DNA from: an uncultured Bacilli bacterium
GTDB lineage: Bacteria > Bacillota_I > Bacilli_A > RF39 > UBA660
Assembly (NCBI GenBank): GCA_934162265.1
Contig: CAKPHZ010000003.1
Span: forward strand, 2,852-66,851
Reading direction: 5' to 3'
Length of the DNA stretch: 64,000 nucleotides
Position 1 is the stretch's first letter, and each line of letters begins with the position of its first letter. The position numbers were made by a program, and so were the translations under genes. The notes beneath the pieces were generated by a model. That model was not told the DNA's origin and did not search any database. It saw nothing but the letters and a program-made list of their open reading frames with translations. This document shows positions 1 to 64,000 of the stretch, piece after piece.

Positions 1-578
1 TTTTATTGCTTTACAATGATATCTTCCAAAGAAAATAAATTGATGATGAGTTTTAATCCAATTTTCTTTTGGTATTTTTTTCATTAGTGACTCTTCTACT
101 TCTTTTACTGTATCTGTTTTTTTTGCTAATCCTAATCTTTTAGAAACTCTTTCAACATGGGTATCTACAGCAATGGAGGGAACATTATAGAACTCTGATA
201 AGAAGACGTTAATTGTTTTTCTTCCTACTCCACTTAATGTTTCTAAATACTCTCGATTATTGGGAACAATTCCATTTTGTTCCTTTACTAATCTAGTAGC
301 AATTTCTTTGATAAAAATACTTTTCTTTTTAAAGGTGCCTATTGGTCTTATAATATTTGCAATGTCCTCTGTTTTGGCATTTGCTAATTCTTCTAAAGTT
401 GGATACTTTGAAAATAATATTTTTGTTACCATATTTACTCTTTTATCCGTTGTTTGGGCACTTAGAACAATTGCTATTAATAATTCGTAATCTTTATTAT
501 ATTCTAATTCGCAATGAGCATTAGGAAATAAGTCGTTCATATAATTTAAGATACAATTTATCTTTTCTTTTTGTCTCA
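1..578 (-). CDS. nth: Endonuclease III (partial; C-terminal end runs off the left edge of the window)
   Basis: Own minus-strand translation from the ATG at 576-578 gives MRQKEKINCILNYMNDLFPNAHCELEY... It contains the helix-hairpin-helix motif LSGVGRKTINVFL and reads ..FFGRYHCKAIK at the window edge. It is absent from the ORF track because no stop lies inside the window. Confidence 0.8.
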
Positions 579-1226
579 TTATTCATCCTCCAACCAATTA
601 TAATCATAAATTGGTTCTTTTGGTTTTATGGTCTTTCGATAATTTTTCTTTTCTTCTAAAATATCTTTTTTGCTTTTTATTCCTTTAGTGCGCCAATTGA
701 ATAGAATTCTATCAATATACTTTAAGTTTCTAGCATTATTGTAAATTGCTTCTTTTAAGGCTTCTTTGATAAGTTCCTCACTATTTCCATCATGAAGCCA
801 TTCTTTGATAATTTCTACTTCCATAGGAGAAATAGTTCTGCCTAATTCTGTTTCAAATAGAGTAAAAAGATCAGTATTTATTGTTGCTTCATGATTTTTA
901 TCAATAATTATATTAAATAATTTGTTGTAAAGAAGGTCTAAGTAAATATATTCTTCTTTTTTTCCAGAAGGGTTATTTTCTAGTTTAATTTCTAGGATTG
1001 CTTTTTCGGATAAATCATTTAAAATTTGCATTGCTCGGTAAGGTTTCATTCCTATTTCTTCAGTGAAAAATCCTGGGTCGTAAACAATTTTGTTTCCTTT
1101 GTTCATGATACAAATTAAGATGATTAGTTCTTCTTCAGTAATATTTAATTTTGTGTAATATTTTAATAGTACTTTGGGAATAACAACGGGTTGTTCTTTT
1201 AAAATGTCTGTTACTACTTCGTTCAT
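579..1226 (-). CDS. dnaD: DnaD-domain replication initiation / membrane attachment protein
   Basis: 215 aa. The C-terminal DnaD-type repeat reads ELGRTISPMEVEIIKEWL ... NARNLKYIDRILFNWRTKGI. The dnaD-nth adjacency is typical of Bacillota. Confidence 0.7.
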   Translation of the reverse strand: MNEVVTDILKEQPVVIPKVLLKYYTKLNITEEELIILICIMNKGNKIVYDPGFFTEEIGMKPYRAMQILNDLSEKAILEIKLENNPSGKKEEYIYLDLLYNKLFNIIIDKNHEATINTDLFTLFETELGRTISPMEVEIIKEWLHDGNSEELIKEALKEAIYNNARNLKYIDRILFNWRTKGIKSKKDILEEKKNYRKTIKPKEPIYDYNWLEDE

Positions 1227-1227
1227 G

Positions 1228-1635
1228 TTATTTTCTTTCTAATGCCGTCTCTTTAACTAAATTACCAGTTAAGGCATCATAGTACTCATAAGTTATTTTA
1301 TCTTTTTTACGAATTGTTTTTTCATACATTAGCTTGTTGGTTTTATAAATAATAGGAAGATTTTCTTGATTTTCTGCTAAATCGTTTATACTTTTTTTAT
1401 AAACTTCCTTATATTCATTATTTAAAACATATACATCACTTTCAGTGGCAAAAATATAATAATTTCCGTAGCGGTTTGAGTAAGTAATTTCATCTTTAAT
1501 TGAATAATTTTCTTGAATGTTTTTTGTAATGTTATCTAATTCTTCTTGGTTATGATTCGTAACATAAGATATGTATAAGATACCTATTATTAAAATAATT
1601 ACTATAATTAAAATACTTCGAAGGACTTTTTTCAT
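1228..1635 (-). CDS. Hypothetical membrane-anchored protein (single N-terminal TM)
   Basis: 135-aa ORF with the hydrophobic N-terminus SILIIVIILIIGILYISYV, abutting dnaD. Confidence 0.5.
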   Translation of the reverse strand: MKKVLRSILIIVIILIIGILYISYVTNHNQEELDNITKNIQENYSIKDEITYSNRYGNYYIFATESDVYVLNNEYKEVYKKSINDLAENQENLPIIYKTNKLMYEKTIRKKDKITYEYYDALTGNLVKETALERK

Positions 1636-1851
1636 GGTATCATTCCCTTTCTTGTTAAAGATTATAACTTACTTTTGTTGTTTTGTTAAGTCTTTTTTGT
1701 AATGTTTTTATGGAAAATAATAGATAAAGAACCACATTAGTTTGCATTATGTTGCTTATGGGGTTTCAAAAGGGTACTCCCTTTGTACACTATTCCTAGT
1801 TGGCTTATCCAACTTGGTAGTGTGTTACTATATTGTCTAAAAGATAGTTTA

Positions 1852-2481
1852 TTAATTATCACTATGATATAAGTATTCATCAGGAACATCTGGATAACCT
1901 GATATATAAAAATTAAAAATATCGTTTAAAATTTGGATACATATGCCGTAACTCTTGTCATCTATTAGATTTTGATTTAAATATTTACTATTTAATTCAT
2001 TTTTTATTTCGTTATATAAATATTCATATTCATTAGAATCTATATTCTTTATTTTCCTTATTGTATTAGTAAGTTCTGAAATCTTATCAATTTCTAGACT
2101 TATCCTATTATCAACTGCTTTTTCTATTTCTTCTAATAGTTCATATAATGATAGTGCTAAATAATAAGATGTACAATCTTCATTAGAAGATTTTTCATAT
2201 CTAACTAAATAGTTTTTCAGTTCATTTATTGTGTAATCTGATATATTATTTTCTTTTAAAAACGAACAACAAGGAGAATCTAAGATATATCCTTTCAAAG
2301 AAATTTTGTTCAACTTAATTGTTTTTTCTATTTGATACATATTTTCAGATAATTCAACAAGTTCCTTTGCCTTAGTTATAAATTGAAACATTTTATTATT
2401 TATAGAATCATGAATTTTATCTATGTTCATGTATGTTTCTAAAATTTTTACACTATAATTATTATCCATATAAAACTCCAA
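1852..2481 (-). CDS. Hypothetical protein
   Basis: 209-aa ORF starting directly after the stop of the upstream 713-aa ORF. No motif recognised. Confidence 0.4.
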   Translation of the reverse strand: MEFYMDNNYSVKILETYMNIDKIHDSINNKMFQFITKAKELVELSENMYQIEKTIKLNKISLKGYILDSPCCSFLKENNISDYTINELKNYLVRYEKSSNEDCTSYYLALSLYELLEEIEKAVDNRISLEIDKISELTNTIRKIKNIDSNEYEYLYNEIKNELNSKYLNQNLIDDKSYGICIQILNDIFNFYISGYPDVPDEYLYHSDN

Positions 2482-2482
2482 T

Positions 2483-4624
2483 CTATTTTAAAATATTATA
2501 TATGATCATAAATATCGTACCAGCAATAAAGCCTATAATTAATGTTAATATATTGGCAAAGCCACTAGAGGAACCAACATTACCACTATTTGAACTTTTA
2601 CTTTTTGTTTTGATTTTGGGTTTTTCCATGCTTTTTTGCTGTTCTTTTTGTTGTTTAATAATCATATTTCTTTGTTTTATTTGTTGCGCTATTTGAATTT
2701 CAAAAGCACTTCTTTTTGTAAAACTTACAGATTTAACTTCAGGACCTCTAATAATTTTTGTTTGAGAAACATTTTCCTGAAATTGTTTCTTATTTTCTTT
2801 CTCAACTTTACTTTTCCAATTATTGAAATCAGTAATATCTTTGTTTATTCTTTGACTATTATCTTTTCTAGCCATTTCACTGATTCTTGTATACTTTCCT
2901 ATATATGTTTCTTTTGTTATCTGCTTATCTTTAAAATAATCACCTGAAATGTTATCAATTACTGTCCATTCACATTCCCTTTTAAATGGAACATCATCAA
3001 ATATTTCATTATGCTTATTCTGTAATGATTGTTTATATTTTAATATATCATCTTTAGATTTTCCTTGCTGTTCCATATTCCTAACTTCTTCTTTAGATAA
3101 ATATAAATCTCTTTCACTACATTCCAATTTAAGTTTTATATCTTTTCCATCCAATGTCCCAATAACAATTTGTGACATTTGTTTGTCAAACTCAGCCGTT
3201 TCCTTCAGTTGTTCAATTTTTTCTGGTGTATAATCAGAACTAAATGTATGATCTTGATCACCAAATACTGTAATTAATCCTGGTTTAAGTCTTTGTAATT
3301 CAATCATAGTTTCCATTACTTTTGCTCTTTTTTCTGGAGCTTCTTGAAGCATTGTTTCATTATACATAAAATCAACATTTTTATTTTTTAATTCCTGTAT
3401 TAATTGCATGTTAGGTTCAATAACTTGTTTAACCATATCTTCTAGTGTAATCCCAAATTTTTCTTCCCATACTAATTTAAAATTTTTATCTGTTTTTTTG
3501 ATTTCAACTAACTCATTAAACAATTCAAAAGTTAGATTTTTTCCATCACTTTTAATATTAGAATTAAAATTTATTAAAGATGAATTTAATGAGTTTCTTA
3601 ATATTTGGATAACTAATTCTTTATCTTTTGATGACAATCCTTTTTTTGATATTTCTTCTGCTGCATTTCTATTAATCATACTCCTTAATCTATAAGAAGC
3701 ACCTAATTTTTCTGAGAGATTTTGTCCCATAGAACTTATATCGTAATTATAAACATACTCAATTGAATTATTATCATTTAATTTACTACTAACAGTATTT
3801 TCATAACCGATAGATCTTAGTACTAATTGAAAATCACCACCCATTGAATGACATTTTTTGATATTTTCTTTAATTTGGTTATTTAAAGCAACCATTTGTT
3901 CATAAGTAGAAGAATTAAAATTCTCATAGTCCGTTGTAAAATAATAAACTATCTTTGAAGAAATTCTTTTTCCTGTTTCTTGTCCAAATTTATCAATACA
4001 TATTCTTTCAATTTCTTTATACATAGAAGGTGTTCCTTTAGAAAATCCAATATTTCCAATATCTAGTTCATTTTTAATTGAAAGATTAAGCCCACTTAGT
4101 TTTTTATGTAATGCATATCTCATTGCTTCTTCTTCGTTGCCAGAATTGATGTCATTTACCACTTGTGTGCTAATCATTGAATCCTGATATATTTCAAACA
4201 ATTTTCTTTTAATAGAATCAATTTGTTCAGTTGAATAATTACCATTAGGTAATTGTGGTATCATATATAAATTTGGAACATAATCAATCCACTTATTGAT
4301 TTCTGAAATACTAGAACAATTTATTAAAGATAATGATGTAATCATCAAAGAAGATAAATACATTCCTTGATGATTCGTTTTTAACCCAGTATCTAACTCA
4401 TTAGGATTTAATGAAAGATGGGTACTTTCCATTTTTTCTAACTCAAATGTTAATTCTTTATCAATATCTTCACTTGTTTTTCCACTATTTACGTAAATTG
4501 CAATTGCCTTTTGCCTTAATTTTTCAGATACTAAACCTGGATATTTTGAATTTGTAGCATCTATTTTTGAATTAATTAAATTTAGTAAATTTTGATAAGT
4601 ATTTTCATTAGACATAAATATCAA
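2483..4624 (-). CDS. Large hypothetical protein with a C-terminal TM anchor
   Basis: 713-aa uninterrupted ORF. It has a Lys-rich linker followed by the C-terminal hydrophobic helix FANILTLIIGFIAGTIFMIIYNIL. No catalytic motif recognised. Confidence 0.5.
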   Translation of the reverse strand: MIFMSNENTYQNLLNLINSKIDATNSKYPGLVSEKLRQKAIAIYVNSGKTSEDIDKELTFELEKMESTHLSLNPNELDTGLKTNHQGMYLSSLMITSLSLINCSSISEINKWIDYVPNLYMIPQLPNGNYSTEQIDSIKRKLFEIYQDSMISTQVVNDINSGNEEEAMRYALHKKLSGLNLSIKNELDIGNIGFSKGTPSMYKEIERICIDKFGQETGKRISSKIVYYFTTDYENFNSSTYEQMVALNNQIKENIKKCHSMGGDFQLVLRSIGYENTVSSKLNDNNSIEYVYNYDISSMGQNLSEKLGASYRLRSMINRNAAEEISKKGLSSKDKELVIQILRNSLNSSLINFNSNIKSDGKNLTFELFNELVEIKKTDKNFKLVWEEKFGITLEDMVKQVIEPNMQLIQELKNKNVDFMYNETMLQEAPEKRAKVMETMIELQRLKPGLITVFGDQDHTFSSDYTPEKIEQLKETAEFDKQMSQIVIGTLDGKDIKLKLECSERDLYLSKEEVRNMEQQGKSKDDILKYKQSLQNKHNEIFDDVPFKRECEWTVIDNISGDYFKDKQITKETYIGKYTRISEMARKDNSQRINKDITDFNNWKSKVEKENKKQFQENVSQTKIIRGPEVKSVSFTKRSAFEIQIAQQIKQRNMIIKQQKEQQKSMEKPKIKTKSKSSNSGNVGSSSGFANILTLIIGFIAGTIFMIIYNILK

Positions 4625-5014
4625 CTTCCTTTTAAAGGTCTATCTTATATGAATATTATATCATTTATTTACTCTTTTTTTAATTCTTTATTGCTATGAT
4701 TAAAATTATTTTTATCTACATATATCAAAATCATCTGTCTTATCATAATTAGAAACAGCTTTGACTCTTTCATTGTAATAATTTGGTGCATTAACATAAT
4801 CAAATAATTCATCTGCTACACAATTTCTTGAATGATTAACCATTTGAGTATAGGTTTTTTTCTCTTTGATTATGAGATCCAATTTGTGATAAATCATTTG
4901 TAGTCATAATAGGTTTACTCCTAAATATTGCGTAATTCATATATCACATCTCCCTTCATTTTTGCATAACAAAAGAGAACTGAATTTTAGTTCTCTCACA
5001 AAGTTCATTTATCA

Positions 5015-6151
5015 TTAGTTTTTGGTTCCACCAACACTACTTGGCAAAGAACTGTTTTTTTTGTAGTGCTTTTCTATGTAATGGGTTAAATCCTCTTTTG
5101 TATTATTTAATTCATTATTAATAATTTTTTTCTCAATGTCATTCATGATTTCTTTAATATATATTCCTGGTCTTAAGTTTAATAAATTAGAAATATCTTG
5201 ACCGTTTATTTGAATATCTTTTTTACTTTGTATTGGTAAGTCATGATATATTTTATTTAAGTGTGATATATCTTTTTGTTTAATTTGATATACAACGGTT
5301 GAAATATATAATCCATATTGATATAAATTATATTTGTCGTTAATATCTTTTTTTAGAAGAGCTCGAATTTCTTTCATTTGTTCTTTTTCTACTTTAGTAA
5401 ATGGATAAATATCATCTACGTCTAGTTGTGCCCAAATTCCAATTAAATCATCACATAAAGTTATTTTATTTAGATTTTTTAGTTTTAAAGCATCTGTAAT
5501 AGATAAATCAACTAGTAATTCTACCCCTCTTTTTCGATTAGGGCTCATTAATATTTTATCTAATTCTTGTTTTTTTCTTTGATAAGATAATTTTTTCAAG
5601 AGATAAGCATATTCCTTTAAATAATGTTTAGTTTTTGTTTCTATATTAAAATTTAGGGTTGTTGCAAATCGAATTGCTCTTAAAATTCTTAAGGAATCTT
5701 CTTTTAAACGGTATCTTGGATTACCTACTGTTTTGATTAATTTATTTTCTAAATCAGGCATTACTTTTAGATAATCCTTCACTTTTCCTTCCTTATCTAT
5801 ACAAAAAGTATTTATTGTGAAATCTCTTCTTAATAAATCTTTTTTTATATTTTTGATATATTTTATTTTTACGGGTAGGCGATTATCTTGATATTTTATT
5901 TCTTTTCTGAAAGTAGTAATATCAAAATTAGTATTTTTATAAATAATATTAATTGAGCCATAGTTTGGACTTGATGTATTGGGAAATATTTCCATTATTT
6001 CTTTTGGTGTAGCACTGGTACAAATATCTATATCATTGCTTTTAATTCCTAATAATTTATCTCTCACAAAGCCACCTACTATGTAAGATTCATGATTATT
6101 TTCACTTAAAATACTTAATATTTTTAGTGCCTTTTCTTCAGTACTATCCAT
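5015..6151 (-). CDS. cca: CCA-adding enzyme / tRNA nucleotidyltransferase (PolyA_pol family)
   Basis: Carries the nucleotidyltransferase signature GGFVRDKLLGIKSNDIDICT and the downstream RRDFTIN motif. Confidence 0.75.
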   Translation of the reverse strand: MDSTEEKALKILSILSENNHESYIVGGFVRDKLLGIKSNDIDICTSATPKEIMEIFPNTSSPNYGSINIIYKNTNFDITTFRKEIKYQDNRLPVKIKYIKNIKKDLLRRDFTINTFCIDKEGKVKDYLKVMPDLENKLIKTVGNPRYRLKEDSLRILRAIRFATTLNFNIETKTKHYLKEYAYLLKKLSYQRKKQELDKILMSPNRKRGVELLVDLSITDALKLKNLNKITLCDDLIGIWAQLDVDDIYPFTKVEKEQMKEIRALLKKDINDKYNLYQYGLYISTVVYQIKQKDISHLNKIYHDLPIQSKKDIQINGQDISNLLNLRPGIYIKEIMNDIEKKIINNELNNTKEDLTHYIEKHYKKNSSLPSSVGGTKN

Positions 6152-6330
6152 ATTATTTTGTCCTTTCTTTTTATATTCAGTTCATTATATCCTTATTTAA
6201 TGAAGAGATTACTCTTCAATTTAAGTTTAACATAAAAAAATTTTGACTTCTATAAAATTATGATGACTTTACGATATAAAATATTGGGTAGTCAAATTCT
6301 TTATTTACAAGAAAATGTAAAATAGATTAA

Positions 6331-7308
6331 ATGAGCAAAAATTTAATTAATCAATTAATTTTCTTTGATATAATCTTTTTAAAGGAGATGAACGGGGTGA
6401 AAGTGATGGATACTACTAAGAAAGAAAAAAGTAAGACCAAGAATAAAATTAATAAAAATAAAAAGATAAATAAAGATATGAAAAAAGATGAGATATTAGA
6501 TAACGTAGCGAAGTTTAAAGATAAGAAGAAATTTAATGAAACCAAAGTAATTATTTTATTGATGAGGATTATTGTTGTTGTATTGTTAATTATTATTATA
6601 ATATTTGCTAGTAAATTTATTTCTTATAATACAGATAAAACGATAAATAATTCTATTAATAAATCTATTGAAAATACTAATGATGAAAAAAATTCTGTTG
6701 ATAAAACCAATAAAAATAATGAAGATAAATGTTTGGATAAAGTATCTGATACAGCGGAAACAGAAGCCAAAGAAATATTAGATAAATTATTTAAAAATGA
6801 AACAGTACGTCATTTAATTGACAATCCCGGCATAACATATTGTGGAGATATTGACAATAGTAAACGGTATACTGAGAAAGAGTTAGGGTTAGATTATGAA
6901 TGGAATGGCTTATATAAATGTATTTCTTTTAATACTTTTGAAGAACTTACTAATTATTTTAAAACTTTTTTTACAGATAATTTCTATAGCGATAAGTTAG
7001 AAAATCAAACTTATTCAACTACTGAATATATTTTTCTTAATGACGGAAGTATTAGATATCGTTTTTATGAAAAGGATGGTTCCCTGTATATGGCTATGTC
7101 TGGAAAAGGTAGCAATGTTAATAAATCAAATTTGTTAAATGTTAAATATAATATTAAAGAGGCTCTTTTGGATAAAATAAGTGCTAATGTAGAAGCTACT
7201 TGGCAAACTTCTAGTGATGATTTTACTTGGGTAGAAAAAATAGATATAGAAGTTGTTAAAAATAATAATATTTGGAAAATTAATAAATATGATGTTTTAG
7301 ATGATTAA
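6331..7308 (+). CDS. Hypothetical membrane-anchored extracytoplasmic protein (start uncertain)
   Basis: Lys-rich N-terminus, TM VIILLMRIIVVVLLIIIIIFA, then a ~200-aa domain. That domain resembles the one encoded at 21540-22199. Confidence 0.5.
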   Translation: MSKNLINQLIFFDIIFLKEMNGVKVMDTTKKEKSKTKNKINKNKKINKDMKKDEILDNVAKFKDKKKFNETKVIILLMRIIVVVLLIIIIIFASKFISYNTDKTINNSINKSIENTNDEKNSVDKTNKNNEDKCLDKVSDTAETEAKEILDKLFKNETVRHLIDNPGITYCGDIDNSKRYTEKELGLDYEWNGLYKCISFNTFEELTNYFKTFFTDNFYSDKLENQTYSTTEYIFLNDGSIRYRFYEKDGSLYMAMSGKGSNVNKSNLLNVKYNIKEALLDKISANVEATWQTSSDDFTWVEKIDIEVVKNNNIWKINKYDVLDD

Positions 7309-7441
7309 TTATTATAAATAAAGAATTTAGATACTTTTTTAGAGAGTATCTATTTTTCTAGTTAATTTTAGTTAAGTATTTTAATTTTATAAGTACTTAT
7401 TTATTTATAGTGTATAATATGGTTTAAGTGAGGTGGTACTA

Positions 7442-8680
7442 ATGAAGAGAATTATCTTTCATATTGATGTAAATAATGCTTTTTTATCTTGGACAGCTGT
7501 AGAAAAGCTTCGGAATGGTGAAAAGGTGGATATTCGGAAACGCTACGCTGTAATTGGTGGAGATGAAGCAGCAAGGCGAGGAATTGTTACGGCTAAGAGT
7601 GATTTATGTAAAAAGTGTGGGGTTAAAACTGCTGATACTTTATATAGTGCTAGGAAGAAATGTCCCTATTTAGAAGTATATGCTGGAGATTTTAAAGTAT
7701 TTCGAAAATATTCAGATTTAATGTATCAATACTTATTACGGTATACTAATGTTATTGAAAGGTATTCTATTGATGAATGTTTTTTAGATTATACTGCCTC
7801 TAAAAATTTATTTGGAGCTCCTGTTAAAGTTGCTTACCAAATCAAAGATGATATTTACCGATTATTTGGTTTTACGGTTAATGTGGGGGTTGGTAATAAT
7901 AAGTTAGAGGCTAAGATGGCTTCTGATTTTGAAAAACCCAATAAAGTTCACACTTTATTTGATGAAGAGATTTCCACAAAGATGTGGATTCTTCCTATTG
8001 AAGACTTATTTATGTTAGGAAAGTCTAGTGCTAAATCTTTGAGAGAAATGGGCATTGAAACAATAGGCGAACTTGCTCATTATGATAGAGAAAAGTTAGT
8101 AAAAAAATTTAAAAGTCACGGGAATTTGATGTGGGAATTTGCTAACGGAATCGATAATAGCGAAGTTAGTTATCAAAAGAAAGAAGCAAAAAGCATTTCT
8201 TGCTCGACGGTTTTACCTTATGATTATAATAATCGAGATGAGTGTTTAAAAGTACTTCGACAGCTTTCAATGGAAGTAGGAAGAAAGTTACGGTTTAAAA
8301 AAGTTTATGCTAAAAATGTTAGTATTTGGATTAAGTATAATAATTTTGTTAAAGTTAGTAAACAAAAGAATTTAGAAAATGCTATTTATAATGATATGGA
8401 TATTTTTCATATTGCTACACAATTATTTGATTTTTTATGGGATAAAGATAATCTTATTAGGGGATTATGTGTTGGAGTTGGAAATTTTTCTAGTGGTCAT
8501 GATAGACAATTATCTTTGTTTGAAAGTAAGAATACTGTAGTTGAAAATTGTGATGAGAAAAATAATAAATTACAAGAAGCAATTGACAAAATAAGAGATA
8601 AATATGGTAGTGATACAATTGTATACGCTGATATGAAAATAGAAAAAAGAGGGACTAATCATGAACGAAAAACAAATTAA
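7442..8680 (+). CDS. dinB: Y-family DNA polymerase (Pol IV / DinB-UmuC family)
   Basis: IFHIDVNNAFLSW.., SIDECFLD and the little-finger region are recognisable. The RBS GAGGTGG precedes the ATG at 7442; the track's GTG at 7433 is less likely. Confidence 0.8.
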   Translation: MKRIIFHIDVNNAFLSWTAVEKLRNGEKVDIRKRYAVIGGDEAARRGIVTAKSDLCKKCGVKTADTLYSARKKCPYLEVYAGDFKVFRKYSDLMYQYLLRYTNVIERYSIDECFLDYTASKNLFGAPVKVAYQIKDDIYRLFGFTVNVGVGNNKLEAKMASDFEKPNKVHTLFDEEISTKMWILPIEDLFMLGKSSAKSLREMGIETIGELAHYDREKLVKKFKSHGNLMWEFANGIDNSEVSYQKKEAKSISCSTVLPYDYNNRDECLKVLRQLSMEVGRKLRFKKVYAKNVSIWIKYNNFVKVSKQKNLENAIYNDMDIFHIATQLFDFLWDKDNLIRGLCVGVGNFSSGHDRQLSLFESKNTVVENCDEKNNKLQEAIDKIRDKYGSDTIVYADMKIEKRGTNHERKTN

Positions 8681-9980
8681 AAGGGCTATTGAAGAAAATA
8701 GTAATGTAATATATGATAAAGATTTTTTCGAGCAACTTAGAGGTAGTAGTTTATTAGAATTTCGTAAAAATATTAATTTAGTTCAAGATTTAAATCCTAC
8801 TCTTTACTTAGAGCAAAAAGTAAATCATTATTATGATGAATTACTAAAACAATATCATGAAAAAACAGGGTTATTTTTTGAATATGAAAAATTATTAGAG
8901 TTTGTTAAAAATAAAGATTATGATCATTTGTCAAAATATACGAAGTATGATTATTTTATTGATAGAAAAATGATTTTGAAATTAGAAGATTGTATGCATG
9001 ATCAAGATAGGATAGAACTTGCTTATCAATATTTATTAAAAAATACAAAAGAAAAAATTAGTGAAATTATTATTGATGGATTATTTAAAGATACAATTTA
9101 TAATGTATGGATTAATATTAAAGAAATCCTTAGATATCATAAAAACTTGAGTGACAAAGAGAAAGTTCTTAGTCAAGAAACTTTAAATTTTTATCAAGAA
9201 ATTTTAAATATAGATGCGTTATCTAATCCTGATAAAATCAAATTATATCAGAAGTTAAAAGATAAAAATACCGCCTTATCTTTTTACCAAGATTGGTATA
9301 GAGTAAGAAAACACTCCTATCAAAAAATAAAAGATGTTTTATTTAAAGTAAAAGAAAAAGGTAATTTATTTTGCTATCAAAAAAGTTTAAAAGAAAAAGT
9401 ACCTATCTATGAATTGGATGGACAAGACTTTTTCATGTTAGTTAATTGTAGAGATGAATACAAAAATACTGATGTAGTTAGAAGATATTGTTATACTTTA
9501 ATTTCTCCTTATAATATGGAAGTATTTAGTGGAAAAAAATTTATTTATGGGTATAGTGATTTTTCCATTGATGAAATCATGCATGTATTTGAAAGTGATA
9601 TTGCTTCTGCTGGTAATTTTAATACAAATTCTTTTACTACTAGTTTTGTTAATCGGATTATGACTCCTCAAGAGATTAGTTATTCTAAAGGGTATAGCGA
9701 AATTCAAATGGTAAATAAAAGAGTTAATGGAGAATTGAAGGTATTTTATACTAGGCGTCCTAATTATTTGATTGTATTTGATGTAATAGAAGATAGACAT
9801 CTACAAGAAGCAAAAAGATTAAATATTCCTATTGTAGTTATTCCTACTTCTAAGTATCGAAAGAAAAGGGCAGAAAGAGAGAAAAAATGTGAAACATTAA
9901 ATATTCCAAAATTTAAAATTATTTTAGATACTTATACTAATGGCGATGGTATGGAAAAGGAAAAGAAAGCAAGAAGATAA
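8661..9980 (+). CDS. Hypothetical protein
   Basis: 439-aa ORF overlapping the dinB stop by 20 nt. No motif recognised. Confidence 0.45.
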   Translation: MNEKQIKRAIEENSNVIYDKDFFEQLRGSSLLEFRKNINLVQDLNPTLYLEQKVNHYYDELLKQYHEKTGLFFEYEKLLEFVKNKDYDHLSKYTKYDYFIDRKMILKLEDCMHDQDRIELAYQYLLKNTKEKISEIIIDGLFKDTIYNVWINIKEILRYHKNLSDKEKVLSQETLNFYQEILNIDALSNPDKIKLYQKLKDKNTALSFYQDWYRVRKHSYQKIKDVLFKVKEKGNLFCYQKSLKEKVPIYELDGQDFFMLVNCRDEYKNTDVVRRYCYTLISPYNMEVFSGKKFIYGYSDFSIDEIMHVFESDIASAGNFNTNSFTTSFVNRIMTPQEISYSKGYSEIQMVNKRVNGELKVFYTRRPNYLIVFDVIEDRHLQEAKRLNIPIVVIPTSKYRKKRAEREKKCETLNIPKFKIILDTYTNGDGMEKEKKARR

Positions 9981-10171
9981 TATTTAATTTTTAAAACAAA
10001 AGGAATTTGTTTATTGGTATAGTTATCTATTTTCAGAAATATGATAAAGAAGTATTGTTATTGTATAAAAAATTTATTGTTAGTAAATTATGATTTATTT
10101 ATTTTTATTTTTGATATAATTATTTTAAGAAAGATAATTGTATCTTTTTTATTTTAGAAAGAAGTGTAAAA

Positions 10172-12331
10172 ATGAATCAAGAAATTATTAAAGAAATTGC
10201 TGCTACTTTGAATGTTCAGATGAAGCAAGTAGAAAGTGTTTTGAAACTACTTAGTGAGGGAAATACTGTTCCTTTTATTGCCCGGTATCGTAAAGAGGCT
10301 ACGGGGGCTTTGGATGAAGAGCAAATTCGTCAAATTAACGAGGTGTATGAATATCAAGTTAATTTATTGAAGCGTAAGGAAGATGTTATTCGTTTGATTG
10401 ATGAGAAAGGGCTTCTTACGGATGATTTAAAGAAAGATATTATGAAATGTGAGAAGTTGGTTGAGGTTGAAGATTTATATCGTCCATTTAAAGAAAAAAA
10501 GAAGACAAAGGCTACAGAGGCAATTAAGAATGGTCTTGAGCCTATGGCTAAGATTATAATGAGTTTCCCTTTAAATATTGATATGGAGGAACTTGCTGGA
10601 AGATATTTGAATGAGGCAGTTAAAAATACTGATGAGGCAATTCAAGGGGCTAAATATATTATTGCAGAGTGGATTAGTGATAATGCTAGCTATCGTAAAT
10701 ACTTAAGAAATAATATGATGAATTATGGGGTTATTGTTTCTAAGATGAAGAAAAAAGCTGAAGATGAGCATGGTATTTATGAGATGTATTATGATTATAG
10801 TGAAAAAGTGAAATATATTAAGCCTCACCGTATTCTTGCGATGAATCGTGGAGAAAAAGAAGGAATATTAAGTATCGGGATTGAAGTAGATACGGATTAT
10901 GTATTAGGATTTTTTGATAAGAAAATTATTAAAAATGAGAAGAGTCCTGTTACTGAATATGTTAAAGATGCGATTCGTGATAGTTATAAACGTTTGATTT
11001 TTCCTAGTGTTGAAAGAGAAGTTAGAGCAGAATTAAAAGAGGTTGCTGAAACACAAGCGATTGATGTATTTGGAAAGAATTTGGAAAAGTTGCTTTTACA
11101 GGCACCAATGAAAGATAAGGTAGTATTAGGTTTTGACCCAGCTTATCGTACTGGATGTAAGTTAGCCGTTATTGATCCTACTTCAAGGATTTTAAATATT
11201 AGTAAAATTTATCCTCATGAACCTCATAATAAATGGGATGAAGCAAAAAAGATTATTAAAGATTTAATAAAAAAATATAATGTTGATATTATTGCTGTTG
11301 GAAATGGTACTGCTTCTCGTGAAAGTGAAAAGTTAGTAGCAGAAATTTGTCAGGAATATACAGAGAAAAAAATTGCTTTTGTGATTGTTAGTGAGGCTGG
11401 TGCTTCTGTTTATTCAGCTAGTCCTCTTGCTATTTCAGAGTTTCCTGATTTGCATGTTGAAGAGCGAAGCGCAATTAGTATTGGTAGAAGATTACAAGAT
11501 CCACTTAGTGAATTAGTTAAGATTGATTCAAAAAGTATTGGCGTTGGTCAATATCAGCATGATGTAAATCAAAAGAAATTGAATGAGTCTCTAGACTTTG
11601 TTGTTAGTAAAGCTGTTAACGCTGTTGGGGTAAATATTAATACTGCTAGTCCTTCTATTTTGAAATATGTTTCTGGACTTACGAAGACAACAATTGATAA
11701 GATTATTAAGTATCGTGAGAAGCATGGAAAGATTTTATCTAGAGAAGAAATTTTGGATGAAAAGTTAGTTTCTCCGAAGGTTTATGAACAGTCTGTTGGT
11801 TTTATGAGAGTAATTGATGGAGAGAATATTTTAGATAAGACCTCTATTCACCCAGAGAGTTATCAAGCTACTTTAGAACTTTTAACGAACTTAGGTCTTG
11901 ATACTAGTAATATTGGTAGTGAAGAGTTGATGAAAAAGTTAGAGGATTTAGATTTAGAGAAATATTCAAAAGAGCATGGTGTTGATATTTATACTTTAGA
12001 GGATATTGTAAAATGTTTAAAGCAACCAAATCGTGATTTTCGCGATGATTATCAAAAGCCATTACTTCGCAGTGATATTTTAAAGATTGAAGATTTAAAA
12101 AGAGGAATGGAATTAGAAGGAACAGTTCGTAATGTTGTTGATTTTGGGGTGTTCATTGATATTGGGCTTCATGATGATGGTCTTGCTCATATTTCTAAAT
12201 TGACTAAGGATTATATTAAACATCCAATGGAAGTTGTTAATGTTGGGGATATTGTGAAGTGTTATGTTGATGATGTTAATTTAGAGAAAAATAAAGTTAG
12301 TTTATCTTTAATTAATCCATCAGAAATTTAA
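10172..12331 (+). CDS. tex: Tex-like transcription accessory protein (YqgF / HhH / S1 domains)
   Basis: 719 aa. Has the N-terminal VPFIARYRKEATG, the central RuvC/YqgF-like region and a C-terminal S1 domain (GTVRNVVDFGVFIDIG..DGLAHISK). Confidence 0.9.
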   Translation: MNQEIIKEIAATLNVQMKQVESVLKLLSEGNTVPFIARYRKEATGALDEEQIRQINEVYEYQVNLLKRKEDVIRLIDEKGLLTDDLKKDIMKCEKLVEVEDLYRPFKEKKKTKATEAIKNGLEPMAKIIMSFPLNIDMEELAGRYLNEAVKNTDEAIQGAKYIIAEWISDNASYRKYLRNNMMNYGVIVSKMKKKAEDEHGIYEMYYDYSEKVKYIKPHRILAMNRGEKEGILSIGIEVDTDYVLGFFDKKIIKNEKSPVTEYVKDAIRDSYKRLIFPSVEREVRAELKEVAETQAIDVFGKNLEKLLLQAPMKDKVVLGFDPAYRTGCKLAVIDPTSRILNISKIYPHEPHNKWDEAKKIIKDLIKKYNVDIIAVGNGTASRESEKLVAEICQEYTEKKIAFVIVSEAGASVYSASPLAISEFPDLHVEERSAISIGRRLQDPLSELVKIDSKSIGVGQYQHDVNQKKLNESLDFVVSKAVNAVGVNINTASPSILKYVSGLTKTTIDKIIKYREKHGKILSREEILDEKLVSPKVYEQSVGFMRVIDGENILDKTSIHPESYQATLELLTNLGLDTSNIGSEELMKKLEDLDLEKYSKEHGVDIYTLEDIVKCLKQPNRDFRDDYQKPLLRSDILKIEDLKRGMELEGTVRNVVDFGVFIDIGLHDDGLAHISKLTKDYIKHPMEVVNVGDIVKCYVDDVNLEKNKVSLSLINPSEI

Positions 12332-12388
12332 TTCTTGTAGAATTCAACTTATCGTTTGTTAAAGATGGGCCGAATTCTAATAAAACTA

Positions 12389-12417
12389 TTGACAGGTAGA
12401 CAATTATCTTATATAAT
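12389..12417 (+). promoter_or_regulatory. Sigma-70/SigA-type promoter for the tRNA gene
   Basis: TTGACA (12389-12394), a 17-nt spacer, then TATAAT (12412-12417), about 20 nt upstream of the tRNA 5' end. Confidence 0.5.
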
Positions 12418-12438
12418 TTTAATTGTCTACTTGGTTAT

Positions 12439-12513
12439 GCAGCTGTGGTTCAACGATTAGAATTCGGCCTTGCCAAGGCTGAGACGAGGGTTTGACTCCC
12501 TTCAGCTGCTCCA
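12439..12513 (+). tRNA. tRNA-Gly (anticodon GCC) with encoded CCA; integration target of the prophage
   Basis: 75-nt cloverleaf folded by eye. Acceptor GCAGCTG/CAGCTGC, D stem GTTC/GAAT, anticodon stem CGGCC/GGCTG with loop TTGCCAA, T stem GAGGG/CCCTT, discriminator T, then CCA. Confidence 0.75.
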
Positions 12514-12515
12514 TT
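12494..12515. repeat. attL (tRNA 3' end copy)
   Basis: GACTCCCTTCAGCTGCTCCATT. Nineteen contiguous nt are identical to 19660-19678. Confidence 0.75.
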
Positions 12516-12554
12516 ATTGGTTATACCACGTAATTTTACGTGTTATAATATAAA

Positions 12555-13526
12555 TTAATCTTTAAATGGGTGGATTCTAAGATTAAATTTATACAACATA
12601 GTACTAACGAGGTTTGACCTCAAAGAATTAAGAGTTGACAAGACTCTTTTTTCTTGGCTTAAATCCGTATGGGTATATACATTCAATGTAATAGACGGGT
12701 TACTATGCCCTAATCTTCGGGAAATCTCGTTAATAATGATGCCATTATGAAGTAGTAATGTAGCATGACTATGCCTAAACTGATGTAGCGTTATAGGTCT
12801 TAAATTTGCCTTCTGACAGGCTTTTAACTTATAACGGTTAATCGTTGTAGGTGCTAGTGGTTTCATGCCACCAAATATAAAGTAATCATAATCTAATTGG
12901 TGATACAAGTTGTTATAATATTTTTTTAACTTTAGCAAGTCATTTTTTAAAAATTTATCTATTTTAATTTTACGAACTGATGAACTTGATTTAGGTGTAC
13001 CCACTTCACGCTTACCGTGTTCACTTATCGTTTTAGTAATACAAATGTAATCTCCTTGTAAGTCACTAAATTTCAATGCCATTGCTTCACCTGGTCTAGT
13101 GCCAGTAAAAAACATAAGATTAAAAAATTGTTTATATATATTGTTATCAAGATTTTTTATAAAAAGATTAAATTCTTTTAAATTATAAAAATCTTTTTTT
13201 GATGGTTCATATTTTTTCTTAAAATTGCCAACTTTGGAAATAATAGTCTTATCAAAATTGTAAAATAATGAACAAAACTCAAAAAATGAACACAAAATGT
13301 AATACAACGAAGAATTATAACTATTACTGTAATTAAAAGATAGTATATAATCTTGCCATGATAGAATTGTACTAGTTGTAATGTCATCTAAATTATAATC
13401 TTTAAAAAATGGGTGGATTCTAAAGTTAAATTTATATAACATCGTATCAAAAGTTTGTTTTTTATAGTGCTTTAAACTATAGATTTTAAAATTTTCATAA
13501 GCTTCTTTGAAACTCATATTCCTCAC
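12555..13526 (-). CDS. int: Tyrosine recombinase / phage integrase
   Basis: Catalytic signature residues are present: ..TGTRPGEAMAL.., HQFRHSHATLLL and GHSNPSITLNVYTH. It lies adjacent to the tRNA. Confidence 0.85.
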   Translation of the reverse strand: MRNMSFKEAYENFKIYSLKHYKKQTFDTMLYKFNFRIHPFFKDYNLDDITTSTILSWQDYILSFNYSNSYNSSLYYILCSFFEFCSLFYNFDKTIISKVGNFKKKYEPSKKDFYNLKEFNLFIKNLDNNIYKQFFNLMFFTGTRPGEAMALKFSDLQGDYICITKTISEHGKREVGTPKSSSSVRKIKIDKFLKNDLLKLKKYYNNLYHQLDYDYFIFGGMKPLAPTTINRYKLKACQKANLRPITLHQFRHSHATLLLHNGIIINEISRRLGHSNPSITLNVYTHTDLSQEKRVLSTLNSLRSNLVSTMLYKFNLRIHPFKD

Positions 13527-13619
13527 CTCGGTGAGTTATTATATACACTACTTGTTAATTTGTCAAACATCACCTCTTTTTCAAGATTATAACAGTGTTG
13601 TTGTCACTTTAAAAGTAAA

Positions 13620-13817
13620 TTAACTATCTTGTTTTTTAGCTGAAATAATTTCTTTTCTTTTTTGTTCATTACATAAATGTACACCACAGTCCCAAACTCG
13701 ACAAGTAGAACAATCATAATTGCATTCTTTTCTCCAACGTCTTCTTATAGGTTCAACCATTAAATTACAAATCAAATCAAATAAAGAACCTAACATAAAA
13801 GCAATAAATAAATTCAT
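13620..13817 (-). CDS. Small prophage protein, N-terminal TM and Cys-rich tail
   Basis: 65 aa, containing CNYDCSTCRVWDCGVHLC. Confidence 0.35.
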   Translation of the reverse strand: MNLFIAFMLGSLFDLICNLMVEPIRRRWRKECNYDCSTCRVWDCGVHLCNEQKRKEIISAKKQDS

Positions 13818-13841
13818 TAATCTATCTCCTTTCTTTTTTTA

Positions 13842-14036
13842 TTATGGTAATAAATTACCTGAAGAAACATCTATAAGAGCTACTCCCACTATAAACATTG
13901 ACATTATTATACACAAAATCATAATAGGTAATGATGAAAATTCTTCATCACTATGTATAAAAAGTATGTAAAAAAGTAAAAAAGATATTGGTAAAGCTAA
14001 AAAATTAAGTATTAATAAAGTATTTAAATCTATCAT
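13842..14036 (-). CDS. Small prophage membrane protein
   Basis: 64 aa with two hydrophobic segments. Its start overlaps the Rep stop. Confidence 0.3.
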   Translation of the reverse strand: MIDLNTLLILNFLALPISFLLFYILFIHSDEEFSSLPIMILCIIMSMFIVGVALIDVSSGNLLP

Positions 14037-14647
14037 TATTCTACTTCCTTTCTCTTTTTATCTTTCTCAACTTCACTTAAAAATTTATGTCTTTTAGATT
14101 TTATATAAGTATTAAATAATATAGTATGTGTACAAGCTACTAAACACATGTTAGGATACTCTCTTAAATTATAAATTAAATCTCTATATTCCACGATATT
14201 GTTTTCTTCTATAAAATCCAAAATTTCTTGGATAAACTTATCTACTTCGGTCTTAGTTAAAGAATCAACTGAAGATGGATCAAATCCACCAAGTAAAACT
14301 CTATCTCTATCGTCATATTGATATTTATCAGGATTATCAAGATGAATATGATATCTATACATACCTCTTAAACTTTCCAATTTAATTGGTATTGTCATAT
14401 TCAAACTATCGCACAAATCCTTAACATGTTTTTGAGTAGTAGGACCATCATAATTAAAAATTATATGGTAATGAGGCTTCTTCGGTTCTCCTGTTGGATC
14501 TAAATCTTTATCATGTAAAGGACTGATTGCAATTTGAAGTCCAGTTTCCTGGAGAAGTTCGATCCAATTTGTTGGTAGGCTTTCAGGATAAGCAACACAA
14601 GCCCAAATTCTTCCTTTTTTCATAATTAAATACCTCCAATTTGTCAC
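14036..14647 (-). CDS. rep: Rolling-circle replication initiator, pMV158 RepB family (HUH endonuclease)
   Basis: YPESLPTNWIELLQETGLQIAISPLHDKD....KKPHYHIIF and MYRYHIH closely parallel pMV158 RepB (YPESIPSDW..AISPLHDKD..KKAHYHVLY..MYLYLTH). The true start is probably the MKKGRIW methionine. Confidence 0.85.
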   Translation of the reverse strand: MTNWRYLIMKKGRIWACVAYPESLPTNWIELLQETGLQIAISPLHDKDLDPTGEPKKPHYHIIFNYDGPTTQKHVKDLCDSLNMTIPIKLESLRGMYRYHIHLDNPDKYQYDDRDRVLLGGFDPSSVDSLTKTEVDKFIQEILDFIEENNIVEYRDLIYNLREYPNMCLVACTHTILFNTYIKSKRHKFLSEVEKDKKRKEVE

Positions 14648-14666
14648 AATTCACAATGCACCCATA

Positions 14667-14689
14667 GGGGGATGTCGTAGTAATCCCCC
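14667..14689 (-). other. Double-strand origin hairpin with RepB-type nick motif
   Basis: A 6-bp GC stem (GGGGGA/TCCCCC) encloses an 11-nt loop that reads TTACTACGACA on the minus strand. The loop contains TACTACG/AC, the pMV158-family nick sequence. It lies ~20 nt upstream of rep. Confidence 0.65.
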
Positions 14690-14835
14690 CTGGTGTGTCA
14701 AACAAAACCCCTTATTTTTTCGCTTTTTGAAAAAAGCTAGCAAAAACTTTTAATCTTCTTTAGAAGAAGCAATCACAAACCAAAAAAAAAATTTATAATT
14801 TTCCTTGTTGGTTTCAAAATAATTATGGTAGTGAA

Positions 14836-14900
14836 CAGTTTGTCAATAAGCAATCCGGCATAATGCAGTTGCTTATTCCGTTTGCAAAGTTGACAAACAG
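14836..14900. repeat. Long imperfect inverted repeat in the phage intergenic region (candidate packaging signal or single-strand origin)
   Basis: TAAGCAA/TTGCTTA and TTTGTCAA/TTGACAAA arms nest into a branched hairpin. Confidence 0.35.
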
Positions 14901-15653
14901 CTACTTTTTTCTCTTAATTGAACTTTTCTCTACTTCAAACATATCTCCATAAATCTCTTTAATTTCAAAAGGAGATAAATTCAAATCTGTATAAATTCCT
15001 TTGTTATAAAGTGGTTTATCTTTATTTAAGACTGATAAATATTTAGAATTGTAAGAAGCAAAAACTTTTCTAGCTGAAAAAATTCTAAAATGATTATCTA
15101 CATCATAAGTTTTTTGCTCTTTTGTCGGATGATGCCATTTACCGTAATCATCAAATTCATAATAATTTGTATAGTACATAATTCCTACTTTTAAAATTGG
15201 AATAACAAAAAATTTTCTAATTTTCATAAAAACACAAGACACATTTCTCAATTTCTTAACTATTCTTGATGGATGTTGTGAAATATAGATAATATCGTCT
15301 ATATCAAAATGTCTATGAAATTGATTAAATGTAGCTATATTCTTAGGAAATTCTTTATGTTCGTCGGAATCAAAGATACTTTGCACTTCATCAATAATGA
15401 TCAATGAATGCTTTAAAAAACGGTAACGTCCATCTAAATCGGTCAAAGTAACTAAATTAGAATAAATCTTTTTCTTTTTATTTAATAAAACAGGATAGGA
15501 AGTATAAATATTATTCACTATAACAGGTTCATGATTAATAGTTCTTAAAATTCTAGCTATTATATTATTTTCTCTCCTAAAATGTTTTCTAGCTAAATAT
15601 GTAACATAAACATTCTTACCTGAACCAGGTAAACCTGAAACAATCGAAATCAT
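14901..15653 (-). CDS. Zot-like / pI-like P-loop assembly ATPase
   Basis: N-terminal Walker A MISIVSGLPGSGKN and Walker B SLIIIDEVQ. Size and position are typical of inovirus gene I. Confidence 0.8.
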   Translation of the reverse strand: MISIVSGLPGSGKNVYVTYLARKHFRRENNIIARILRTINHEPVIVNNIYTSYPVLLNKKKKIYSNLVTLTDLDGRYRFLKHSLIIIDEVQSIFDSDEHKEFPKNIATFNQFHRHFDIDDIIYISQHPSRIVKKLRNVSCVFMKIRKFFVIPILKVGIMYYTNYYEFDDYGKWHHPTKEQKTYDVDNHFRIFSARKVFASYNSKYLSVLNKDKPLYNKGIYTDLNLSPFEIKEIYGDMFEVEKSSIKRKK

Positions 15654-15859
15654 TTTTCACTATCCCAAAAATTAGTTGAACCATTTATCTTTTTATTTTC
15701 TTTTTTCAAATACTTATTTTCTTCCTCTAACATAGTTATCTTTAAATCGGAATTATACTTCCTATCGAAATACTTGTATCCAACATACAAAATAAAAAAC
15801 ATTATTCCATCAAAACTACCAATTTTCAATAATTCAATAATAAACTCTAAAAAATTCAC
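15650..15859 (-). CDS. Small prophage membrane protein
   Basis: 69 aa with one TM. It overlaps its neighbours by 4 nt. Confidence 0.4.
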   Translation of the reverse strand: MNFLEFIIELLKIGSFDGIMFFILYVGYKYFDRKYNSDLKITMLEEENKYLKKENKKINGSTNFWDSEK

Positions 15860-16065
15860 TTTTTTATCTCCTTATCTAAACCATATTTAATCATTAAATT
15901 TTCTATATTTTTTCTTAAATTTTCATATTCCAAATACAATTCATTATGTTCATTAATATTACTTTCAACCTCAAAATAATCATCTAAAACAAAAATATAA
16001 TCTATAAAAACTTGTCTTAAGTCATTAGTAAAATTTAATATCTTTTTAATTTCTCTATTTTTCAT
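15856..16065 (-). CDS. Small prophage protein
   Basis: 69 aa, in an overlapping gene chain. Confidence 0.4.
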   Translation of the reverse strand: MKNREIKKILNFTNDLRQVFIDYIFVLDDYFEVESNINEHNELYLEYENLRKNIENLMIKYGLDKEIKK

Positions 16066-16357
16066 GATAAATAATCTCTCCTATAATCTCATAAATATAA
16101 GTACTAAATTCTCCAGTATTATAATCAAAACAATGTATTACTATAATATTATTCTTAATTGCAAATTCACTAAAATAATTATCTTTTACTTTTTCAACTA
16201 ATAAATCAATTAATGAACCACCATTTATTATAAAAGTATTTTCTGTCATTCCTTTATTAAAAACTTTATCATCAAACGTACTATCTTCTTGGCTAATATA
16301 AGAATATTCACATTTATAAAACACTTTATAACAAGCATAAATATTTATATTTAACAT
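16055..16357 (-). CDS. Small prophage protein
   Basis: 100 aa, in an overlapping gene chain. Confidence 0.4.
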   Translation of the reverse strand: MLNINIYACYKVFYKCEYSYISQEDSTFDDKVFNKGMTENTFIINGGSLIDLLVEKVKDNYFSEFAIKNNIIVIHCFDYNTGEFSTYIYEIIGEIIYHEK

Positions 16358-16379
16358 AATTTATCAACTACTTTCATTA

Positions 16380-16580
16380 TTAAAACATCCTTTCATAAAC
16401 CCTATAAATTCCTTTTAAAGTAAAATATAAAATACAAAACCAAAACACAAAGAAGTAAATATTTGATAATAATGTAAGTACTAAACTTTCATATCCAGTT
16501 AAAGCAGATAAGTCTAAACTAAACCATCGAGTAAAAGTTTCTAATACAGTTTGCGGAGAAAACGGAATAAAAATACTCAT
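16380..16580 (-). CDS. Small two-TM prophage protein (pVI-like position)
   Basis: 66 aa with two hydrophobic helices. Confidence 0.4.
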   Translation of the reverse strand: MSIFIPFSPQTVLETFTRWFSLDLSALTGYESLVLTLLSNIYFFVFWFCILYFTLKGIYRVYERMF

Positions 16581-16750
16581 TTACTATCACGCCCCTTAAT
16601 AAAATCTAAAAGCAAAAGAAGACAAGAAACAAATAAAGTAGCTATCACAAAGTTATACAAAGTAAAACCAGGAAATAAAGTAAGTTTTTTCAATATATTT
16701 AAAAGTTGAACAATACAAGAACAAATAAATTCAAAAACTTGTAAAAACAT
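16577..16750 (-). CDS. Small hydrophobic prophage protein (not in ORF track, under 60 aa)
   Basis: Own translation: MFLQVFEFICSCIVQLLNILKKLTLFPGFTLYNFVIATLFVSCLLLLLDFIKGRDSK. There is an ATGA overlap with the next gene. Confidence 0.3.
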   Translation of the reverse strand: MFLQVFEFICSCIVQLLNILKKLTLFPGFTLYNFVIATLFVSCLLLLLDFIKGRDSK

Positions 16751-16902
16751 TATCTACCACCTCTAAAAAATCTTAATACATAATAAAATAAAGAAGAAAA
16801 AGTACCAAAAATCATAATTGAAATAATTAAAGTTAAAATTGTATAAATAAATTCAAATTGTTCTGGAACTGGTCCAACAAAACTAACAACAAAATTGTAC
16901 AT
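16750..16902 (-). CDS. Small hydrophobic prophage protein
   Basis: The RBS AGAGGTG precedes the internal ATG at 16902 (MYNFVVSFVGPV...). One TM. Confidence 0.35.
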   Translation of the reverse strand: MYNFVVSFVGPVPEQFEFIYTILTLIISIMIFGTFSSLFYYVLRFFRGGR

Positions 16903-16916
16903 AAAACACCTCTTTT

Positions 16917-18221
16917 CTAAGATTTTAAAAATTTGATTAATGCAATCATACAAGCCATACTAAACGTAGTGATAGCGACCCCTTTAATTTCGATAGGTAA
17001 AGTATTAAAGAATTTAGTAACTAAGCTCATAAAGTTAACAATAGAATCCCAAAATGAAGAAACTGTATCAGTAACATTGGAAACAATATCACTTAAAGTA
17101 AGTTTTTTACTTTCTCCAGGAACATAATTTTCTTCTTCATTCTTATTAGCACTAGAAGGTAACTTATCAAATGGAATAACGTGATATTTCTTACCGCCAA
17201 TCGTGACGACAAGGTCGTCAACGTTGTCGGCGGTAACGTATGTTACATCAAAGATAGTATTGTCAAATTTGAATGATGAACCTTCCTCACAACCTTTTAC
17301 AACGTAAAGAGAATTATTCTGTAAATCTTGTTTCAAGATAGATAATCTATAATCTGTATAAGCATCATACTTAACGTTACATCTATCTTGTACTTTAGAA
17401 CCCATAATGTCATCTTTAGCAGTTTGTCCAAAATTATAAATTGGAGTAATACCTATTGAACCTTTTACTTTTAAATTAGTGGTAAAAGCTTTATCCTGGT
17501 TATAATCTTTTAAATTTAGAATTACATATTCATAATTATCCAAATTGACTGTTGTAGTAGTAGAAGTATCTAACTTATCAAAAACTTTATCATAAGCATA
17601 AAATTGAGGAATAGTGTCACCTACATTTAAAGTTAGAGTTCCTTTATCTCTAAAATTTAAAAACTCAACAGTATTGATATTTTCTAGTGAAGTGGTTACC
17701 TTTAAATCAAAATTAGTAGTTAAAATTAAATCATAAAATTTATTTTGTCCAGCCAATGTCACAGAAGAACCAGAAGATTTTAATTTAAACTCAGGATTTA
17801 TATAAGTTTTCTCATTTAAATCATAACTAGCAAATATTGCACCATCTTCCCTAGGAAGAATATCAATCTCACCGCCGGTTAAACGTAATGATGGTCGAGA
17901 AGAATATAAAAAGAGAGATAAAGAATAAGAAGAAGTTGAATATCCATAATCTAATTGATAATATGGATAAATACTTTTATAATTTGTATTATATAAATTC
18001 ATGATAGAATTGTAAATTTCTAAAAAAATAGTACGATTATATTCTAAATTAAAAAAATCAACTTTTGTTTTAAAATCTGGAAATTCATCATAACCAGATG
18101 TACTATTAATAGAACTTATTACATATTTATCATTTTGAACACCTAATTTAGTATCATCAGCTTTAACATTTGGTGCTAGTACCACAAATAAAGTTAATAA
18201 TGTAAGTAAATATTTTTTCAT
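16917..18221 (-). CDS. Secreted, C-terminally anchored protein; pIII-like adsorption / minor coat candidate
   Basis: Signal peptide MKKYLLTLLTLFVVLAPNVKAD and a C-terminal TM. Size and position match inovirus gene III. Confidence 0.55.
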   Translation of the reverse strand: MKKYLLTLLTLFVVLAPNVKADDTKLGVQNDKYVISSINSTSGYDEFPDFKTKVDFFNLEYNRTIFLEIYNSIMNLYNTNYKSIYPYYQLDYGYSTSSYSLSLFLYSSRPSLRLTGGEIDILPREDGAIFASYDLNEKTYINPEFKLKSSGSSVTLAGQNKFYDLILTTNFDLKVTTSLENINTVEFLNFRDKGTLTLNVGDTIPQFYAYDKVFDKLDTSTTTTVNLDNYEYVILNLKDYNQDKAFTTNLKVKGSIGITPIYNFGQTAKDDIMGSKVQDRCNVKYDAYTDYRLSILKQDLQNNSLYVVKGCEEGSSFKFDNTIFDVTYVTADNVDDLVVTIGGKKYHVIPFDKLPSSANKNEEENYVPGESKKLTLSDIVSNVTDTVSSFWDSIVNFMSLVTKFFNTLPIEIKGVAITTFSMACMIALIKFLKS

Positions 18222-18895
18222 CTTGTTTTCCTCCTTCCTCGAAATAACATAAAAAATAATTCAAAAATCACAAAAGATAAAAGTATCCCTAATGCTGAAA
18301 AAAATATTTTGTTTTCAGTTGCAAAAGTTGCTAAAGAAGATAATTTACTTAAATAGATTGAATAAAAATTATCAAGTGTTGCATCTGCAGGTGTATCTGG
18401 TATATCTGGTTCAGTTTTAGGAATACAAACAGTATCACCTTCAACTAACCAAAAAGTCACATTCTTTAATTTTTCTTGAAGAACATCTAATTCATCTCGA
18501 GTATCATAAAACCAAACATTAAAAGATTTATTAGTTGGATTAAAAGTATATGAAGTTTTATTCAAATCATCTTGATTTAAAGAAATATTAGTTTGGTAAT
18601 AAATTCTAAAATAACTAGAATATTGATAAGAATAATTTAAAACTTCATTAAAAGTTTTAGTACCATCATTTAAATAAAAAGTATAGGTTTTAGAAGTATC
18701 TAAAGTAATAATTTCAGGACTGGAACCATCAACAGTTTTATTTAGAAAAGCAATTCCACCGTGCCAACCGCCAGAACCTTTATTCGAATAATAAAAATTA
18801 ATATCACTAGATAGTAAATTCGTACATTCTTCTGCTTTAACATTTGGTGCTAGTATCACAAATATAGCTAATAATGTAAGTAAATATTTTTTCAT
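18218..18895 (-). CDS. Second secreted, C-terminally anchored protein (paralogous signal peptide)
   Basis: The RBS AAGGAGAG precedes the ATG at 18895. Signal peptide MKKYLLTLLAIFVILAPNVKAE, C-terminal TM, then a RGRRKTR tail. Confidence 0.55.
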   Translation of the reverse strand: MKKYLLTLLAIFVILAPNVKAEECTNLLSSDINFYYSNKGSGGWHGGIAFLNKTVDGSSPEIITLDTSKTYTFYLNDGTKTFNEVLNYSYQYSSYFRIYYQTNISLNQDDLNKTSYTFNPTNKSFNVWFYDTRDELDVLQEKLKNVTFWLVEGDTVCIPKTEPDIPDTPADATLDNFYSIYLSKLSSLATFATENKIFFSALGILLSFVIFELFFMLFRGRRKTR

Positions 18896-19011
18896 AGTTA
18901 CTCTCCTTTCTAATAAAAGAAAAAAAGGATAAGTATTAAATGAGTGAACAAAAATTAACACTTAACCTTTCCCCTTTTAAATTAATGAGTTTATTGTCTA
19001 AATTGTTGATA

Positions 19012-19191
19012 TTAGTGACGCATAATGAATTTTTTTGCCATAAATACAATTGAAGAAACAATCGATAAGGCAAAAGGCACAAATAACATAGGAGTTGAAA
19101 TAATAGTCTCTCCAACAGTTCCAATATGACCTAATACAGCTGTAAACACAGAACCTAATGAAGTCAACATAGTAGCTAAAGTTTCACCCAT
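19012..19191 (-). CDS. Major coat protein (pVIII-like) candidate
   Basis: 59 aa: MGETLATMLTSLGSVFTAVLGHIGTVGETIISTPMLFVPFALSIVSSIVFMAKKFIMRH. It has a hydrophobic core, a basic C-terminus and the RBS AGGTGG. Confidence 0.6.
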   Translation of the reverse strand: MGETLATMLTSLGSVFTAVLGHIGTVGETIISTPMLFVPFALSIVSSIVFMAKKFIMRH

Positions 19192-19241
19192 ATCACATCC
19201 CACCTTTCTATTCCTTTTTTATTAAAACATTAAAAAATGCT

Positions 19242-19400
19242 TTAAACTAGTTCATAATTTAGTTTAAATAATTCCAATTCAGCGGAATTTAAGAAAACTA
19301 ACTTTTCGGCATTATCTGAAAGTTTGATAACAAGAACTTCATACTTACTGCCTTTTTTGGAAGTTCGTGTTTCTAATGTCGCTTGAATTTCAACATCCAT
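19242..19400 (-). CDS. Small prophage protein upstream of the coat gene (gene V position; function not established)
   Basis: Own translation, 52 aa: MDVEIQATLETRTSKKGSKYEVLVIKLSDNAEKLVFLNSAELELFKLNYELV. Confidence 0.35.
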   Translation of the reverse strand: MDVEIQATLETRTSKKGSKYEVLVIKLSDNAEKLVFLNSAELELFKLNYELV

Positions 19401-19436
19401 TTGTTACACTCTCCTCTCTAATAAAAAAATAACATT

Positions 19437-19460
19437 AAAAAAATTGAGGTACGACCTCAA
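19437..19460 (-). terminator. Rho-independent terminator-like hairpin inside the prophage
   Basis: TTGAGGT-CGT-ACCTCAA followed by a T-run on the minus strand. Confidence 0.45.
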
Positions 19461-19656
19461 TTAAATTTATAAATTTTTAAAACTTTAGGAATTTGTATAT
19501 AATATAAATTTTTCGTTTTAAAACGATATTTTAATTCTTTTTTTCTACGATGAACAAAATTAGATAATTCATCAAGATTATCACAATAAGCAATTAAATT
19601 ATCATACTTATCATAAACAACATAATACTCCAAGATATCCTTTCTAAATTAGATAA

Positions 19657-19678
19657 GATTCCCTTCAGCTGCTCCATT
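19657..19678. repeat. attR (original tRNA 3' end fragment)
   Basis: GATTCCCTTCAGCTGCTCCATT matches 12494-12515 at 21 of 22 positions. Confidence 0.75.
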
Positions 19679-19688
19679 TGAAAAATTA

Positions 19689-19709
19689 ACGCCCGTTGGG
19701 TGTTTTTTT
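19689..19709 (+). terminator. Rho-independent terminator (presumably the original tRNA terminator)
   Basis: ACGCCC-GTT-GGGTGT stem followed by T7, directly after attR. Confidence 0.5.
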
Positions 19710-19710
19710 G

Positions 19711-19740
19711 TGGAGTAGCTTTGAAGGGAAACCCTCGTCT
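19711..19740 (-). repeat. Inverted, degenerate copy of the tRNA-Gly 3' half
   Basis: The reverse complement AGACGAGGGTTTCCCTTCAAAGCTACTCCA compares with the tRNA sequence AGACGAGGGTTTGACTCCCTTCAGCTGCTCCA. It has a 4-nt T-loop deletion. Confidence 0.5.
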
Positions 19741-19795
19741 TGCTTAGCTTTTTTAAGATAAAGAACTTGCTCTTAAAAAAATTATTATAAATCAA

Positions 19796-20563
19796 TTAAT
19801 TATACGCTAAACTAACTTTTATTATTTTTTTGAAGTTGATTATACTTTCTTTTATAAAATTCCATCTAATACATACAATGTATCTTTCCTTTGCATATTT
19901 TGAATCATGATTCAAATTTCTTTTTTTAGGTCCAATAGTCATACAAGCTATGTGAGGAGATGTGTAATCTAGACATCTTTTAGATAAAATTAAATCATAG
20001 ATGTCATGTTTCATTATCCAAACATAATGATTAGTTGTTCCACATACCAAAGCATCAATGTCATAATCTGAATTCCTGCCTCGAACAATAAATCTATCTA
20101 TCATATCTACTATTATTCTTGTTTTATTTATGCAATTGTTAAAAATATCAATTTCACTTTGGTATATTTTTTTATATTCTTCTGAACTTAATGATTGTGA
20201 GAAATTTATTTTTCCTTCTTTATCTTTTGCATACCCATAATGGTAACTTACATATTTATCAATTGTATTATATTGTATTCCTAATTTTTCTAAATACATT
20301 TTAAATTCTTGGATTTGTTCATGGTGCATAGAATTACTATTACCACATTTTAAACTAATTCCTTTGACATTATTTTTATATTTAATAAATATATCTGCTT
20401 TTTGAACCATTTTATTTTTCCAAGATATAATTGGTTCATCATTTTTTACTTTTTCTCCAAATAGTTCATATAAAAATTGAATTGAATTTTGATCTAATTC
20501 ATTTAAGTATTTATTGTTAAATAATTTTACAAAATCATATTCATTCTGATATCCGTTATTCAT
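19796..20563 (-). CDS. Hypothetical protein; possible PD-(D/E)xK restriction-endonuclease-like fold (weak)
   Basis: 255 aa. The segment KADIFIKYKNNVKGISLKCG gives a D-x13-S-x-K arrangement that recalls the MspI/HpaII-type catalytic segment. No methyltransferase lies nearby. Confidence 0.35.
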   Translation of the reverse strand: MNNGYQNEYDFVKLFNNKYLNELDQNSIQFLYELFGEKVKNDEPIISWKNKMVQKADIFIKYKNNVKGISLKCGNSNSMHHEQIQEFKMYLEKLGIQYNTIDKYVSYHYGYAKDKEGKINFSQSLSSEEYKKIYQSEIDIFNNCINKTRIIVDMIDRFIVRGRNSDYDIDALVCGTTNHYVWIMKHDIYDLILSKRCLDYTSPHIACMTIGPKKRNLNHDSKYAKERYIVCIRWNFIKESIINFKKIIKVSLAYN

Positions 20564-20989
20564 TTTTTGTCTTCTTTCAAAAAAAGAGAATATACCTTTA
20601 TGATATACTCCCGAATAGATATATTTTTCTTGCTAAAATATAAATTATCGACATCAATTTTTAATTCATTATCAACGCAAGAGATAATGTGATTTCATTA
20701 TAACAAAATTTTACTTATCATTCTAGATATTTTATCATTATTTATCAATAATTAATAATTGCCATATTTACCCTTAATCAATAACTATATATTTTGATTG
20801 TACATAACTTTCCTATTCCATTTTAATGATTTTATAAGTAGAAAAGTACTTCTTAAGTATTTTCCTTTGATAAAAAAATAATTCCCCAGAAAGAATTTTT
20901 GCATAAACTAATTTGAAGGAGAAATTATGGAAACACAATTAACCAATACAGCTTCTGTCTTAGTTAAAGATTGAAGCATTTAAAATATA

Positions 20990-21319
20990 TTACCAATACT
21001 TACTTTCATAAATTACTTCTTTTGTGATTTCGTTAATGGCAACAAATGAAAGATTACCATGGTTGCAACTACTTTTTTTGTAGCATTTATCTTCTATTAG
21101 ATAGATAAGAAAATTATCTTTATTTTCTTGGTTGAAGAAAATTGATGTCAATGAGTGATTTTCTTTATTATAATCTTTATAGTAGCCTATCCAAATAGAT
21201 TGAGATTGATATTTCTTTTGGAAATCTTCTTGACTTAGATTTTTATCTATATAATATAACGAAGTACTTGTTTCTGCTTGAAGTAATCCATTTGTCTGTT
21301 CAAATTTTATTTTTTCCAC
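20990..21319 (-). CDS. Hypothetical protein
   Basis: 109-aa ORF. No motif recognised. Confidence 0.4.
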   Translation of the reverse strand: MEKIKFEQTNGLLQAETSTSLYYIDKNLSQEDFQKKYQSQSIWIGYYKDYNKENHSLTSIFFNQENKDNFLIYLIEDKCYKKSSCNHGNLSFVAINEITKEVIYESKYW

Positions 21320-21539
21320 ATTATTGTGGATTTCTTTAGGGAATACTTTTGAAGATTTTTCTATTAATGAATAATATTTTTTATCTGTAATAGGATTTTC
21401 AAAATTAATAAAAGATATTACTACTATACTAAAGATATAATAAAATATTAATAAATAAGTACAAATGACTTTTGTAATGATACTGTTTTACAAAATAATA
21501 AAAATATGATACTCTTATTATAGGAAAGGAGTATAAAAA

Positions 21540-22199
21540 GTGGAAAATCAAAATAATAACAGAGGAGTTATTACATTACTTATAGTATTTATAGTTATCT
21601 TGGCAGTGTTATGCGTTTTATTTGCAACAGGGACTATTAGTTTGAAGCCTAGTACAACAAATAATGGTCAACAAGCTAGTGAAAATAATTCTCAAAATGA
21701 TGAAGTAATAAGTAATGAAGAAGCAGTTATTATTTCTAAAAACATCATGGACAAATATTTTAATGAAGTTTTTTATTATCATCAAGCACCATATTGCGGA
21801 ACAGGTACATATGATTTTAATGAAGGAGAGTCATTACAATATTATACTGCAGAAAATGGAAATTCTTATTTACCATCAAAAGAATATAAAACTAAATCTG
21901 AAATAATAGAATATTTCAAATCTTATCTATCTGATGAATTAATTGAAAAAATAGTAAATGATAGAGATTACATAGAAAAAGATGATAAATTATATTGTTT
22001 AGTTCCAAATAAAGGATCATTATCATATGTTAAGGAAAAATCAATATATGAAGTAAGTGATATCACTGAAAATAAGATTATTGGAAAAGGAATAATCGCA
22101 TATGATGCTACAGGAGCAGAATTAACATTAAAAGCTGATTTTACCTTAATAAGAAAAAATAATAATTGGATATTAGATAATTATAAAGAAGACCTTTAA
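21540..22199 (+). CDS. Hypothetical membrane-anchored extracytoplasmic protein
   Basis: GTG start after the RBS AAGGAG. TM VITLLIVFIVILAVLCVLFA. The domain resembles the C-terminal part of the 6331-7308 product. Confidence 0.5.
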   Translation: MENQNNNRGVITLLIVFIVILAVLCVLFATGTISLKPSTTNNGQQASENNSQNDEVISNEEAVIISKNIMDKYFNEVFYYHQAPYCGTGTYDFNEGESLQYYTAENGNSYLPSKEYKTKSEIIEYFKSYLSDELIEKIVNDRDYIEKDDKLYCLVPNKGSLSYVKEKSIYEVSDITENKIIGKGIIAYDATGAELTLKADFTLIRKNNNWILDNYKEDL

Positions 22200-22268
22200 A
22201 AAGTCTTTTTTTATTAATACTTCTTAATGATTGATTAGAAGTATAAGTTACATTATACGCCCCTCTCA

Positions 22269-22301
22269 GAACTGTGCGTGCAACTTTCCCACACACAGCT
22301 C
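22269..22301 (-). ncRNA. Group II intron domain V-like hairpin (probable intron 3' remnant)
   Basis: The minus strand reads GAGCTGTGTGTGGGAAAGTTGCACGCACAGTTC. It has a 10-bp basal stem GAGCTGTGTG/CGCACAGTTC with the AGC triad, a CA bulge and a GAAA-containing apical loop. It is a GC-rich island in AT-rich spacer, and no RT ORF is adjacent. Confidence 0.35.
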
Positions 22302-22489
22302 TTAGTAATATAGCATCTATTTATCAAATATCATAGATCAGGCTGTTGACAATACCAAAAGGTATTGACTAAATAATAACTATTATTATAATATGAATTA
22401 ATTTGAATGGATTATTTATTGTAAGAAAGCATCATTACACAACTTTTACGATACTCCTAAGAAATGATATTTTTTGTTTATTTAACTTT

Positions 22490-23341
22490 CTATATTGCAA
22501 TAACTTTTCCTTCTAAATTACATATATATGCATTGGGTAATAATTTTTTTATTTCATTTAATTTTGATTGATCTTTTTCATATTCTCTACCTACTAATAT
22601 TCCTTCAATTAAATTTGCTGGTAGTCCAAAGAGAATTGCACTTTCTCGATCAGTAAAGAAATCATCCTTATTTTTTCTATCAATTAAAAATCGTTCATAA
22701 TATTTATCATTGACAAATTCTTTTACTTCTACATCATTTATATTTTCATATTGTAAAATGTCCCCTTTTAATAATTCTTTTGTGTATTTATTATCACCAT
22801 TAAAAATAATACCAATTTGCACCTTATCTTGAACTAAACTAGGCATAAATCTTGCTTCTTTAGTTTGTTCCATTTGCCATGCTAAATATCCTTTTTCTAT
22901 TACTTTATTCATTAATGTAGATATATCAGAAAAACTTATCACTTCCGTTTCTTTATTATTATCTGGTTGATTAAAGTATTTTACTGTACCTCCTGAATAA
23001 AAATTAATATATTCTTTTAATGGATAATCTTTCCTAAGATTCCAAACACCAACAGAACTAGGATATTTTGTTCCCCTGCCTTCTATGAACCAACTTGATA
23101 TTAGTCCATCTTTAACAATTTCTTTTAATCCTTCTATATTTTTATAAGTTCCATGAAGTAGTGTTCCTTTTTTTAAAAATACTTCATCCCCTACTTTATA
23201 ATTATGATTCGGTAATTTAAATGACTTGGCTTCGTCGTATTTTTCAATTTGTTTTATCATAATATCTGCTGATAATTTATTTAATTTACTTTTAGTAATT
23301 CTAATATAAGTTTCTTTATTCATTCTCTTCACTCCAATCAA
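22490..23341 (-). CDS. Hypothetical protein
   Basis: 283-aa ORF overlapping the upstream NUDIX gene by 26 nt. Confidence 0.5.
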   Translation of the reverse strand: MIGVKRMNKETYIRITKSKLNKLSADIMIKQIEKYDEAKSFKLPNHNYKVGDEVFLKKGTLLHGTYKNIEGLKEIVKDGLISSWFIEGRGTKYPSSVGVWNLRKDYPLKEYINFYSGGTVKYFNQPDNNKETEVISFSDISTLMNKVIEKGYLAWQMEQTKEARFMPSLVQDKVQIGIIFNGDNKYTKELLKGDILQYENINDVEVKEFVNDKYYERFLIDRKNKDDFFTDRESAILFGLPANLIEGILVGREYEKDQSKLNEIKKLLPNAYICNLEGKVIAI

Positions 23342-23792
23342 TATAATGAATTATGTTTAAATTATTACTTTTTATATATGATATAGTTTTTTTGGGTAAT
23401 ATTTTAATTTTGTCTAACTTATCTATATCTATCCAGTGAAAAGTTTGTCCTTCATGATCTAAACAATTAAAATCTACTTTATCAATTTTTCCATTGTATA
23501 TTGCTTTATAGCAGAAGTTATATTGCATGATATTTTGACTTTTTCTTTTTAGAAAATTTTCTTCTAGGCTACATAATCCATATTCTAAATCGTATCCTGT
23601 TTCTTCTAATATTTCTCTTTTAATAGCAGTTTTGCTATCTTCATTAAATTTTATTTTACCACCTGGTAATAAATAGAAATCTCTACCATCTTCTATTTTA
23701 AATAATAATACTTTTGTCTTATCTTTATTATAAATAATAGCACTTGCTCTTGCATGAAAACTATTATTATTTATTTCCATTTTTAAATCCAT
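23316..23792 (-). CDS. NUDIX hydrolase
   Basis: Nudix box GGKIKFNEDSKTAIKREILEETGY. Confidence 0.8.
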   Translation of the reverse strand: MDLKMEINNNSFHARASAIIYNKDKTKVLLFKIEDGRDFYLLPGGKIKFNEDSKTAIKREILEETGYDLEYGLCSLEENFLKRKSQNIMQYNFCYKAIYNGKIDKVDFNCLDHEGQTFHWIDIDKLDKIKILPKKTISYIKSNNLNIIHYIDWSEENE

Positions 23793-23865
23793 ATTTTCTC
23801 CTATCTTTTAGAAACTGAATTTTTTTCTAATTTTGTTTGATTTCCTTCATCAAAAACTCCTTTAG

Positions 23866-24192
23866 CTAAAAACATTTTTTTATTAATGACTGTAAGTAAT
23901 CATCATTTATTCCTATTTTATTTATTAAAAATTGATAATCTTGTTCTGAGATTTTTCCGTCTTTAACTCTTTGTTTGATATCAAACATTTCCCTATATTC
24001 ATCTACTTTTTTTTGATCATCACAACATAATTCAAAAACATCTGCATCATTTGGGATATATCCATTTTTGATTTTATTCATTATACTATTAGCAGAATCA
24101 CTATTATTTATTTTTTGTTTTTGATATTGTTCATATCTTTTATTAATTAATGCTTGTTCTAAATCTTTATCATAGAAATCCATTTCAATCAC
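23866..24192 (-). CDS. Hypothetical protein
   Basis: 108-aa ORF. Confidence 0.4.
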   Translation of the reverse strand: MIEMDFYDKDLEQALINKRYEQYQKQKINNSDSANSIMNKIKNGYIPNDADVFELCCDDQKKVDEYREMFDIKQRVKDGKISEQDYQFLINKIGINDDYLQSLIKKCF

Positions 24193-24196
24193 CTTT

Positions 24197-24757
24197 TTAT
24201 TTATTGTTAAGTGCGTCTTTCTTAAATTTATTTAACATTTTTGCTATTAATACTACTGTTTCGTTTGAATCTAATCTATTTCCGTCACCGCCATTATTTA
24301 TAAAATCATTCCATTCTTCAAGTGCTATATCTATAGTATTATTATTAATTTTATCTTTAAATATAGTTAGTGCTGTGTTTTTATAATTCATTAAGGATAC
24401 TGCTCCTAAAGCTTTATAATAAGATTTTTCAGGAATATTAGATTTTTTATAAAAATCTAAGGCCATTTCATCATTTACTTCTCTTGGGTTATTTAATATT
24501 ATCTTATTGCATCTATAAATTGTTGTTGCTCCTTCTATTTTTATATTGTCTGCATCATCTGGAACTTCTACATCATATATGATGTTTCCCCTATGTAGCC
24601 ATCTAATGATACAAGTTTCATCTGCATAATTAAATCCTCCAAAATCTTTTCCATTTTCTGCTGAAGGGTTCCAATTATTTGCAACATTAATTTCTCCAAT
24701 CTTATACTCAAAATTTGCTCCTTTATTGCCAAACATTACTTTTACAAATTTACTCAT
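24197..24757 (-). CDS. Hypothetical protein
   Basis: 186-aa ORF. Confidence 0.45.
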   Translation of the reverse strand: MSKFVKVMFGNKGANFEYKIGEINVANNWNPSAENGKDFGGFNYADETCIIRWLHRGNIIYDVEVPDDADNIKIEGATTIYRCNKIILNNPREVNDEMALDFYKKSNIPEKSYYKALGAVSLMNYKNTALTIFKDKINNNTIDIALEEWNDFINNGGDGNRLDSNETVVLIAKMLNKFKKDALNNK

Positions 24758-24921
24758 TATAATTCCACTCTTCTTTCATCATCTGATATATTTTTTGCTT
24801 TTCTTCTTTTGGAAAAGTATCTTTTTGACATTTAAATTTACTATTTGACCATTTTCAAAAATTATATCCAAAATGTTTATCTTTATAAATTTTATTAAAT
24901 AATTTAAGGTCGTTTTTATAC

Positions 24922-25533
24922 CTACCCATTCTGATTTTTACTATACATTTCTTTTTTGTAATATAATGTTCTTAATTTGTCCAAACCTAATGTATTATAA
25001 TCAAAATCAAAGCCATAACTATTTAATTCATTTATTAAGGCATTTCTTTGATTATCAAGTGGTAATTCATAATAATCAGGATTATCATAATAAATTAAAA
25101 GTCCAACATTTTCAATATCTTGTAATTGTATTCTAGACTTCATATCACCGATAGAATACTGATAATCAACTTTAGAAGTATCAAATACTTTGACATATCC
25201 ATTATTTTCTATTTTTTTAATATATTCATTAACTTCTTCTAAAGTTAGTTCTTTTTGATTGTCTTTATTTACGATGAAGTTATCTGCATTTTGAAATCTA
25301 TAACTTTTCTTTGACACACCAGAAAAGTCAACTCCACCAAATCCTTCTGTAATTCTTAATCTAATACAAGAATTTTTCATTTCATTCTCTGTCATATTCT
25401 CAAGATTTTTATTAGTCCAATATATATCATGCGTTTTACAATTAAACCTATTAATTGCATTATGTGAAGATAAAATTTCTTCATAATATTTTATATTCTT
25501 ATTTAATTTAAAACCGACTTCTACAACAATCAT
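24922..25533 (-). CDS. Hypothetical protein (weak CYTH-like impression only)
   Basis: 203-aa ORF. The N-terminal VVEVGFKL and IRLRI segments are only loosely CYTH-like. Confidence 0.4.
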   Translation of the reverse strand: MIVVEVGFKLNKNIKYYEEILSSHNAINRFNCKTHDIYWTNKNLENMTENEMKNSCIRLRITEGFGGVDFSGVSKKSYRFQNADNFIVNKDNQKELTLEEVNEYIKKIENNGYVKVFDTSKVDYQYSIGDMKSRIQLQDIENVGLLIYYDNPDYYELPLDNQRNALINELNSYGFDFDYNTLGLDKLRTLYYKKEMYSKNQNG

Positions 25534-25583
25534 AAAATTCTTCCTTTTATCAAAAAATTATAAAATCATTCTATATACTCTTT

Positions 25584-26201
25584 CTAAGCATTACTGACTT
25601 TTTTTATATTAATTAAATTTTTATTATTATTAAATATTAATTCAAAAATATCACAGTTATCCACCTTAGTATCAGCAATTATTTTGTTATTATAAGAAAT
25701 ATGTTCTTTTGTAATATCACACCATTTCATCAATAAGAATAACATTGCTGTCGAATGGGTAACTATTGCAATTTTTTTATCTTCTTCTAATACTTCCATT
25801 AATGATTTGTACATTCTATCTCTTACTTCAACTTGTGATTCACCATTACCAATTTTATAGTATTCATCACTTTCTTGTCTATCGTAAAAATCTTCTGGAA
25901 TTTCATTCCAATTTGAGACTCCAAACTTTCTTTCTCCAAAACCTTCATGAATATTTATAATTAAATTATTATTTCTAGCAATATACTTTGCAGTGCCTAA
26001 GGCTCTTAAATAATTAGAGGAATATAAAGCATCAATGTTTTTTAAATTACTATTATTCATTTTATCTTCTGCTAGCAATTCTCCATCTATGCTTAAAAAT
26101 TGTTTTTCATTTTGTAATTGTAATGAATCATTATTTAAAACACTATTTGTTTTTTCTGTTTTTGAATGTCTTATTAAATAAATAGTAGTTATTTTTATCA
26201 C
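25584..26201 (-). CDS. Histidine phosphatase family protein (phosphoglycerate-mutase-like)
   Basis: IYLIRHSKTE (RH motif) and the distal VTHSTAM histidine. Confidence 0.7.
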   Translation of the reverse strand: MIKITTIYLIRHSKTEKTNSVLNNDSLQLQNEKQFLSIDGELLAEDKMNNSNLKNIDALYSSNYLRALGTAKYIARNNNLIINIHEGFGERKFGVSNWNEIPEDFYDRQESDEYYKIGNGESQVEVRDRMYKSLMEVLEEDKKIAIVTHSTAMLFLLMKWCDITKEHISYNNKIIADTKVDNCDIFELIFNNNKNLINIKKVSNA

Positions 26202-26276
26202 ACTCTCTTATATTGGATTTTTAAAATTCATTATTAAAGTTTTTATCAGTATTTTTCGTTTATAGAAAAAAGAGGT

Positions 26277-27230
26277 CTATTCCCCTTTGTTGTCATATTT
26301 ATAGAAACCTTCTTTTGAGGATTTACCTAATTTTCCTTCATCGATATATTGTTTTAGTAATTTAGACATTCCTTTAAAATTATAAGGGGCTAGGAAGGAT
26401 GGAATTTTTACATACATTTGAACAATGTCATAGGCTGTTTTTAGACCTACAGTATCTAGTATTTGGAATGGTCCTTCTGGAGCTCCTGTTCCTAGTGTCC
26501 AGGCTGTATCAATGCTAACGGGGTCAGATATTTCATTTACTAGTAAGTCTAGGGCTGAGAATAGAAATGGAATTAACATAGAATTTAATAAATAGCCTGA
26601 CTTTTCCTTATGAAGTGGTAATGGAATCATATTTATTTCTTTGGCAAAATTCATGACTTCATCAAAATATTTATTTTCTGTTTTGGCATGTTTCATGACT
26701 TCTGCTGTATTATTTTTCCAAATAGAGTTAGCAAAGTGTAAGGCTAAAAATTTGGTTGGTCTTCCTGTATATTTGGAAAGTTTGCTTGGTAGCATGGTAG
26801 AAGAATTGGTTACTACAATTGTTTTTTCTGGTAGTAATGGAGACATTTTTTGATATAATTCTTTTTTTGCATTAAATTCTTCAGACATAGATTCGATTAC
26901 TAAGTCAGCATCTTCTACTGCTTTTTTCATATCTAGTTCTAGTTTAATATTTTGGAATGCTTCTTCTACTTTTTTAAGACATTCTTCTTTGTTAAATTCT
27001 TCTTTTAAAGCGATACCTCGGCACCAATTATTTAGGGTTTTTCCTTCGGGTTTATCCATTAGTTCTATTGCTTCTATATAGCTTTTTCTTAAACTTTCTA
27101 GTTTTGGTTTGGTTCTTTCGATACTACTTTTGCTTCGTAGGCATATTGTTACATTAAATCCGCAGTAAGCAGATTGAAATGCTATTTGGGAGCCTAATAC
27201 GCCTCCACCCATTATTGTTATATTTTTCAT
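26277..27230 (-). CDS. 3-hydroxyacyl-CoA dehydrogenase family oxidoreductase
   Basis: Rossmann fold ITIMGGGVLGSQIAF, with central and C-terminal 3HCDH-like regions (..GFYKYD..). Confidence 0.8.
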   Translation of the reverse strand: MKNITIMGGGVLGSQIAFQSAYCGFNVTICLRSKSSIERTKPKLESLRKSYIEAIELMDKPEGKTLNNWCRGIALKEEFNKEECLKKVEEAFQNIKLELDMKKAVEDADLVIESMSEEFNAKKELYQKMSPLLPEKTIVVTNSSTMLPSKLSKYTGRPTKFLALHFANSIWKNNTAEVMKHAKTENKYFDEVMNFAKEINMIPLPLHKEKSGYLLNSMLIPFLFSALDLLVNEISDPVSIDTAWTLGTGAPEGPFQILDTVGLKTAYDIVQMYVKIPSFLAPYNFKGMSKLLKQYIDEGKLGKSSKEGFYKYDNKGE

Positions 27231-27441
27231 CTATTTTCTCCTTTCGATATTTAACTAAAGAATACTATATTTTGGAATTGTTGTAAATGATGAGAGAAGT
27301 TATTTTTTTATTTGACATTTGTTTTTACAATGATTAATAGATAATACTGATAGGGATAGAGGCTAATGTTTTAATATTTTTCTAAAGAAAAGAAGTATCT
27401 TTTTTATTAGGTACTTCTTTTATAAAGATAATAATTATAGT

Positions 27442-27708
27442 TTATTTTTTTAGTAGGTTTTTTATATTTTTTATCAGATCATAAGTGCCTCCGGCACCTA
27501 AGCCAATTGAGATAATTACTAGATTAATATCTTTGGTCATTAAATAGTAAATGGTTCCTGAGATAAGACCAATGGCTAAATTTTGAATGGGAATTAGTTT
27601 ATTATTGAACCATGGTAATTTTTTGGCAATAAAGCCGCAAATAAATGTTACTATGATAGTGACTGTTCCTATAATTGTAGATACATCCATATAATCAAAT
27701 CCTTTCAC
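27442..27708 (-). CDS. Small three-TM protein, phage-holin-like
   Basis: 88 aa. The pattern NNKLIPIQNLAIGLISG...GLGAGGTYDLIKN resembles Phage_holin_1-type proteins. No lysin is adjacent. Confidence 0.4.
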   Translation of the reverse strand: MKGFDYMDVSTIIGTVTIIVTFICGFIAKKLPWFNNKLIPIQNLAIGLISGTIYYLMTKDINLVIISIGLGAGGTYDLIKNIKNLLKK

Positions 27709-27792
27709 TATATTTTATAAAGAATTCTTAATTCTTTATAATTGAAAAGTATATTTATTTTTAACTTTTTTTCTTTTATTATAAATGAACTA

Positions 27793-27820
27793 ACGTTATT
27801 TTGGATGATTACATATGATA
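27793..27820 (+). promoter_or_regulatory. SigK-like (mother-cell late) promoter candidate upstream of the collagen-like gene
   Basis: AC (27793-27794), a 17-nt spacer, then CATATGATA (27812-27820, fitting CATAnnnTA), ~20 nt before the RBS AAAGGAG. A chance match is quite possible in AT-rich DNA. Confidence 0.25.
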
Positions 27821-27840
27821 TGATAGAAAGGAGATTTTAT

Positions 27841-28222
27841 ATGGGTTGTTTTGATAAAGCAATAAAAAAAATTCAGGAAGATAATTGTAAAACTAGATAT
27901 ATTTGTTGTATTGGACCTACTGGGCCTACTGGGCCTGCTGGTGGTGTAATAGGACCTACTGGGCCGACTGGACCTCAAGGAGAAAGAGGCTTGCAAGGTT
28001 TAATTGGACCTACCGGAGCTCAAGGTATTCAAGGTATTCAAGGTGTTCCTGGACCGACTGGAGCAACTGGACCTCAAGGAGTTCAAGGTATCCAAGGTAT
28101 TCAAGGAAATATAGGCCCTACTGGACCGACTGGACCTACCGGACCTACCGGACCGACTGGACCTCAAGGTGAGGCTGGTGCGCAAGGTATTGCTGGAGCA
28201 ATTGGTCCGACTGGACCTACTG
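27841..28222 (+). CDS. BclA-like collagen-repeat protein, 5' segment of a gene split by the serine-recombinase element
   Basis: RBS AAAGGAG plus ATG at 27841. The product [23 protein letters not shown] is followed by GPT/GxY triplets. The collagen frame is lost exactly at 28222 (..[22 protein letters not shown] stop). Confidence 0.75.
28210..28222. repeat. attL core of the serine-recombinase element
   Basis: ACTGGACCTACTG, identical to 39060-39072 and in the same codon phase. Confidence 0.7.
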
Positions 28223-28252
28223 CCCGATGTAATAAATCATCTATATATATTT

Positions 28253-30295
28253 TTAAATGGTAAAGTTCCACATTATTTTAATATCCCTTAAATTTGTTGT
28301 TTCATCATAGTTCCCTATGAGAATTTTATCAATAAAATCTTCAACAATTTCAATAGATAATTCTTTTATATGTCTGTACTTTTTAAAGATATTTTTTTTA
28401 GTTTTTACTGTTTCTTTTGTTGCTAGTGTAGATGATATTTCTTTCTTCACTATTTTTTGTCGTTCTTCTAACTTTTCGTTATCATCTTTATACTTATTCA
28501 TTAATATTAAAAACTCTTTTTCTGGAAGTATCCCATTTGTACGATCTTCATATAGCTTTTGAAAATATGTACTTTTAACTTGTAATTCCTTATTAATACT
28601 TTGTAATTCTTTTTCTAATGAATTTAATTTATCTTTGTATAAATCTTGTTCTATTACTTCGTTTTGCATTTCTTTAAGATCATCTTCTTCATAAAATTTC
28701 TTTAACACTTCATTCATTTTTTCTAATATAAATTGCTGTAGCCCGTCTTCTCTAATAGAAATTTTATTATTACAATTAGACCAGTTTGTCTTTTTATCTT
28801 TACAACATAAATATCCAGTACCGTCAGACCTACGAGAACTTGTTTTAGTAAATCTTTGATTACAATTAGAACAATATACTTTATTACATAGTGGGTGTAC
28901 TGTACCACCTTTGCAACTTCTAGCAGTATTTTCTAATCTTTTTTGAACTGTGTACCATATATCTTTAGCAATGATTGGCTCGTGTGTATTATCCTTTCTA
29001 ATTCTTGTTTCACCATCATTCCATATCACTGTGTGATTTTTGTAGCTAACTGTTGTTGATTTGAATTGTACCATATTACCTATATAAACTTCATCAGTAA
29101 GTAATGTTCTAATAGTAGAACTAGACCACTTAAACTTTTTTCTTATATTATGAATAAAGTCTGATTTTTTTATTTCATCTGCCCCCTTACCACAGATACT
29201 TATATAATAATCAACACGATCTCTGTTTTCTTTTAGAGTAATTTCAAACTGATAATTAATAGTGTGGGTACGATCAAGTTCTTTGGTATATGAAATAATC
29301 ACTTTAGCTGTCTTTGGTAAACAATCATTTTCATTTAATAAAATACAATCATCTATATTAAAGTTATTAATATCAATATTATCATTTTCACTATAATATA
29401 TTTTTGTTCTATTATTAGTGTATTTCTTTAATACAATATCACATTTATTATTAAAGTTTTTCATATCAGTAGTTATGTAATTAAAACTTACTAAATCTTT
29501 TAAGATATATTCTTCTTTATTAGTAAAACTTACATCTAACATATAAGTACCAGTTTTCTCAATATATCCATAATTTACATAATCCTTAATTACTGGTATT
29601 TTTAATTTACTACCATTAAGTAATTTGTATTCATAAGGACTTAATATTTTATCTTCATTTAATCTTCTTGCGATTTTATCAAGTCCAGTTCCTAACAAAT
29701 ACTCATCATAAATTCTTTTAATAACTAAAGAAGATATAGGATCAATTATTAAATGATTTTTATTTTCTGGATCTTTCATATAACCATAAGTCGCAAAACT
29801 TGAAGTAAGTTGACCGTCTTTTCTTTTTGACTTTAATGTTTCACGAATATTTAAAGATGTATCTTCTAAATACCACTCGTCCGTTAATCCTATAATTTGA
29901 CTTGTCTTTTTAGTTTCTTTTCTAGCATTATCAATTCTATCAACTACTGTTATAAATCTTACATTCCATTCGTGAAATAAGTTATGAACGTACTTTTCTA
30001 CAAGTTCCATATCACGAGCAAATCTAGCTTGCGTTTTGCATAAAACAATATCAACATTACCATTTTTACATTCTTCAATCATTCGGTTAAAATCAGGCCT
30101 TGTAGCATCAGATCCAGACCAATCATCATCATTATAAACACCAACAACTTCCCAGCCTTGTTCTTCAGTATAATCCCTTAACATTATTTCTTGATTTTTG
30201 ATACTTTGTGATAATTCTTCTTTTGATAGTTTGTTTTTATCTTCATCTGATAATCTTAAATATAACACCGTTCTAAAAGAATGTTTATTGTTCAT
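28253..30295 (-). CDS. Large serine recombinase (SpoIVCA / phage-integrase type)
   Basis: 680 aa. Has the resolvase N-domain with [10 protein letters not shown] (catalytic Ser), a recombinase domain, a Cys-rich zinc ribbon ([11 protein letters not shown]...CCKDK) and a C-terminal coiled coil. Confidence 0.9.
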
Positions 30296-30471
30296 GATTT
30301 ATTCCCCAGGCGCCTATTTTCGATTCTCTTAATATACTTAAAATATTTTTTGTTAAAAATGATTTTTAAATCTTCTTTAGTAGGGTTTTCTAGACTAGTA
30401 CTAAATTCTTCACTAAATCTAAATTTTATATAATTAATTTTTTTTCTTTCTTTATTCTTTTTTTCTTCCAA
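30292..30471 (-). CDS. Small basic ORF translationally coupled to the recombinase (TTG start)
   Basis: Own translation, 59 aa: (L/M)[58 protein letters not shown]. It is preceded by a G-rich RBS and its stop overlaps the recombinase ATG (ATGA). Confidence 0.3.
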   Translation of the reverse strand: MEEKKNKERKKINYIKFRFSEEFSTSLENPTKEDLKIIFNKKYFKYIKRIENRRLGNKS

Positions 30472-30651
30472 AATTCCCCCCCCTTAATATAAATAAAAAC
30501 TACAATTAATAGTTCCTAATTTAACTTATGAAATAAAATTAAATTTGATAACTAAATTAAAAATAAATATAATGTGCTAATGATTATTATAATGTAAATA
30601 ATATATAAAAGATTATAATTTTATGCTAAAATAATGATGAGGTTGATTACA

Positions 30652-31146
30652 ATGGAAGAAATATTAGTAGATGAAAATGGTTATAAACAATTCTTTGAAG
30701 AATTAAAAAGGCTGGAAGATTTAAGTCGCTCTAATTCAGCACTAGGTAGTGAAGTATATAAAGATGCTGTCGGTGATGGCTGGCACGATAATTTTGCTTT
30801 TGAAGAATCAATGAGGGAAAGCAGAGCGATAGCAAAAAGAATTGACGATTTATTATCAAAAAAGCAATACTTAAAAATCGTTGATGATAAGGATAAAAAG
30901 GAAAATTTAGTTAATATTGGTGATAAGGTTAGTATTAATATAAAATATTCTGATGATGTTATTGAAACAGAAGTAATAACATTAACAGGAAATTATATTC
31001 CCAATACTACTAATGAAATAAATGAAATATCTTTAAACAGTCCATTAGGAAAGGCATTGTTTAAAGCAAAAATTGGGACATCAACATCTTACTTTGTTGG
31101 AAATTCAGAGATATTTATAACTATTTTGGAAAAACTTAACAATTAA
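30652..31146 (+). CDS. GreA/GreB-family protein, paralog 1
   Basis: N-terminal coiled coil with the tip GDGWHDNFAFEESMRE. The C-terminal FKBP-like domain ISLNSPLGKALFKAKIGT parallels GreA ISVNSPIARGLIGK. Confidence 0.65.
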   Translation: MEEILVDENGYKQFFEELKRLEDLSRSNSALGSEVYKDAVGDGWHDNFAFEESMRESRAIAKRIDDLLSKKQYLKIVDDKDKKENLVNIGDKVSINIKYSDDVIETEVITLTGNYIPNTTNEINEISLNSPLGKALFKAKIGTSTSYFVGNSEIFITILEKLNN

Positions 31147-31273
31147 ACATATAAAGTTAATAAATAAAAATAAACTACATAAAGTACATTGAATATACGC
31201 AAAATAGAGCTAAATGCTTGATTTTTGAAAGAATGTGTGTTAACATATATGACAATTTTTGGAAGGTGTATGT

Positions 31274-31807
31274 ATGGAAAATATGGAGCCAATCTATTTA
31301 GACCAAGACGGCTATAATGAATATCTAAAAAAAATTGAAGAGTTGAAAAAAGCAATTCAAGCAAACAATATGGGAAGAAAAGAAGCATTTGATGCTGGGG
31401 CTGGTGATGGCTGGGATTCTCCAGAGTTTGAAGAAATAGAAAGAACCAATATGAGATTAAATGGTGAATTACGTAATATGTACGAATCACTAAATAGAAT
31501 TGTTATCATTGAAAAACATAACGATCAAGAAATAGTTGATATTGGTGATGTTATTGTAGCGGATATGATTTTCTCTCCAGATGATATGGAAGAAATGACA
31601 TTTAAGCTAGTTGGTGCAAGTGGATATTTCAATGCTGAAATTCAAGAAATTTCAATAAATAGCCCATTAGGAAATGCTGTTTATAAAAAGAAAATTGGAG
31701 ATACTTGTTCTTATTCAGTAAATAACAGAAATTTTTCAGTTTTACTAAAACATAAAATGGATTTAACAAAAGAAAATGGTGCCCCAGTAAAAAAATTAAA
31801 AAAATAA
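31274..31807 (+). CDS. GreA/GreB-family protein, paralog 2
   Basis: Tip GDGWDSPEFEEIERT and C-terminal ISINSPLGNAVYKKKIGD. The RBS GGAAGGTG precedes the ATG at 31274. Confidence 0.65.
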   Translation: MENMEPIYLDQDGYNEYLKKIEELKKAIQANNMGRKEAFDAGAGDGWDSPEFEEIERTNMRLNGELRNMYESLNRIVIIEKHNDQEIVDIGDVIVADMIFSPDDMEEMTFKLVGASGYFNAEIQEISINSPLGNAVYKKKIGDTCSYSVNNRNFSVLLKHKMDLTKENGAPVKKLKK

Positions 31808-31826
31808 TTTTTTATTGAGGTGTAAT

Positions 31827-32393
31827 ATGAGTAAAGTTAGCAATACTTTAACAATGTTAAGATTGTTAGAGAGTGGTAAAAAGTATTCAGTGAAAGAGTT
31901 AGCAGAAAAATTGGAAGTTTCGCCAAGAATGATAAAATCATATAAAGAAGAATTAGAAAAATGTGGAATATATATTGATACTATTCTTGGCAGATATGGT
32001 GGTTATGTGTATCATAGAAAACATAATTACAATATATCTTTTGATTATTTAGATGTTGATGCAATAGAAAGTGTTATATATAAATTAGATCTTAAAGAAC
32101 AACAAAAATTAAACATTACACTAGAAAAAATAAGATCAATAGTTATTTATTCAGCAGACGAAAAAAGAAATATTAAAATTGATAAAGAAGATTTGCAGAA
32201 AAAATATAATATTATTTCAAGAGCAATCCAAGAACAAAATATATTAACCTTTAAATTTCACAACAAAAAGAGACGATTTCAACCCTTTTCATTCACATAC
32301 TATAAAGACTTTATTTATATTACTGGTTATTCAATAGATGAAAATGATATTAAAACCCTAAATTTAAGTGGAATTGATGATTTAAAAATGTGA
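31827..32393 (+). CDS. HTH-WYL domain transcriptional regulator
   Basis: N-terminal wHTH LTMLRLLESGKKYSVKELAEKLEVSPRMIKSYKEELEKCGIYI and a C-terminal WYL-like segment ILTFKFHNKKRRFQPFSFTYYKDFIYITGYS. Confidence 0.6.
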   Translation: MSKVSNTLTMLRLLESGKKYSVKELAEKLEVSPRMIKSYKEELEKCGIYIDTILGRYGGYVYHRKHNYNISFDYLDVDAIESVIYKLDLKEQQKLNITLEKIRSIVIYSADEKRNIKIDKEDLQKKYNIISRAIQEQNILTFKFHNKKRRFQPFSFTYYKDFIYITGYSIDENDIKTLNLSGIDDLKM

Positions 32394-32421
32394 TTTTGTA
32401 AAAAAAAGTCACATTTTTTTA
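32384..32421 (+). terminator. Rho-independent terminator after the WYL regulator
   Basis: AAAATGTGA ... TCACATTTT stem followed by a T-run. Confidence 0.45.
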
Positions 32422-32510
32422 ATGGTACGATATATCGCACCTATAACTGTTATAATCTTTCTTGAAAGGAAAGTTCCTCCTATGTTAATTTGCTGGGACA
32501 AGGTAGTAAG

Positions 32511-33188
32511 ATGAATAATTTATTTGTTTCTCTATTATATCTTATAATTTCATTTTCTGCAACTTTGGTGATATATAAAAGATTTGGAAAATTTGGATTA
32601 TATAGTTGGATGTGTTTGTTGGTTGTTATCTGTAATATTCAAACGATTAAACTATCAGAAATATTTGGATTAACAATTTCATTAGGAAATATATCATACG
32701 GAGCTTTGTTTCTTACAACTGATATTATAAGTGAAAAATACGGTAGAAATTCAGCAACAGAAGCAACGAATTTAAGTTTTGTTTTTATGATATTATTTAC
32801 TATTTTAATGTATCTATTTTTGCAATACACACCGTGTAATTCTGATTTTTCACAAAATGCTTTTGAAACAATATTTAGTTTTATTCCACGTATAACATTA
32901 GGAAGTTTAACCGCATATTGTTTTAGTCAACGCTGTGATGCCTACTTATATGAAAAGTTAAAAAAGAAATATAATAAAGTCTGGATAAGTAATAATGTCA
33001 GCACAATAATTAGCCAAGTATTAGATACTACTATATTTGTTTTAATTGCCTTTGTAGGAACAATGAAACTTAATGAAATTATATCTTTAATGATTACTAT
33101 GATAATTTTTAAGTGGATCATAGCAATATTAGATACACCATTTATGATAATAACAACAAAAATAAAAAATAATAAGGATTTGGAGTGA
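32511..33188 (+). CDS. VUT-family (YhhQ/DUF165) transporter, queuosine-precursor (preQ0/preQ1) transporter type
   Basis: About 6 TM. The conserved stretches ISYGALFLTTDIISEKYG, RITLGSLTAYCFSQRCDAYLYEKLK and STIISQVLDTTIFVLIAF are present. An extended -10 TGTTATAAT lies at 32445-32453. Confidence 0.7.
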   Translation: MNNLFVSLLYLIISFSATLVIYKRFGKFGLYSWMCLLVVICNIQTIKLSEIFGLTISLGNISYGALFLTTDIISEKYGRNSATEATNLSFVFMILFTILMYLFLQYTPCNSDFSQNAFETIFSFIPRITLGSLTAYCFSQRCDAYLYEKLKKKYNKVWISNNVSTIISQVLDTTIFVLIAFVGTMKLNEIISLMITMIIFKWIIAILDTPFMIITTKIKNNKDLE

Positions 33189-33194
33189 TTAATT

Positions 33195-33743
33195 ATGAAA
33201 AAATGTTTATTAAATGAAGACCAAAAAACATTAAAGTCAAATAACAAGATCGTAAAATTTGACTACGAGCATTATATTGACGCTTGTAAAGTTATGGCTG
33301 AAGAAATTAAAAAAAATTACAACTTAGATGAAGATAATATCGAATTAATAGGTATGGCTAGAGGTGGTTTACCTATGTTAGTTACATTATCACATTTATT
33401 AGGAATAAGAAAAGTATCAATGATTCAAACACAGATGAGTAATTCAGATAATTGCCACGATTACGGTAAATTTAGATATATGAGTGATAATATAGATAAT
33501 TCTAAAACAAAATGTATATTATTTGAAGACATAATTTATAAAGGAACAACTACGAATGGTGTTATCGATATATTAAAACAAAGAGGAAAAGAAGTTATTG
33601 GTGTATATTCTTTAATAATTGATAAAGGCTTCAAAGAAATTGAAATACCAAATAATGATGTAGATATTAAATATGCTTATGAAATAACAGAAGATGATTG
33701 GGTTTACTTTTTCTGGGAAACAGATTTAAGAGAAATAAAATAA
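33195..33743 (+). CDS. Xanthine-guanine phosphoribosyltransferase (Gpt)-like PRTase
   Basis: LIGMARGGLPMLVTLSHLLGIRKV parallels E. coli Gpt [24 protein letters not shown]. The PRPP loop CILFEDIIYKGTTT and the C-terminal DDWVYFFWE (Gpt DTWIEQPWD) also match. Confidence 0.7.
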   Translation: MKKCLLNEDQKTLKSNNKIVKFDYEHYIDACKVMAEEIKKNYNLDEDNIELIGMARGGLPMLVTLSHLLGIRKVSMIQTQMSNSDNCHDYGKFRYMSDNIDNSKTKCILFEDIIYKGTTTNGVIDILKQRGKEVIGVYSLIIDKGFKEIEIPNNDVDIKYAYEITEDDWVYFFWETDLREIK

Positions 33744-33770
33744 TAATTTAACATTTGGGAGGTGTTTATA

Positions 33771-34382
33771 ATGATTGATACAAGAAATAATCCTATTGTA
33801 ATTTCTGGCCCATCAGGTAGTGGGAAATCGGAACTTATAGAATATATCGAAAAGGAATATCCAACTTTTTTGGAAGCCACTGGAATAACAACTAGAGCTA
33901 AAAGAGAAATTGAAGTTGGAAGAATGTATTTTGTTAGTAAAGCAGAATTTGAAAATTTAATTTCAACAGATGGTTTAATAGAATATTGTATTTATAATAA
34001 TAATTATTATGGAGTACCTAAAAGCGAATTTGAAAAATTGAAAGAATATCATTTAATGTTTAATGTTGGCTATTCATCAGCAAAGGAAATTAAGAAGATG
34101 TATGAAGATACAACTATGATTTATCTTATGCCACCTACAAAAGAAGAATTGCTACGTAGATTAGGAGATCGTGGGGAGGAAAGATATTTACTAGGTATTC
34201 AAGAAACTATGAATTATGCCTTAAAATATGATTTTTTATTGTTATCATTGACTAATGATATGAAAACAACAACAGATGACTTTATGGATATTGTAAATCA
34301 AAAGGAAGAATCAAAACAAAAAAAATTAGTACTAGCTAAAAACAAAGATTTTATAACTAACTTTTATAAAGGAAGGCGCTAA
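33771..34382 (+). CDS. Guanylate kinase family protein
   Basis: P-loop IVISGPSGSGKSEL, GITTRAKREIEVGRMYFVSKAEFE, NNNYYGVP and ..PPTKEELLRRLGDRG. Confidence 0.8.
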   Translation: MIDTRNNPIVISGPSGSGKSELIEYIEKEYPTFLEATGITTRAKREIEVGRMYFVSKAEFENLISTDGLIEYCIYNNNYYGVPKSEFEKLKEYHLMFNVGYSSAKEIKKMYEDTTMIYLMPPTKEELLRRLGDRGEERYLLGIQETMNYALKYDFLLLSLTNDMKTTTDDFMDIVNQKEESKQKKLVLAKNKDFITNFYKGRR

Positions 34383-34384
34383 AA

Positions 34385-35371
34385 ATGATTTATGAATTGA
34401 ATTTAGATGGCAAAATAGAAGTTAGTAAAATTAAAAAGTTTTTAGCAGATAACTCTGATTCCGATTATATGCAAAGTATTGAATGGAATATTATTAGAAA
34501 TGAAAAAACAAAATATTTTATATACTATGTTGAAAATGAAGAAATAATATGGAGTTGTAATTTGCTAGAGAAAGAGAAAAATAATGTTAAATATTTATAT
34601 GCACCACGAGGACCTGTATTAAAAAATTCTAATTTTGATTTAATAAATTTATTCTTAAAAAATATAAAAGAATGGCTATCAATAAAAAAATACACAACAC
34701 TTGTAATTAATCCATATATAAATGAAATAGATTTAAAAAAGATTTCAAGTGAATACAATTATAGGATTACACAAAATAATGATTATAGTAATTTGCTTGA
34801 TTCTTGTAAATTAGCAATTATGGATATAATATTTAATGAAGAAGAACTTATAAAAAAACTACCAAGTAAGTTTAGGCAAAATACAAGAAGATCATATCGT
34901 AAGGAATTAACAAGTAAAATTTCAAAAGAAGTAGATTTAGATAATTTCTACAAACTATATATTCAAACATCAGAAAGACATAAATTCAAGTCACATACTA
35001 TTGAATATTTCAAAAAACTTATATCAACTTATAATGATAACCTAATTTTTTTAGAAGTTTGGTATAACAATATGCCTCTAGCAATGAGTATCGATATTAT
35101 TTATAATAATAAATTAATATATTTATACGGAGTTAGTTCAACTGAAAATAGAAATTTATTAGGAATGTATAATATGCAATGGGAAGCTATTAAGTATTGT
35201 ATTAATAACAAAATACCGAAATATGATTTTGGCGGAGTATTCTGTGAAGAAAATGATATAGAGAATAAGGATTATGGGTTGTATAATTTTAAAAAAGGAT
35301 ATTGTTATAATGGATTTATTGATATTGTTCCAGATATAACTTTTACTTTTGGAGGTAATAAAAATGATTAA
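34385..35371 (+). CDS. FemAB/FemX-family aminoacyl-tRNA-dependent transferase
   Basis: 328 aa. YLYAPRGPV, LPSKFRQNTRRSYRK, ERHKFKSHTIEYFKKL and YDFGGV...GLYNFKKGY are collinear with Weissella FemX. Confidence 0.75.
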   Translation: MIYELNLDGKIEVSKIKKFLADNSDSDYMQSIEWNIIRNEKTKYFIYYVENEEIIWSCNLLEKEKNNVKYLYAPRGPVLKNSNFDLINLFLKNIKEWLSIKKYTTLVINPYINEIDLKKISSEYNYRITQNNDYSNLLDSCKLAIMDIIFNEEELIKKLPSKFRQNTRRSYRKELTSKISKEVDLDNFYKLYIQTSERHKFKSHTIEYFKKLISTYNDNLIFLEVWYNNMPLAMSIDIIYNNKLIYLYGVSSTENRNLLGMYNMQWEAIKYCINNKIPKYDFGGVFCEENDIENKDYGLYNFKKGYCYNGFIDIVPDITFTFGGNKND

Positions 35372-36659
35372 TGTAGTATTTGAAGGATCAACTGGTGCAG
35401 GAAAAACAACAATCATAAAAAAAATAAAAAAGATATACGATAAAAAATATAAAGTCGGAATAACAAATAACATAGATAAAAGTTCACCACTATATAAAGT
35501 TATTAAAGCAATGTTTGATGATAACGCATTAGTATCATTAAAAGAAAATTTTAACACATTAAGATGTGAGACGTTAGTACAAGCAGCAGATTATTTGTTT
35601 TTAAGAGAAAAATTATATAGTGAAAATAATGATATAAATTTATTTGATAGAAATTATTGTTCTGTATATTCGTATCAATCTGTATTATTAGAAAACAATA
35701 TAAATAATTCACAAGAGTTTATGAATAATGTACTCTCTTGTATGAAGTCTGGTGAAAGAAAAATTGATTTACTGATATACTTTGATATAAATTTAAAAAC
35801 ATCTTTAAAACGTTCACAAGAAAGAGATAATAGAAAATTTACAAAGCAAGAAAAAGAAACATTTAAAAAATTTAATGATAAATTAAAAGATTTTATTAGA
35901 TACAATAATAGTGAATATAATCTTTTGGTTATTGAAAACAATGATACAGAAGAAGAAATAATCAACAAAATAACGAAAAAAATTAACGAAATAATAGAAG
36001 ATAAAAAGAAAACAGAAGATGATAAATGGTATGAATTATACAAGATAGATATAGAAGAATTTGATAAACCTGATGATTATATTGAGTATAAACTTAAATA
36101 TAAGAAAAAATTTATTAATAAAGTGATTCAATATGCTAAGAACAAAAAAGTAATTGAAATGGGTTGCGGTACTGGATTAATGGCGGGATATTTACAAAAG
36201 TTAGGATTAGATGTTATTGCACTTGATTTAAGTCAAGCAGTTTTAAATTACGCTTGCGAAATAGCAAAACAATCAAATATTATATCTCCTTGTAAATACG
36301 AACAAGGTGATATACTTAATTTAAAATATAAACCAAATACTTTTGATGTATCATACAGTAATGGTGTTTTAGAACATTTTACTGATGAAGAAATAATTGA
36401 AATTTTAAAGCAACAAATGAATATTTCTAAATATGTTATTTTTGGAATACCAAGCACATATTTTAATATGAATGAAAAAATGCTAGGTAATGAACGTGGA
36501 CTAACATTAAAAGAATGGAAATCTCTTATTAATAAAGCTGGTGGAAAATTAGTAGAACAAACAAGTTTTCACTACTACAAGTTATATAGAAGAATATTTG
36601 AAGTAAAAAAATGGTTAAAACCTAAAGCCTTTTGGTTATTTGTAATAGAAAAAAAGTAA
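35364..36659 (+). CDS. Fusion protein: thymidylate-kinase-like NMP kinase (N) and class I SAM methyltransferase (C)
   Basis: The N-terminus has VVFEGSTGAGKTT ... DRNYCSVYSYQ ... KRSQERDNR. The C-terminus has VIEMGCGTGLMAGYLQKLGLDVIALDLS and ..VSYSNGVLEHF. It overlaps the fem stop. Confidence 0.7.
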   Translation: MINVVFEGSTGAGKTTIIKKIKKIYDKKYKVGITNNIDKSSPLYKVIKAMFDDNALVSLKENFNTLRCETLVQAADYLFLREKLYSENNDINLFDRNYCSVYSYQSVLLENNINNSQEFMNNVLSCMKSGERKIDLLIYFDINLKTSLKRSQERDNRKFTKQEKETFKKFNDKLKDFIRYNNSEYNLLVIENNDTEEEIINKITKKINEIIEDKKKTEDDKWYELYKIDIEEFDKPDDYIEYKLKYKKKFINKVIQYAKNKKVIEMGCGTGLMAGYLQKLGLDVIALDLSQAVLNYACEIAKQSNIISPCKYEQGDILNLKYKPNTFDVSYSNGVLEHFTDEEIIEILKQQMNISKYVIFGIPSTYFNMNEKMLGNERGLTLKEWKSLINKAGGKLVEQTSFHYYKLYRRIFEVKKWLKPKAFWLFVIEKK

Positions 36660-36728
36660 AATTTAAAATGATAAAAACAAAAATTACCAATTACATGATA
36701 TAATTAAAGAAGGAGATGATATATATTT

Positions 36729-37289
36729 ATGAAAAAGATAACTTATGTGACTGGAAATTGGTCTAAAATAATGAGTGCTAAAAACATATTAGAGCCACTA
36801 GGAATTGAAGTTGACAATGTAAAAATGGAAACAACAGAAATTCAAGCTGATACTGTGGAAGAAGTTGCAATGCACTCTGCTAAAGAAGCTAGCGACAAAT
36901 TAAAATGTGCAGTATTAAAAAACGATACAGGATTATATGTAGAAGCATTAGGTGGCTTCCCAGGACCGTATACACATTATGTAGATGAAAGACTTGGTGA
37001 AGACGGATTATTAAAACTTCTTGAGGGAATTGATAATAGAAATGCTTGTTTTATGGAAGCATTTGCATATTGTGAATATGGAAAAGATCCTATTGTATTT
37101 AAATCTATTACCAAAGGAAAAATAGCAAAAGAAAAATCTGGTACGTATGGTTGGAGTTGGGATTTCATTTTCATACCAGACGGTTATGATAAGACAATGG
37201 GAAATTATCCAGATGAAGAAAGATGCCACGTTTGGAATACTGATGCTTATACAGAATTAGCTGATTACTTGAAAAACAAGGAAGATTAA
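36729..37289 (+). CDS. Ham1/ITPA-family non-canonical purine NTP pyrophosphatase
   Basis: ITYVTGNWSK, TEIQ, KNDTGLYVEALGGFPGPYT and GTYGWSWDFIFIP. Confidence 0.75.
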   Translation: MKKITYVTGNWSKIMSAKNILEPLGIEVDNVKMETTEIQADTVEEVAMHSAKEASDKLKCAVLKNDTGLYVEALGGFPGPYTHYVDERLGEDGLLKLLEGIDNRNACFMEAFAYCEYGKDPIVFKSITKGKIAKEKSGTYGWSWDFIFIPDGYDKTMGNYPDEERCHVWNTDAYTELADYLKNKED

Positions 37290-37293
37290 TAAA

Positions 37294-38289
37294 ATGGAAG
37301 AAATAGGTTGTCATTTTAAATTTGAAAAAATAATTGGTAATATTTATCACGATACAAATTTACTACTAAGTTCTGGTAGAAATTGTCTAAAATATATTAT
37401 TAATGAAAGAAATATAACAACATTATTTCTTCCATATTTCTTATGTGAAGCATTAAGTGAAGTTGCTGTATCTGAAAATGTAAAAATAGAATTTTACCAT
37501 ATTGATAATAATTTTATGCCATTAGATATAGATGAAAACAAACTAAATGACACAACCTATATTTACTTTGTAAATTATTATGGATTATTTAAAGATAATA
37601 TTCAAAAAATTATTGATAAATATAAATATGTAATAGTTGATAATACTCACGACTTTTTTTATAAAGACAATTACGGTGTAGATGTCATATACAATTATAG
37701 AAAATATTTTGGAGTTCCTGATGGAGCTTGTATAGTTAGTAATGATTTAGTTCCTAATTCTAAATACTCTAAAGGTAAAAGTTTAAATAAAGTGATTGAG
37801 ATGTTATCAAGAGATGAAACAGGACAATACTTCCATTATCTAACTTTTTTAGAAGCAGATAAACATTTTAGAAATGAAGATTTATGCTATATGTCTAATT
37901 TCACTGAAAACTATTTACGTGCAATAGATTATGAAACGGTACTAAAAAATAGATTAAGAAATTATGAGATGCTTTATGAATCACTAAAAAAATATAATCA
38001 ATTAGATTTATCTTCGAAACAGTTAACATATATGTATCCACTATTTGTATCTGACGGTAAATCTTTAAGAGCTTACTTAAAATCTAATAATATCTATTCA
38101 TTAAGATTATGGGCTAATATAAATTGGAATGGTGCTAATACAGATGAAATAACAAAAGCAGATAATATGGTTTTATTACCAATAGATCAACGTTATTCAG
38201 ATAATGAAATGGAATACATTGCAAGTGTAATTGATAAATATTATTCAAATAATCATAATAAAAGTAAAATTTTAGTCAAGGGGAAATAA
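37294..38289 (+). CDS. DegT/DnrJ/EryC1-like PLP-dependent enzyme (divergent)
   Basis: The order SGRNCLKYII ... VIVDNTHDFF ... YNYRKYFGVPDGACIV matches the SGTAAL / EDaA / SFxxxK-GG layout of sugar aminotransferases. The assignment is tentative. Confidence 0.45.
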   Translation: MEEIGCHFKFEKIIGNIYHDTNLLLSSGRNCLKYIINERNITTLFLPYFLCEALSEVAVSENVKIEFYHIDNNFMPLDIDENKLNDTTYIYFVNYYGLFKDNIQKIIDKYKYVIVDNTHDFFYKDNYGVDVIYNYRKYFGVPDGACIVSNDLVPNSKYSKGKSLNKVIEMLSRDETGQYFHYLTFLEADKHFRNEDLCYMSNFTENYLRAIDYETVLKNRLRNYEMLYESLKKYNQLDLSSKQLTYMYPLFVSDGKSLRAYLKSNNIYSLRLWANINWNGANTDEITKADNMVLLPIDQRYSDNEMEYIASVIDKYYSNNHNKSKILVKGK

Positions 38290-38310
38290 TGAAAGAAGAA
38301 AACATTTTAC

Positions 38311-38967
38311 TTGGTTTCAAGTAATGAAGAAGTCAATAGTGTTTTAAACAATATGAAATCAAACTCTAAAGTATATTTGAAATTGATAACAGGATTACAA
38401 TTACTAGGTAATTTTGAAGGAAAAACAGAAATTGGTTTCTACGATAAAATAGATGATGATAAAGAGAAAAAAATAAGACTTTGGTGTACTGATTCTGATG
38501 ATAATCTATTTGTATTTTATGGATATTCTTCAGATAGAACTGATTTACTAAAAGTCACAAAAGAGACAAACGAAGAAACGTTAGAATATGATTTAACTTT
38601 AGCAAAAAAGTTTACTCTTAACTCTAATAATACAAATTTTACTAGATCTAATCAAATTTATGGCTTTAAATTTGGAAGATTAATAACTGGCAGTAATAAC
38701 TTTTATAGTTTGTTTTTAAGAGATGACATTGGTTATCAAATACAAGGAGATTTGAATACAAGCATAGTAAAAGAATTATTAAGTGAATTAAATAAATTAG
38801 AAAACTTGCCAAAGCTCACTGATTACTTAAATATCTTTGAAAGAATTTTAAGTGTTAAAGATATACATTTCTCTATATTATCAATATCAGCATTTAAAGA
38901 TTTTGAAAACATTGGCTCTTTTCAAATAAATGATAAAAAGTCAAAGAGCTTAACATTAAAAAAATAA
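38311..38967 (+). CDS. Hypothetical protein, last gene of the cargo operon (start uncertain: TTG 38311 or ATG 38353)
   Basis: 218-aa ORF. No motif recognised. Confidence 0.45.
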
Positions 38968-38994
38968 AACAAGTCAACTGGCTTGTTTTTGTTT
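38967..38994 (+). terminator. Rho-independent terminator of the cargo operon
   Basis: AAACAAGTC-AACT-GGCTTGTTT followed by a T-rich tail. Confidence 0.55.
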
Positions 38995-39059
38995 GCATTA
39001 ATAAGAGAATATGCTTGAAATTACAATTAATTCTATTAGATGATTTATTTTATCGAGCA

Positions 39060-39072
39060 ACTGGACCTACTG
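39060..39072. repeat. attR core of the serine-recombinase element
   Basis: ACTGGACCTACTG, identical to 28210-28222. Confidence 0.7.
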
Positions 39073-39449
39073 GTCCTCAAGGTGAAGCTGGTGCGCAAGG
39101 TGTTGCTGGAGCAATTGGTCCGACTGGACCTACTGGTCCTCAAGGTGAGGCTGGTGCGCAAGGTGTTGCTGGAGCGATTGGTCCGACTGGACCTACTGGA
39201 CCTCAAGGTGAGGCTGGTGCGCAAGGTGTTGCTGGAGCGATTGGTCCGACTGGACCTACTGGGCCTCAAGGTGAGGCTGGTGCGCAAGGTGTTGCTGGAG
39301 CAATTGGTCCGACTGGACCTACTGGTCCTCAAGGTGAAGCTGGTGCGCAAGGTGTTGCTGGAGCGATTGGGCCGACTGGACCTACTGGACCTCAAGGTGA
39401 AGCTGGTGCGCAAGGTGTTGCTGGAGCAATTGGGCCAACTGGACCTACT
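39072..39449 (+). repeat. Tandem repeat, 6 x 63 bp (a seventh unit lies at 28159-28221)
   Basis: Exactly 378 bp of head-to-tail 63-bp units. Every inter-unit difference I checked is at a synonymous third position. Confidence 0.95.
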
Positions 39450-39485
39450 GCTACATTATTATATTTCTTCTTGTTTTTTATATAA
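39073..39485 (+). CDS. BclA-like collagen-repeat protein, 3' segment of the split gene
   Basis: Six perfect repeats of [21 protein letters not shown] are followed by the short hydrophobic tail [11 protein letters not shown]. There is no own start or RBS, and the upstream frame reads through element DNA. Confidence 0.7.
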
Positions 39486-40010
39486 TATACATGTTAAATC
39501 ATGTGAATAAATTATACCAATTGCTTGTAGGTAAGAATAAATAATAGTAGAACCAACAAATTTCATTCCACGTACTTTTAAGTCATTGCTAATATTATCT
39601 GATAATTCATTTGTTGTTTTTCCGACTTCACAAATAATTTTCCCCTTTGTAAATGTTTCTAGATAATGATAGAAGGTTCCATATTCTTTTTTGATTTCTA
39701 TAAATATTCTAGCATTATTAATACTTGCTCTTATTTTTAATTGATTACGAATAATTTTTTTGTTTTGTAATAATTCTTGTATCTTTTCTTCAGAGTAATT
39801 AGCAATCTTTTCTGCATTAAAATTATCGTAAGCTAATCTAAAATCATCTCTTTTATTTAAAATACACTCCCAAGAAAGTCCTGCTTGAAAAGACTCTAAA
39901 ATGAGCATTTCAAATAAATAATCATCATTTGTATTTAATCTTCCCCATTCATTATCATGATAGTCTATATATTTTTCGTTATTTAAATTACACCATTTAC
40001 ATCTTTGCAT
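39459..40010 (-). CDS. tag: DNA-3-methyladenine glycosylase I
   Basis: [36 protein letters not shown] and a C-terminal HhH-like region. Confidence 0.85.
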
Positions 40011-40012
40011 TT

Positions 40013-40942
40013 TTATCTTCCTTTAATATTTTTTTTGGAATTTTCCGAATATTTTTCTAAAATTGAATGAATAGCTTTTTCTTGAATAGTTTTTTCCATA
40101 AGTAATTTTTCTTCTGGTAATTCAAGAGCATTGGCAATATCATAAATCAAGAATTCATTACTACAGCGAATGCTACATGTTTTTAATATTTCTAAAAAAT
40201 ACTGAATTGAATTTTCTTTGGATAAACAATATTTTTCTGAAATGATTTCCATTATACCTCGAACAAATAGATAAGAAGATAGATAAGATAGTCTAAAAGA
40301 ACAAGATTTACCTGGTAAGATTGGATCATCTCCATACGTTCTTTCTCTTGATTTTTTTAGTAGTTCTTTCATACTATATATTTTGTCTTTATCTAAACTA
40401 ACTAAAACTTCTTGATGAGATAAAAATTCTTCTTCTAAATCTAATCCAAATAATGGCAATGCCTCTGCAACGCCTTCAGAAATTGCTTGATTTCCTGCCA
40501 TAAATTGTCCGAGAATAATATGTGAAAGTTCATGAATTTCATTTTCTATTCGTTCAATTTCTTTATTATTAATATCTTTGTTTTCTAAACAATTTTGACT
40601 TAGACAAAAAGCTAGATTAAATCCATCTAAATCATAGCAAGTAACAGATTTTCCTCCACCTTTTTTTCCTTTTGAAAATGTAGATGGAACTTGTAGTAAC
40701 TTAATAAAATTATCATCTGGAACAATATAAAGATAAAGAAACGGTTTTGCATTACTGGGATACTTTATTTGTAATTTTTCTAACATTTCTAATTCTTTTT
40801 GAAGTCTAATTAGATAGTTTGTATATATTCCTTTATCATATTTTTTAGCTAATTCACTTGATAATCTTATTTTAATTTTTTTATTAAATATTCTTAATTC
40901 TGAATTTTTTATATACTCTCTTAATTCGTCTCTTTCATACAT
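40013..40942 (-). CDS. Hypothetical protein with HExxH zinc-metallopeptidase motif
   Basis: IHELSHIILG followed by a downstream EGVAEALP. Confidence 0.45.
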   Translation of the reverse strand: MYERDELREYIKNSELRIFNKKIKIRLSSELAKKYDKGIYTNYLIRLQKELEMLEKLQIKYPSNAKPFLYLYIVPDDNFIKLLQVPSTFSKGKKGGGKSVTCYDLDGFNLAFCLSQNCLENKDINNKEIERIENEIHELSHIILGQFMAGNQAISEGVAEALPLFGLDLEEEFLSHQEVLVSLDKDKIYSMKELLKKSRERTYGDDPILPGKSCSFRLSYLSSYLFVRGIMEIISEKYCLSKENSIQYFLEILKTCSIRCSNEFLIYDIANALELPEEKLLMEKTIQEKAIHSILEKYSENSKKNIKGR

Positions 40943-41087
40943 TTTTTATTTCTCCTTTTTGGTTAAAATACTTAAATAGAATCATTCCTTAATAAAAAGA
41001 ATTTGATGGGTAAGTATTTTCTGTTCAAAAAGTAATATAACATAAAATTTTTTCTTTGACAAATCTTAAAAACATTAAAAAAAGAAG

Positions 41088-41645
41088 TCATTTTTTGAAC
41101 AAAACTTCCTTTTTTGTAATTGAATAAATAACTAAATCATCATATCCATCAATTAATTTATTTTTTCTTCTCTCTCTTAAAATACCATCTTTTTTCATTC
41201 CTGCTTTTTCCATTACTCGACCACTTGCTGGATTAGATGCATGATGTTTTGCTTCTACTAAATGAAAATTACATTCTTTAATTAAATATTCTATTACTAT
41301 TTTTAATGTTTCAGTAGCATATCCTTTTCCCCAAAATTTTGATCCAAATACATATCCTAATTCACAGTTATTATGCTTCTTGCTTAATTCAATTACACTT
41401 ATATTTCCAATTATTTCATGGTTATCTTTTAATTCTACAACCCAGTTATAACTTCCATTGCTATATTCCTTAATCCATTCATTAATAATTTGTTTTGTTT
41501 CATTATAATTTTTATTTGGATTAAATGAAACATATTTTGTTACCTTTTCATCATTTGCCCAATTATCAAACATTTTTATATAATCATTCTCATTAAATTT
41601 TCTTAATATTAATCTATTCGTTTCTAATGTCTTTGTATTATTCAT
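41088..41645 (-). CDS. GNAT N-acetyltransferase (RimJ/RimL-like)
   Basis: LETNRLILRKF..., GYVFGSKFWGKGYATE. Confidence 0.8.
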   Translation of the reverse strand: MNNTKTLETNRLILRKFNENDYIKMFDNWANDEKVTKYVSFNPNKNYNETKQIINEWIKEYSNGSYNWVVELKDNHEIIGNISVIELSKKHNNCELGYVFGSKFWGKGYATETLKIVIEYLIKECNFHLVEAKHHASNPASGRVMEKAGMKKDGILRERRKNKLIDGYDDLVIYSITKKEVLFKK

Positions 41646-41651
41646 ATCACT

Positions 41652-42383
41652 TCACCTTCTAATAGATACTTTTTCTGGTTTATACTCTAAATAGTTAAAA
41701 TGATTCTTAATAGCAAATTCTAAATAATTATCTATTATATTATTCATTATAATAGGAATATTTGTTAAAAATACATTTAGTTGTCCTGCATGTGAATCTT
41801 CTTTTGTGGATTCATTTTCATTTGTAGGGAAATCACTAATTCCTTTTATAATTACACATTCAACATTATTTGCTTTACAAATATAAGCAATAGCTGCTGA
41901 TTCTGTATCTGCTACTTTTATATTGTTTTCTTTTAATTCTAAATAATCTTTCCACATAACAACTGGTTTATCTGCTGTTCCCAATGTTCCTATATTTAAA
42001 TTATTATAATTACTCATATCAAGATAAACAGTAAAAGAGTCTTTGATTAATGGTTCAGTTTCTTTAACAGTACAATCATATTGAACTAGTTTATTAGGGA
42101 AAAATATATCTAAATTTTTATATTTATCATCTATACCTGCACAAGTTCCTGCTACTATTATTTTATTTAAATTAAAATGATCTATCATATATTGAGTAGA
42201 TGCAGAACAATTCATTTTTCTTACTCCACATCTATAAAAGATTACATCTTCTCCATATAAGTTCGTTTTAAAATATTCTCCAAAGGGAAAAGTATTACAA
42301 TCTTTAATATTAATATTAAATTTATTTAGTACTGCTTCCCATTCTGTTTGTGCAGCAATGCTTATTCCTATCATAAATTTCAC
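41652..42383 (-). CDS. Nucleoside phosphorylase superfamily protein (MTA/SAH nucleosidase-like)
   Basis: IGISIAAQTEWEAV, AGTCAGI and ADTESAAIAYIC. Confidence 0.6.
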   Translation of the reverse strand: MKFMIGISIAAQTEWEAVLNKFNINIKDCNTFPFGEYFKTNLYGEDVIFYRCGVRKMNCSASTQYMIDHFNLNKIIVAGTCAGIDDKYKNLDIFFPNKLVQYDCTVKETEPLIKDSFTVYLDMSNYNNLNIGTLGTADKPVVMWKDYLELKENNIKVADTESAAIAYICKANNVECVIIKGISDFPTNENESTKEDSHAGQLNVFLTNIPIIMNNIIDNYLEFAIKNHFNYLEYKPEKVSIRR

Positions 42384-42414
42384 TCCTTTTTTAACTTTAT
42401 ATATACCAATAATA

Positions 42415-42936
42415 TTATCTATTGACTTTACTTGTTACTTTCAATTCAGTATTTTTAGTTTCTATATGCTCATTACTTAATAATTGTTCAAGTTTCATAT
42501 TTTTAACTGACATACCTAATGATTCATAAAATTTTATTGCTGATTCATTAAATCCCCATACATTAAGTTCAATAGCATCAACATTTTCTTCACTTGCCTT
42601 TTCTTTTAAGAAATAATATAGCTTCTTGCCAATACCTTTTCTTCTAGAATTTTTATCAACAACAATAACTTCTATGAAATAAGTAGTTCTTTGCTTTGCA
42701 ATAGGAATGGCACGATTATTTTTTTTCGTAGCCATTAATAAACCATAAATCTTATCATCTTCTACATAAACATAATTAAAAGCATTAGTATCATTTAATA
42801 GTTCATTAAAATATTCTAATGGTAAAGGATTCCCATCATTATAAATATCAGGTCTATTTGTGCAATGTAATTCATGACCTTGATAAACAAGTTTCTTTAA
42901 TTCTTCATAATCTTTTTCTACTATTTTTCTAATCAT
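42415..42936 (-). CDS. GNAT N-acetyltransferase
   Basis: VVDKNSRRKGIGKKLY..., ELNVWGFNESAIKFYESLGM. Confidence 0.75.
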   Translation of the reverse strand: MIRKIVEKDYEELKKLVYQGHELHCTNRPDIYNDGNPLPLEYFNELLNDTNAFNYVYVEDDKIYGLLMATKKNNRAIPIAKQRTTYFIEVIVVDKNSRRKGIGKKLYYFLKEKASEENVDAIELNVWGFNESAIKFYESLGMSVKNMKLEQLLSNEHIETKNTELKVTSKVNR

Positions 42937-42988
42937 AATTTATCACTTCCTATCTTTTTCATTGTATCATAAATTTTTTATTTTTTAC

Positions 42989-43798
42989 TTACTTCTTTGT
43001 ACAGGAAAAATTTATTAATACATCATCATCTATATATCCTACATTTTTATAGGCTTTATTTGATGGAATATATTTATAATCTGTGTATAATGATACGTGA
43101 TTTCCTTTATTTAAAACTTTATTGGTAAGAACATATATTAAATTTGCAGCATAAGCTTTTCCTCTTTCAACTGGTAAGGTATATACTCCTGCTATTTTAG
43201 CATTTCCACCTATAACTCTATAAAATGCTTGGGATACTATTTTATTATCTTTATTTTTCCAAATATAGTAATTTCCATCTTTTAATTTTTTTTCTACTTC
43301 AACTTGGGCTTCCTTAATTGTAAGTTCTTTTACATCAGAAATTTCTCTAAATTCATCATACATAAATTTTGTTAATATTTCTTTATCATTTTCATTTGCT
43401 AATTCACACTTACCATCAGTTACTTTAGGTTTAATTGTGGAGTTACATACTAAATATCCCATTTCAAAATAATAATCGCCTAAATTTTTAAAATTATCCT
43501 GTTTTAATAAATTATATAATTCTCTCTTGCAAGTAAATCTTGTATCAATATTCAATCTGTATAAATTAATTGCTTCTTCCATTTCTGAAAGCAAAGAAAT
43601 ATCAAAATTATCTTTTGTCCATATCCATGTGGGATAATTTTTTTCTCCCCGACATAAAACATAGTTTTCTTCATCACTGTATAATTCTAAAGTTTCACTT
43701 TCTAGATTTTGCAATATTAAAAAAAACTTATATTTATCCTTTTGAAATGGTTCGCTGTTAAATATTTTATTATTAGCTTGTATTCTTTTTATCATCAA
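42989..43798 (-). CDS. GNAT-like acetyltransferase (C-terminal domain)
   Basis: AGVYTLPVERGKAYAANLI ... YKNVGY. Confidence 0.5.
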   Translation of the reverse strand: MMIKRIQANNKIFNSEPFQKDKYKFFLILQNLESETLELYSDEENYVLCRGEKNYPTWIWTKDNFDISLLSEMEEAINLYRLNIDTRFTCKRELYNLLKQDNFKNLGDYYFEMGYLVCNSTIKPKVTDGKCELANENDKEILTKFMYDEFREISDVKELTIKEAQVEVEKKLKDGNYYIWKNKDNKIVSQAFYRVIGGNAKIAGVYTLPVERGKAYAANLIYVLTNKVLNKGNHVSLYTDYKYIPSNKAYKNVGYIDDDVLINFSCTKK

Positions 43799-43889
43799 AT
43801 CACTTCCTATCTTTTTCGTTGTATCATAATTTTTTTGTTTTTTAATATAAAAAGCATAATACTTCTATATTAAGTTATTATGCTTCATA

Positions 43890-44321
43890 TTAATTAAATT
43901 GTCCTTTTTTTTGTTTTACTAATATAGGACCTTTTTTCTTTGCCCATTTATATGGACTGCCTACACCATAATAATTTGGATCACTATCATAACCATTTTT
44001 ATCATTAAATCCATATAAATATGCCATATCATTACTATAGATAATCATTCTATGTTGTTTCAAATAATCAAATAAATTGTTATCTATATCATAATTTCCG
44101 ATTAATTCTTGTTGGTTTTTATCTTTTCCTTCTGTTGGTGTAATATAAGTATAATATGAACCTTTTTTACTTAAAACAAATCTTGGTTTAAGATCTATTC
44201 TACTAAACGATCTTAAATTTAATGCTGGACAATCTATTGTATTATTATTAAACACAATAAATTCAAAAGTAATACCATTAAACGTTGTTGCATAAAATCT
44301 TCCAATTTCTTGTCTTTCCAT
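43890..44321 (-). CDS. Hypothetical protein
   Basis: 143-aa ORF. Confidence 0.4.
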   Translation of the reverse strand: MERQEIGRFYATTFNGITFEFIVFNNNTIDCPALNLRSFSRIDLKPRFVLSKKGSYYTYITPTEGKDKNQQELIGNYDIDNNLFDYLKQHRMIIYSNDMAYLYGFNDKNGYDSDPNYYGVGSPYKWAKKKGPILVKQKKGQFN

Positions 44322-44718
44322 TAATATTCACTTCCTTTCTTTTTTGTGAATTACTGTTTTAAAGCAGAAAAAAATACAGTAATCACATAATTAGTGACTC
44401 CGTACTTTTAAAGTTCGTGTAGGTTAATACCCGAGATAGCTCACAAAGTGCTTATATCTCCTCACTTGTTTAAATATTATACATGATATTTTTCAAATGT
44501 CAATCCCATAAATTACTAAAAATTTTCTAATACTTGATTAACCTCACTAATTAACATTTGGAATATAATTGTTTCTCTAATAATTGATAAATTTCTTCTT
44601 TAGGCATCTTCTTTTGCCCCTTTTTTATTAAAATACTTATCTTTATTTTCATTTTAAACTTGATTTAAATCTACTTTTAATATTTTTCTTTAAAAAAGTA
44701 GATTTTTTAAGAATCGGC

Positions 44719-46464
44719 TTATTTACGCATTGCTTTCTTAGAAGTTTCAAGCAAACTTAGTTCCTTTTTGATAGAAAAGAGTGGAAAATTATTGTTTGTT
44801 GTTTGATTAATATGCACAATTTTAGCATTTAATAAATGCCAAAATCTTATATCACTTTTAACATCAATACCAATACAATTTCCATATGCCATATTACTTT
44901 CATTCGAATTTCCATCAGTTTCACGATAAAAACGAAAAGTTTTTTCATTAGAATTTATAATTAAATTTGAGATAAATTCAAAATCATTTTGAACATTTTC
45001 TCCCACATAATAAATGATAAAAGAATTAATCCCTTCTTGATTAGCACAACTTCTCATCAATTCAATATTATTTCGTAACTCTTCTGGAATGCAATTAAAC
45101 CATGTAGGTTTATTTAGTGCTAATAATTTAATGTTTTCAGGATTAGTTAAGATGTTTTTATGAAAGCTACTTATCCATCCACTTAAGTGAAATAATTTCT
45201 CATATTTATTCGTTACGATTGCTTTAAATACTTCATTATCCATTAGTATTTTTTTTACCTGTAATAATTCTTCTTCTCCATTTTCACTAACCCACTCTTC
45301 CTTGCCATCACTGTTTTTTTTCACTGTTATTTTAGAATAAGCTAAAATTGCTAATTTTTCTAATAAGAACATTTCATCATTATCACTAATTTCTTCTTTT
45401 GCTTTTTCTTCTTTCATCCTCATTTTCTTTAAAATAGTACTGTATTTTGGCAATTTTATAAAAGTAGCATTCGATGTATCAATTTTTTCTAAGGTTTGAC
45501 AATCAACATCTCCATCAGACAGACAAATTCTTACTATTCTCTCAATATTGTTTTTATAACTATCATCACTTAATAAATTATCTAGCCACTGTTCTAAATT
45601 TTTTTTCTCATTTGAAGGAATTATTGCTAAAATTGGTGCTTTATTCGCATAAATATCCCAATATTTTTTTAGAAAGTCAAAAATAATTTTTTTATCTTCA
45701 TTAGAAAAATTTTTATTTTTCATTAAGGATAACAAATTTTCTTTGGCAAAATCATAATTCTCTTCTAAATAAGCAGACTTATGATATTTATTATATGGAT
45801 TAAATGGAAACCCTTGTCCAGTAAATTGTGAAAACCATTCTGGAGAATTTATTCCATAGTAATATGAAACAAATGGAGTAGTTGAATAAGATACTTTATT
45901 TTCACAATTTAATTTTTGCCACCCAAAAATAAGGTGAATTCCATATTTTTCAAAAATACTATTTATTTCATTTATTTCTTGCTGAGGTGTAAATTTAAAA
46001 TTTGGATTTATTCCATTCCTTTGAATACTATTTAAAAATGTTGAATTAAATGCATGATATTTATATTCTTTTTCTTCTAAATTTTTGATTATATAAGAAC
46101 AAAAATTTCTTTTAATATTCTTGTCTTTTAAATCTTCTTTTGTTAGATTTAAAAAGTCTAATAGTTTATCTACGAATAATTTAGCAGTATATTCATCTAA
46201 TTCATAATTACTTTTTACATCACGTGCTTCTAAATCTAAACTGACAATTTTTTTCGCTATTTTTTCAAGAAATTGGGATAATCCTTCGGTTGACCAAATA
46301 CCATCTTTTTGGAATAAAGTTGCGTATTTTATTGAAATTCCTATAATGTATTCCAATAAACTTGTTTCAGAATTTGCGTTTTCACCACCTCTGAAATATG
46401 AAGAAATTGGTTCTAAGGCATGAATAAACTCATCAGATTCAAAATAATCTTCTATTTTCATCAA
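44719..46464 (-). CDS. Large hypothetical protein
   Basis: 581-aa uninterrupted ORF. No motif recognised. Confidence 0.5.
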   Translation of the reverse strand: MMKIEDYFESDEFIHALEPISSYFRGGENANSETSLLEYIIGISIKYATLFQKDGIWSTEGLSQFLEKIAKKIVSLDLEARDVKSNYELDEYTAKLFVDKLLDFLNLTKEDLKDKNIKRNFCSYIIKNLEEKEYKYHAFNSTFLNSIQRNGINPNFKFTPQQEINEINSIFEKYGIHLIFGWQKLNCENKVSYSTTPFVSYYYGINSPEWFSQFTGQGFPFNPYNKYHKSAYLEENYDFAKENLLSLMKNKNFSNEDKKIIFDFLKKYWDIYANKAPILAIIPSNEKKNLEQWLDNLLSDDSYKNNIERIVRICLSDGDVDCQTLEKIDTSNATFIKLPKYSTILKKMRMKEEKAKEEISDNDEMFLLEKLAILAYSKITVKKNSDGKEEWVSENGEEELLQVKKILMDNEVFKAIVTNKYEKLFHLSGWISSFHKNILTNPENIKLLALNKPTWFNCIPEELRNNIELMRSCANQEGINSFIIYYVGENVQNDFEFISNLIINSNEKTFRFYRETDGNSNESNMAYGNCIGIDVKSDIRFWHLLNAKIVHINQTTNNNFPLFSIKKELSLLETSKKAMRK

Positions 46465-46553
46465 TAAATCCTCTTTTCTTTATTTTTTTAATATTTATTT
46501 TTTTCTCTAATTAAAGTATACCATAAAAAAAGCAGATTTCTTAAAAAATTTGC

Positions 46554-47180
46554 TTATTTACTCATTACTTTTTTAGCCCAACCTCTCTTCTTACATTTAG
46601 GGCATTTTAAATATCTTGTTGTTCCTATATGAGGAGCAAAGACTGCTTCTTTATAGGTAGGAATAAACTTATCATGACAAGTTTTACATTCATAATATCC
46701 AGCGTCAACTTCTAATTTTAGCCAAGCAAGGGCTGTGATCACAAAGATTAAAGTTGCTAGAAAGATAATGGTACTAAGAAGTTGGCCTTCTTCTAAAGTA
46801 AAACTTGCTAATAAGATTAATCCTAAATAAAAGGTAGTAGATATCATTACGCCAATTCTTTCTGCAAAGATTAATTTTTTATTTTTCTCTTCATCTTGTC
46901 TTGCTAATTCTAATAATAATTTCTCATTTTTTTCTTGATAATCTTTCATTTCTATTTTCTCACCATTTAGAAGTTCATTGACCGTAATTTCTAAAATGTT
47001 ACATAACTCTAGCATAATTCCAGCATCTGGTAGGGATAAACCTCTTTCCCATTTAGATACTGCTCTATCAGTAATAGATAATTTTTCTGCAAGTTGTTCT
47101 TGTGTTAAATTCTTTTTATATCGACATTCTTGAATAAACTTTCCAATTTTTTTTAAATCCATAAACTTCCTTCCTTTCAA
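46554..47180 (-). CDS. XRE-family HTH regulator with TM segments and a C-terminal zinc ribbon
   Basis: LTQEQLAEKLSITDRAVSKWERGLSLPD, two TM helices, then CKTCHDKF....CPKCKK. Confidence 0.75.
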   Translation of the reverse strand: MKGRKFMDLKKIGKFIQECRYKKNLTQEQLAEKLSITDRAVSKWERGLSLPDAGIMLELCNILEITVNELLNGEKIEMKDYQEKNEKLLLELARQDEEKNKKLIFAERIGVMISTTFYLGLILLASFTLEEGQLLSTIIFLATLIFVITALAWLKLEVDAGYYECKTCHDKFIPTYKEAVFAPHIGTTRYLKCPKCKKRGWAKKVMSK

Positions 47181-47259
47181 CCTTATTTTACGCTAAATAT
47201 TTTTCTATTTACACATACTGTTGGTTTGGTTGATGAGAAAATACTTCAATTTATTTTTA

Positions 47260-48846
47260 TTATAAGTGATAATATTTCATCATAGAATTATATTCGTTAT
47301 CAATTAGTTCATCAAATTCATTTCCCATTTTAATACTTAATTCTAGTAACATTCCATCATATACTAAAACTTTTTTAAATGGAATAACCGAAGTCATTAC
47401 AACATGAGGTAATTTATTATAAGGAATAATATTATCTATATTATCATTTAAACCTTTTACCATATATATTCTATCTCTTTCCATAAATGCTGTATATTCT
47501 AACTCATATTTAGAAATAATAAATATACTTCTGATTCCTTTTTTAAATTCATTTGCTATACTCAATTCTTCTTGATTGAATTTATATGGATTATTTAAAC
47601 AAAATTCTTCTGTAATTTTTTCCTTATTCTCCCAATATTTATCTACAATATCTTTAATCTCATATGGATTAATTCCATTCTGATGATAAATCTTGATGTG
47701 AGGATTTATTTTGTACTTTTTATTGGTAAATTCTAACAAACCAAAATATATTTTATAAAATAATTTTGCCTCTTTTTTAGAAAGACAAGCATTTTGTTGT
47801 TTCACATATTTTTTTGTTTTATTTCTTTGAAGGTTTATTTTTTTTAAGTTTATTTCTTTTGCTTCATTAGGAGTAAAACCATTTAATGCGCCAGATGGCA
47901 TTTCGTCCATGGCATCATCTAGTGTTTTAAAAAATTTAGTTAAATCGATATCTTCTAGTGATGGGACACTTTGAATAGATTTTTTTAATTCATTTCTATC
48001 CATATTTAACAGAGCATATTCTCTAATTATTTCAATTGAAGATTGCCAAAAGAATGGTAATTTTTCTAATTCATTTAGAAATTTTTTGATTTTTGGATTA
48101 TGAATATCAAAATCATTATAAAATAGAGTTTTATATCTTTTTAAATCTATTTTACAACTTCCTGCGATTCCTTGTTTCTTTCTTTGTTCTTCTAACTCTT
48201 CTTCTATATCATAATAATCTTGATAAACAGCCATAGGAATATTTTCACCTAAGCCTTCAATATTTTTACTTTCAATAAATACATAATAATTAAATAATTT
48301 ATTGTTTAGCATATAATTCCATATCACTTCAGAATCTATATTTGTTACTTCTGAGGCAAATTCACATACTGTACTTAAAAATGCTGAACCTTGCATTTTG
48401 CAATAACTTACTAATAATTCATTTAATTCATCAAATTTCTTTTTTTCAGTCCAATTTACTTTCTTTAAGGCACTCTTAACTTTATCTATCATTTCTTCTG
48501 GGATGTGACTTTCTTTATAATGATCATATTCAAGTAAGAATTTTTGATATAAAGTTTTTCTTTCCCAATCATATTTATTGTCTAGATACTTTATTTCTAG
48601 TTTTCCTGGATTTTTTAATAAATCCTCTAAAGTTAACTTATTTTCTAATACCATTTTTAAATATTTTAATTCTCTTGTTGTACAAATATCAATGATATTT
48701 TCTTCCTTATCATAAACTTTATATATGGCATCCAACATCTTCGTTTTTGATATCTTATCATAATCTTTAAATCCTCTTACAATTCTTGTATATTGTTCAT
48801 AAACATATTCTTTTCTATATCCGTTTATTCTATCATACATCTTCAT
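47260..48846 (-). CDS. Large hypothetical protein
   Basis: 528-aa uninterrupted ORF. No motif recognised. Confidence 0.5.
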   Translation of the reverse strand: MKMYDRINGYRKEYVYEQYTRIVRGFKDYDKISKTKMLDAIYKVYDKEENIIDICTTRELKYLKMVLENKLTLEDLLKNPGKLEIKYLDNKYDWERKTLYQKFLLEYDHYKESHIPEEMIDKVKSALKKVNWTEKKKFDELNELLVSYCKMQGSAFLSTVCEFASEVTNIDSEVIWNYMLNNKLFNYYVFIESKNIEGLGENIPMAVYQDYYDIEEELEEQRKKQGIAGSCKIDLKRYKTLFYNDFDIHNPKIKKFLNELEKLPFFWQSSIEIIREYALLNMDRNELKKSIQSVPSLEDIDLTKFFKTLDDAMDEMPSGALNGFTPNEAKEINLKKINLQRNKTKKYVKQQNACLSKKEAKLFYKIYFGLLEFTNKKYKINPHIKIYHQNGINPYEIKDIVDKYWENKEKITEEFCLNNPYKFNQEELSIANEFKKGIRSIFIISKYELEYTAFMERDRIYMVKGLNDNIDNIIPYNKLPHVVMTSVIPFKKVLVYDGMLLELSIKMGNEFDELIDNEYNSMMKYYHL

Positions 48847-48885
48847 CTTCTATTACTCCTAACATACTTAATTTTTTATTATATT

Positions 48886-49269
48886 CTAAAAATACTGATC
48901 AGTATTTTTCTTTTCTAATTCTCTTTCTATCCAAAGGATAATCACTTCTACAATATAATCAATTTCCTCTTTTGATAATTCCTTTCCTTTTGGGATATGA
49001 TGGATTCTTTCCAAGCAACCTCTACAGCAACATCCTGTTGCGTGCTGAGCAATGAATACTGGGTGTACTTGTCGCATAGGAGTTTGTTTCCCATCATTTT
49101 TAGGATTTTCGGGTGCAAGTCTCTTACGAATTAATTCATAGGCATCTTTTCTAATTTTATTGATACCTTTTTCTTTTGTATACAAAATCATTTTAGTATT
49201 CAAATGAAAGGAACCTCTAAATTTTGTTTTAGCTAATGAATCTAATAAATTTGGAATATCCTTATTCAT
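48886..49269 (-). CDS. DUF4186-like protein
   Basis: FRGSFHL, HPVFIAQHATGCCCRGCLERIHHIPKG. Confidence 0.55.
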   Translation of the reverse strand: MNKDIPNLLDSLAKTKFRGSFHLNTKMILYTKEKGINKIRKDAYELIRKRLAPENPKNDGKQTPMRQVHPVFIAQHATGCCCRGCLERIHHIPKGKELSKEEIDYIVEVIILWIERELEKKNTDQYF

Positions 49270-49756
49270 TTGTCTCTTTCCTATCTTTCGTTATTTCTGC
49301 AAATTGATAATGAATTACTTTGGCTAAATCTTTTAAATCAACCTCTACTTGATAACCAATTTTTCCACCACTAAAAATTAGAGAAGAAAAGTTTTTAGCT
49401 GATGAATCAATAGTAACTAGGAAAGGCTTCTTTAATCCAATAGGAGAACATCCTCCATGAATATAGCCAGTTAAAGGGAATAATTCTTTTTGAGGAATCA
49501 TTTCAATACTTTTCTCCCCTACACTTTTTGCACATTTTTTAAAGTCTAATTCTTCTTTAACCGGAATCATAAAGACATAATTTTTCTTCGATTTTGCTAC
49601 GGTTACTAATGTTTTAAAAACTTTTCTTTCATCTTCATTTAATATTTTAGCAACATCTACTCCACTTATTGCAGAGGTATTTCCATAGAAGTATTCTTGA
49701 TACTTAATTTTCTTTTGATCTAATATTCTCATTACATTTGTTTTTTCTTGTTTCAT
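49262..49756 (-). CDS. ybaK: Cys-tRNA(Pro)/Cys-tRNA(Cys) deacylase, YbaK/EbsC family
   Basis: KTNVMRILDQKKIKYQ..., GYIHGGCSPIG. Confidence 0.75.
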   Translation of the reverse strand: MKQEKTNVMRILDQKKIKYQEYFYGNTSAISGVDVAKILNEDERKVFKTLVTVAKSKKNYVFMIPVKEELDFKKCAKSVGEKSIEMIPQKELFPLTGYIHGGCSPIGLKKPFLVTIDSSAKNFSSLIFSGGKIGYQVEVDLKDLAKVIHYQFAEITKDRKETNE

Positions 49757-50039
49757 TCTATCACCAACGATTTTTTCTAAATTTAAACTTTAATTCGTTC
49801 TTTTTTGTTTATATTTTATCAAAAATCTAAGAAAAAATCTTTAGTTTATAACTTATTTTATATAAAAATACTTATTTTTTCTCTTACTTTTTTAATTATT
49901 ATAGACATTAAAAAAAGTAACAATAAATCTATAAACTTTAATCTTAAAATATCACTAATTACGTATATGTTGCATCTAATCTACTTAATGTATTAACGTA
50001 AATTTATAATTTTGTTTCATTCATCTATTCCCTTTAATA

Positions 50040-50765
50040 TTATCTATGAGGTGCTCTTTGTTCATAATTTTTCATTGTTATATACCTAGAAATATCTATG
50101 AAACTGTCCTTACTTAATTTTACTAATGTTTTTTCAAATTTATAAATACATTTAGATTTTGGATCATAAAAAGCAAATAACATCTGCCCATCACCCGTTA
50201 ATATAGCTTGACCAAAATCATCAATCTTAAATTGAGGATTATTTTCATATAAAGAAATAGTACCATCTAAATCTCCCAAAGAAAAATTATCATAGTAATA
50301 CCCCTTTGCTGGATGGGTATGACATACAAAGAAACTGTCAAATTGTGTCTTTCCACTTGCTAAAGTATCAACTATTTTTGTAGTTTCAGCATCAAAGTGT
50401 GCCACTCTTCTATGAATGTCAAAATTATGTTCATAGAATCCGGTTATTTTTACGAAGTTGGTTTTTTCATTTTTATTTTCACCTACTCTATGAACGTTAC
50501 CACACAGTATAAAAGTATATTCTGAGTCGTTATCTTGGGTTCTTTTAGATAATTCAACCAGTCTATCTGCAATAACCTTATCAAGTATAATTGCAGACTT
50601 TGGAGCTGATGGTAATAAATTTTTATCAACTGGCGACATATCCCCATAATCATGTTCTTTTAGATATTTTTCTAATCCTGAAATTTTTTCTATCATTTTT
50701 TTCGTGGTTTCTCTCATCTTTAAGTCTCCTTTTTTCTTTTTTAATATTAACGACTTACTTGACAC
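50040..50765 (-). CDS. Hypothetical protein with JAB/MPN-like metal motif (tentative)
   Basis: CHTHPAKGYYYDNFSLGD fits H-x-H-x10-S-xx-D, which is longer than the canonical spacing of 7. Confidence 0.35.
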   Translation of the reverse strand: MSSKSLILKKKKGDLKMRETTKKMIEKISGLEKYLKEHDYGDMSPVDKNLLPSAPKSAIILDKVIADRLVELSKRTQDNDSEYTFILCGNVHRVGENKNEKTNFVKITGFYEHNFDIHRRVAHFDAETTKIVDTLASGKTQFDSFFVCHTHPAKGYYYDNFSLGDLDGTISLYENNPQFKIDDFGQAILTGDGQMLFAFYDPKSKCIYKFEKTLVKLSKDSFIDISRYITMKNYEQRAPHR

Positions 50766-50880
50766 TCAAGCAAAAACTGTAACTTGTTTAAGATTAATAT
50801 TTAACTTTTCAATTAATACATTTTATCTATCTAAAAGATAGTACTTTAAACAAAAATCTTAAATAGCATAATGCGTTATA

Positions 50881-52479
50881 TTATTTTTTCTTAATATCTT
50901 CATTTTCCTTAAATGCTTCTTCAAAACATTCATTTAATATATTTTTATATTCATAATCACTAAATTGATACTTTTGCAAAGAAGGAAACTTTTTTTTCAT
51001 AAAATTTACATTTGTAAAATAATCTTTAAATTCTTCATTTGATAATTCTTTTCCTACTTCTTTTTCTAAGAACATTTTTATATCAAAAACATCTCCTACC
51101 GTTGTACCAATAAAAAAATCTTTATCCATTTCATATTGACTAATTTCTTCACGATTTTCTATATTATCACTTTTTTCTAAATTAATAGCTTTTTCATAAA
51201 TATTTCTAAAATAATTTAATTCTTTACTAAATCCTAATTTTATAACAAATTCTTTATTTTCCAATAAGAATTCAATTTTCTTTTTTGCATCAATATAATT
51301 CATATATTTTGTTTCATCATCTTTATTGAACTTACAAGCATTCGTATAAATATCACTATCCATAAAGAAATTTTTAACATAATTTTCTAAATATTCATTA
51401 ACAGTTTCAATTAGAGCCCTATAAGCAATATCTTTATTATTATATTTTGATAAATAATCATTCATAAAAAGATATGGTTTATCATCACATAAATCTCCAA
51501 CTACTGGATATCTTATATTATAAAAACTTTGAATAATAGAATTTTCATTTATTTTATCTTTATTTTTTAATTCTCTTATGATTAGTAATATTTTATATTC
51601 GTCTTGCAGATAATGATACATTGCTTTATCACCAAGTATTCTTTTCTTATCATCAATAGTCATTTGTAACACTGGTGCAATATGTTTTTGTCGTTTTGCT
51701 AAAATATCACTTATTACATTATGGTTTTCGTTTAATTCATTTTTTGTAAAAGTTGATAAATAAAACTTTTCTTCTTCTGATTCTCTATCTAAATTGTGAT
51801 AACCTTTATAAAATTCCTCACTTCCTTGTGCACCAAAATAGTCATATGTTATTTGTTTAGAACCACTACTTTCGTAATTATTAAGATCCCATGTTACATC
51901 TACACCATAATATTTTCCATCAATTTTAACCGTATTAAAAGAATGACTATTTTGCTGATTTTGATATTCACATTCAATTCCCTGTCTTTCTAATAAAACT
52001 TTAAATGTTAGTGCAATACCAGCACAAGTCAACTCATGATATAAATTTCCTGTTAGCGTTCTTAATGCATTATCAACTCCATATATATCTTTATCTTTAA
52101 AATATTTTACATATTTTGTATCCAAAATTAAACAATCATGTATATACATTGTTTTTTGAAGTTCTGTCCAATCTTGTGATATATCTTTTTCAATATATTC
52201 AAAATATTTAACAATTTCTTTTAATTCTTCTGGTTTGTAATATGTCCTTTTTTTATAATCAATTTTATTATATTTAGTTTTAATATTTGGATTTAGTCCA
52301 CTTAATAATGATATTCTAATTTTATCATTATGTATTTTTTCCAAATCACTACTTTTGATATCTTTTAAATTTTCAAATATTACATATCTATTTTCATTTA
52401 TGCTATTGATAAATTCTATTGTTTCATTATTCAATTCATTAATTAAATAATCACCATTTATATTTCCTTTAATACCCAT
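50881..52479 (-). CDS. Transglutaminase-like cysteine-protease-fold protein
   Basis: The Cys-His-Asp core is in the expected order: LTCAGIALTFKVLLERQGIECEY ... SHSFNTVKIDGKYYGVDVTWD. Confidence 0.55.
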   Translation of the reverse strand: MGIKGNINGDYLINELNNETIEFINSINENRYVIFENLKDIKSSDLEKIHNDKIRISLLSGLNPNIKTKYNKIDYKKRTYYKPEELKEIVKYFEYIEKDISQDWTELQKTMYIHDCLILDTKYVKYFKDKDIYGVDNALRTLTGNLYHELTCAGIALTFKVLLERQGIECEYQNQQNSHSFNTVKIDGKYYGVDVTWDLNNYESSGSKQITYDYFGAQGSEEFYKGYHNLDRESEEEKFYLSTFTKNELNENHNVISDILAKRQKHIAPVLQMTIDDKKRILGDKAMYHYLQDEYKILLIIRELKNKDKINENSIIQSFYNIRYPVVGDLCDDKPYLFMNDYLSKYNNKDIAYRALIETVNEYLENYVKNFFMDSDIYTNACKFNKDDETKYMNYIDAKKKIEFLLENKEFVIKLGFSKELNYFRNIYEKAINLEKSDNIENREEISQYEMDKDFFIGTTVGDVFDIKMFLEKEVGKELSNEEFKDYFTNVNFMKKKFPSLQKYQFSDYEYKNILNECFEEAFKENEDIKKK

Positions 52480-52748
52480 ATATAAATTTCTCCTCTATTT
52501 GTACTTTCATTATTACATATATGGTATGTCCAAGTCAATTACTCCATTAATCTAAATTGTAACTTTTATTTTTGGATATTGCCTATACACTAAAATTGCT
52601 AATAATTTGATATAAGTTATATATATCATTAAAATAATCTAAAAGAAATTTTAATACAGTAAAAAAGAAATTACTTTTAAATACATTAATAATTTAAAAT
52701 TCTTTTATTTTTTCTTACATTTAATCTCATATTTTCCTTCTTTAAATG

Positions 52749-53600
52749 TTAATTATAGATACTATCTCTAACAGAATTTGCTAATTTTCTTTTTCCTTTT
52801 TTAGGGATAAATTTATTGATAAAGGAATTATTTTTATTATACTTTAATCCAAAAAAAGCTAAGGTGCTAAAAACTATTGCGCCAATAAAATTAACAAATA
52901 AATCTTTCATGGTATCGTTTATTCCAATATCAAGGTAACCGTTTTCAATAACTTGAAGAATATTACCTTCTTTATCATAGATAATAGTTTTATCAATATC
53001 TTTTATTAAAATTGGTTTATTTTCTTTATCTGGATTTAACTCTACTGATGATATTTTTTGTACAATAGTATCTTTTTGCATATCTAAATTAAAAAATTTA
53101 TCTCCAGCATATTCAAAAAATTCCCATAACACTCCAATTGTCATAGAAAAGCAAAAAGCAACTAAACATAAATAAAATGGGGATAACTTAATTGATTTAC
53201 TATTTTTATTTAATAAGTCTACTAATGAGCATCCCACTGCGGTTGCTAAAAATCCATTAATGGTATGTAACATGGTATCCCAATGAGGAATGATTCCATA
53301 AAAGTTATTAATTTCTCCTAATATTTCTGCTGAGAAGATAAATAAATATATTGCTATTTCTAAACCATCTGGTAATGTTATTTCGAATTTGTTTTGAATA
53401 AATAATGGAGCAAATAATAATACAAGTGATAATAAACATAGCAGGGCATTATTTAAATCTCCTCTTAATAGTTGTAATATCATACATAAAATAACTAAAA
53501 ATCTTAATATAATATAAATTGCTAGGGAACTTCTTCTTGTTTCTTGATATGCCATTTTTATTAATTTTTGAACTTTTATTTTTTTCTTTTTCATCTTCAT
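52749..53600 (-). CDS. Multi-pass membrane protein
   Basis: 283 aa with about 6 TM helices. Confidence 0.5.
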   Translation of the reverse strand: MKMKKKKIKVQKLIKMAYQETRRSSLAIYIILRFLVILCMILQLLRGDLNNALLCLLSLVLLFAPLFIQNKFEITLPDGLEIAIYLFIFSAEILGEINNFYGIIPHWDTMLHTINGFLATAVGCSLVDLLNKNSKSIKLSPFYLCLVAFCFSMTIGVLWEFFEYAGDKFFNLDMQKDTIVQKISSVELNPDKENKPILIKDIDKTIIYDKEGNILQVIENGYLDIGINDTMKDLFVNFIGAIVFSTLAFFGLKYNKNNSFINKFIPKKGKRKLANSVRDSIYN

Positions 53601-53608
53601 CCTCCTCT

Positions 53609-54124
53609 TTAAATTTTTGGATAATTGTTTTGAATCATATTTTCTAATTTTTCTAAATCAAGTTGATTAGGGTGAGATAATGCTTTGTCAAAATTTTCTA
53701 TTAAATTATCTATATTTGCTCCGGAAAGTTCTTGTTTTTGTTTTTCATAACGTTTTCTAACTGATATAGGCATTTTACCTTGACACATAAAAGTTCCTAT
53801 TATTGTATTGCTACTATCAATATTCTTTTTTATATTATTAATAATATTTTGAAAATATTTTTCACTTTCTCCAAAGCCTGCTGTTCCAAATAAAAATATT
53901 TTTTTATTCTTTAAATTTTTTAAGAAAGTTAAGGTTTGTAAATCGGCTGTTCCTTTTTCAGTCCAAAATCCAATATATAGTATATTACTTAAAGTTTTAT
54001 CAATATCTGCTATATTTCCATAATAAGTACATTGTTCTTTAGGTAAAATATTATAGATTTTTTCTGCAAGAATTTTAGTATTTCCTGTTTTACTACTGTA
54101 AATTATAGAATATTCTAATTTCAT
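53609..54124 (-). CDS. Flavodoxin-like protein
   Basis: IIYSSKTGNTKILAEKIY near the N-terminus, with an alpha/beta layout. Confidence 0.6.
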   Translation of the reverse strand: MKLEYSIIYSSKTGNTKILAEKIYNILPKEQCTYYGNIADIDKTLSNILYIGFWTEKGTADLQTLTFLKNLKNKKIFLFGTAGFGESEKYFQNIINNIKKNIDSSNTIIGTFMCQGKMPISVRKRYEKQKQELSGANIDNLIENFDKALSHPNQLDLEKLENMIQNNYPKI

Positions 54125-54346
54125 AATATATTTCTCCTTTATCGTTGAATTTTATCAAAAATTAATAGAAAAGTTTTTGTTTTTATTTAAAATACTTAAA
54201 TATTTTATTTCTTATTGAATGATATTATTAATAAAGATAGGGATTTATTTTATATAATATAAAAGATATATACTTATAAAAACTACAATGTTAAATTCTT
54301 CTTTTATTAATGTTTTTAGAAAATAATACTAGTATTATTTTCTTTA

Positions 54347-55186
54347 TTATTTTAAGTCAAGTGCATTTTTAGGACATCCTTTAATACAGTTACAACATAG
54401 TATACATTCTGTCCCATTTTTTCTTTTTCTTGAATTATCTAATATATCTACATTCATTGGACAACTATTTATACACCTATTGCAATGAATACATTTGCTA
54501 TGATTACATTTAACTCTTAAATATGAAAAGTAACTAGCTGGTTTTAAGAAAATAGTTACAGGGCATATATATTTGCAAAATGCTCTATTATCTTTAAATA
54601 TAAATGCTAATAATATTCCTAAAACGTAATATATTATATTTCCTATAATAAATGACCAAAACATGATATTTTCTAAATGGTCAACCTTAAATATAAATAA
54701 GACTGATACAAATGTTAATGATAGTAAAAATATAATATATCTAATCCATCCCAATCTTTTTCTATTACTTCTAGGAATTTTATATGGAAGAAAATCTAAT
54801 ACCATTCCTGTCCAACAAGCATATCCACACCAGCCTCTTCCAAAGAAAAATGGACCAGCAATTTTTGCTACAAAATAGTGGATGGTTGCAGCTTCAAATA
54901 CTCCTAGAAATAGATAATACCAAAAGCCTTCAATTTGCATATTTTCTCTACATATAATTCCTAAATAAATAAGCATATATAGCCCTACTGCTAACTGAAC
55001 AAAATTTCTTGCATATTTGACTTTATGTTGCATTAAATACATTCCCGTTGATAGGCAAATTCCTATATAATTAAAATTTAATAAATAAAATAAGTTTTTT
55101 GTTGATATAAATAATGATATAGCTACCGTTTCAAATATTAGCATAGTTATTAAGATAATTTTATTTTCTTTAATCAATTTTAGCAT
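54347..55186 (-). CDS. Membrane-bound 4Fe-4S ferredoxin-type protein
   Basis: Multiple TM helices followed by CIHCNRCINSCP and CILCCNCIKGCP. Confidence 0.7.
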   Translation of the reverse strand: MLKLIKENKIILITMLIFETVAISLFISTKNLFYLLNFNYIGICLSTGMYLMQHKVKYARNFVQLAVGLYMLIYLGIICRENMQIEGFWYYLFLGVFEAATIHYFVAKIAGPFFFGRGWCGYACWTGMVLDFLPYKIPRSNRKRLGWIRYIIFLLSLTFVSVLFIFKVDHLENIMFWSFIIGNIIYYVLGILLAFIFKDNRAFCKYICPVTIFLKPASYFSYLRVKCNHSKCIHCNRCINSCPMNVDILDNSRKRKNGTECILCCNCIKGCPKNALDLK

Positions 55187-55217
55187 TTCTTCCTTCTTTC
55201 TAATAAATGTAATTTAT

Positions 55218-55871
55218 TTAGCTAATTCTATAATGTCCAACAATATCGTTACGATATTCTAAAATATCTTCTTCATAATATCTTTGATAAAAATTAGCAT
55301 GATGGATAATAAAATTTATTCCTTTTTTATTTCTATTATCTGATACTATTCCAATATGATTTTTAAATACAACAATATCTCCACCTTGCCATTCTTTTAT
55401 CTTATTAATATCAGTTGTTAAAGCAATTGCGTTATTATCTAAATATACTTTTAAATTTTGTACTCTTCTGAAATCAATATTTTTATCTATAACATCAATA
55501 TCATATAAATTTTTATTTGTTTTTATATGTTCATTTACTAAATTCATTAGATCATAACCAGCATTTTTTAATGCAAAAGCAACTACATCAGTACAAACTC
55601 CATATTCATCATCAGGATACCCTGTAGCATAGTATTTGCTCTTATATTTAGGATTTGTTTTTATATAATCTTTTGCATTATTTAATATATCTGTCTGATC
55701 ATCTACACCATCATTATCTTTATCAATATTGCTTTTATAAGTTTGGATATTAAAATCTTTATTGGTATATTTTTTATGGGGAATATAATTAAAATGATAT
55801 AACCCATATAAAATAACAATGATTAATATTCCAAGTACTAAAATAATAATGGAAAGTATTCTCTTCTTCAT
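55218..55871 (-). CDS. DUF1287-like membrane-anchored protein
   Basis: N-terminal TM. GYPDDEYGVCTDVVAFALKNAGYDL ... GDIVVF. Confidence 0.55.
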   Translation of the reverse strand: MKKRILSIIILVLGILIIVILYGLYHFNYIPHKKYTNKDFNIQTYKSNIDKDNDGVDDQTDILNNAKDYIKTNPKYKSKYYATGYPDDEYGVCTDVVAFALKNAGYDLMNLVNEHIKTNKNLYDIDVIDKNIDFRRVQNLKVYLDNNAIALTTDINKIKEWQGGDIVVFKNHIGIVSDNRNKKGINFIIHHANFYQRYYEEDILEYRNDIVGHYRIS

Positions 55872-55918
55872 ATATCCTCCACTTTAGTAAGTTACTATTT
55901 TTTTAATCAAATTACTAT

Positions 55919-55943
55919 TAACTAATTATTAAATTGTAATTTA
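55919..55943. promoter_or_regulatory. Palindrome-containing intergenic motif, copy 1
   Basis: TAACTAATTATTAAATTGTAATTTA, 48-72 nt upstream of the DUF1287-like gene start. Confidence 0.45.
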
Positions 55944-56274
55944 TCAAGATGATTATAACACAAATTACAACAATTTTTAAATTATTTTGAAAATGAGAGC
56001 CTCTTCCTAGACTCTCATTCATTACAAACAAAAAATCATCTTATCTGATGGTGAGAAAGTAAATAAACTTACTCCTGTAATTGTTGCAACAAATAAATTA
56101 TTGCGAACGATTCGTTTTTTTGGGTTAGTTTCTACTTGCTCTTTCAATTCTTCTTGTGTCATTTCGTGTAATTTTTTTCCATCATAAGATAATTTCCTAT
56201 TCATAATGATTTCCCTTTCAAAAAGGGTTTTGTTTAAAGTTACTTTATATAAATTACTTTTGTAGGTTACATTC

Positions 56275-56907
56275 TTAAAATTCTTTATTTTGATATATTT
56301 TGCTTGATATTAGATATGAAATACCTAATAATATTATATAAATTATCGGAATAACTATAAGTAAATAGTTATCTAATTTATTTATTATATTTATAATAGG
56401 TGCCATATCTATAAATCGAGCAATTAAAGTTCCTATCCCTGCTATTCCAAATACTACTGCAAATAATATTATTCTTCCGTTTGTAGCCCCAAATTTGAAA
56501 ACTATTGGATAAAGTAAAGAAACTATAATAACACTTGATAACATCGTTCCCATTAGTGATGAAATGATTTCATCTAAATTTATGCTATTTGTTTTTATGT
56601 AACTGATTCCTATTCCTATAGAAAAAGCAACGACTGCTAATATAATCATTAAAATCGTTGAAGCTATATATTTGGCTCTAACTACATTTTTTCTCCCATT
56701 TGGCAGAGTTACTGCATAAGAGTTCCAATTGTTAAAATCATCATAACTAAATGTTGATAAAAATAATATTATCCCAATTAGTGGGATTATAAATGTAGCA
56801 TCAAATGTGCCTTGAAATGCCAACATTATATATATTACAAATATAATTATCATTGATTTTAAATTTGCTTTTATAAGTAAAAAATCTTTTTTTATTAAAC
56901 CTAACAT
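56275..56907 (-). CDS. ABC-2 type transporter permease
   Basis: 210 aa with 6 TM, overlapping the ATPase gene. Confidence 0.6.
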   Translation of the reverse strand: MLGLIKKDFLLIKANLKSMIIIFVIYIMLAFQGTFDATFIIPLIGIILFLSTFSYDDFNNWNSYAVTLPNGRKNVVRAKYIASTILMIILAVVAFSIGIGISYIKTNSINLDEIISSLMGTMLSSVIIVSLLYPIVFKFGATNGRIILFAVVFGIAGIGTLIARFIDMAPIINIINKLDNYLLIVIPIIYIILLGISYLISSKIYQNKEF

Positions 56908-57767
56908 ATCTTTTCCCCCTTAATTACTAATACCATTAAATCTTCTAGTGTAATTTTATCTATTACGCAATTATGATATTTTTTACTTGCTTGTTTTTTA
57001 TCATTAACTAATACCTCATAAGCATATTTTGTTTTCTTATATGCGATAATATCTTTTTTATCAATATTTGAGAAATAATCAATATCACATTTTAAAATGC
57101 CATAGTTATCAATTATCTCATCTCTTGACTTTTGTAACACTTTTTTTCCTTTATCAATAAATATAATCTCATCTGCTATACGCTCTAAATCACTTGTTAT
57201 GTGTGTTGATAATAATATCGAATGCTCTTCATCTTCTATAAATTTTTGTAATACTTCTAATACTTCAGCTCTAACAACTGGATCTAATGCACTTGTTGGC
57301 TCATCTAATATTAGTAGTTTTGATTTATGAGAAATAGCTGTCACTATTTCTAACTTTTTTCTCATTCCTTTTGACATTGATTTTAAAGGTTTATTTTCTG
57401 GTAAATCAAACTCTTTTAAATAAGAAAAATACAATTTGCTATCCCAGTTTTTGTATATATCTTTCATAGAGCTATTTATATCTTTTGCATTTAATAATTC
57501 TGGAAAGAACATATTGTCTAAAACTACGCCTATATCTTCTTTTATTACTTTTTCTTCTTTTTTATAGTCCTTTCCAAATATTTTTATTTCTCCACTATCA
57601 ATCTTTATAATATTTAGTATCGACTTAATCAAAGTTGTTTTTCCTGCTCCATTTTCTCCAATAAGACCTACAATAACCCCTTTTGGTATTGATATATCTA
57701 TTTTACCAAGTTCAAATTTTTCATCATATTTCTTTTTTAAGTTTTTAATTTCAATAATATTTTCCAT
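56901..57767 (-). CDS. ABC transporter ATP-binding protein
   Basis: Walker A GENGAGKTT, signature MSKGMRKK and Walker B LLILDEP. Confidence 0.85.
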   Translation of the reverse strand: MENIIEIKNLKKKYDEKFELGKIDISIPKGVIVGLIGENGAGKTTLIKSILNIIKIDSGEIKIFGKDYKKEEKVIKEDIGVVLDNMFFPELLNAKDINSSMKDIYKNWDSKLYFSYLKEFDLPENKPLKSMSKGMRKKLEIVTAISHKSKLLILDEPTSALDPVVRAEVLEVLQKFIEDEEHSILLSTHITSDLERIADEIIFIDKGKKVLQKSRDEIIDNYGILKCDIDYFSNIDKKDIIAYKKTKYAYEVLVNDKKQASKKYHNCVIDKITLEDLMVLVIKGEKIC

Positions 57768-58145
57768 TTACTTATCCTCCCCATAAATCAATTTAAACAT
57801 TTCAATTACATCGTTTTCATCTATCTCGAATCTATTGGAAATAGCAACTATTTTTTCTATATAATCTTCTATATCCTTTTGTGCTTGTTCTTTTGCAATT
57901 TCTGTATTTTTAGGTGCCACAAAAGTCCCTTTTCCTTGTATAGATTTTAAATATCCCTCTTTTTCTAATTCATCATAGGCTTTTTTTATAGTCATAGCAC
58001 TTATTTTTATATCTTGTGCTAATACTCTGATAGATGGTAATAACTCATCTTCGTCCAGTTCTCCCTCTAGTATTTGATTTATAATAGTTTTTTTTATTTG
58101 TTCATATATCGGAACAGAACTACTATTACTAATAATCATCTTCAT
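57768..58145 (-). CDS. GntR-family (YtrA subfamily) transcriptional regulator
   Basis: 125 aa. PIYEQIKKTIINQILEGEL..LPSIRVLAQDIKISAMTIKKAYDELEKEGY. It is the first gene of the ABC operon. Confidence 0.85.
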   Translation of the reverse strand: MKMIISNSSSVPIYEQIKKTIINQILEGELDEDELLPSIRVLAQDIKISAMTIKKAYDELEKEGYLKSIQGKGTFVAPKNTEIAKEQAQKDIEDYIEKIVAISNRFEIDENDVIEMFKLIYGEDK

Positions 58146-58159
58146 ATTATCGCCTTCTT

Positions 58160-58176
58160 GTTATACAGTGTATAAC
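58160..58176. promoter_or_regulatory. Perfect 8-1-8 palindrome, candidate YtrA-type operator
   Basis: GTTATACA-G-TGTATAAC, 15 nt upstream of the gntR start. It overlaps a putative -10, and TTGACA lies on the minus strand at 58190-58195. Confidence 0.4.
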
Positions 58177-58259
58177 ACTATATAACTCTTGTCAATATTT
58201 TTGTTAAACTTTTTATCTATGGATACAAAAAAAACAGATATTCTCTGCTTTTCGTACCT

Positions 58260-58455
58260 CTATAAAATTATAATCTTTTCCTTCATTGATATTTCATCAA
58301 CTTCATATCCATATTTTTTTGATTCTTCCCTGTATGTTAAAAACGAATGATTTATATCAAACCCTAAAATATTTTTAATTTCTTCATAAGATAATTTATA
58401 ATTTTCTTTATTATTATCTTTTTAAATACTTCCATAATGGCTCATATTCACTCAT
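58260..58455 (-). pseudogene. Small ORF disrupted by a frameshift in an A-run
   Basis: The minus strand gives MSEYEPLWKYLKR-stop, then continues in the next frame as KDNNKENYKLSYEEIKNILGFDINHSFLTYREESKKYGYEVDEISMKEKIIIL. The total is 196 nt (3n+1) and the shift falls at TTAAAAAGAT. Confidence 0.35.
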
Positions 58456-58475
58456 TATTAACACCTCTATTGCTA

Positions 58476-58508
58476 TTTTTCTAATTAATTACTAAATTGT
58501 AATTTAGC
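58476..58508. promoter_or_regulatory. Palindrome-containing intergenic motif, copy 2
   Basis: TTTTTCTAATTAATTACTAAATTGTAATTTAGC, 29/32 identical to copy 3. Confidence 0.45.
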
Positions 58509-58617
58509 TAATAGTTGCAATTATAAATAAATCATTAGAGTTAATTAAATATTCTGCTTTGGGATCATTAGGTAATTCTCCATTATATGCAACCCAATAT
58601 TGAGAATTAGCATAATT

Positions 58618-58986
58618 TCATACTCCTGTTTTTTCGTAAGTCTTATATTTAATAGTTCTATCTTCTTGTGCTGATGATTTATCTCTTGTATCATCTTTTA
58701 ACAAATGGATCTTATTATTTCTAGCTTCGTACAATACATCAATTATAAAAATATCTCCCTCAACAGTTGATTGTACTACTCTAATATTGGTGATAGATAA
58801 TAAGTTCTCAAAATCAATCGAATCATATAATATATTTTCATCAATGCCAAATGATTTGGTATAAAGATTCAATGGGGATTCATCATTTAAATTTTTCCTT
58901 TGATAAATTTGTCTAGCATCTTTTATTAAATCAAAAATTGTGTTTTTTCCATTTCTCATGTAGTAATTTGACAAAATCAAATTCAT
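58618..58986 (-). CDS. Hypothetical protein, partner of the HEPN-motif gene
   Basis: 122 aa. Its start overlaps the upstream stop by 4 nt. Confidence 0.45.
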   Translation of the reverse strand: MNLILSNYYMRNGKNTIFDLIKDARQIYQRKNLNDESPLNLYTKSFGIDENILYDSIDFENLLSITNIRVVQSTVEGDIFIIDVLYEARNNKIHLLKDDTRDKSSAQEDRTIKYKTYEKTGV

Positions 58987-59867
58987 GTTAAAACTCTATC
59001 TTTTGTCCAAGAAAAAGGCATAACTTTATCTAATAGATGAGAAATTACATCATTTCCATTTTCTCCTATACTTTTCCAATATTTTAAATCTTCCTCTATT
59101 TTTATTTTTTGTGCTATAGAATAATGAATATCTTTATATTCCATACCATTTTCTAAGAAAAGTTTTTCATAGTTTTTAGTTTTATTATTGCTATTAATGT
59201 GTGAAATAATTATTTCTTTTTGTACATCAGTTAACTTTTTTCTAGCAAAAAATTTTCTTAGAAATATATTATTTAGCGTTTCATTAACATTTGATGAATT
59301 CAGTGAGATTGGTTTTGTTGAACGATTAGATATTATAATTATTGAATTAGTATTTTTTATTTCAAAACAGATTGACATTAATTCATTTATATCTAACATA
59401 ACATAAAATGGTATTGGTTTAGTATTTTTTAATAAAATCTCTATTTTTGTCTTTTCATTTTCAGTTCTAATAAATCTTACTAAATCATGACTAGGATTAT
59501 CATTATGATTGAGTGCATTCCTTATTAATTTAATTATTTGTCTGTTACTAAAATTTGATCTATCATTACTATTAATAAATATACTATCAGGAATACTAAT
59601 CTTATTTATACTAGATTCAAGTAAATTATCAAAATAGTTATCATACAAAGTTGTTAAAAATTTTGACAATAATAATATTTCATATATGGAAATCATTTCG
59701 TAATAATAATCTTTAATCGAATATTGTATTCTATTATCAACTTGCATATGATGTTTAAAAACTTCATAAAGTGGAACATCTTGATTCATAATTGTATATG
59801 TTAAAGTTCTATTATAATCTCTTAAATAAGTTGCAATTTCATATTTAGTAAATTCATGTTTTTCCAT
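58983..59867 (-). CDS. HEPN-motif (R-x4-H) protein, Abi-like candidate
   Basis: 294 aa with IIKLIRNALNHNDN, an RNxxxH pattern as found in HEPN RNases. Confidence 0.45.
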   Translation of the reverse strand: MEKHEFTKYEIATYLRDYNRTLTYTIMNQDVPLYEVFKHHMQVDNRIQYSIKDYYYEMISIYEILLLSKFLTTLYDNYFDNLLESSINKISIPDSIFINSNDRSNFSNRQIIKLIRNALNHNDNPSHDLVRFIRTENEKTKIEILLKNTKPIPFYVMLDINELMSICFEIKNTNSIIIISNRSTKPISLNSSNVNETLNNIFLRKFFARKKLTDVQKEIIISHINSNNKTKNYEKLFLENGMEYKDIHYSIAQKIKIEEDLKYWKSIGENGNDVISHLLDKVMPFSWTKDRVLT

Positions 59868-59968
59868 ATTTTCACAGACCTTGTTATACCCATTATACTA
59901 CAGATTTTTAAAATAATTTGTTCAGAATATTATTTATTTTATGAAAAATTTATTTTCTCAAATTCCTA

Positions 59969-60000
59969 TTTTTCTAACTAATTATTAAATTGTAATTTAA
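59969..60000. promoter_or_regulatory. Palindrome-containing intergenic motif, copy 3
   Basis: TTTTTCTAACTAATTATTAAATTGTAATTTAA, containing the 7-2-7 palindrome TTAAATT-GT-AATTTAA. Confidence 0.45.
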
Positions 60001-60840
60001 TTATTGCTTTAAAATATTTGTAATAGCATTTGAACAATCATCTTTAATACATATTGCCTTATTCTTTAATTCATAAGCTATATCGTTATATTTATCATTT
60101 ATTCTTATTAATGTAACATTATCATGTGTATATGCTAATTTTTCAAATGGAAATCTAACAATTCCAGGTGTATTAAATCCGACACCTAATTCGATTAAAA
60201 TTAATTTTTTATTTATATTATCATGAATAAACGCTTCATAATTATTGCTAAGTCTATTCCAATTATCATCTTCAACAAAGAATGCATCTTTTCTAATATT
60301 TATCTCCATTTTTGCTCCACATACAGGGCAATATGGTATGAGGTTGCTATCAATTCTTAAGTTGTCTTTAGATTTCAGCATTTTTTTAACCAATTCAGTA
60401 TCATCATATAATTTATTATGGCAACCTTTAGAACATTGCATTTTTCCATAACTACCTTGAACTTCAAATACTTTATCATGTTCAAAACCAGATTTCTCAA
60501 ATTGCCCATCGACATTTGTAGTAATAACAAAATAGTTTTTATCTTTTACTATTTCTAATAATTCTTTATATGCCCTTAATGGAGGTGGAGCAATAAATGA
60601 ATAGTTAATGTGTTTTGCCCAATAACTCCATCTTTCTTCTTCGGTATTAAAATTATAAAAACTAGATGTATACATATCTATCATACCATAATTATTCACT
60701 AGTTCAGGAAAATTCTTTTTAAAATTTTCTCTTGAATAATCAATTCCTGCTGATGCTGATAATCCAGCTCCTGCACCAATAATAATTGCATCTGCACTTT
60801 TTATTAAATCTTTAATTTTTAAATAATTTTCTGTATTCAT
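60001..60840 (-). CDS. Sirtuin-family protein, class M (SirTM)-like
   Basis: IIIGAGAGLSASAGIDYS, TTNVDGQFEKSG and a zinc ribbon CSKGCH...CPVCG. The sequence reads FEVQGS where canonical sirtuins have HG. The start was chosen at MNTENY. Confidence 0.7.
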   Translation of the reverse strand: MNTENYLKIKDLIKSADAIIIGAGAGLSASAGIDYSRENFKKNFPELVNNYGMIDMYTSSFYNFNTEEERWSYWAKHINYSFIAPPPLRAYKELLEIVKDKNYFVITTNVDGQFEKSGFEHDKVFEVQGSYGKMQCSKGCHNKLYDDTELVKKMLKSKDNLRIDSNLIPYCPVCGAKMEINIRKDAFFVEDDNWNRLSNNYEAFIHDNINKKLILIELGVGFNTPGIVRFPFEKLAYTHDNVTLIRINDKYNDIAYELKNKAICIKDDCSNAITNILKQ

Positions 60841-61576
60841 TGTAATCACTCTCACTAAAAACATTAAATATAATTTTTATATTTGTTTTATACTTACTTA
60901 GTACTTCTTTAACTGAGTTATAGGCAACTATTTTTGCCTTATTTATTGAATAACCAAATAGTCCTGTTGATATACTTGGAAAAGCGATAGAATTATAACC
61001 ATTCTTAATCGCATACTCTAAAGAATTTTTGTAACAATTAGATAAATCTAATTCGTTTTGTTTTGTTACTTCATTTAAAATTTCTGGTCCTACCGTTGTA
61101 ATTACTTTTTTACTAGGTAAGTTATAAGCATTACAAATAATTATCTCACCAGCAGAAAGTTCTTTACCTTTTAAAATTTCATTACATTCAAGTCTTAATC
61201 TCATGCCTGCATTAGTATGAATTACATTATCTACACAAACATGACTTGGATTAAAACAACCTAAGCCATCTTTGTTACCAGCATTAACAATAACATCACA
61301 CTTTAAAGTAGTAATATCTCCTTGCCACAAAATTATATTATCTTCATTTTTCTTTAAAGAATTAACGTCAACTACTTTTTTATCTTTTAATTCTAAACTT
61401 AAATATTCATCTTCTAACTTTAAAATTTCTTCATTTATTGGTTTAGGCAATCTTATATTAACAAGTGTCTTATACAATTTTTTTAAACTTTCATAAGAAT
61501 TAGGTACCTTAACATCATAATTATTTTCCTGAATTAAATATTCTATAATCTTTAATAACAATTTTTCTTTGCTCAT
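60812..61576 (-). CDS. Macro-domain protein (ADP-ribose binding / hydrolase)
   Basis: ILWQGDITTLKCDVIVNAGN, TNAGMRL and SIAFPSISTGLFGY. Confidence 0.85.
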   Translation of the reverse strand: MSKEKLLLKIIEYLIQENNYDVKVPNSYESLKKLYKTLVNIRLPKPINEEILKLEDEYLSLELKDKKVVDVNSLKKNEDNIILWQGDITTLKCDVIVNAGNKDGLGCFNPSHVCVDNVIHTNAGMRLRLECNEILKGKELSAGEIIICNAYNLPSKKVITTVGPEILNEVTKQNELDLSNCYKNSLEYAIKNGYNSIAFPSISTGLFGYSINKAKIVAYNSVKEVLSKYKTNIKIIFNVFSESDYNEYRKLFKN

Positions 61577-61890
61577 TTTTGCTCCTTATACTTAATACCA
61601 AATTCTTTCATCATATCAAGAACACCTTTAAGTTCCATACCTTTTTCAGTTAGTGAATATTCTACTTTTGGTGGAACAACAGGATAGACTCTTCTTTTGA
61701 CTATTCCATCATTCTCTAAATCTTTTAAATTTTGTGTTAAAACCTTTGCCGATATCCCAACAACAGATCTATTAAGTTCATTATATCTTTTTGTACCAGT
61801 AATTAAATCTCTTAAAATTAAAACTTTCCATTTATTCGAAATAATAGATGCCGTATATTCAACAGGACAATTTGTATAAACTTTAGCCAT
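61573..61890 (-). CDS. HxlR-family transcriptional regulator
   Basis: CPVEYTASIISNKWKVLILRDL..., RYNELNRSVVGISAKVLTQNLKDLENDGIV. Confidence 0.8.
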   Translation of the reverse strand: MAKVYTNCPVEYTASIISNKWKVLILRDLITGTKRYNELNRSVVGISAKVLTQNLKDLENDGIVKRRVYPVVPPKVEYSLTEKGMELKGVLDMMKEFGIKYKEQK

Positions 61891-61934
61891 AATTATCAAC
61901 TCCTGTTCTCATTATATCATTATATGTTACTTTT

Positions 61935-61960
61935 AGTAAGTACGCACTTTTTGGTAAGTA
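61935..61960. promoter_or_regulatory. GTAAGTA/TGCACTTTT motif upstream of the hxlR operon
   Basis: AGTAAGTACGCACTTTTTGGTAAGTA. A related copy lies at 62865-62905. Confidence 0.35.
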
Positions 61961-61991
61961 TTAAAAAAGTGAATTTTACTTCACTTTATAA

Positions 61992-62783
61992 TTATTCTCC
62001 AAAGAAGAAACCAGCTGTCATTTCAAGGTAATTAACACCACTATAATTTGGATATTCTTCTTTAACTTTTTCTATCATTTCATCTTTATTTTTACAAGTA
62101 CTTGCAATATTTAATAAAGTTTCAATATATGATATCTTTGTATCAACTGCTTTAATATCTTCTGGAATATAATGTGATGTTAAAATTAAATTATAATTTT
62201 TTTCTATATATCCCTTTAATGTATCAACCATAGCATTTGCGTGAGTTGCACCAGCAATAATAGAATGACAATCACTACCTAACATATGAGTATATATAGA
62301 ATTTATTTCTGGTATTTCAATATCAAAAGCATCGCTCGTTGGAATAATATTCATTTTTATATCTGCTAGAGTAATAGTTCCGCCATTAATATAATCAGTT
62401 ACATGATGTATATTATTATCAAATGACTCTCCAAATGCCTTTGTAAAATTATCAACTAATGCTTTTCCTCCACCAATATGTCCATATTCATCAGCCTTTT
62501 TAGTAGCATATTTTTTAGAATCTTTTAAGAATGTTCCTCCTCCCATGTGATATGAAAGTAATACACCATCAAGTTTTACTCCCAATGATTCAATATATTT
62601 TTCTAATTCTTTATTATTGTCATAGAATGCAGGCGATTCAATAACAACTACCTTTTTATTTTTTTCAAGTAAAATTACTTGGTCATCAATATAATCTGCC
62701 GTATTATAATTATGAACTTTTACATCTCCAAAATCATAAACTAAAACATATCCTTTATCTAAATTTATCTTTTTATTTTTCAT
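61992..62783 (-). CDS. Hypothetical protein
   Basis: 263-aa ORF with a loose metallo-hydrolase-like impression only. Confidence 0.45.
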   Translation of the reverse strand: MKNKKINLDKGYVLVYDFGDVKVHNYNTADYIDDQVILLEKNKKVVVIESPAFYDNNKELEKYIESLGVKLDGVLLSYHMGGGTFLKDSKKYATKKADEYGHIGGGKALVDNFTKAFGESFDNNIHHVTDYINGGTITLADIKMNIIPTSDAFDIEIPEINSIYTHMLGSDCHSIIAGATHANAMVDTLKGYIEKNYNLILTSHYIPEDIKAVDTKISYIETLLNIASTCKNKDEMIEKVKEEYPNYSGVNYLEMTAGFFFGE

Positions 62784-62864
62784 TTTTATTTCCTCCTATT
62801 TTTTTGTTCAAAGAGGTGTGCACTTTTCCTTGACAATTAAATTATAGAATAATGAAAAAGAAAA

Positions 62865-62905
62865 AGTAAGTATGCACTTTTTTGTTAGATACTTACTTTT
62901 TGGTA
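62865..62905. promoter_or_regulatory. GTAAGTA...TACTTAC inverted repeat with TGCACTTTT, upstream of 61992-62783
   Basis: AGTAAGTATGCACTTTTTTGTTAGATACTTACTTTTTGGTA overlaps a minus-strand promoter (TTACTT, 17-nt spacer, TATAAT). Confidence 0.35.
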
Positions 62906-63185
62906 TAAATTTAATTAAAATAAGGTTTTAGCGAATAAATTTTTTTATAATTCATATAATTCTCCTTACTTTTTAATATATTTTATTATACCAAATTTCT
63001 TACGAAAAGTCTATAATTTAGAGAAATTTGGTAATCTTTATTTTTAATATTTTTCTTTAATTAATTTAATTATTTCTTTTAATTTTTTAATATTATTTTC
63101 GTATCTATAAACATCTATTTTATCACAGAAAAAGAGAAATATTTCATTCTCTTAATATCTTAATCTTACGATTACTCATAAATTT

Positions 63186-63587
63186 TTATTTATCGATTTT
63201 TTCAAACAAAACATATTCATTATCATACTTTAATATTATGTATTTTTCTGATTTATCATAAACTTCTGCATTTAATAATTCCTTTGTATTAGTTTCATTA
63301 TCTAATTTAGGAACGTACTTATTAGGTATTAGTTTATCTATAACACCTATTTTTTGCGTACCACCAGCATAATCAATAACCCCATTGGCCTTACCATATA
63401 ATACTCCATCAAACATAACTAAAACTTCTATTGATGCATAATCAACTTTTCCTAAATCAGTAACTAATTCATAGCCATCATATTTATTGTTCTCAGATGA
63501 TTTTTCTTTTTTTGTAAATCCACATCCTGTAATAGAAAATAATGTAATAAGCATTATTAAGCATAAAATAATATTTTTCTTTTTCAT
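63186..63587 (-). CDS. Lipoprotein
   Basis: Signal peptide with the lipobox LFSITGC. Confidence 0.6.
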   Translation of the reverse strand: MKKKNIILCLIMLITLFSITGCGFTKKEKSSENNKYDGYELVTDLGKVDYASIEVLVMFDGVLYGKANGVIDYAGGTQKIGVIDKLIPNKYVPKLDNETNTKELLNAEVYDKSEKYIILKYDNEYVLFEKIDK

Positions 63588-63722
63588 AAGTCCTCCTACA
63601 ACTCTATTATACTACATAATTACTAATTTTTATCATCAACTTAAATCATCGTAATATTACTAAAAAAAGATGAGATTATTTCTCACCTTAATGTACGTGA
63701 ATATCTTAATATTCTGATTGTT

Positions 63723-63974
63723 TTATTTTTCTCTTTTTATAAATAATATTATTAATATAACTGTAATTATAATAATTAATAATGGTGCTATTCTAAAAAA
63801 TATCCACTCAAATGAATGCCATAAAGTTCCAATTACAGACCACTCTGGATCACTATAATCCCATGATTGATATGGACTTCCTAATATTGCTAATAAGATA
63901 AATAATAATACAAAACATATATCAAAAATTATTAATGTATTAACTAACATTTTTCTTTTTTGCTTTTGTTTCAT
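63723..63974 (-). CDS. Small membrane protein
   Basis: 83 aa with two TM helices. Confidence 0.4.
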   Translation of the reverse strand: MKQKQKRKMLVNTLIIFDICFVLLFILLAILGSPYQSWDYSDPEWSVIGTLWHSFEWIFFRIAPLLIIIITVILIILFIKREK

Positions 63975-64000
63975 TGCTAATTGTTCATTAATGACTTCTA

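Follow-up and report, generated by a model that had tools for sequence, protein, structure and literature searches.

A mobile element with a TnpX/TndX-like recombinase splits a collagen-repeat gene in an uncultured RF39 bacterium

The window, a stretch of 64,000 nucleotides from an uncultured low-GC gut bacterium of the Bacilli (RF39 lineage), contains a collagen-repeat gene split by a mobile element. The element's anatomy, its crossover at a dinucleotide AC and a natural empty site could be defined, and its family inserts at multiple sites with a preference for collagen genes. It is very probably a cargo-carrying transposon moved by a multi-targeting large serine recombinase (LSR) of the TnpX/TndX type, with collagen genes as its usual targets. 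The family is widespread, and its recombinase appears to read GPTGP-coding DNA, hence a protein-coding repeat serves as target.

The split gene, the element and its ends

The 5′ segment of the collagen gene (27841..28220, + strand) encodes a Cys-rich N-terminus of 24 aa followed by GXY triplets, and includes the first of the 63-bp repeat units; the interrupted ORF currently extends over 27841-28263 on the + strand. The 3′ segment (39062..39485, + strand) holds six 63-bp repeats, a count that is uncertain because the array contains a 100-N gap in an independent ENA scaffold of the locus, and ends with an 11-aa hydrophobic tail. A sequence-only reading of the window had reported this ORF, with collagen coding lost at 28222 and back at 39060, had taken both segments for one gene, and had proposed a search for an uninterrupted orthologue of its joined ORF of ~264 aa. 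All these features are present, and an uninterrupted orthologue of 201 aa was found in a related wild strain, L099, between the same neighbours, tag and a holin-like gene. The N-terminus of the 5′ segment is identical to that of the intact L099 allele, and the C-terminus of the window gene is also found there.

The whole element (28221..39061, 10,841 bp counting one AC) is missing from the orthologous L099 site. Its left terminal arm, the P′ half-site TGCCCGATGTAATAAATCATCTA (28221..28243), is complementary at 20/23 positions to the right arm, the P half-site TAGATGATTTATTTTATCGAGCA (39037..39059), a match far above chance (P about 5e-6 for random 23-mers from the window); the same right arm borders the element in L003 and L007. 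Joined as TAGATGATTTATTTTATCGAGCA-AC-TGCCCGATGTAATAAATCATCTA, the two arms form a palindrome of 48 bp with AC at its centre. The inverted repeats noted earlier (28225-28243 and 39037-39055) are indeed there (17/19 match). A palindromic attP could be reconstructed as previously described, with 57 bp and 22/28 arm matches, but is redefined here as the 48-bp form.

We place the crossover at the AC of attL (28219..28220, + strand), the first two bases of a Thr codon, and of attR (39060..39061, + strand), because the junctions of relatives with the same element share little else (only AC between the two junctions of L007, only ACTG in L003), in a comparison that included the AC-group elements, and because the geometry across the family is ATCG-N4-AC-N4-CGAT. 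The 13-bp sequence ACTGGACCTACTG, earlier taken as the core, does occur at 28210 and 39060, but it is not the crossover core. All 8 copies of it in the window lie in the split gene, where it belongs to the 63-bp collagen repeat, and for this reason it is not evidence alone. Deleting 10,850 bp, the size first given for the element, reproduces the in-frame ORF of 264 aa; the AC crossover corrects the deletion to 10,841 bp and restores a protein of 267 aa, with one GPT more. The L099 joint reads GPTGPTGPT, exactly as the AC crossover predicts. That the split should be a chimeric join made by assembly within a repetitive gene has a negligible chance of being right: short-read assemblies do break in the repeat (L002 and L092 end there, and the scaffold with the gap is another case), but identical junctions recur in assemblies made independently from several samples, in agreement with the inverted repeats at the termini, the empty site and the junction geometry seen across the family.

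Directly inside the left end, where the sequence-only reading had seen it, lies the gene for an LSR of 680 aa (28253..30295, − strand; Pfam domains Resolvase, Recombinase, Zn_ribbon_recom and DUF4368). The catalytic Ser16 is kept; across 20 homologues neither S16 nor R14 varies. The closest solved relative is TnpX (2mhc, E 7.5e-15); the protein matches the PHROG ‘integrase’ with E 1.5e-87, and its identity to any protein of the plasmid collection is below 40%. DUF4368 is the mark of a clade of multi-targeting LSRs that includes TndX-like transposases (Durrant et al. 2022, PMC10083194), and by its predicted domains the window LSR is a member of this DUF4368/TnpX-like clade.

Directly upstream of the LSR gene lies a basic ORF of 59 aa (30292..30471, − strand; pattern F.Y.EEF.T……ELK.IFNKKYF.YIKR.ENR), a candidate accessory or directionality factor. 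It gave no match in Pfam, NCBIfam, PADLOC or PHROGs; a profile search found homologues at 72 loci, on the same strand and directly upstream of the LSR. TnpX-type enzymes are not known to require a partner, and the small ORF, conserved upstream of every LSR of the family, is left unaccounted for by the transposon model, which we count against it. Alignment of the upstream regions of 50 distinct elements defined a control region for the small-ORF/LSR operon (30498..30552, − strand), with ATCAAAT-N15-CATAAGTTA followed by the palindrome GGAACTATTAATTGTAGTT and a T-run, of ambiguous promoter type.

The cargo (30634..38967, + strand) comprises genes for two divergent GreA-like proteins, an HTH-WYL regulator, a queuosine-precursor transporter, a purine-type phosphoribosyltransferase, a guanylate kinase, a FemX-like transferase, a dTMP-kinase/SAM-methyltransferase fusion, a Ham1 NTP pyrophosphatase and two proteins without assigned function. 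It differs between copies of the same element (about 4.7 kb in L003 and L101, about 11.9 kb in L007). Domain and PHROG searches found no phage or conjugation genes in the element, and it gave no match in phage, plasmid or viral collections. The transposon model does not explain how an element without transfer genes passes from cell to cell, a second point against it.

Insertion sites across the family

In human-gut metagenomes, 85 stretches carry the left end as an exact 25-nt match, with 53 distinct flanks. Almost all of these terminate in GGNCCNAC, with the consensus GG (53/53, 51/53)-N-CC (45, 52)-N-AC (53, 52), and a few are not collagen-coding. In 80 representative genomes, collagen-like genes are split at GGNCCN-AC-NGGNCC by elements with LSR homologues of 42-95% identity; the form arm-AC/GT-NGGNCC, with T-G-P/A-x-G flanks, was read at 56 of the 59 readable junctions. 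Element direction tracks the central dinucleotide, with AC giving the same orientation as the gene and GT the opposite one. A sister LSR subfamily is located in ABC-ATPase genes. Nine elements with both ends mapped (2.9-12 kb) have imperfect terminal repeats and collagen coding on each side, and rebuilding the joined gene restored the ORF in eight of them; the ninth, L048, failed only through a one-base boundary error. A few contigs with family members bear the labels of unrelated taxa (Oribacterium, Acidaminococcus, Roseburia, Muribaculaceae), probably through binning errors. Relatives place the host of the window, probably, in the order RF39.

These data contradict the dedicated attB/attP pair in one gene, on the model of skin and SPbeta, that the sequence-only reading had assumed, as 53 different flanks adjoin one and the same element end. 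A classical site-specific island or prophage remnant of this kind, with one dedicated skin-like attB, vertically inherited and immobile, would fit the finding that several strains of the species carry the element in this one gene, and the similar identity between strains of element (about 97%) and flanks (91-99%). It is nevertheless highly improbable: besides the 53 flanks, LSRs about 95% identical occur in eight species-level genomes, in different genes or positions, and LSRs that are 87-95% identical (L003-L010) have the same end attached to different flanks; within the window species the insertion follows repeat unit 1, 2 or 3 of the gene (a 4.7-kb variant after unit 2 or 3 in other strains), and L099 lacks the element; and the element has no phage genes. 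Metagenome contigs gave 0 hits for an excised circle or attP joint, which counts against the transposon model, and it is from the distribution of insertions that we infer the element's activity as a transposon.

In the model that we favour, the LSR would pair the 48-bp palindromic joint with short quasi-palindromic targets, GGNCCN-AC-NGGNCC, and exchange strands at AC, so that each insertion would fall in frame, at a Thr codon. The target motif is a coding sequence for Gly-Pro-Thr-Gly-Pro, and collagen-repeat genes therefore offer many landing sites in a row: the split gene holds all 22 GGNCCNACNGGNCC sites of the window (0 expected). The window element would have landed after the first 63-bp repeat, and the LSR, perhaps with its conserved 59-aa partner, could reverse the reaction at the two ACs and restore the gene exactly. 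Collagen genes would be tolerated targets because they are presumably dispensable in growth, present in several copies and expressed only late in sporulation.

The insertion might itself have a function, reversible truncation after a variable number of repeats producing phase or length variation of spore-surface filaments. The insertion position in the array does vary by strain, the truncated ORFs are intact (140-182 aa across strains, with a common 13-aa ending), the window gene encodes no globular domain at its C-terminus, so that a truncated product might still assemble, and one gene offers 22 equivalent target sites. We find this unlikely, however: switching within a population is not in evidence, slippage can alter repeat number without transposition, and the 13-aa tail is a mere read-through of the terminal repeat.

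Sporulation signals and developmental excision

The sigmaK consensus of B. subtilis is AC-N16/17-CATAnnnTA. Upstream of the window collagen gene lies a promoter-like element (27793..27820, + strand), AC-N17-CATATGATA, whose CATA begins 29 nt before the ATG. The motif CATAnnnTA was found 24-33 nt upstream of 22/26 collagen genes with a Cys-rich N-terminus, compared with 23/1186 other ORFs (Fisher p about 1e-30), with a C at −17/−18 in 18/23.

Such target genes resemble late mother-cell genes, and this speaks for developmental excision: an LSR made in the mother cell during sporulation, together with the small protein as directionality factor, would excise the element at the two ACs and rebuild a spore-surface gene, the forespore keeping the element. 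The sigmaK-type motif is also common to GT2-TPR glycosyltransferase genes, with a near-match at −27 of a Coat_F operon. The Coat_F gene (54.4 bits) lies on the host contig, so that sporulation genes are not wholly lacking in the host, a lack that the earlier reading had set against its own proposal, and RF39 bacteria are predicted to sporulate (PMC10868615). Its term ‘BclA-like’ holds for the gene family, by the promoter motif and by BclA_C domains in related targets (39.8 bits in L039, 36.4 bits in the 3′ part of the L003 target), but not for the window gene, in which no BclA_C was found. In C. difficile, bclA1-3 are sigmaK-dependent (PMC3789822). The small ORF stands beside its LSR at the 72 loci as GirX, SprB and CD1234 stand beside theirs (PMC5595907), and in the window's subgroup the small-ORF/LSR operon is preceded by CATAAGTTA, with a C lying 17 nt before it. 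Eight of the nine mapped split genes are restorable, and gin provides a non-viral precedent.

Against this, DNA target preference alone fully explains the location in a collagen gene, a few of the 53 flanks are non-collagen and the sister subfamily resides in ABC-ATPase genes. TnpX-like enzymes are not known to need a directionality factor for excision. Upstream of the small ORF, the CATA motif occurs in only about 21/50 distinct elements, and there it lies 41-61 nt from the start codon, unlike the spacing in collagen genes. The attP joint of an excised circle had 0 matches in metagenome contigs, and host sporulation is a prediction, not an observation. Developmental excision is thus possible but doubtful, and it would refine the transposon model rather than strictly oppose it.

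Comparison with known systems

As in the BclA exosporium glycoproteins of the Bacillus cereus group and C. difficile, collagen triplets rich in GPT follow a short N-terminal domain in the window protein. BclA_C closes related target genes, an intact 287-aa version (L105) adjoins a glycosyltransferase gene, and the gene family shares a sigmaK-type promoter motif with bclA1-3. The differences are the Cys-rich N-terminus and the 11-aa hydrophobic tail in place of BclA_C; the window product is a putative spore-surface protein.

Among sporulation-specific intervening elements, skin (SpoIVCA; CD1231 and CD1234), SPbeta (SprA and SprB) and the non-viral gin in gerE (GirC and GirX) (PMC5025042, PMC4191935, PMC5595907), we found no collagen or BclA-type gene as target in the searchable literature. 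Like them, the window element splits an ORF, carries its LSR at one end with a small gene beside it, and would allow precise restoration; its target resembles a late mother-cell gene and its host is probably a spore former. Like gin, it has no phage genes. Each of the three has one dedicated site in one gene, whereas the window element has at least 53 sites, and their excision during sporulation is demonstrated, whereas that of the window element is hypothetical.

In TnpX and TndX transposons the central dinucleotide is GA, whereas it is AC in the window element. Tn4451/Tn4453 (TnpX) and Tn5397 (TndX) are clostridial LSR-moved transposons within a wider multi-targeting DUF4368 clade (PMC10083194). 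The window element resembles them in the domain set of its recombinase, DUF4368 included, with TnpX as best solved relative; in the many insertion sites of one enzyme lineage; and in a crossover that falls on a fixed dinucleotide, flanked by inverted repeats that are imperfect, with targets similar to the joint of the element. It differs from them in having a conserved small ORF beside every LSR and no mobilisation or resistance genes, and in the hosts of its family, which are uncultured RF39-type bacteria. The target of this family is also longer and structured (GGNCCN-AC-NGGNCC), and it coincides with a protein-coding repeat, which is why insertions in collagen genes fall in frame.

The split gene, its ends and its intact alleles

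The ORF starting at 27841 codes for an N-terminus followed by GXY triplets. Collagen coding is lost at 28222, with a stop 13 codons further on, and is back at 39060, where it continues with six 63-bp repeats and a short tail, all in a window of 25.5% G+C. The window junctions recur in independent assemblies from several samples, and therefore do not reflect an assembly chimera. Metagenomes in which this strain occurs include ENA ERZ28614475 / SAMEA4766111 and the Hadza samples. Strains differ in their count of 63-bp repeats and in how long their GPT runs are (array at window positions 39060-39450), and an independent scaffold of the same strain carries a 100-N gap inside the array (L001 10811-10910), so that the repeat count of the window is not to be read as exact.

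The sequence-only reading had described inverted repeats just inside the two ends and a 57-bp imperfect palindrome at their joint. Both were recovered, with 17/19 matches between the repeats and 22/28 arm matches at the joint. It had also taken a shared 13-bp repeat for the recombination core, which had to be given up. Being contained in the repeat unit, this sequence has eight copies in the window. It does not fix the point of exchange, and mirrors the 9-bp periodicity of the target. In L003 and L007, two other copies of the same element (LSR nucleotide identity ∼95-96%, LSR standing for large serine recombinase), the overlap between the two junctions is ACTG only and AC only, respectively, and family-wide the ends read …CAATCG-N4-AC-N4-CGATTG…. 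These overlaps and this end geometry place the exchange at the AC of 28219-20 and 39060-61, and the element at 28221-39061 (10,841 bp). The window attP, i. e. the joined element ends, is TAGATGATTTATTTTATCGAGCA-AC-TGCCCGATGTAATAAATCATCTA, with arms matching at 20 of 23 positions (P ∼5e-6 against random 23-mers of the window), and the predicted attP joint is TTTTATCGAGCAACTGCCCGATGTAAT. The ends thus read as predicted for strand exchange at a fixed central dinucleotide, AC, duplicated at both junctions.

Precise in silico excision produced a 267-aa ORF, with GGTCCGACTGGACCTACTGGACCTACTGGTCCTCAAGG as the predicted attB joint of the restored gene. The earlier claim of a gene that can be restored in frame stood, except that the product has one GPT more than had been predicted. 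An uninterrupted orthologue, proposed as a check, was sought in relatives and found in L099, a contig from a related strain with flanks 92-99% identical to the window. There, an unbroken 201-aa gene lies between the same neighbours, tag and the holin-like gene; its N- and C-termini are the same as those of the window gene, and this natural allele carries the joint predicted by the AC model (58 of 62 bases of the modelled attB match). A homology search with the joined protein missed this allele, the best matches being generic collagen/BclA_C proteins at 52-67% identity, and when the tag and 3-hydroxyacyl-CoA dehydrogenase proteins were used for a look-up, only element-bearing or truncated contigs came up. 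What led to the allele was an exact-sequence search with the 82-aa holin-like protein encoded next to it.

Within one species, the locus takes several forms: empty (L099), a longer intact version (L105), a 4.7-kb variant after repeat unit 2 or 3 (L101-L104, L106), and the 10.8-kb variant after repeat unit 1 (window). Collagen is the sole family matched by the two intact alleles (PF01391, 89.5 bits in L099 and 107 bits in L105), and no BclA_C domain was found in either. The L105 version is 287 aa long, with a C-terminal domain …PSLTIGTVTTGAPGSQATASISG…LDLTIPQG, and is followed by a GT2-TPR glycosyltransferase gene, not by tag. This locus is at L105 5870-7851; GT2-TPR genes that have the collagen-gene promoter motif in other contigs are at L027 12226-13299 and L054 10219-11319 (reverse-complement coordinates). 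On the other side, the gene for the holin-like membrane protein (82/88 aa, window 27442-27708, minus strand; PHROG holin, 9.5e-7) adjoins the collagen gene divergently in all strains of this species, and the protein may have a role in mother-cell lysis or export. A similar-looking N-terminal sequence, with CATAnnnTA at -28, is present at L067 9605-9856.

A recombinase family with many target sites

The LSR of the element (680 aa, 28253-30295, minus strand) has a Resolvase, Recombinase, zinc ribbon and DUF4368 architecture (Pfam E values of 1.4e-22, 1.5e-18, 1.2e-6 and 1.6e-6), and its catalytic S16 is unchanged in 20 homologues. Its top PDB match is TnpX, a clostridial LSR transposase, and DUF4368 is the mark of a ‘multi-targeting’ LSR clade that includes TndX-like transposases (PMC10083194). 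Relatives are numerous: 3,239 were found in gut metagenomes at E≤1e-20, a single 95%-identity cluster numbers 2,148 sequences, and homologues at 42-95% identity are present in 80 species-representative genomes, labelled mostly as uncultured Mollicutes, Tenericutes or Bacilli. CAG-914 and CAG-878, to which the family-member carriers L025 and L053 belong, are genera of order RF39. Some carriers look misfiled (L004, L010, L016, L047, L056 and L075, under Oribacterium, Acidaminococcus, Ruminococcus, Muribaculaceae and Roseburia). As several of these contigs (L004, L010) are only a few kb long, the unrelated taxon labels are likely due to mis-binning; alternatively, they may correspond to real transfer outside RF39.

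Insertions of the family favour a coding motif. About 30 bp past the LSR stop, an AT-rich arm leads to AC (or GT) and then NGGNCC at 56 of the 59 readable junctions, where the flank codes for T-G-P/A-x-G…. Both ends were mapped in nine elements of 2.9-12 kb, with imperfect terminal repeats and collagen coding on either side. When the joined gene was rebuilt for the nine, an in-frame ORF was obtained in eight, the boundary being one base off in the last, L048. Where the joint reads AC relative to the LSR, element and gene point the same way; in the window's subgroup it reads GT and they point opposite ways, as expected from the central-dinucleotide rule of serine recombinases. In a sister LSR subfamily (∼51% identity; L052, L058, L059, L070), with the junction ∼26-27 nt past the LSR stop, insertion is at …GCACCA-AC-NGG… within ABC-transporter ATPase genes, at their conserved (E)PTGALD motif. 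This subfamily has reused a related core, CCA-AC-NGG, in another conserved coding motif.

Exact copies of the 25-nt left end were found in 85 stretches of human-gut metagenome contigs. The flank could be read in 78 of them, which gave 53 distinct flanks, nearly all coding for …G-P/A-T, with the consensus GG (53/53 and 51/53), N, CC (45 and 52), N, AC (53 and 52). In addition, eight LSRs 87-95% identical to that of the window (L003-L010) have the same end against eight flanks in eight genomes. LSRs are termed multi-targeting when recombinases ≥90% identical occur in more than three unrelated target genes (PMC10083194); here, the identical 25-nt end is found with 53 flanks, and L003-L010 occupy eight different sites. 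A single dedicated attB is ruled out by these 53 flanks, and by the position within the window gene, which varies among strains. In the window itself, GGNCCNACNGGNCC has 22 matches, all within the split gene, where none is expected by chance.

Could the element be a phage or an integrative conjugative element? No virion, lysis-lysogeny or conjugation gene was detected in it with Pfam, NCBIfam or PHROGs, and the whole element gave no match in a near-identity search against phage and plasmid records. Its left end was found 0 times in IMG/VR, and viral contigs yielded only 5 LSR relatives, all distant. Lacking phage and conjugation genes, and missing from phage, plasmid and viral collections, the element was not retained as either. 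We conclude that it is an LSR transposon of the TnpX/TndX type, as shown by the AC crossover, the multi-site insertion, the GPTGP-coding target and the natural empty site. No literature linking LSR elements with collagen or BclA-type genes was found in open-access text.

The cargo differs between copies of the element; the terminal arms, the LSR and the ∼240 bp that precede the LSR are constant. The smallest members (2.9-3.1 kb; L048 9154-12072, L041 1631-4739) have terminal repeats enclosing little beyond a small ORF, the LSR and one extra gene, and are insertion-sequence-like elements driven by an LSR. In the window, the cargo (30634-38967) looks suited to salvaging or handling a modified purine, with genes for a queuosine-precursor transporter (TIGR00697, 174.7 bits), a purine-type phosphoribosyltransferase, a guanylate kinase, a dTMP-kinase/SAM-methyltransferase fusion and a Ham1 NTP pyrophosphatase. 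An HTH-WYL regulator, a FemX-like transferase and two GreA-like proteins, both divergent, are encoded there as well. A PADLOC scan recognised no defence system in it, the WYL regulator being the sole match. In the shorter copies, the cargo is reduced to Ham1 and the two proteins of unknown function.

At 72 loci, the LSR is immediately preceded, on its own strand, by a small basic ORF of 47-61 aa (59 aa in the window, 30292-30471, minus strand). This small ORF has no match in Pfam, NCBIfam, PADLOC or PHROGs. On its 5′ side is a conserved ATCAAAT-N15-CATAAGTTA, then a palindrome GAACTAT…ATAGTTC (window 30498-30552). A CATAnnnTA form is present there in only ∼21 of 50 distinct elements, and its C is not kept in several subgroups. 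The promoter type is thus ambiguous, and could be sigmaE/K-type or housekeeping. The palindrome, GAACTAT-N1-5-ATAGTTC followed by a T-run (window 30498-30516, minus strand), has the promoter-like motif on one side and the ribosome-binding site of the small ORF on the other, is found at an equivalent position in ∼40 loci, and could be an operator or attenuator governing LSR expression.

The window carries another element, of ∼7.2 kb (12516-19678), which adjoins tRNA-Gly (12439-12513) and is bounded by a 19-bp direct repeat, TCCCTTCAGCTGCTCCATT (12497 and 19660). It encodes a tyrosine integrase, a Rep_OBD/RepB_C replication protein, a Zot-like ATPase and many small ORFs, and is not present in the related strains L099, L101-L104 and L107. 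From its gene content it looks like a filamentous (inovirus-type) prophage in a host of Gram-positive lineage.

Target genes, promoter motif and possible sporulation of the host

In the target genes, a common N-terminus of 25-40 aa with several cysteines precedes GPT-rich collagen. Among the targets of sister elements, BclA_C is present in L039 (39.8 bits, cutoff 38), the 3′ part of the L003 target (36.4), L042 (31.9) and L045 (29.9), the last three scoring under this cutoff. Of 26 target-type genes, 22 have CATAnnnTA at 24-33 nt ahead of the start codon, versus 23 of 1,186 other ORFs, and two of these 23 are themselves collagen N-termini (Fisher p ∼1e-30). In 18 of 23 cases, the motif has a C at a distance of 17 or 18 nt on its upstream side. 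The sigmaK consensus of B. subtilis is AC-N16/17-CATAnnnTA, and the motif with its upstream C matches this sigmaK type, as far as can be judged from sequence. The same motif is found ahead of genes for GT2-TPR glycosyltransferases, a GH25 lysozyme and a holin-like protein. In C. difficile, bclA1-3 are sigmaK-dependent (PMC3789822).

Spore formation in RF39 has been predicted from genomes only (PMC10868615). On the ENA version of the window contig, 99.98-100% identical to the window, we read a gene for Coat_F (spore coat protein F; 54.4 bits, cut-off 25.7) 0.4-0.7 kb left of window position 1. It ends a two-gene operon (L094 11360-11903) whose first start codon has CATAATAAG 27 nt ahead of it. 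The operon shows directly that spore-coat genes have been retained in the host. A total lack of sporulation genes, which the sequence-only reading had named as fatal to its proposal, is therefore not the situation here.

Why collagen genes should be hit so often can be proposed as follows. They would be tolerated landing sites because they are, presumably, multi-copy, dispensable during growth and specific to late sporulation. The GPTGP motif is a neat answer to the need for a landing site both conserved and dispensable: selection on the collagen triple helix keeps it constant, and each gene has many copies of it. This is a natural LSR family whose defined 14-bp degenerate palindromic site, GGNCCN-AC-NGGNCC, coincides with a repeat of a structural protein. 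For LSR engineering it offers dozens of natural attP/attB pairs, in which AC versus GT sets the orientation. RF39, among the commonest uncultured orders of the human gut, gains a widespread, previously undescribed mobile element with its cargo.

Possible developmental excision and known intervening elements

Whether the element leaves the gene during development is a separate question. Excision in the mother cell would agree with all the features, and three of them (promoter motif, Coat_F gene, conserved partner ORF) hint at it; we nevertheless consider it rather unlikely. The location of the element is explicable without developmental excision, and the attP joint of an excised circle was found 0 times in the metagenome contigs, against 85 integrated copies, in assemblies that rarely capture rare circles. 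A broader proposal, which we put forward just as tentatively, is that of a new class of gene-intervening elements, GPTGP-tied transposons spread over the BclA-type spore-surface genes of RF39 and excised in the mother cell by the LSR with its 59-aa partner. Spores could then keep the element, while the coat or exosporium would be built from the restored genes. If this is true, the range of developmental DNA rearrangement would widen to a lineage both uncultured and genome-reduced, and to a multi-copy target class, and there would be genetic evidence for RF39 sporulation. The junction sequences now make sporulation, and developmental rearrangement of spore-surface genes in these bacteria, concretely testable.

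Several known systems resemble parts of this one. The order of small ORF and LSR recalls the pairs of LSR and recombination directionality factor SprA/SprB, CD1231/CD1234 and GirC/GirX, and makes the small ORF a candidate partner. The L105 order of collagen and GT2-TPR genes, together with the same promoter motif at GT2-TPR genes of other contigs, recalls the bclA-glycosyltransferase pairs of known spore formers. Collagen repeats are common to the window gene and BclA-type exosporium proteins, but the window gene is without BclA_C. Finally, as with skin, SPbeta, vfbin and gin, the sporulation-specific intervening elements, precise excision restoring an intact ORF is feasible here too, in silico; whereas each of those has one dedicated site in one gene, the present element is found with 53 flanks.

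What the first reader, a model, noticed from the sequence alone, without database searches (positions are those of the whole stretch)
32511..38967. Cargo operon: 7-deazaguanine-precursor transporter, Gpt-like PRTase, two NMP kinases, FemX-like transferase, methyltransferase, Ham1 and a PLP enzyme; candidate undescribed nucleotide-tailoring or defence system
Seen in sequence. Eight tightly packed co-directional genes run between an extended -10 promoter at 32445-32453 and a terminator at 38967-38994. By motif they are a VUT/YhhQ-type transporter, a PRTase collinear with E. coli Gpt, guanylate kinase, a FemAB/FemX aminoacyl-tRNA-dependent transferase, a TMK-like kinase fused to a SAM methyltransferase, a Ham1/ITPase, a DegT-like PLP enzyme and an unknown 218-aa protein. 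Established background: YhhQ-family proteins import preQ0/preQ1. A PRTase step coupling preQ0 to PRPP has been proposed in toyocamycin-type 7-deazapurine biosynthesis. Fem-type enzymes act on nucleotide-linked substrates and tailor peptidyl-nucleosides. Ham1 enzymes act on non-canonical purine NTPs. Inference: the set reads as import of a guanine-like or 7-deazaguanine base, conversion to NMP then NDP/NTP, then methylation, amination and aminoacylation, with Ham1 as editor or immunity. There is no TGT/DpdA-type base-exchange enzyme, no queCDE and no polymerase. It therefore does not match the known queuosine, Dpd or phage 7-deazaguanine DNA-modification clusters. Its location on a mobile element next to a WYL regulator fits either a nucleotide-based anti-phage function or synthesis of a modified nucleoside or nucleotide.
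Basis: partly seen in the sequence, partly recalled or inferred. Interest (0 to 1): 0.85.

Follow-up and report, generated by a model that had tools for sequence, protein, structure and literature searches.

The report
Mobile operon tailoring an unusual nucleotide
An 11-kb mobile island in an uncultured gut bacterium carries a conserved, undescribed enzyme set that most likely turns an imported guanine-like base into a methylated, amino-acid-bearing nucleotide, and it travels with its own RNA-polymerase "proofreading" factors; what the product is for has not been shown.

Summary
Eight tightly packed co-directional genes (32511-38967) encode a Vut_1/YhhQ-type transporter, a Gpt/Hpt-like PRTase, a guanylate-kinase-like kinase, a FemX-like aa-tRNA transferase, a TMK-like kinase fused to a SAM methyltransferase, a Ham1-like pyrophosphatase, a DegT-fold PLP enzyme (seen only by structure prediction) and a 218-aa protein with no fold match. 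The set keeps its gene order in about 45 gut-metagenome or MAG loci, down to 38% Fem identity. All genes are under purifying selection.

New here:
- The conserved core is Gre-like factor(s) + PRTase + kinase(s) + Fem + methyltransferase + Ham1. The transporter, WYL regulator, PLP enzyme and p218 are accessory.
- The PRTase, the kinase and Ham1 have each lost canonical purine-contact residues in every ortholog. This argues for a non-canonical, probably 7-substituted 7-deazaguanine-like, base.
- The island (about 28.2-39.06 kb, serine recombinase) splits a collagen-like gene.
- No match to known defence systems, phages or plasmids, and none in the literature searched.

Best reading: a salvage-fed pathway makes a tailored guanosine-analogue nucleotide that acts at RNA polymerase, with Ham1 and Gre factors as safeguards. 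The chemistry and the biological role (defence, antibiotic, modification or signal) are untested.

The parts
27742..28263 (+). 5' half of a collagen-like (GXY repeat) gene interrupted by the island (left insertion flank)
   Evidence: Translation shows [24 protein letters not shown] repeats that resume at 39015.
28253..30295 (-). Large serine recombinase, the island's integrase
   Evidence: Resolvase + Recombinase + Zn_ribbon_recom on the identical contig. A 94-97% ortholog occupies the same position in L008, L023 and L024.
30634..31146 (+). Gre-like factor 1, tip motif GDGWHDNFAFEE
   Evidence: GreA_GreB (weak). Aligns over its full length with E. coli GreA and keeps both acidic tip residues. 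Syntenic in most loci.
31274..31807 (+). Gre-like factor 2, tip motif GDGWDSPEFEE
   Evidence: PF01272 E 1e-8, above the cutoff. NCBIfam GreA models cover residues 7-161 but score below their cutoffs. Alignment. The family has 229 clusters at 50% identity with E<=1e-10.
31827..32393 (+). HTH-WYL regulator
   Evidence: HTH_11 + WYL. PADLOC WYL model E 2e-18. Present in architecture A loci; absent from L015, L020 and L052.
32384..32418 (.). 10-bp perfect inverted repeat AAAAATGTGA / TCACATTTTT overlapping the WYL stop codon; a candidate operator or weak terminator
   Evidence: Read directly from the sequence. Function not tested.
32448..32456 (+). Extended -10 element TGtTATAAT
   Evidence: Sequence. 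This is only a consensus match.
32511..33188 (+). Vut_1/YhhQ-family transporter (accessory)
   Evidence: PF02592 E 4e-43. TIGR00697 scores 174.7 against a cutoff of 50.95. The E. coli-type model PRK11212 scores below its cutoff. Missing in L010, L011, L015 and L020.
33195..33743 (+). Atypical Gpt/Hpt-like type I phosphoribosyltransferase
   Evidence: PF00156. The PRPP loop reads ILFEDIIYKGTTT, with Tyr/Phe in place of the catalytic Asp in all 10 orthologs. The C-terminus DDWVYFFWE is Gpt-like.
33771..34382 (+). Guanylate-kinase-like NMP kinase with a remodelled base pocket
   Evidence: PF00625. TIGR03263 scores 99.5 against a cutoff of 160.45. Yeast Guk1 S34 becomes G, S80 becomes V/M/I and D100 becomes G/S, while E69 is kept, in all orthologs.
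34385..35371 (+). FemX-like aminoacyl-tRNA-dependent transferase
   Evidence: PF02388 E 1e-36. Profile against FemX_Wv gives E 2e-36, with the catalytic Lys305 equivalent kept (K303), K36 as R38 and R211 as H204.
35364..36659 (+). TMK/dNK-like P-loop kinase fused to a class I SAM methyltransferase
   Evidence: Pfam. The two domains are separate 214-aa genes in L015, L052 and L053. The nearest solved relatives of the methyltransferase are phosphoethanolamine N-methyltransferases, E 4e-12.
36729..37289 (+). Atypical Ham1-like NTP pyrophosphatase
   Evidence: PF01725 E 4e-35. Closest solved structure is Mj0226, E 8e-36. The SHR motif is replaced by (V/I/L)W(N/S) and VED by KND in all orthologs. 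It has the lowest dN/dS in the island, 0.02-0.06.
37294..38289 (+). DegT/DnrJ/EryC1-fold PLP-type enzyme (accessory)
   Evidence: No HMM hit. AlphaFold pLDDT 90 and Foldseek E 2e-12 to sugar aminotransferases. Homologs at 38% identity lie in polysaccharide clusters next to DegT + ATP-grasp + GNAT genes.
38311..38967 (+). 218-aa protein of unknown fold (accessory; membership doubtful)
   Evidence: No family or fold match. It has the highest dN/dS, 0.19-0.46. A homolog stands alone beside a UvrD-like helicase.
38966..38989 (+). Intrinsic terminator closing the operon
39015..39485 (+). 3' half of the interrupted collagen-like gene (right insertion flank). Similarity to islands in other genomic sites ends at about 39064.

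Best explanation
The island carries a self-contained pathway that builds and tailors a non-canonical guanosine-type ribonucleotide from a salvaged base.

Proposed steps (none shown biochemically):
1. The Vut_1 transporter imports a 7-deazaguanine-type base (preQ1, preQ0 or queuine). Basis: family-level inference.
2. The Gpt-like PRTase joins the base to PRPP. The enzyme class is shown; the substrate is inferred.
3. The guanylate-kinase-like and TMK-like kinases raise the product to the di- and triphosphate level (inferred).
4. The methyltransferase methylates it, probably on an amine.
5. The FemX-like enzyme transfers an amino acid from aminoacyl-tRNA to an amine of the nucleotide. For a preQ1-type base, that would be the 7-aminomethyl group (inferred).
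6. In some versions a DegT-fold PLP enzyme adds a further step.
7. The Ham1-like pyrophosphatase returns the analogue triphosphate to the monophosphate, either as a maturation step or as a safety valve.
8. The dedicated Gre-like cleavage factors deal with RNA polymerase that has taken up the analogue.

I read the product as a transcription-directed toxic or inhibitory nucleotide used in conflict. An inducible anti-phage or anti-invader role is most likely, given the WYL regulator and the small recombinase island. Ham1 and the Gre factors would be the producer's self-protection.
For: - Enzyme classes.
- Tight synteny and purifying selection across about 45 loci.
- Three architectures share Fem + the Tyr-variant PRTase + Ham1 (in L053 the visible stretch shows an HD protein at that position). 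They swap the other parts: split TMK and methyltransferase, an HD-Ham1 fusion, PHP and inorganic pyrophosphatase nearby, or a radical SAM enzyme.
- Fem homologs at 38% identity or more are always in such operons. Those at 30-35% are not: one lies next to a Mur ligase, the other two in unrelated contexts.
- Three independent nucleotide-binding enzymes have lost canonical purine contacts in every ortholog:
  - PRTase: Asp to Tyr/Phe at the position of the residue that contacts N7 in Hpt/Gpt (own knowledge of HGPRT Asp137). The O6 Lys and the Gpt-like Trp platform are kept.
  - Kinase: S34G, S80V and D100G, with E69 kept.
  - Ham1: the SHR motif is lost.
- The recruited transporter passes the curated queuosine-precursor-transporter model.
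- A 7-deazaguanine:PRPP transferase followed by a nucleotide hydrolase has precedent in TubE/TubG (PMC6112128).
- Fem keeps the catalytic Lys but not Arg211 of the UDP-MurNAc-pentapeptide site.
- The Gre-like proteins align end to end with GreA and keep both acidic tip residues. They accompany the enzymes in architectures A and B, flank the operon on both sides in L020, and appear as a 501-aa fusion after Ham1 in L039.
- Mobility: the island splits a gene, and the same right end lies next to different flanks in other genomes.
Against: - There is no chemistry. The substrate, the order of steps and the product are all inferred.
- The transporter is absent from several versions, and no preQ1 riboswitch precedes it.
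- A Ham1 that destroys the triphosphate sits awkwardly with a triphosphate effector.
- The Gre-like family (229 clusters at 50% identity) is far broader than the Fem family. It could therefore be mobile-element backbone rather than pathway.
- There is no PADLOC match. Neighbours in L028 are housekeeping genes, not a defence island. The WYL regulator is missing in L015, L020 and L052.
- No exporter or effector protein is evident.
- If the PLP enzyme is optional, the acceptor amine must come from the base itself. That fits preQ1 but is unproven.
Confidence: 0.45

Rival explanations
1. It is a biosynthetic gene cluster for a secreted peptidyl- or aminoacyl-nucleoside antibiotic aimed at competing bacteria. 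Ham1 and the Gre-like factors serve as self-resistance, and the Vut protein serves as importer of the precursor or as exporter.
For: - Fem-type aa-tRNA transferases in secondary metabolism (PacB, VlmA, DhpH/K, Orf11) all belong to antibiotic pathways (PMC12945691).
- A PRPP-dependent 7-deazapurine assembly followed by a phosphohydrolase is the tubercidin logic.
- Variant loci add phosphoesterases (HD, PHP), which suggests a dephosphorylated end product.
- The logic parallels puromycin biosynthesis: aminotransferase, NTP pyrophosphatase, methyltransferases and an amino-acid ligase (own knowledge).
Against: - No recognisable exporter is present apart from a family known only for import.
- The cluster is very small and rides a recombinase-only island with a WYL regulator.
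- The hosts are reduced-genome gut Bacilli, which are not known as producers.
- No dehydrogenase is present to create a keto group for the aminotransferase.
Confidence: 0.2
2. It is a nucleic-acid modification route through the nucleotide pool. The tailored 7-deazaguanine NTP (or dNTP) is incorporated into the element's or host's RNA or DNA, and the Gre-like factors help RNA polymerase cope.
For: - There are kinases up to the NTP level.
- 7-deaza-GTP analogues are accepted by polymerases (own knowledge).
- Phage 7-deazaguanine DNA modifications include N-methyl and N-formyl preQ1 (own knowledge).
- Mom shows that tRNA-dependent aminoacyl transfer onto a nucleobase exists (PMC13219725).
Against: - The island has no polymerase, TGT/DpdA, dGTPase or reductase.
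- Ham1 would remove the NTP.
- The system is absent from IMG/VR and from phage records.
Confidence: 0.12
3. It is a signalling pair. The product is an alarmone-like guanine nucleotide that acts on RNA polymerase together with the Gre-like secondary-channel factor, in the manner of ppGpp with DksA. This would give the element control over host transcription.
For: - The nucleotide enzymes persist alongside secondary-channel-type factors.
- The Gre-like tip has an invariant Trp that canonical GreA lacks.
- Ham1 could act as the signal-degrading enzyme.
Against: - Both acidic tip residues needed for transcript cleavage are retained, which fits a working cleavage factor better than a ligand co-receptor.
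- Seven biosynthetic genes are many for a signal.
- No sensor is present in the minimal versions.
Confidence: 0.08
4. It is an ordinary function: purine salvage (Hpt, Gmk, Tmk, RdgB) for an auxotrophic reduced genome, clustered by chance with a cell-wall FemX and a sugar aminotransferase.
For: - The closest characterised relatives of each protein are housekeeping enzymes.
- The hosts have peptidoglycan genes nearby in some loci.
- p331 relatives lie in polysaccharide clusters.
Against: - All fall below equivalog cutoffs.
- Base-contact residues are replaced in the PRTase, the kinase and Ham1.
- Fem lacks Arg211 and is never next to mur genes at 38% identity or more.
- The set moves as a unit on a recombinase island.
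Confidence: 0.07

Closest known systems
Tubercidin/toyocamycin 7-deazapurine nucleoside pathways (TubE/ToyH PRTase, TubG Nudix hydrolase)
   Same: A free 7-deazaguanine-type base is coupled to PRPP by a purine-type PRTase. The nucleotide is then tailored and finally hydrolysed (PMC6112128).
   Different: - Here there are no GTP cyclohydrolase or queCDE genes. The base would be salvaged through a Vut_1 transporter.
- There are no GMP reductase or AdSS/AdSL genes.
- The operon adds two kinases, a methyltransferase, a tRNA-dependent Fem enzyme, Ham1 in place of Nudix, and Gre-like factors.
- The hosts are Firmicutes and the set is mobile, not a Streptomyces cluster.
Fem-type aa-tRNA transferases of natural-product pathways (PacB, VlmA, DhpH-C/DhpK, Orf11) and peptidoglycan FemX
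   Same: Double-GNAT FemAB fold with a conserved catalytic Lys (PMC12945691).
   Different: - This clade is found only in PRTase/Ham1 operons.
- Arg211 of the UDP-MurNAc-pentapeptide site is His.
- A free nucleotide as acceptor would be new for the family.
Puromycin pathway (Pur10, Pur4, Pur7, Pur3, Pur6, Pur5/DmpM), from own knowledge
   Same: A purine NTP is tailored by a DegT-type aminotransferase. An NTP pyrophosphatase removes a polymerase-poisoning intermediate. Methyltransferases act, and an amino acid is joined to an amine.
   Different: - No NAD-dependent dehydrogenase is present.
- The aminotransferase is optional.
- The amino acid comes from aa-tRNA rather than an ATP-dependent ligase.
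- The base appears guanine-like, not adenine.
- No sequence relationship was tested.
Prokaryotic viperins with associated nucleotide kinases (pVips), from own knowledge
   Same: A defence logic that converts a nucleotide into a polymerase-directed analogue, often with kinases. One variant locus here carries a radical SAM enzyme with weak MoaA and viperin hits.
   Different: - The window has no radical SAM enzyme.
- There is no PADLOC hit.
- The Fem, PRTase, methyltransferase, Ham1 and Gre factors have no counterpart in pVip systems.
Phage Mu Mom
   Same: A GNAT-superfamily enzyme transfers glycine from Gly-tRNA onto a nucleobase amine (PMC13219725).
   Different: Mom is a single-domain enzyme that acts on dsDNA after replication. 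No homology to it was shown here.
Kongming KomB and housekeeping RdgB/ITPA (Ham1 family)
   Same: Same fold and catalytic core. KomB (8zsg) appears among the PDB hits, E 1e-16.
   Different: The Ham1 here lacks the SHR motif and has KND in place of VED. There are no KomA or KomC partners.

Membership tests
Vut_1 / YhhQ queuosine-precursor transporters | Match to PF02592 and to the curated equivalog TIGR00697 above their cutoffs | tested here: met
   PF02592 scores 147.9 bits against a cutoff of 27.2. TIGR00697 scores 174.7 against 50.95.
Vut_1 / YhhQ queuosine-precursor transporters | Orthology to E. coli YhhQ (PRK11212 cutoff) | tested here: not met
   49.8 bits against a cutoff of 252.
Vut_1 / YhhQ queuosine-precursor transporters | Transport of preQ0, preQ1 or queuine | not testable with these tools
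   Needs uptake assays. No preQ1 riboswitch lies upstream, but a riboswitch is not a defining feature.
6-oxopurine phosphoribosyltransferases (Hpt/Gpt) | PRPP-binding loop with an acidic pair, and a type I PRT fold | tested here: met
   PF00156 is above its cutoff. The loop reads LFEDII.KGTT.
6-oxopurine phosphoribosyltransferases (Hpt/Gpt) | Catalytic Asp after the acidic pair (EDIIDxG / DDLVDTG) | tested here: not met
   Tyr (Phe in L013) in all 10 orthologs.
6-oxopurine phosphoribosyltransferases (Hpt/Gpt) | Equivalog score (TIGR01203, PRK09177) | tested here: not met
   35.9 against 150, and 22.9 against 138.
Guanylate kinase | P-loop, TTRxxR phosphate-binding motif, and the Pfam model | tested here: met
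   PF00625 scores 72.9 against 25.2. Alignment.
Guanylate kinase | Guanine-contact residues (yeast S34, S80, D100) and the equivalog cutoff | tested here: not met
   S34 is G, S80 is V/M/I and D100 is G/S in all orthologs; only E69 is kept. TIGR03263 scores 99.5 against 160.45.
FemABX aa-tRNA transferases | FemAB double-GNAT domain and the catalytic Lys (FemX_Wv K305) | tested here: met
   PF02388 scores 127 bits. K303 is invariant and aligns to K305.
FemABX aa-tRNA transferases | Peptidoglycan-precursor acceptor (FemX equivalog score, Arg211, mur-gene neighbourhood) | tested here: not met
   NF047883 scores 100 against 500. R211 is replaced by an invariant His. Mur ligase neighbours appear only for homologs at about 30% identity.
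Ham1/RdgB/ITPase | Ham1p_like domain | tested here: met
   PF01725 scores 121.7 against 22.5.
Ham1/RdgB/ITPase | SHR base-recognition motif and the equivalog cutoffs | tested here: not met
   SHR is replaced by (V/I/L)W(N/S). TIGR00042 scores 135.8 against 145.35, and PRK14821 scores 176.4 against 203.
DegT/DnrJ/EryC1 aminotransferases | Fold type I sugar-aminotransferase structure | tested here: met
   Foldseek E 2e-12, prob 1.0, TM about 0.6, with a model at pLDDT 90.
DegT/DnrJ/EryC1 aminotransferases | Sequence-model membership and a PLP-binding Lys/Asp pair | tested here: inconclusive
   No PF01041 hit. Invariant D116 and K137 sit in plausible motifs, but no structural superposition of the active site was done.
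Gre transcript-cleavage factors | Coiled-coil N-domain with two acidic tip residues, plus the GreA_GreB C-domain | tested here: met
   Full-length alignment to E. coli GreA, with equivalents of D41 and E44 present. PF01272 scores 35.5 against 26.9 for Gre-like 2 and is weak for Gre-like 1.
Gre transcript-cleavage factors | GreA/GreB equivalog score; binding to RNA polymerase and stimulation of cleavage | tested here: not met
   The best NCBIfam hit scores 58.1 against 145. Biochemical activity is not testable here.
Known anti-phage defence systems (PADLOC-DB v2) | Significant match of the component proteins to a system's models | tested here: not met
   Only generic hits were found: WYL, a methyltransferase hit to mad2, and weak P-loop hits.
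Dpd / phage 7-deazaguanine DNA-modification clusters and queuosine synthesis | A TGT/DpdA-type transglycosylase and/or queCDE(F) | tested here: not met
   None among the 12 island proteins. The rest of the genome was not examined.

The most novel reading that the evidence does not exclude
The operon would make the first known free nucleotide that is aminoacylated by a tRNA-dependent Fem enzyme: an N-methylated, aminoacyl 7-aminomethyl-7-deazaguanosine nucleotide. That molecule would work through RNA polymerase together with dedicated Trp-tipped Gre factors. It could be a chain-blocking analogue that only the producer's polymerase can excise, or an element-encoded alarmone. Either way this would be a new kind of nucleotide-based conflict system in gut Firmicutes.
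Probability: 0.2. Interest if true: 0.9.

Novelty: new variant of a known kind. Interest (0 to 1): 0.7.

Why it matters
- If the chemistry is as inferred, 7-deazaguanine (queuosine-precursor) salvage would have a use outside tRNA and DNA base exchange.
- The acceptor range of Fem-type tRNA-dependent transferases would extend to nucleotides.
- Specialised Gre factors and a specialised Ham1 would be revealed as a two-layer safeguard against a self-made polymerase poison. That design principle is relevant to antiviral nucleotide analogues.
- The system is common in human and animal gut metagenomes but occurs only in uncultured lineages. It is therefore invisible to culture-based screens, and at about 8 kb it is small enough to synthesise and test.

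Tried and rejected
1. Megablast of the island, and tblastn of Fem, the PRTase and both Gre-like proteins, against GenBank phages and PLSDB plasmids found no relatives. The only hits were about 25% identical staphylococcal Fem/Lif genes.
2. IMG/VR scans with a Fem profile and with both Gre tip motifs gave nothing. The element is not phage-borne.
3. PADLOC models match no known defence system.
4. Rfam finds no preQ1 or other riboswitch in or before the operon.
5. Sequence searches of p331 and p218 against the PDB gave nothing. Only the fold search resolved p331. p218 stayed unassigned in both PDB and BFVD.
6. Five literature searches for the gene combination, for Fem plus anti-phage, for 7-deazaguanine plus PRTase or kinase, and for Gre plus chain terminators found no description of such a system. 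A 2026 preprint on 7-deazapurine genome mining mentions no Fem, Ham1, YhhQ or kinase.
7. A look-up for an empty insertion site, using the flanking Tag gene, returned only occupied sites.
8. By eye I read the 170-aa and 219-aa proteins of variant C as HAD-like and NDK-like. Pfam, NCBIfam and the PDB gave no support, so I drop both readings.
9. A thiopurine-type detoxification reading (PRTase, GMP kinase, methyltransferase, ITPase) was considered and rejected, because a detoxification operon would not carry the activating enzymes.
10. A profile scan of IMG/VR with the Gre-like alignment failed for lack of a conserved stretch.

Full report
**What is there**

The window has about 25% G+C. The stretch 32490-38967 holds eight + strand ORFs with gaps of -8 to 69 nt. 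Gene calls on an identical metagenome contig give the likely starts: 32511, 33195, 33771, 34385, 35364, 36729, 37294 and 38311.

- Vut_1, which also passes the curated 'queuosine precursor transporter' model TIGR00697 (174.7 bits against a cutoff of 50.95).
- A type I phosphoribosyltransferase.
- A guanylate-kinase-like protein.
- A FemAB protein.
- A thymidylate-kinase-like domain fused to a class I SAM methyltransferase.
- A Ham1-like protein.

The seventh protein (331 aa) has no HMM or PDB sequence hit. It belongs to a family of more than 1,600 proteins. Its AlphaFold model (pLDDT 90) matches DegT/DnrJ/EryC1 sugar aminotransferases (Foldseek E 2e-12), and it has an invariant Asp116 and Lys137.

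The eighth protein (218 aa) folds confidently (pLDDT 92) but matches nothing in PDB or BFVD.

A terminator at 38966-38989 closes the operon, and a TGnTATAAT element lies at 32448-32456. No riboswitch is present.

**Surroundings**

Upstream, on the same strand, lie two paralogous Gre-like genes (30634-31146 and 31274-31807) and an HTH-WYL regulator (31827-32393). A large serine recombinase lies on the other strand (28253-30295).

The block from about 28.23 to 39.06 kb interrupts a collagen-like GXY-repeat gene. Its two halves are at 27742-28263 and 39015-39485. In other genomes, similarity to the window stops about 100 bp after the terminator (about 39064), and the flanks differ from there on. 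The operon is therefore the only cargo of a roughly 10.8-kb recombinase island.

The rest of the window is chromosomal: a CCA-adding enzyme, a Pol IV-like protein, Tex and a tRNA-Gly.

**Is the gene set real and conserved?**

The Fem protein has about 90 relatives at 38% identity or more. Genome, metagenome and contig look-ups gave about 45 loci. All come from gut-type samples and from uncultured Bacilli, 'Tenericutes', Erysipelotrichaceae or Clostridium MAGs.

tblastn with the window proteins shows the same order wherever the contig is long enough. Pairwise dN/dS is 0.02-0.46 for all eleven island genes. Ham1 is lowest (0.02-0.06), then TMK-MT and the PRTase; p218 is highest.

**Three architectures exist**

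- **A (the window):** Gre-like factor(s), usually WYL, usually Vut, then PRT-GK-Fem-TMK·MT-Ham1, often p331 and p218.
  - L020 lacks WYL, Vut, p331 and p218, and has a Gre-like gene on each side of the operon. It sits among polA, fpg and truB.
  - In L039 the gene after Ham1 encodes a 501-aa protein whose N-terminus is a Gre-type coiled coil with the tip GDNWHDN.
- **B (Fem 41-45% identical):** GK-Fem-PRT-TMK-MT-(HD-Ham1 fusion, or HD). L015 and L052 have a divergent Gre-like gene next to it. A PHP phosphoesterase, a second TMK-like gene or an inorganic pyrophosphatase lies nearby. L015 has another serine recombinase.
- **C (Fem 38% identical, in a spore-former):** unknown-Fem-unknown-radical SAM-PRT-Ham1. 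The radical SAM protein gives only weak hits to MoaA, viperin and other models.

Fem homologs at 30-35% identity are not in such operons: one lies next to a Mur ligase and the other two sit in unrelated contexts.

The persistent partnership is therefore Fem + this PRTase + Ham1 (or an HD protein at that position, as in L053), joined by kinases, a methyltransferase or radical SAM enzyme, phosphoesterases and Gre-like factors.

The following are accessory:
- Vut.
- WYL.
- p331. Relatives at 38% identity lie in polysaccharide clusters beside DegT, ATP-grasp and GNAT genes.
- p218. A 49% homolog stands alone after a UvrD/PcrA helicase in more than 100 contigs.

**What the enzymes say about the substrate**

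None of the nucleotide enzymes reaches its NCBIfam equivalog cutoff. Each has lost canonical base contacts in every ortholog examined.

- **PRTase.** It keeps the PRPP loop, the Lys that aligns with the O6-binding Lys of Hpt, and a Gpt-like C-terminal Trp platform. The Asp that follows the acidic pair (EDIIDxG in Hpt, DDLVDTG in Gpt) is Tyr or Phe. To my knowledge that Asp is the residue that contacts N7 of the purine.
- **Kinase.** It keeps the P-loop, TTRxxR and Glu69 (yeast numbering). It replaces Ser34, Ser80 and Asp100 with Gly, a hydrophobic residue and Gly/Ser.
- **Ham1.** It is closest to archaeal Mj0226. It has (V/I/L)W(N/S) in place of the SHR motif, and KND in place of VED.

These three independent changes argue that the pathway handles a 6-oxopurine-like base altered around position 7. 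The one transporter family the operon has recruited is known only for 7-deazaguanine bases. A PRPP:7-carboxy-7-deazaguanine transferase followed by a nucleotide hydrolase is established in tubercidin biosynthesis (PMC6112128).

A preQ1-type base would also supply the primary amine that a Fem enzyme needs when p331 is absent. Three further observations fit this:
- Fem keeps the catalytic Lys of FemX_Wv but has His in place of Arg211 of the UDP-MurNAc-pentapeptide site.
- Fem-type enzymes are already known to tailor nucleoside and other antibiotics (PMC12945691).
- The nearest solved relatives of the methyltransferase are phosphoethanolamine N-methyltransferases.

All of this is inference from sequence.

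**The Gre-like factors**

Both align end to end with E. coli GreA and keep acidic residues at the positions of Asp41 and Glu44. They insert an invariant Trp at the tip: GDGWHDNFxFEE or GDGWDSPEFEE.

The family has 229 clusters (50% identity) at E<=1e-10 among 1.84 billion representatives. It is therefore much broader than the Fem clade. Its tip motifs are absent from IMG/VR.

Their recurrence in architectures A and B, on either side of the enzymes and even as a fusion, makes a functional link likely. A role as general mobile-element backbone is not excluded.

A pool-sanitising pyrophosphatase and a transcript-cleavage factor are the two known ways to keep a bad purine NTP out of RNA. Both are specialised here, which suggests that an intermediate or the product is a substrate or inhibitor of RNA polymerase.

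**Most likely mechanism and rivals**

My best reading (0.45) is this. A salvaged 7-deazaguanine-type base is converted to a nucleotide, phosphorylated, methylated and aminoacylated, giving a polymerase-directed analogue. Ham1 and the Gre factors are safeguards. The system is used in conflict, probably inducibly, given the WYL regulator and the small island.

Rivals:
- A secreted nucleoside antibiotic (0.2).
- Nucleic-acid modification through the NTP pool (0.12).
- An alarmone with a Gre-type co-factor (0.08).
- Ordinary salvage plus cell-wall genes (0.07).

Points against my reading:
- There is no chemistry.
- The transporter and WYL are optional.
- No exporter or effector is evident.
- There is no PADLOC hit.
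- The neighbours in L028 are housekeeping genes.
- The Gre family is broad.

**Comparison with known systems and novelty**

The operon resembles 7-deazapurine nucleoside clusters, Fem-containing nucleoside-antibiotic pathways, the puromycin logic and viperin-type antiviral nucleotide synthesis. It is a member of none of them.
- It lacks queCDE and GTP cyclohydrolase.
- It lacks TGT/DpdA.
- The window has no radical SAM enzyme.
- It has no dehydrogenase.
- It has no polymerase.

It has no relatives in phage or plasmid records. Five literature searches and one targeted paper check found no description of the combination.

I class it as a new variant of nucleotide-analogue biosynthetic clusters. 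There is a real chance (about 0.2) that it is a new kind of system, defined by tRNA-dependent aminoacylation of a free nucleotide coupled to dedicated Gre factors.

Interest is 0.7: it is conserved, mobile, compact and testable, but its function is unproven.

Noticed in passing
window 27742-28263 and 39015-39485: A collagen-like GXY-repeat gene, with 63-nt tandem units at 39060-39500, is split by the island. It is the integration target of the serine recombinase in this genome.
   Followed up: partly
window 22234-22303 (-): Rfam match to the group II intron catalytic domain model (43.4 bits against a gathering score of 40).
   Followed up: no
window 12439-13526: A tRNA-Gly(GCC) gene is followed directly by a tyrosine (phage-type) integrase on the opposite strand. 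This is probably a second integrated element.
   Followed up: no
window 32384-32418: A perfect 10-bp inverted repeat overlaps the stop codon of the WYL gene, just upstream of the operon promoter. It is a candidate operator or weak terminator.
   Followed up: no
L013 4870-6596: The gene after Ham1 is a leucyl-tRNA-synthetase-like protein with an editing domain and a NUDIX domain hit at residues 384-510. It could be a dedicated aa-tRNA supplier, or the host's LeuRS with an odd insertion.
   Followed up: no
L012 8903-9346: A D-aminoacyl-tRNA deacylase gene lies directly after the p331 ortholog. This may be coincidence, or a link to aa-tRNA use by Fem.
   Followed up: no
L056-L059 8001-8702: A 49% homolog of p218 sits alone after a UvrD/PcrA-type helicase, at the edge of an element that carries integrases, in more than 100 contigs.
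   Followed up: partly
protein P0347: A 298-aa representative joins a stretch resembling the C-terminus of p218 to a Gre-like-2-type protein. This hints that p218-like and Gre-like genes are adjacent in another element.
   Followed up: no
L014 (CP091726.1, 1.46-Mb MAG chromosome): The operon copy gives split or partial hits for the PRTase, GK and Fem. It is either decaying or affected by assembly indels.
   Followed up: no
L016-L018 7627-11528: p331-family proteins at about 38% identity form a conserved DegT / ATP-grasp / p331-like / GNAT block inside capsule or O-antigen-type clusters. This is an uncharacterised PLP-fold family of more than 1,600 proteins with no Pfam model.
   Followed up: partly
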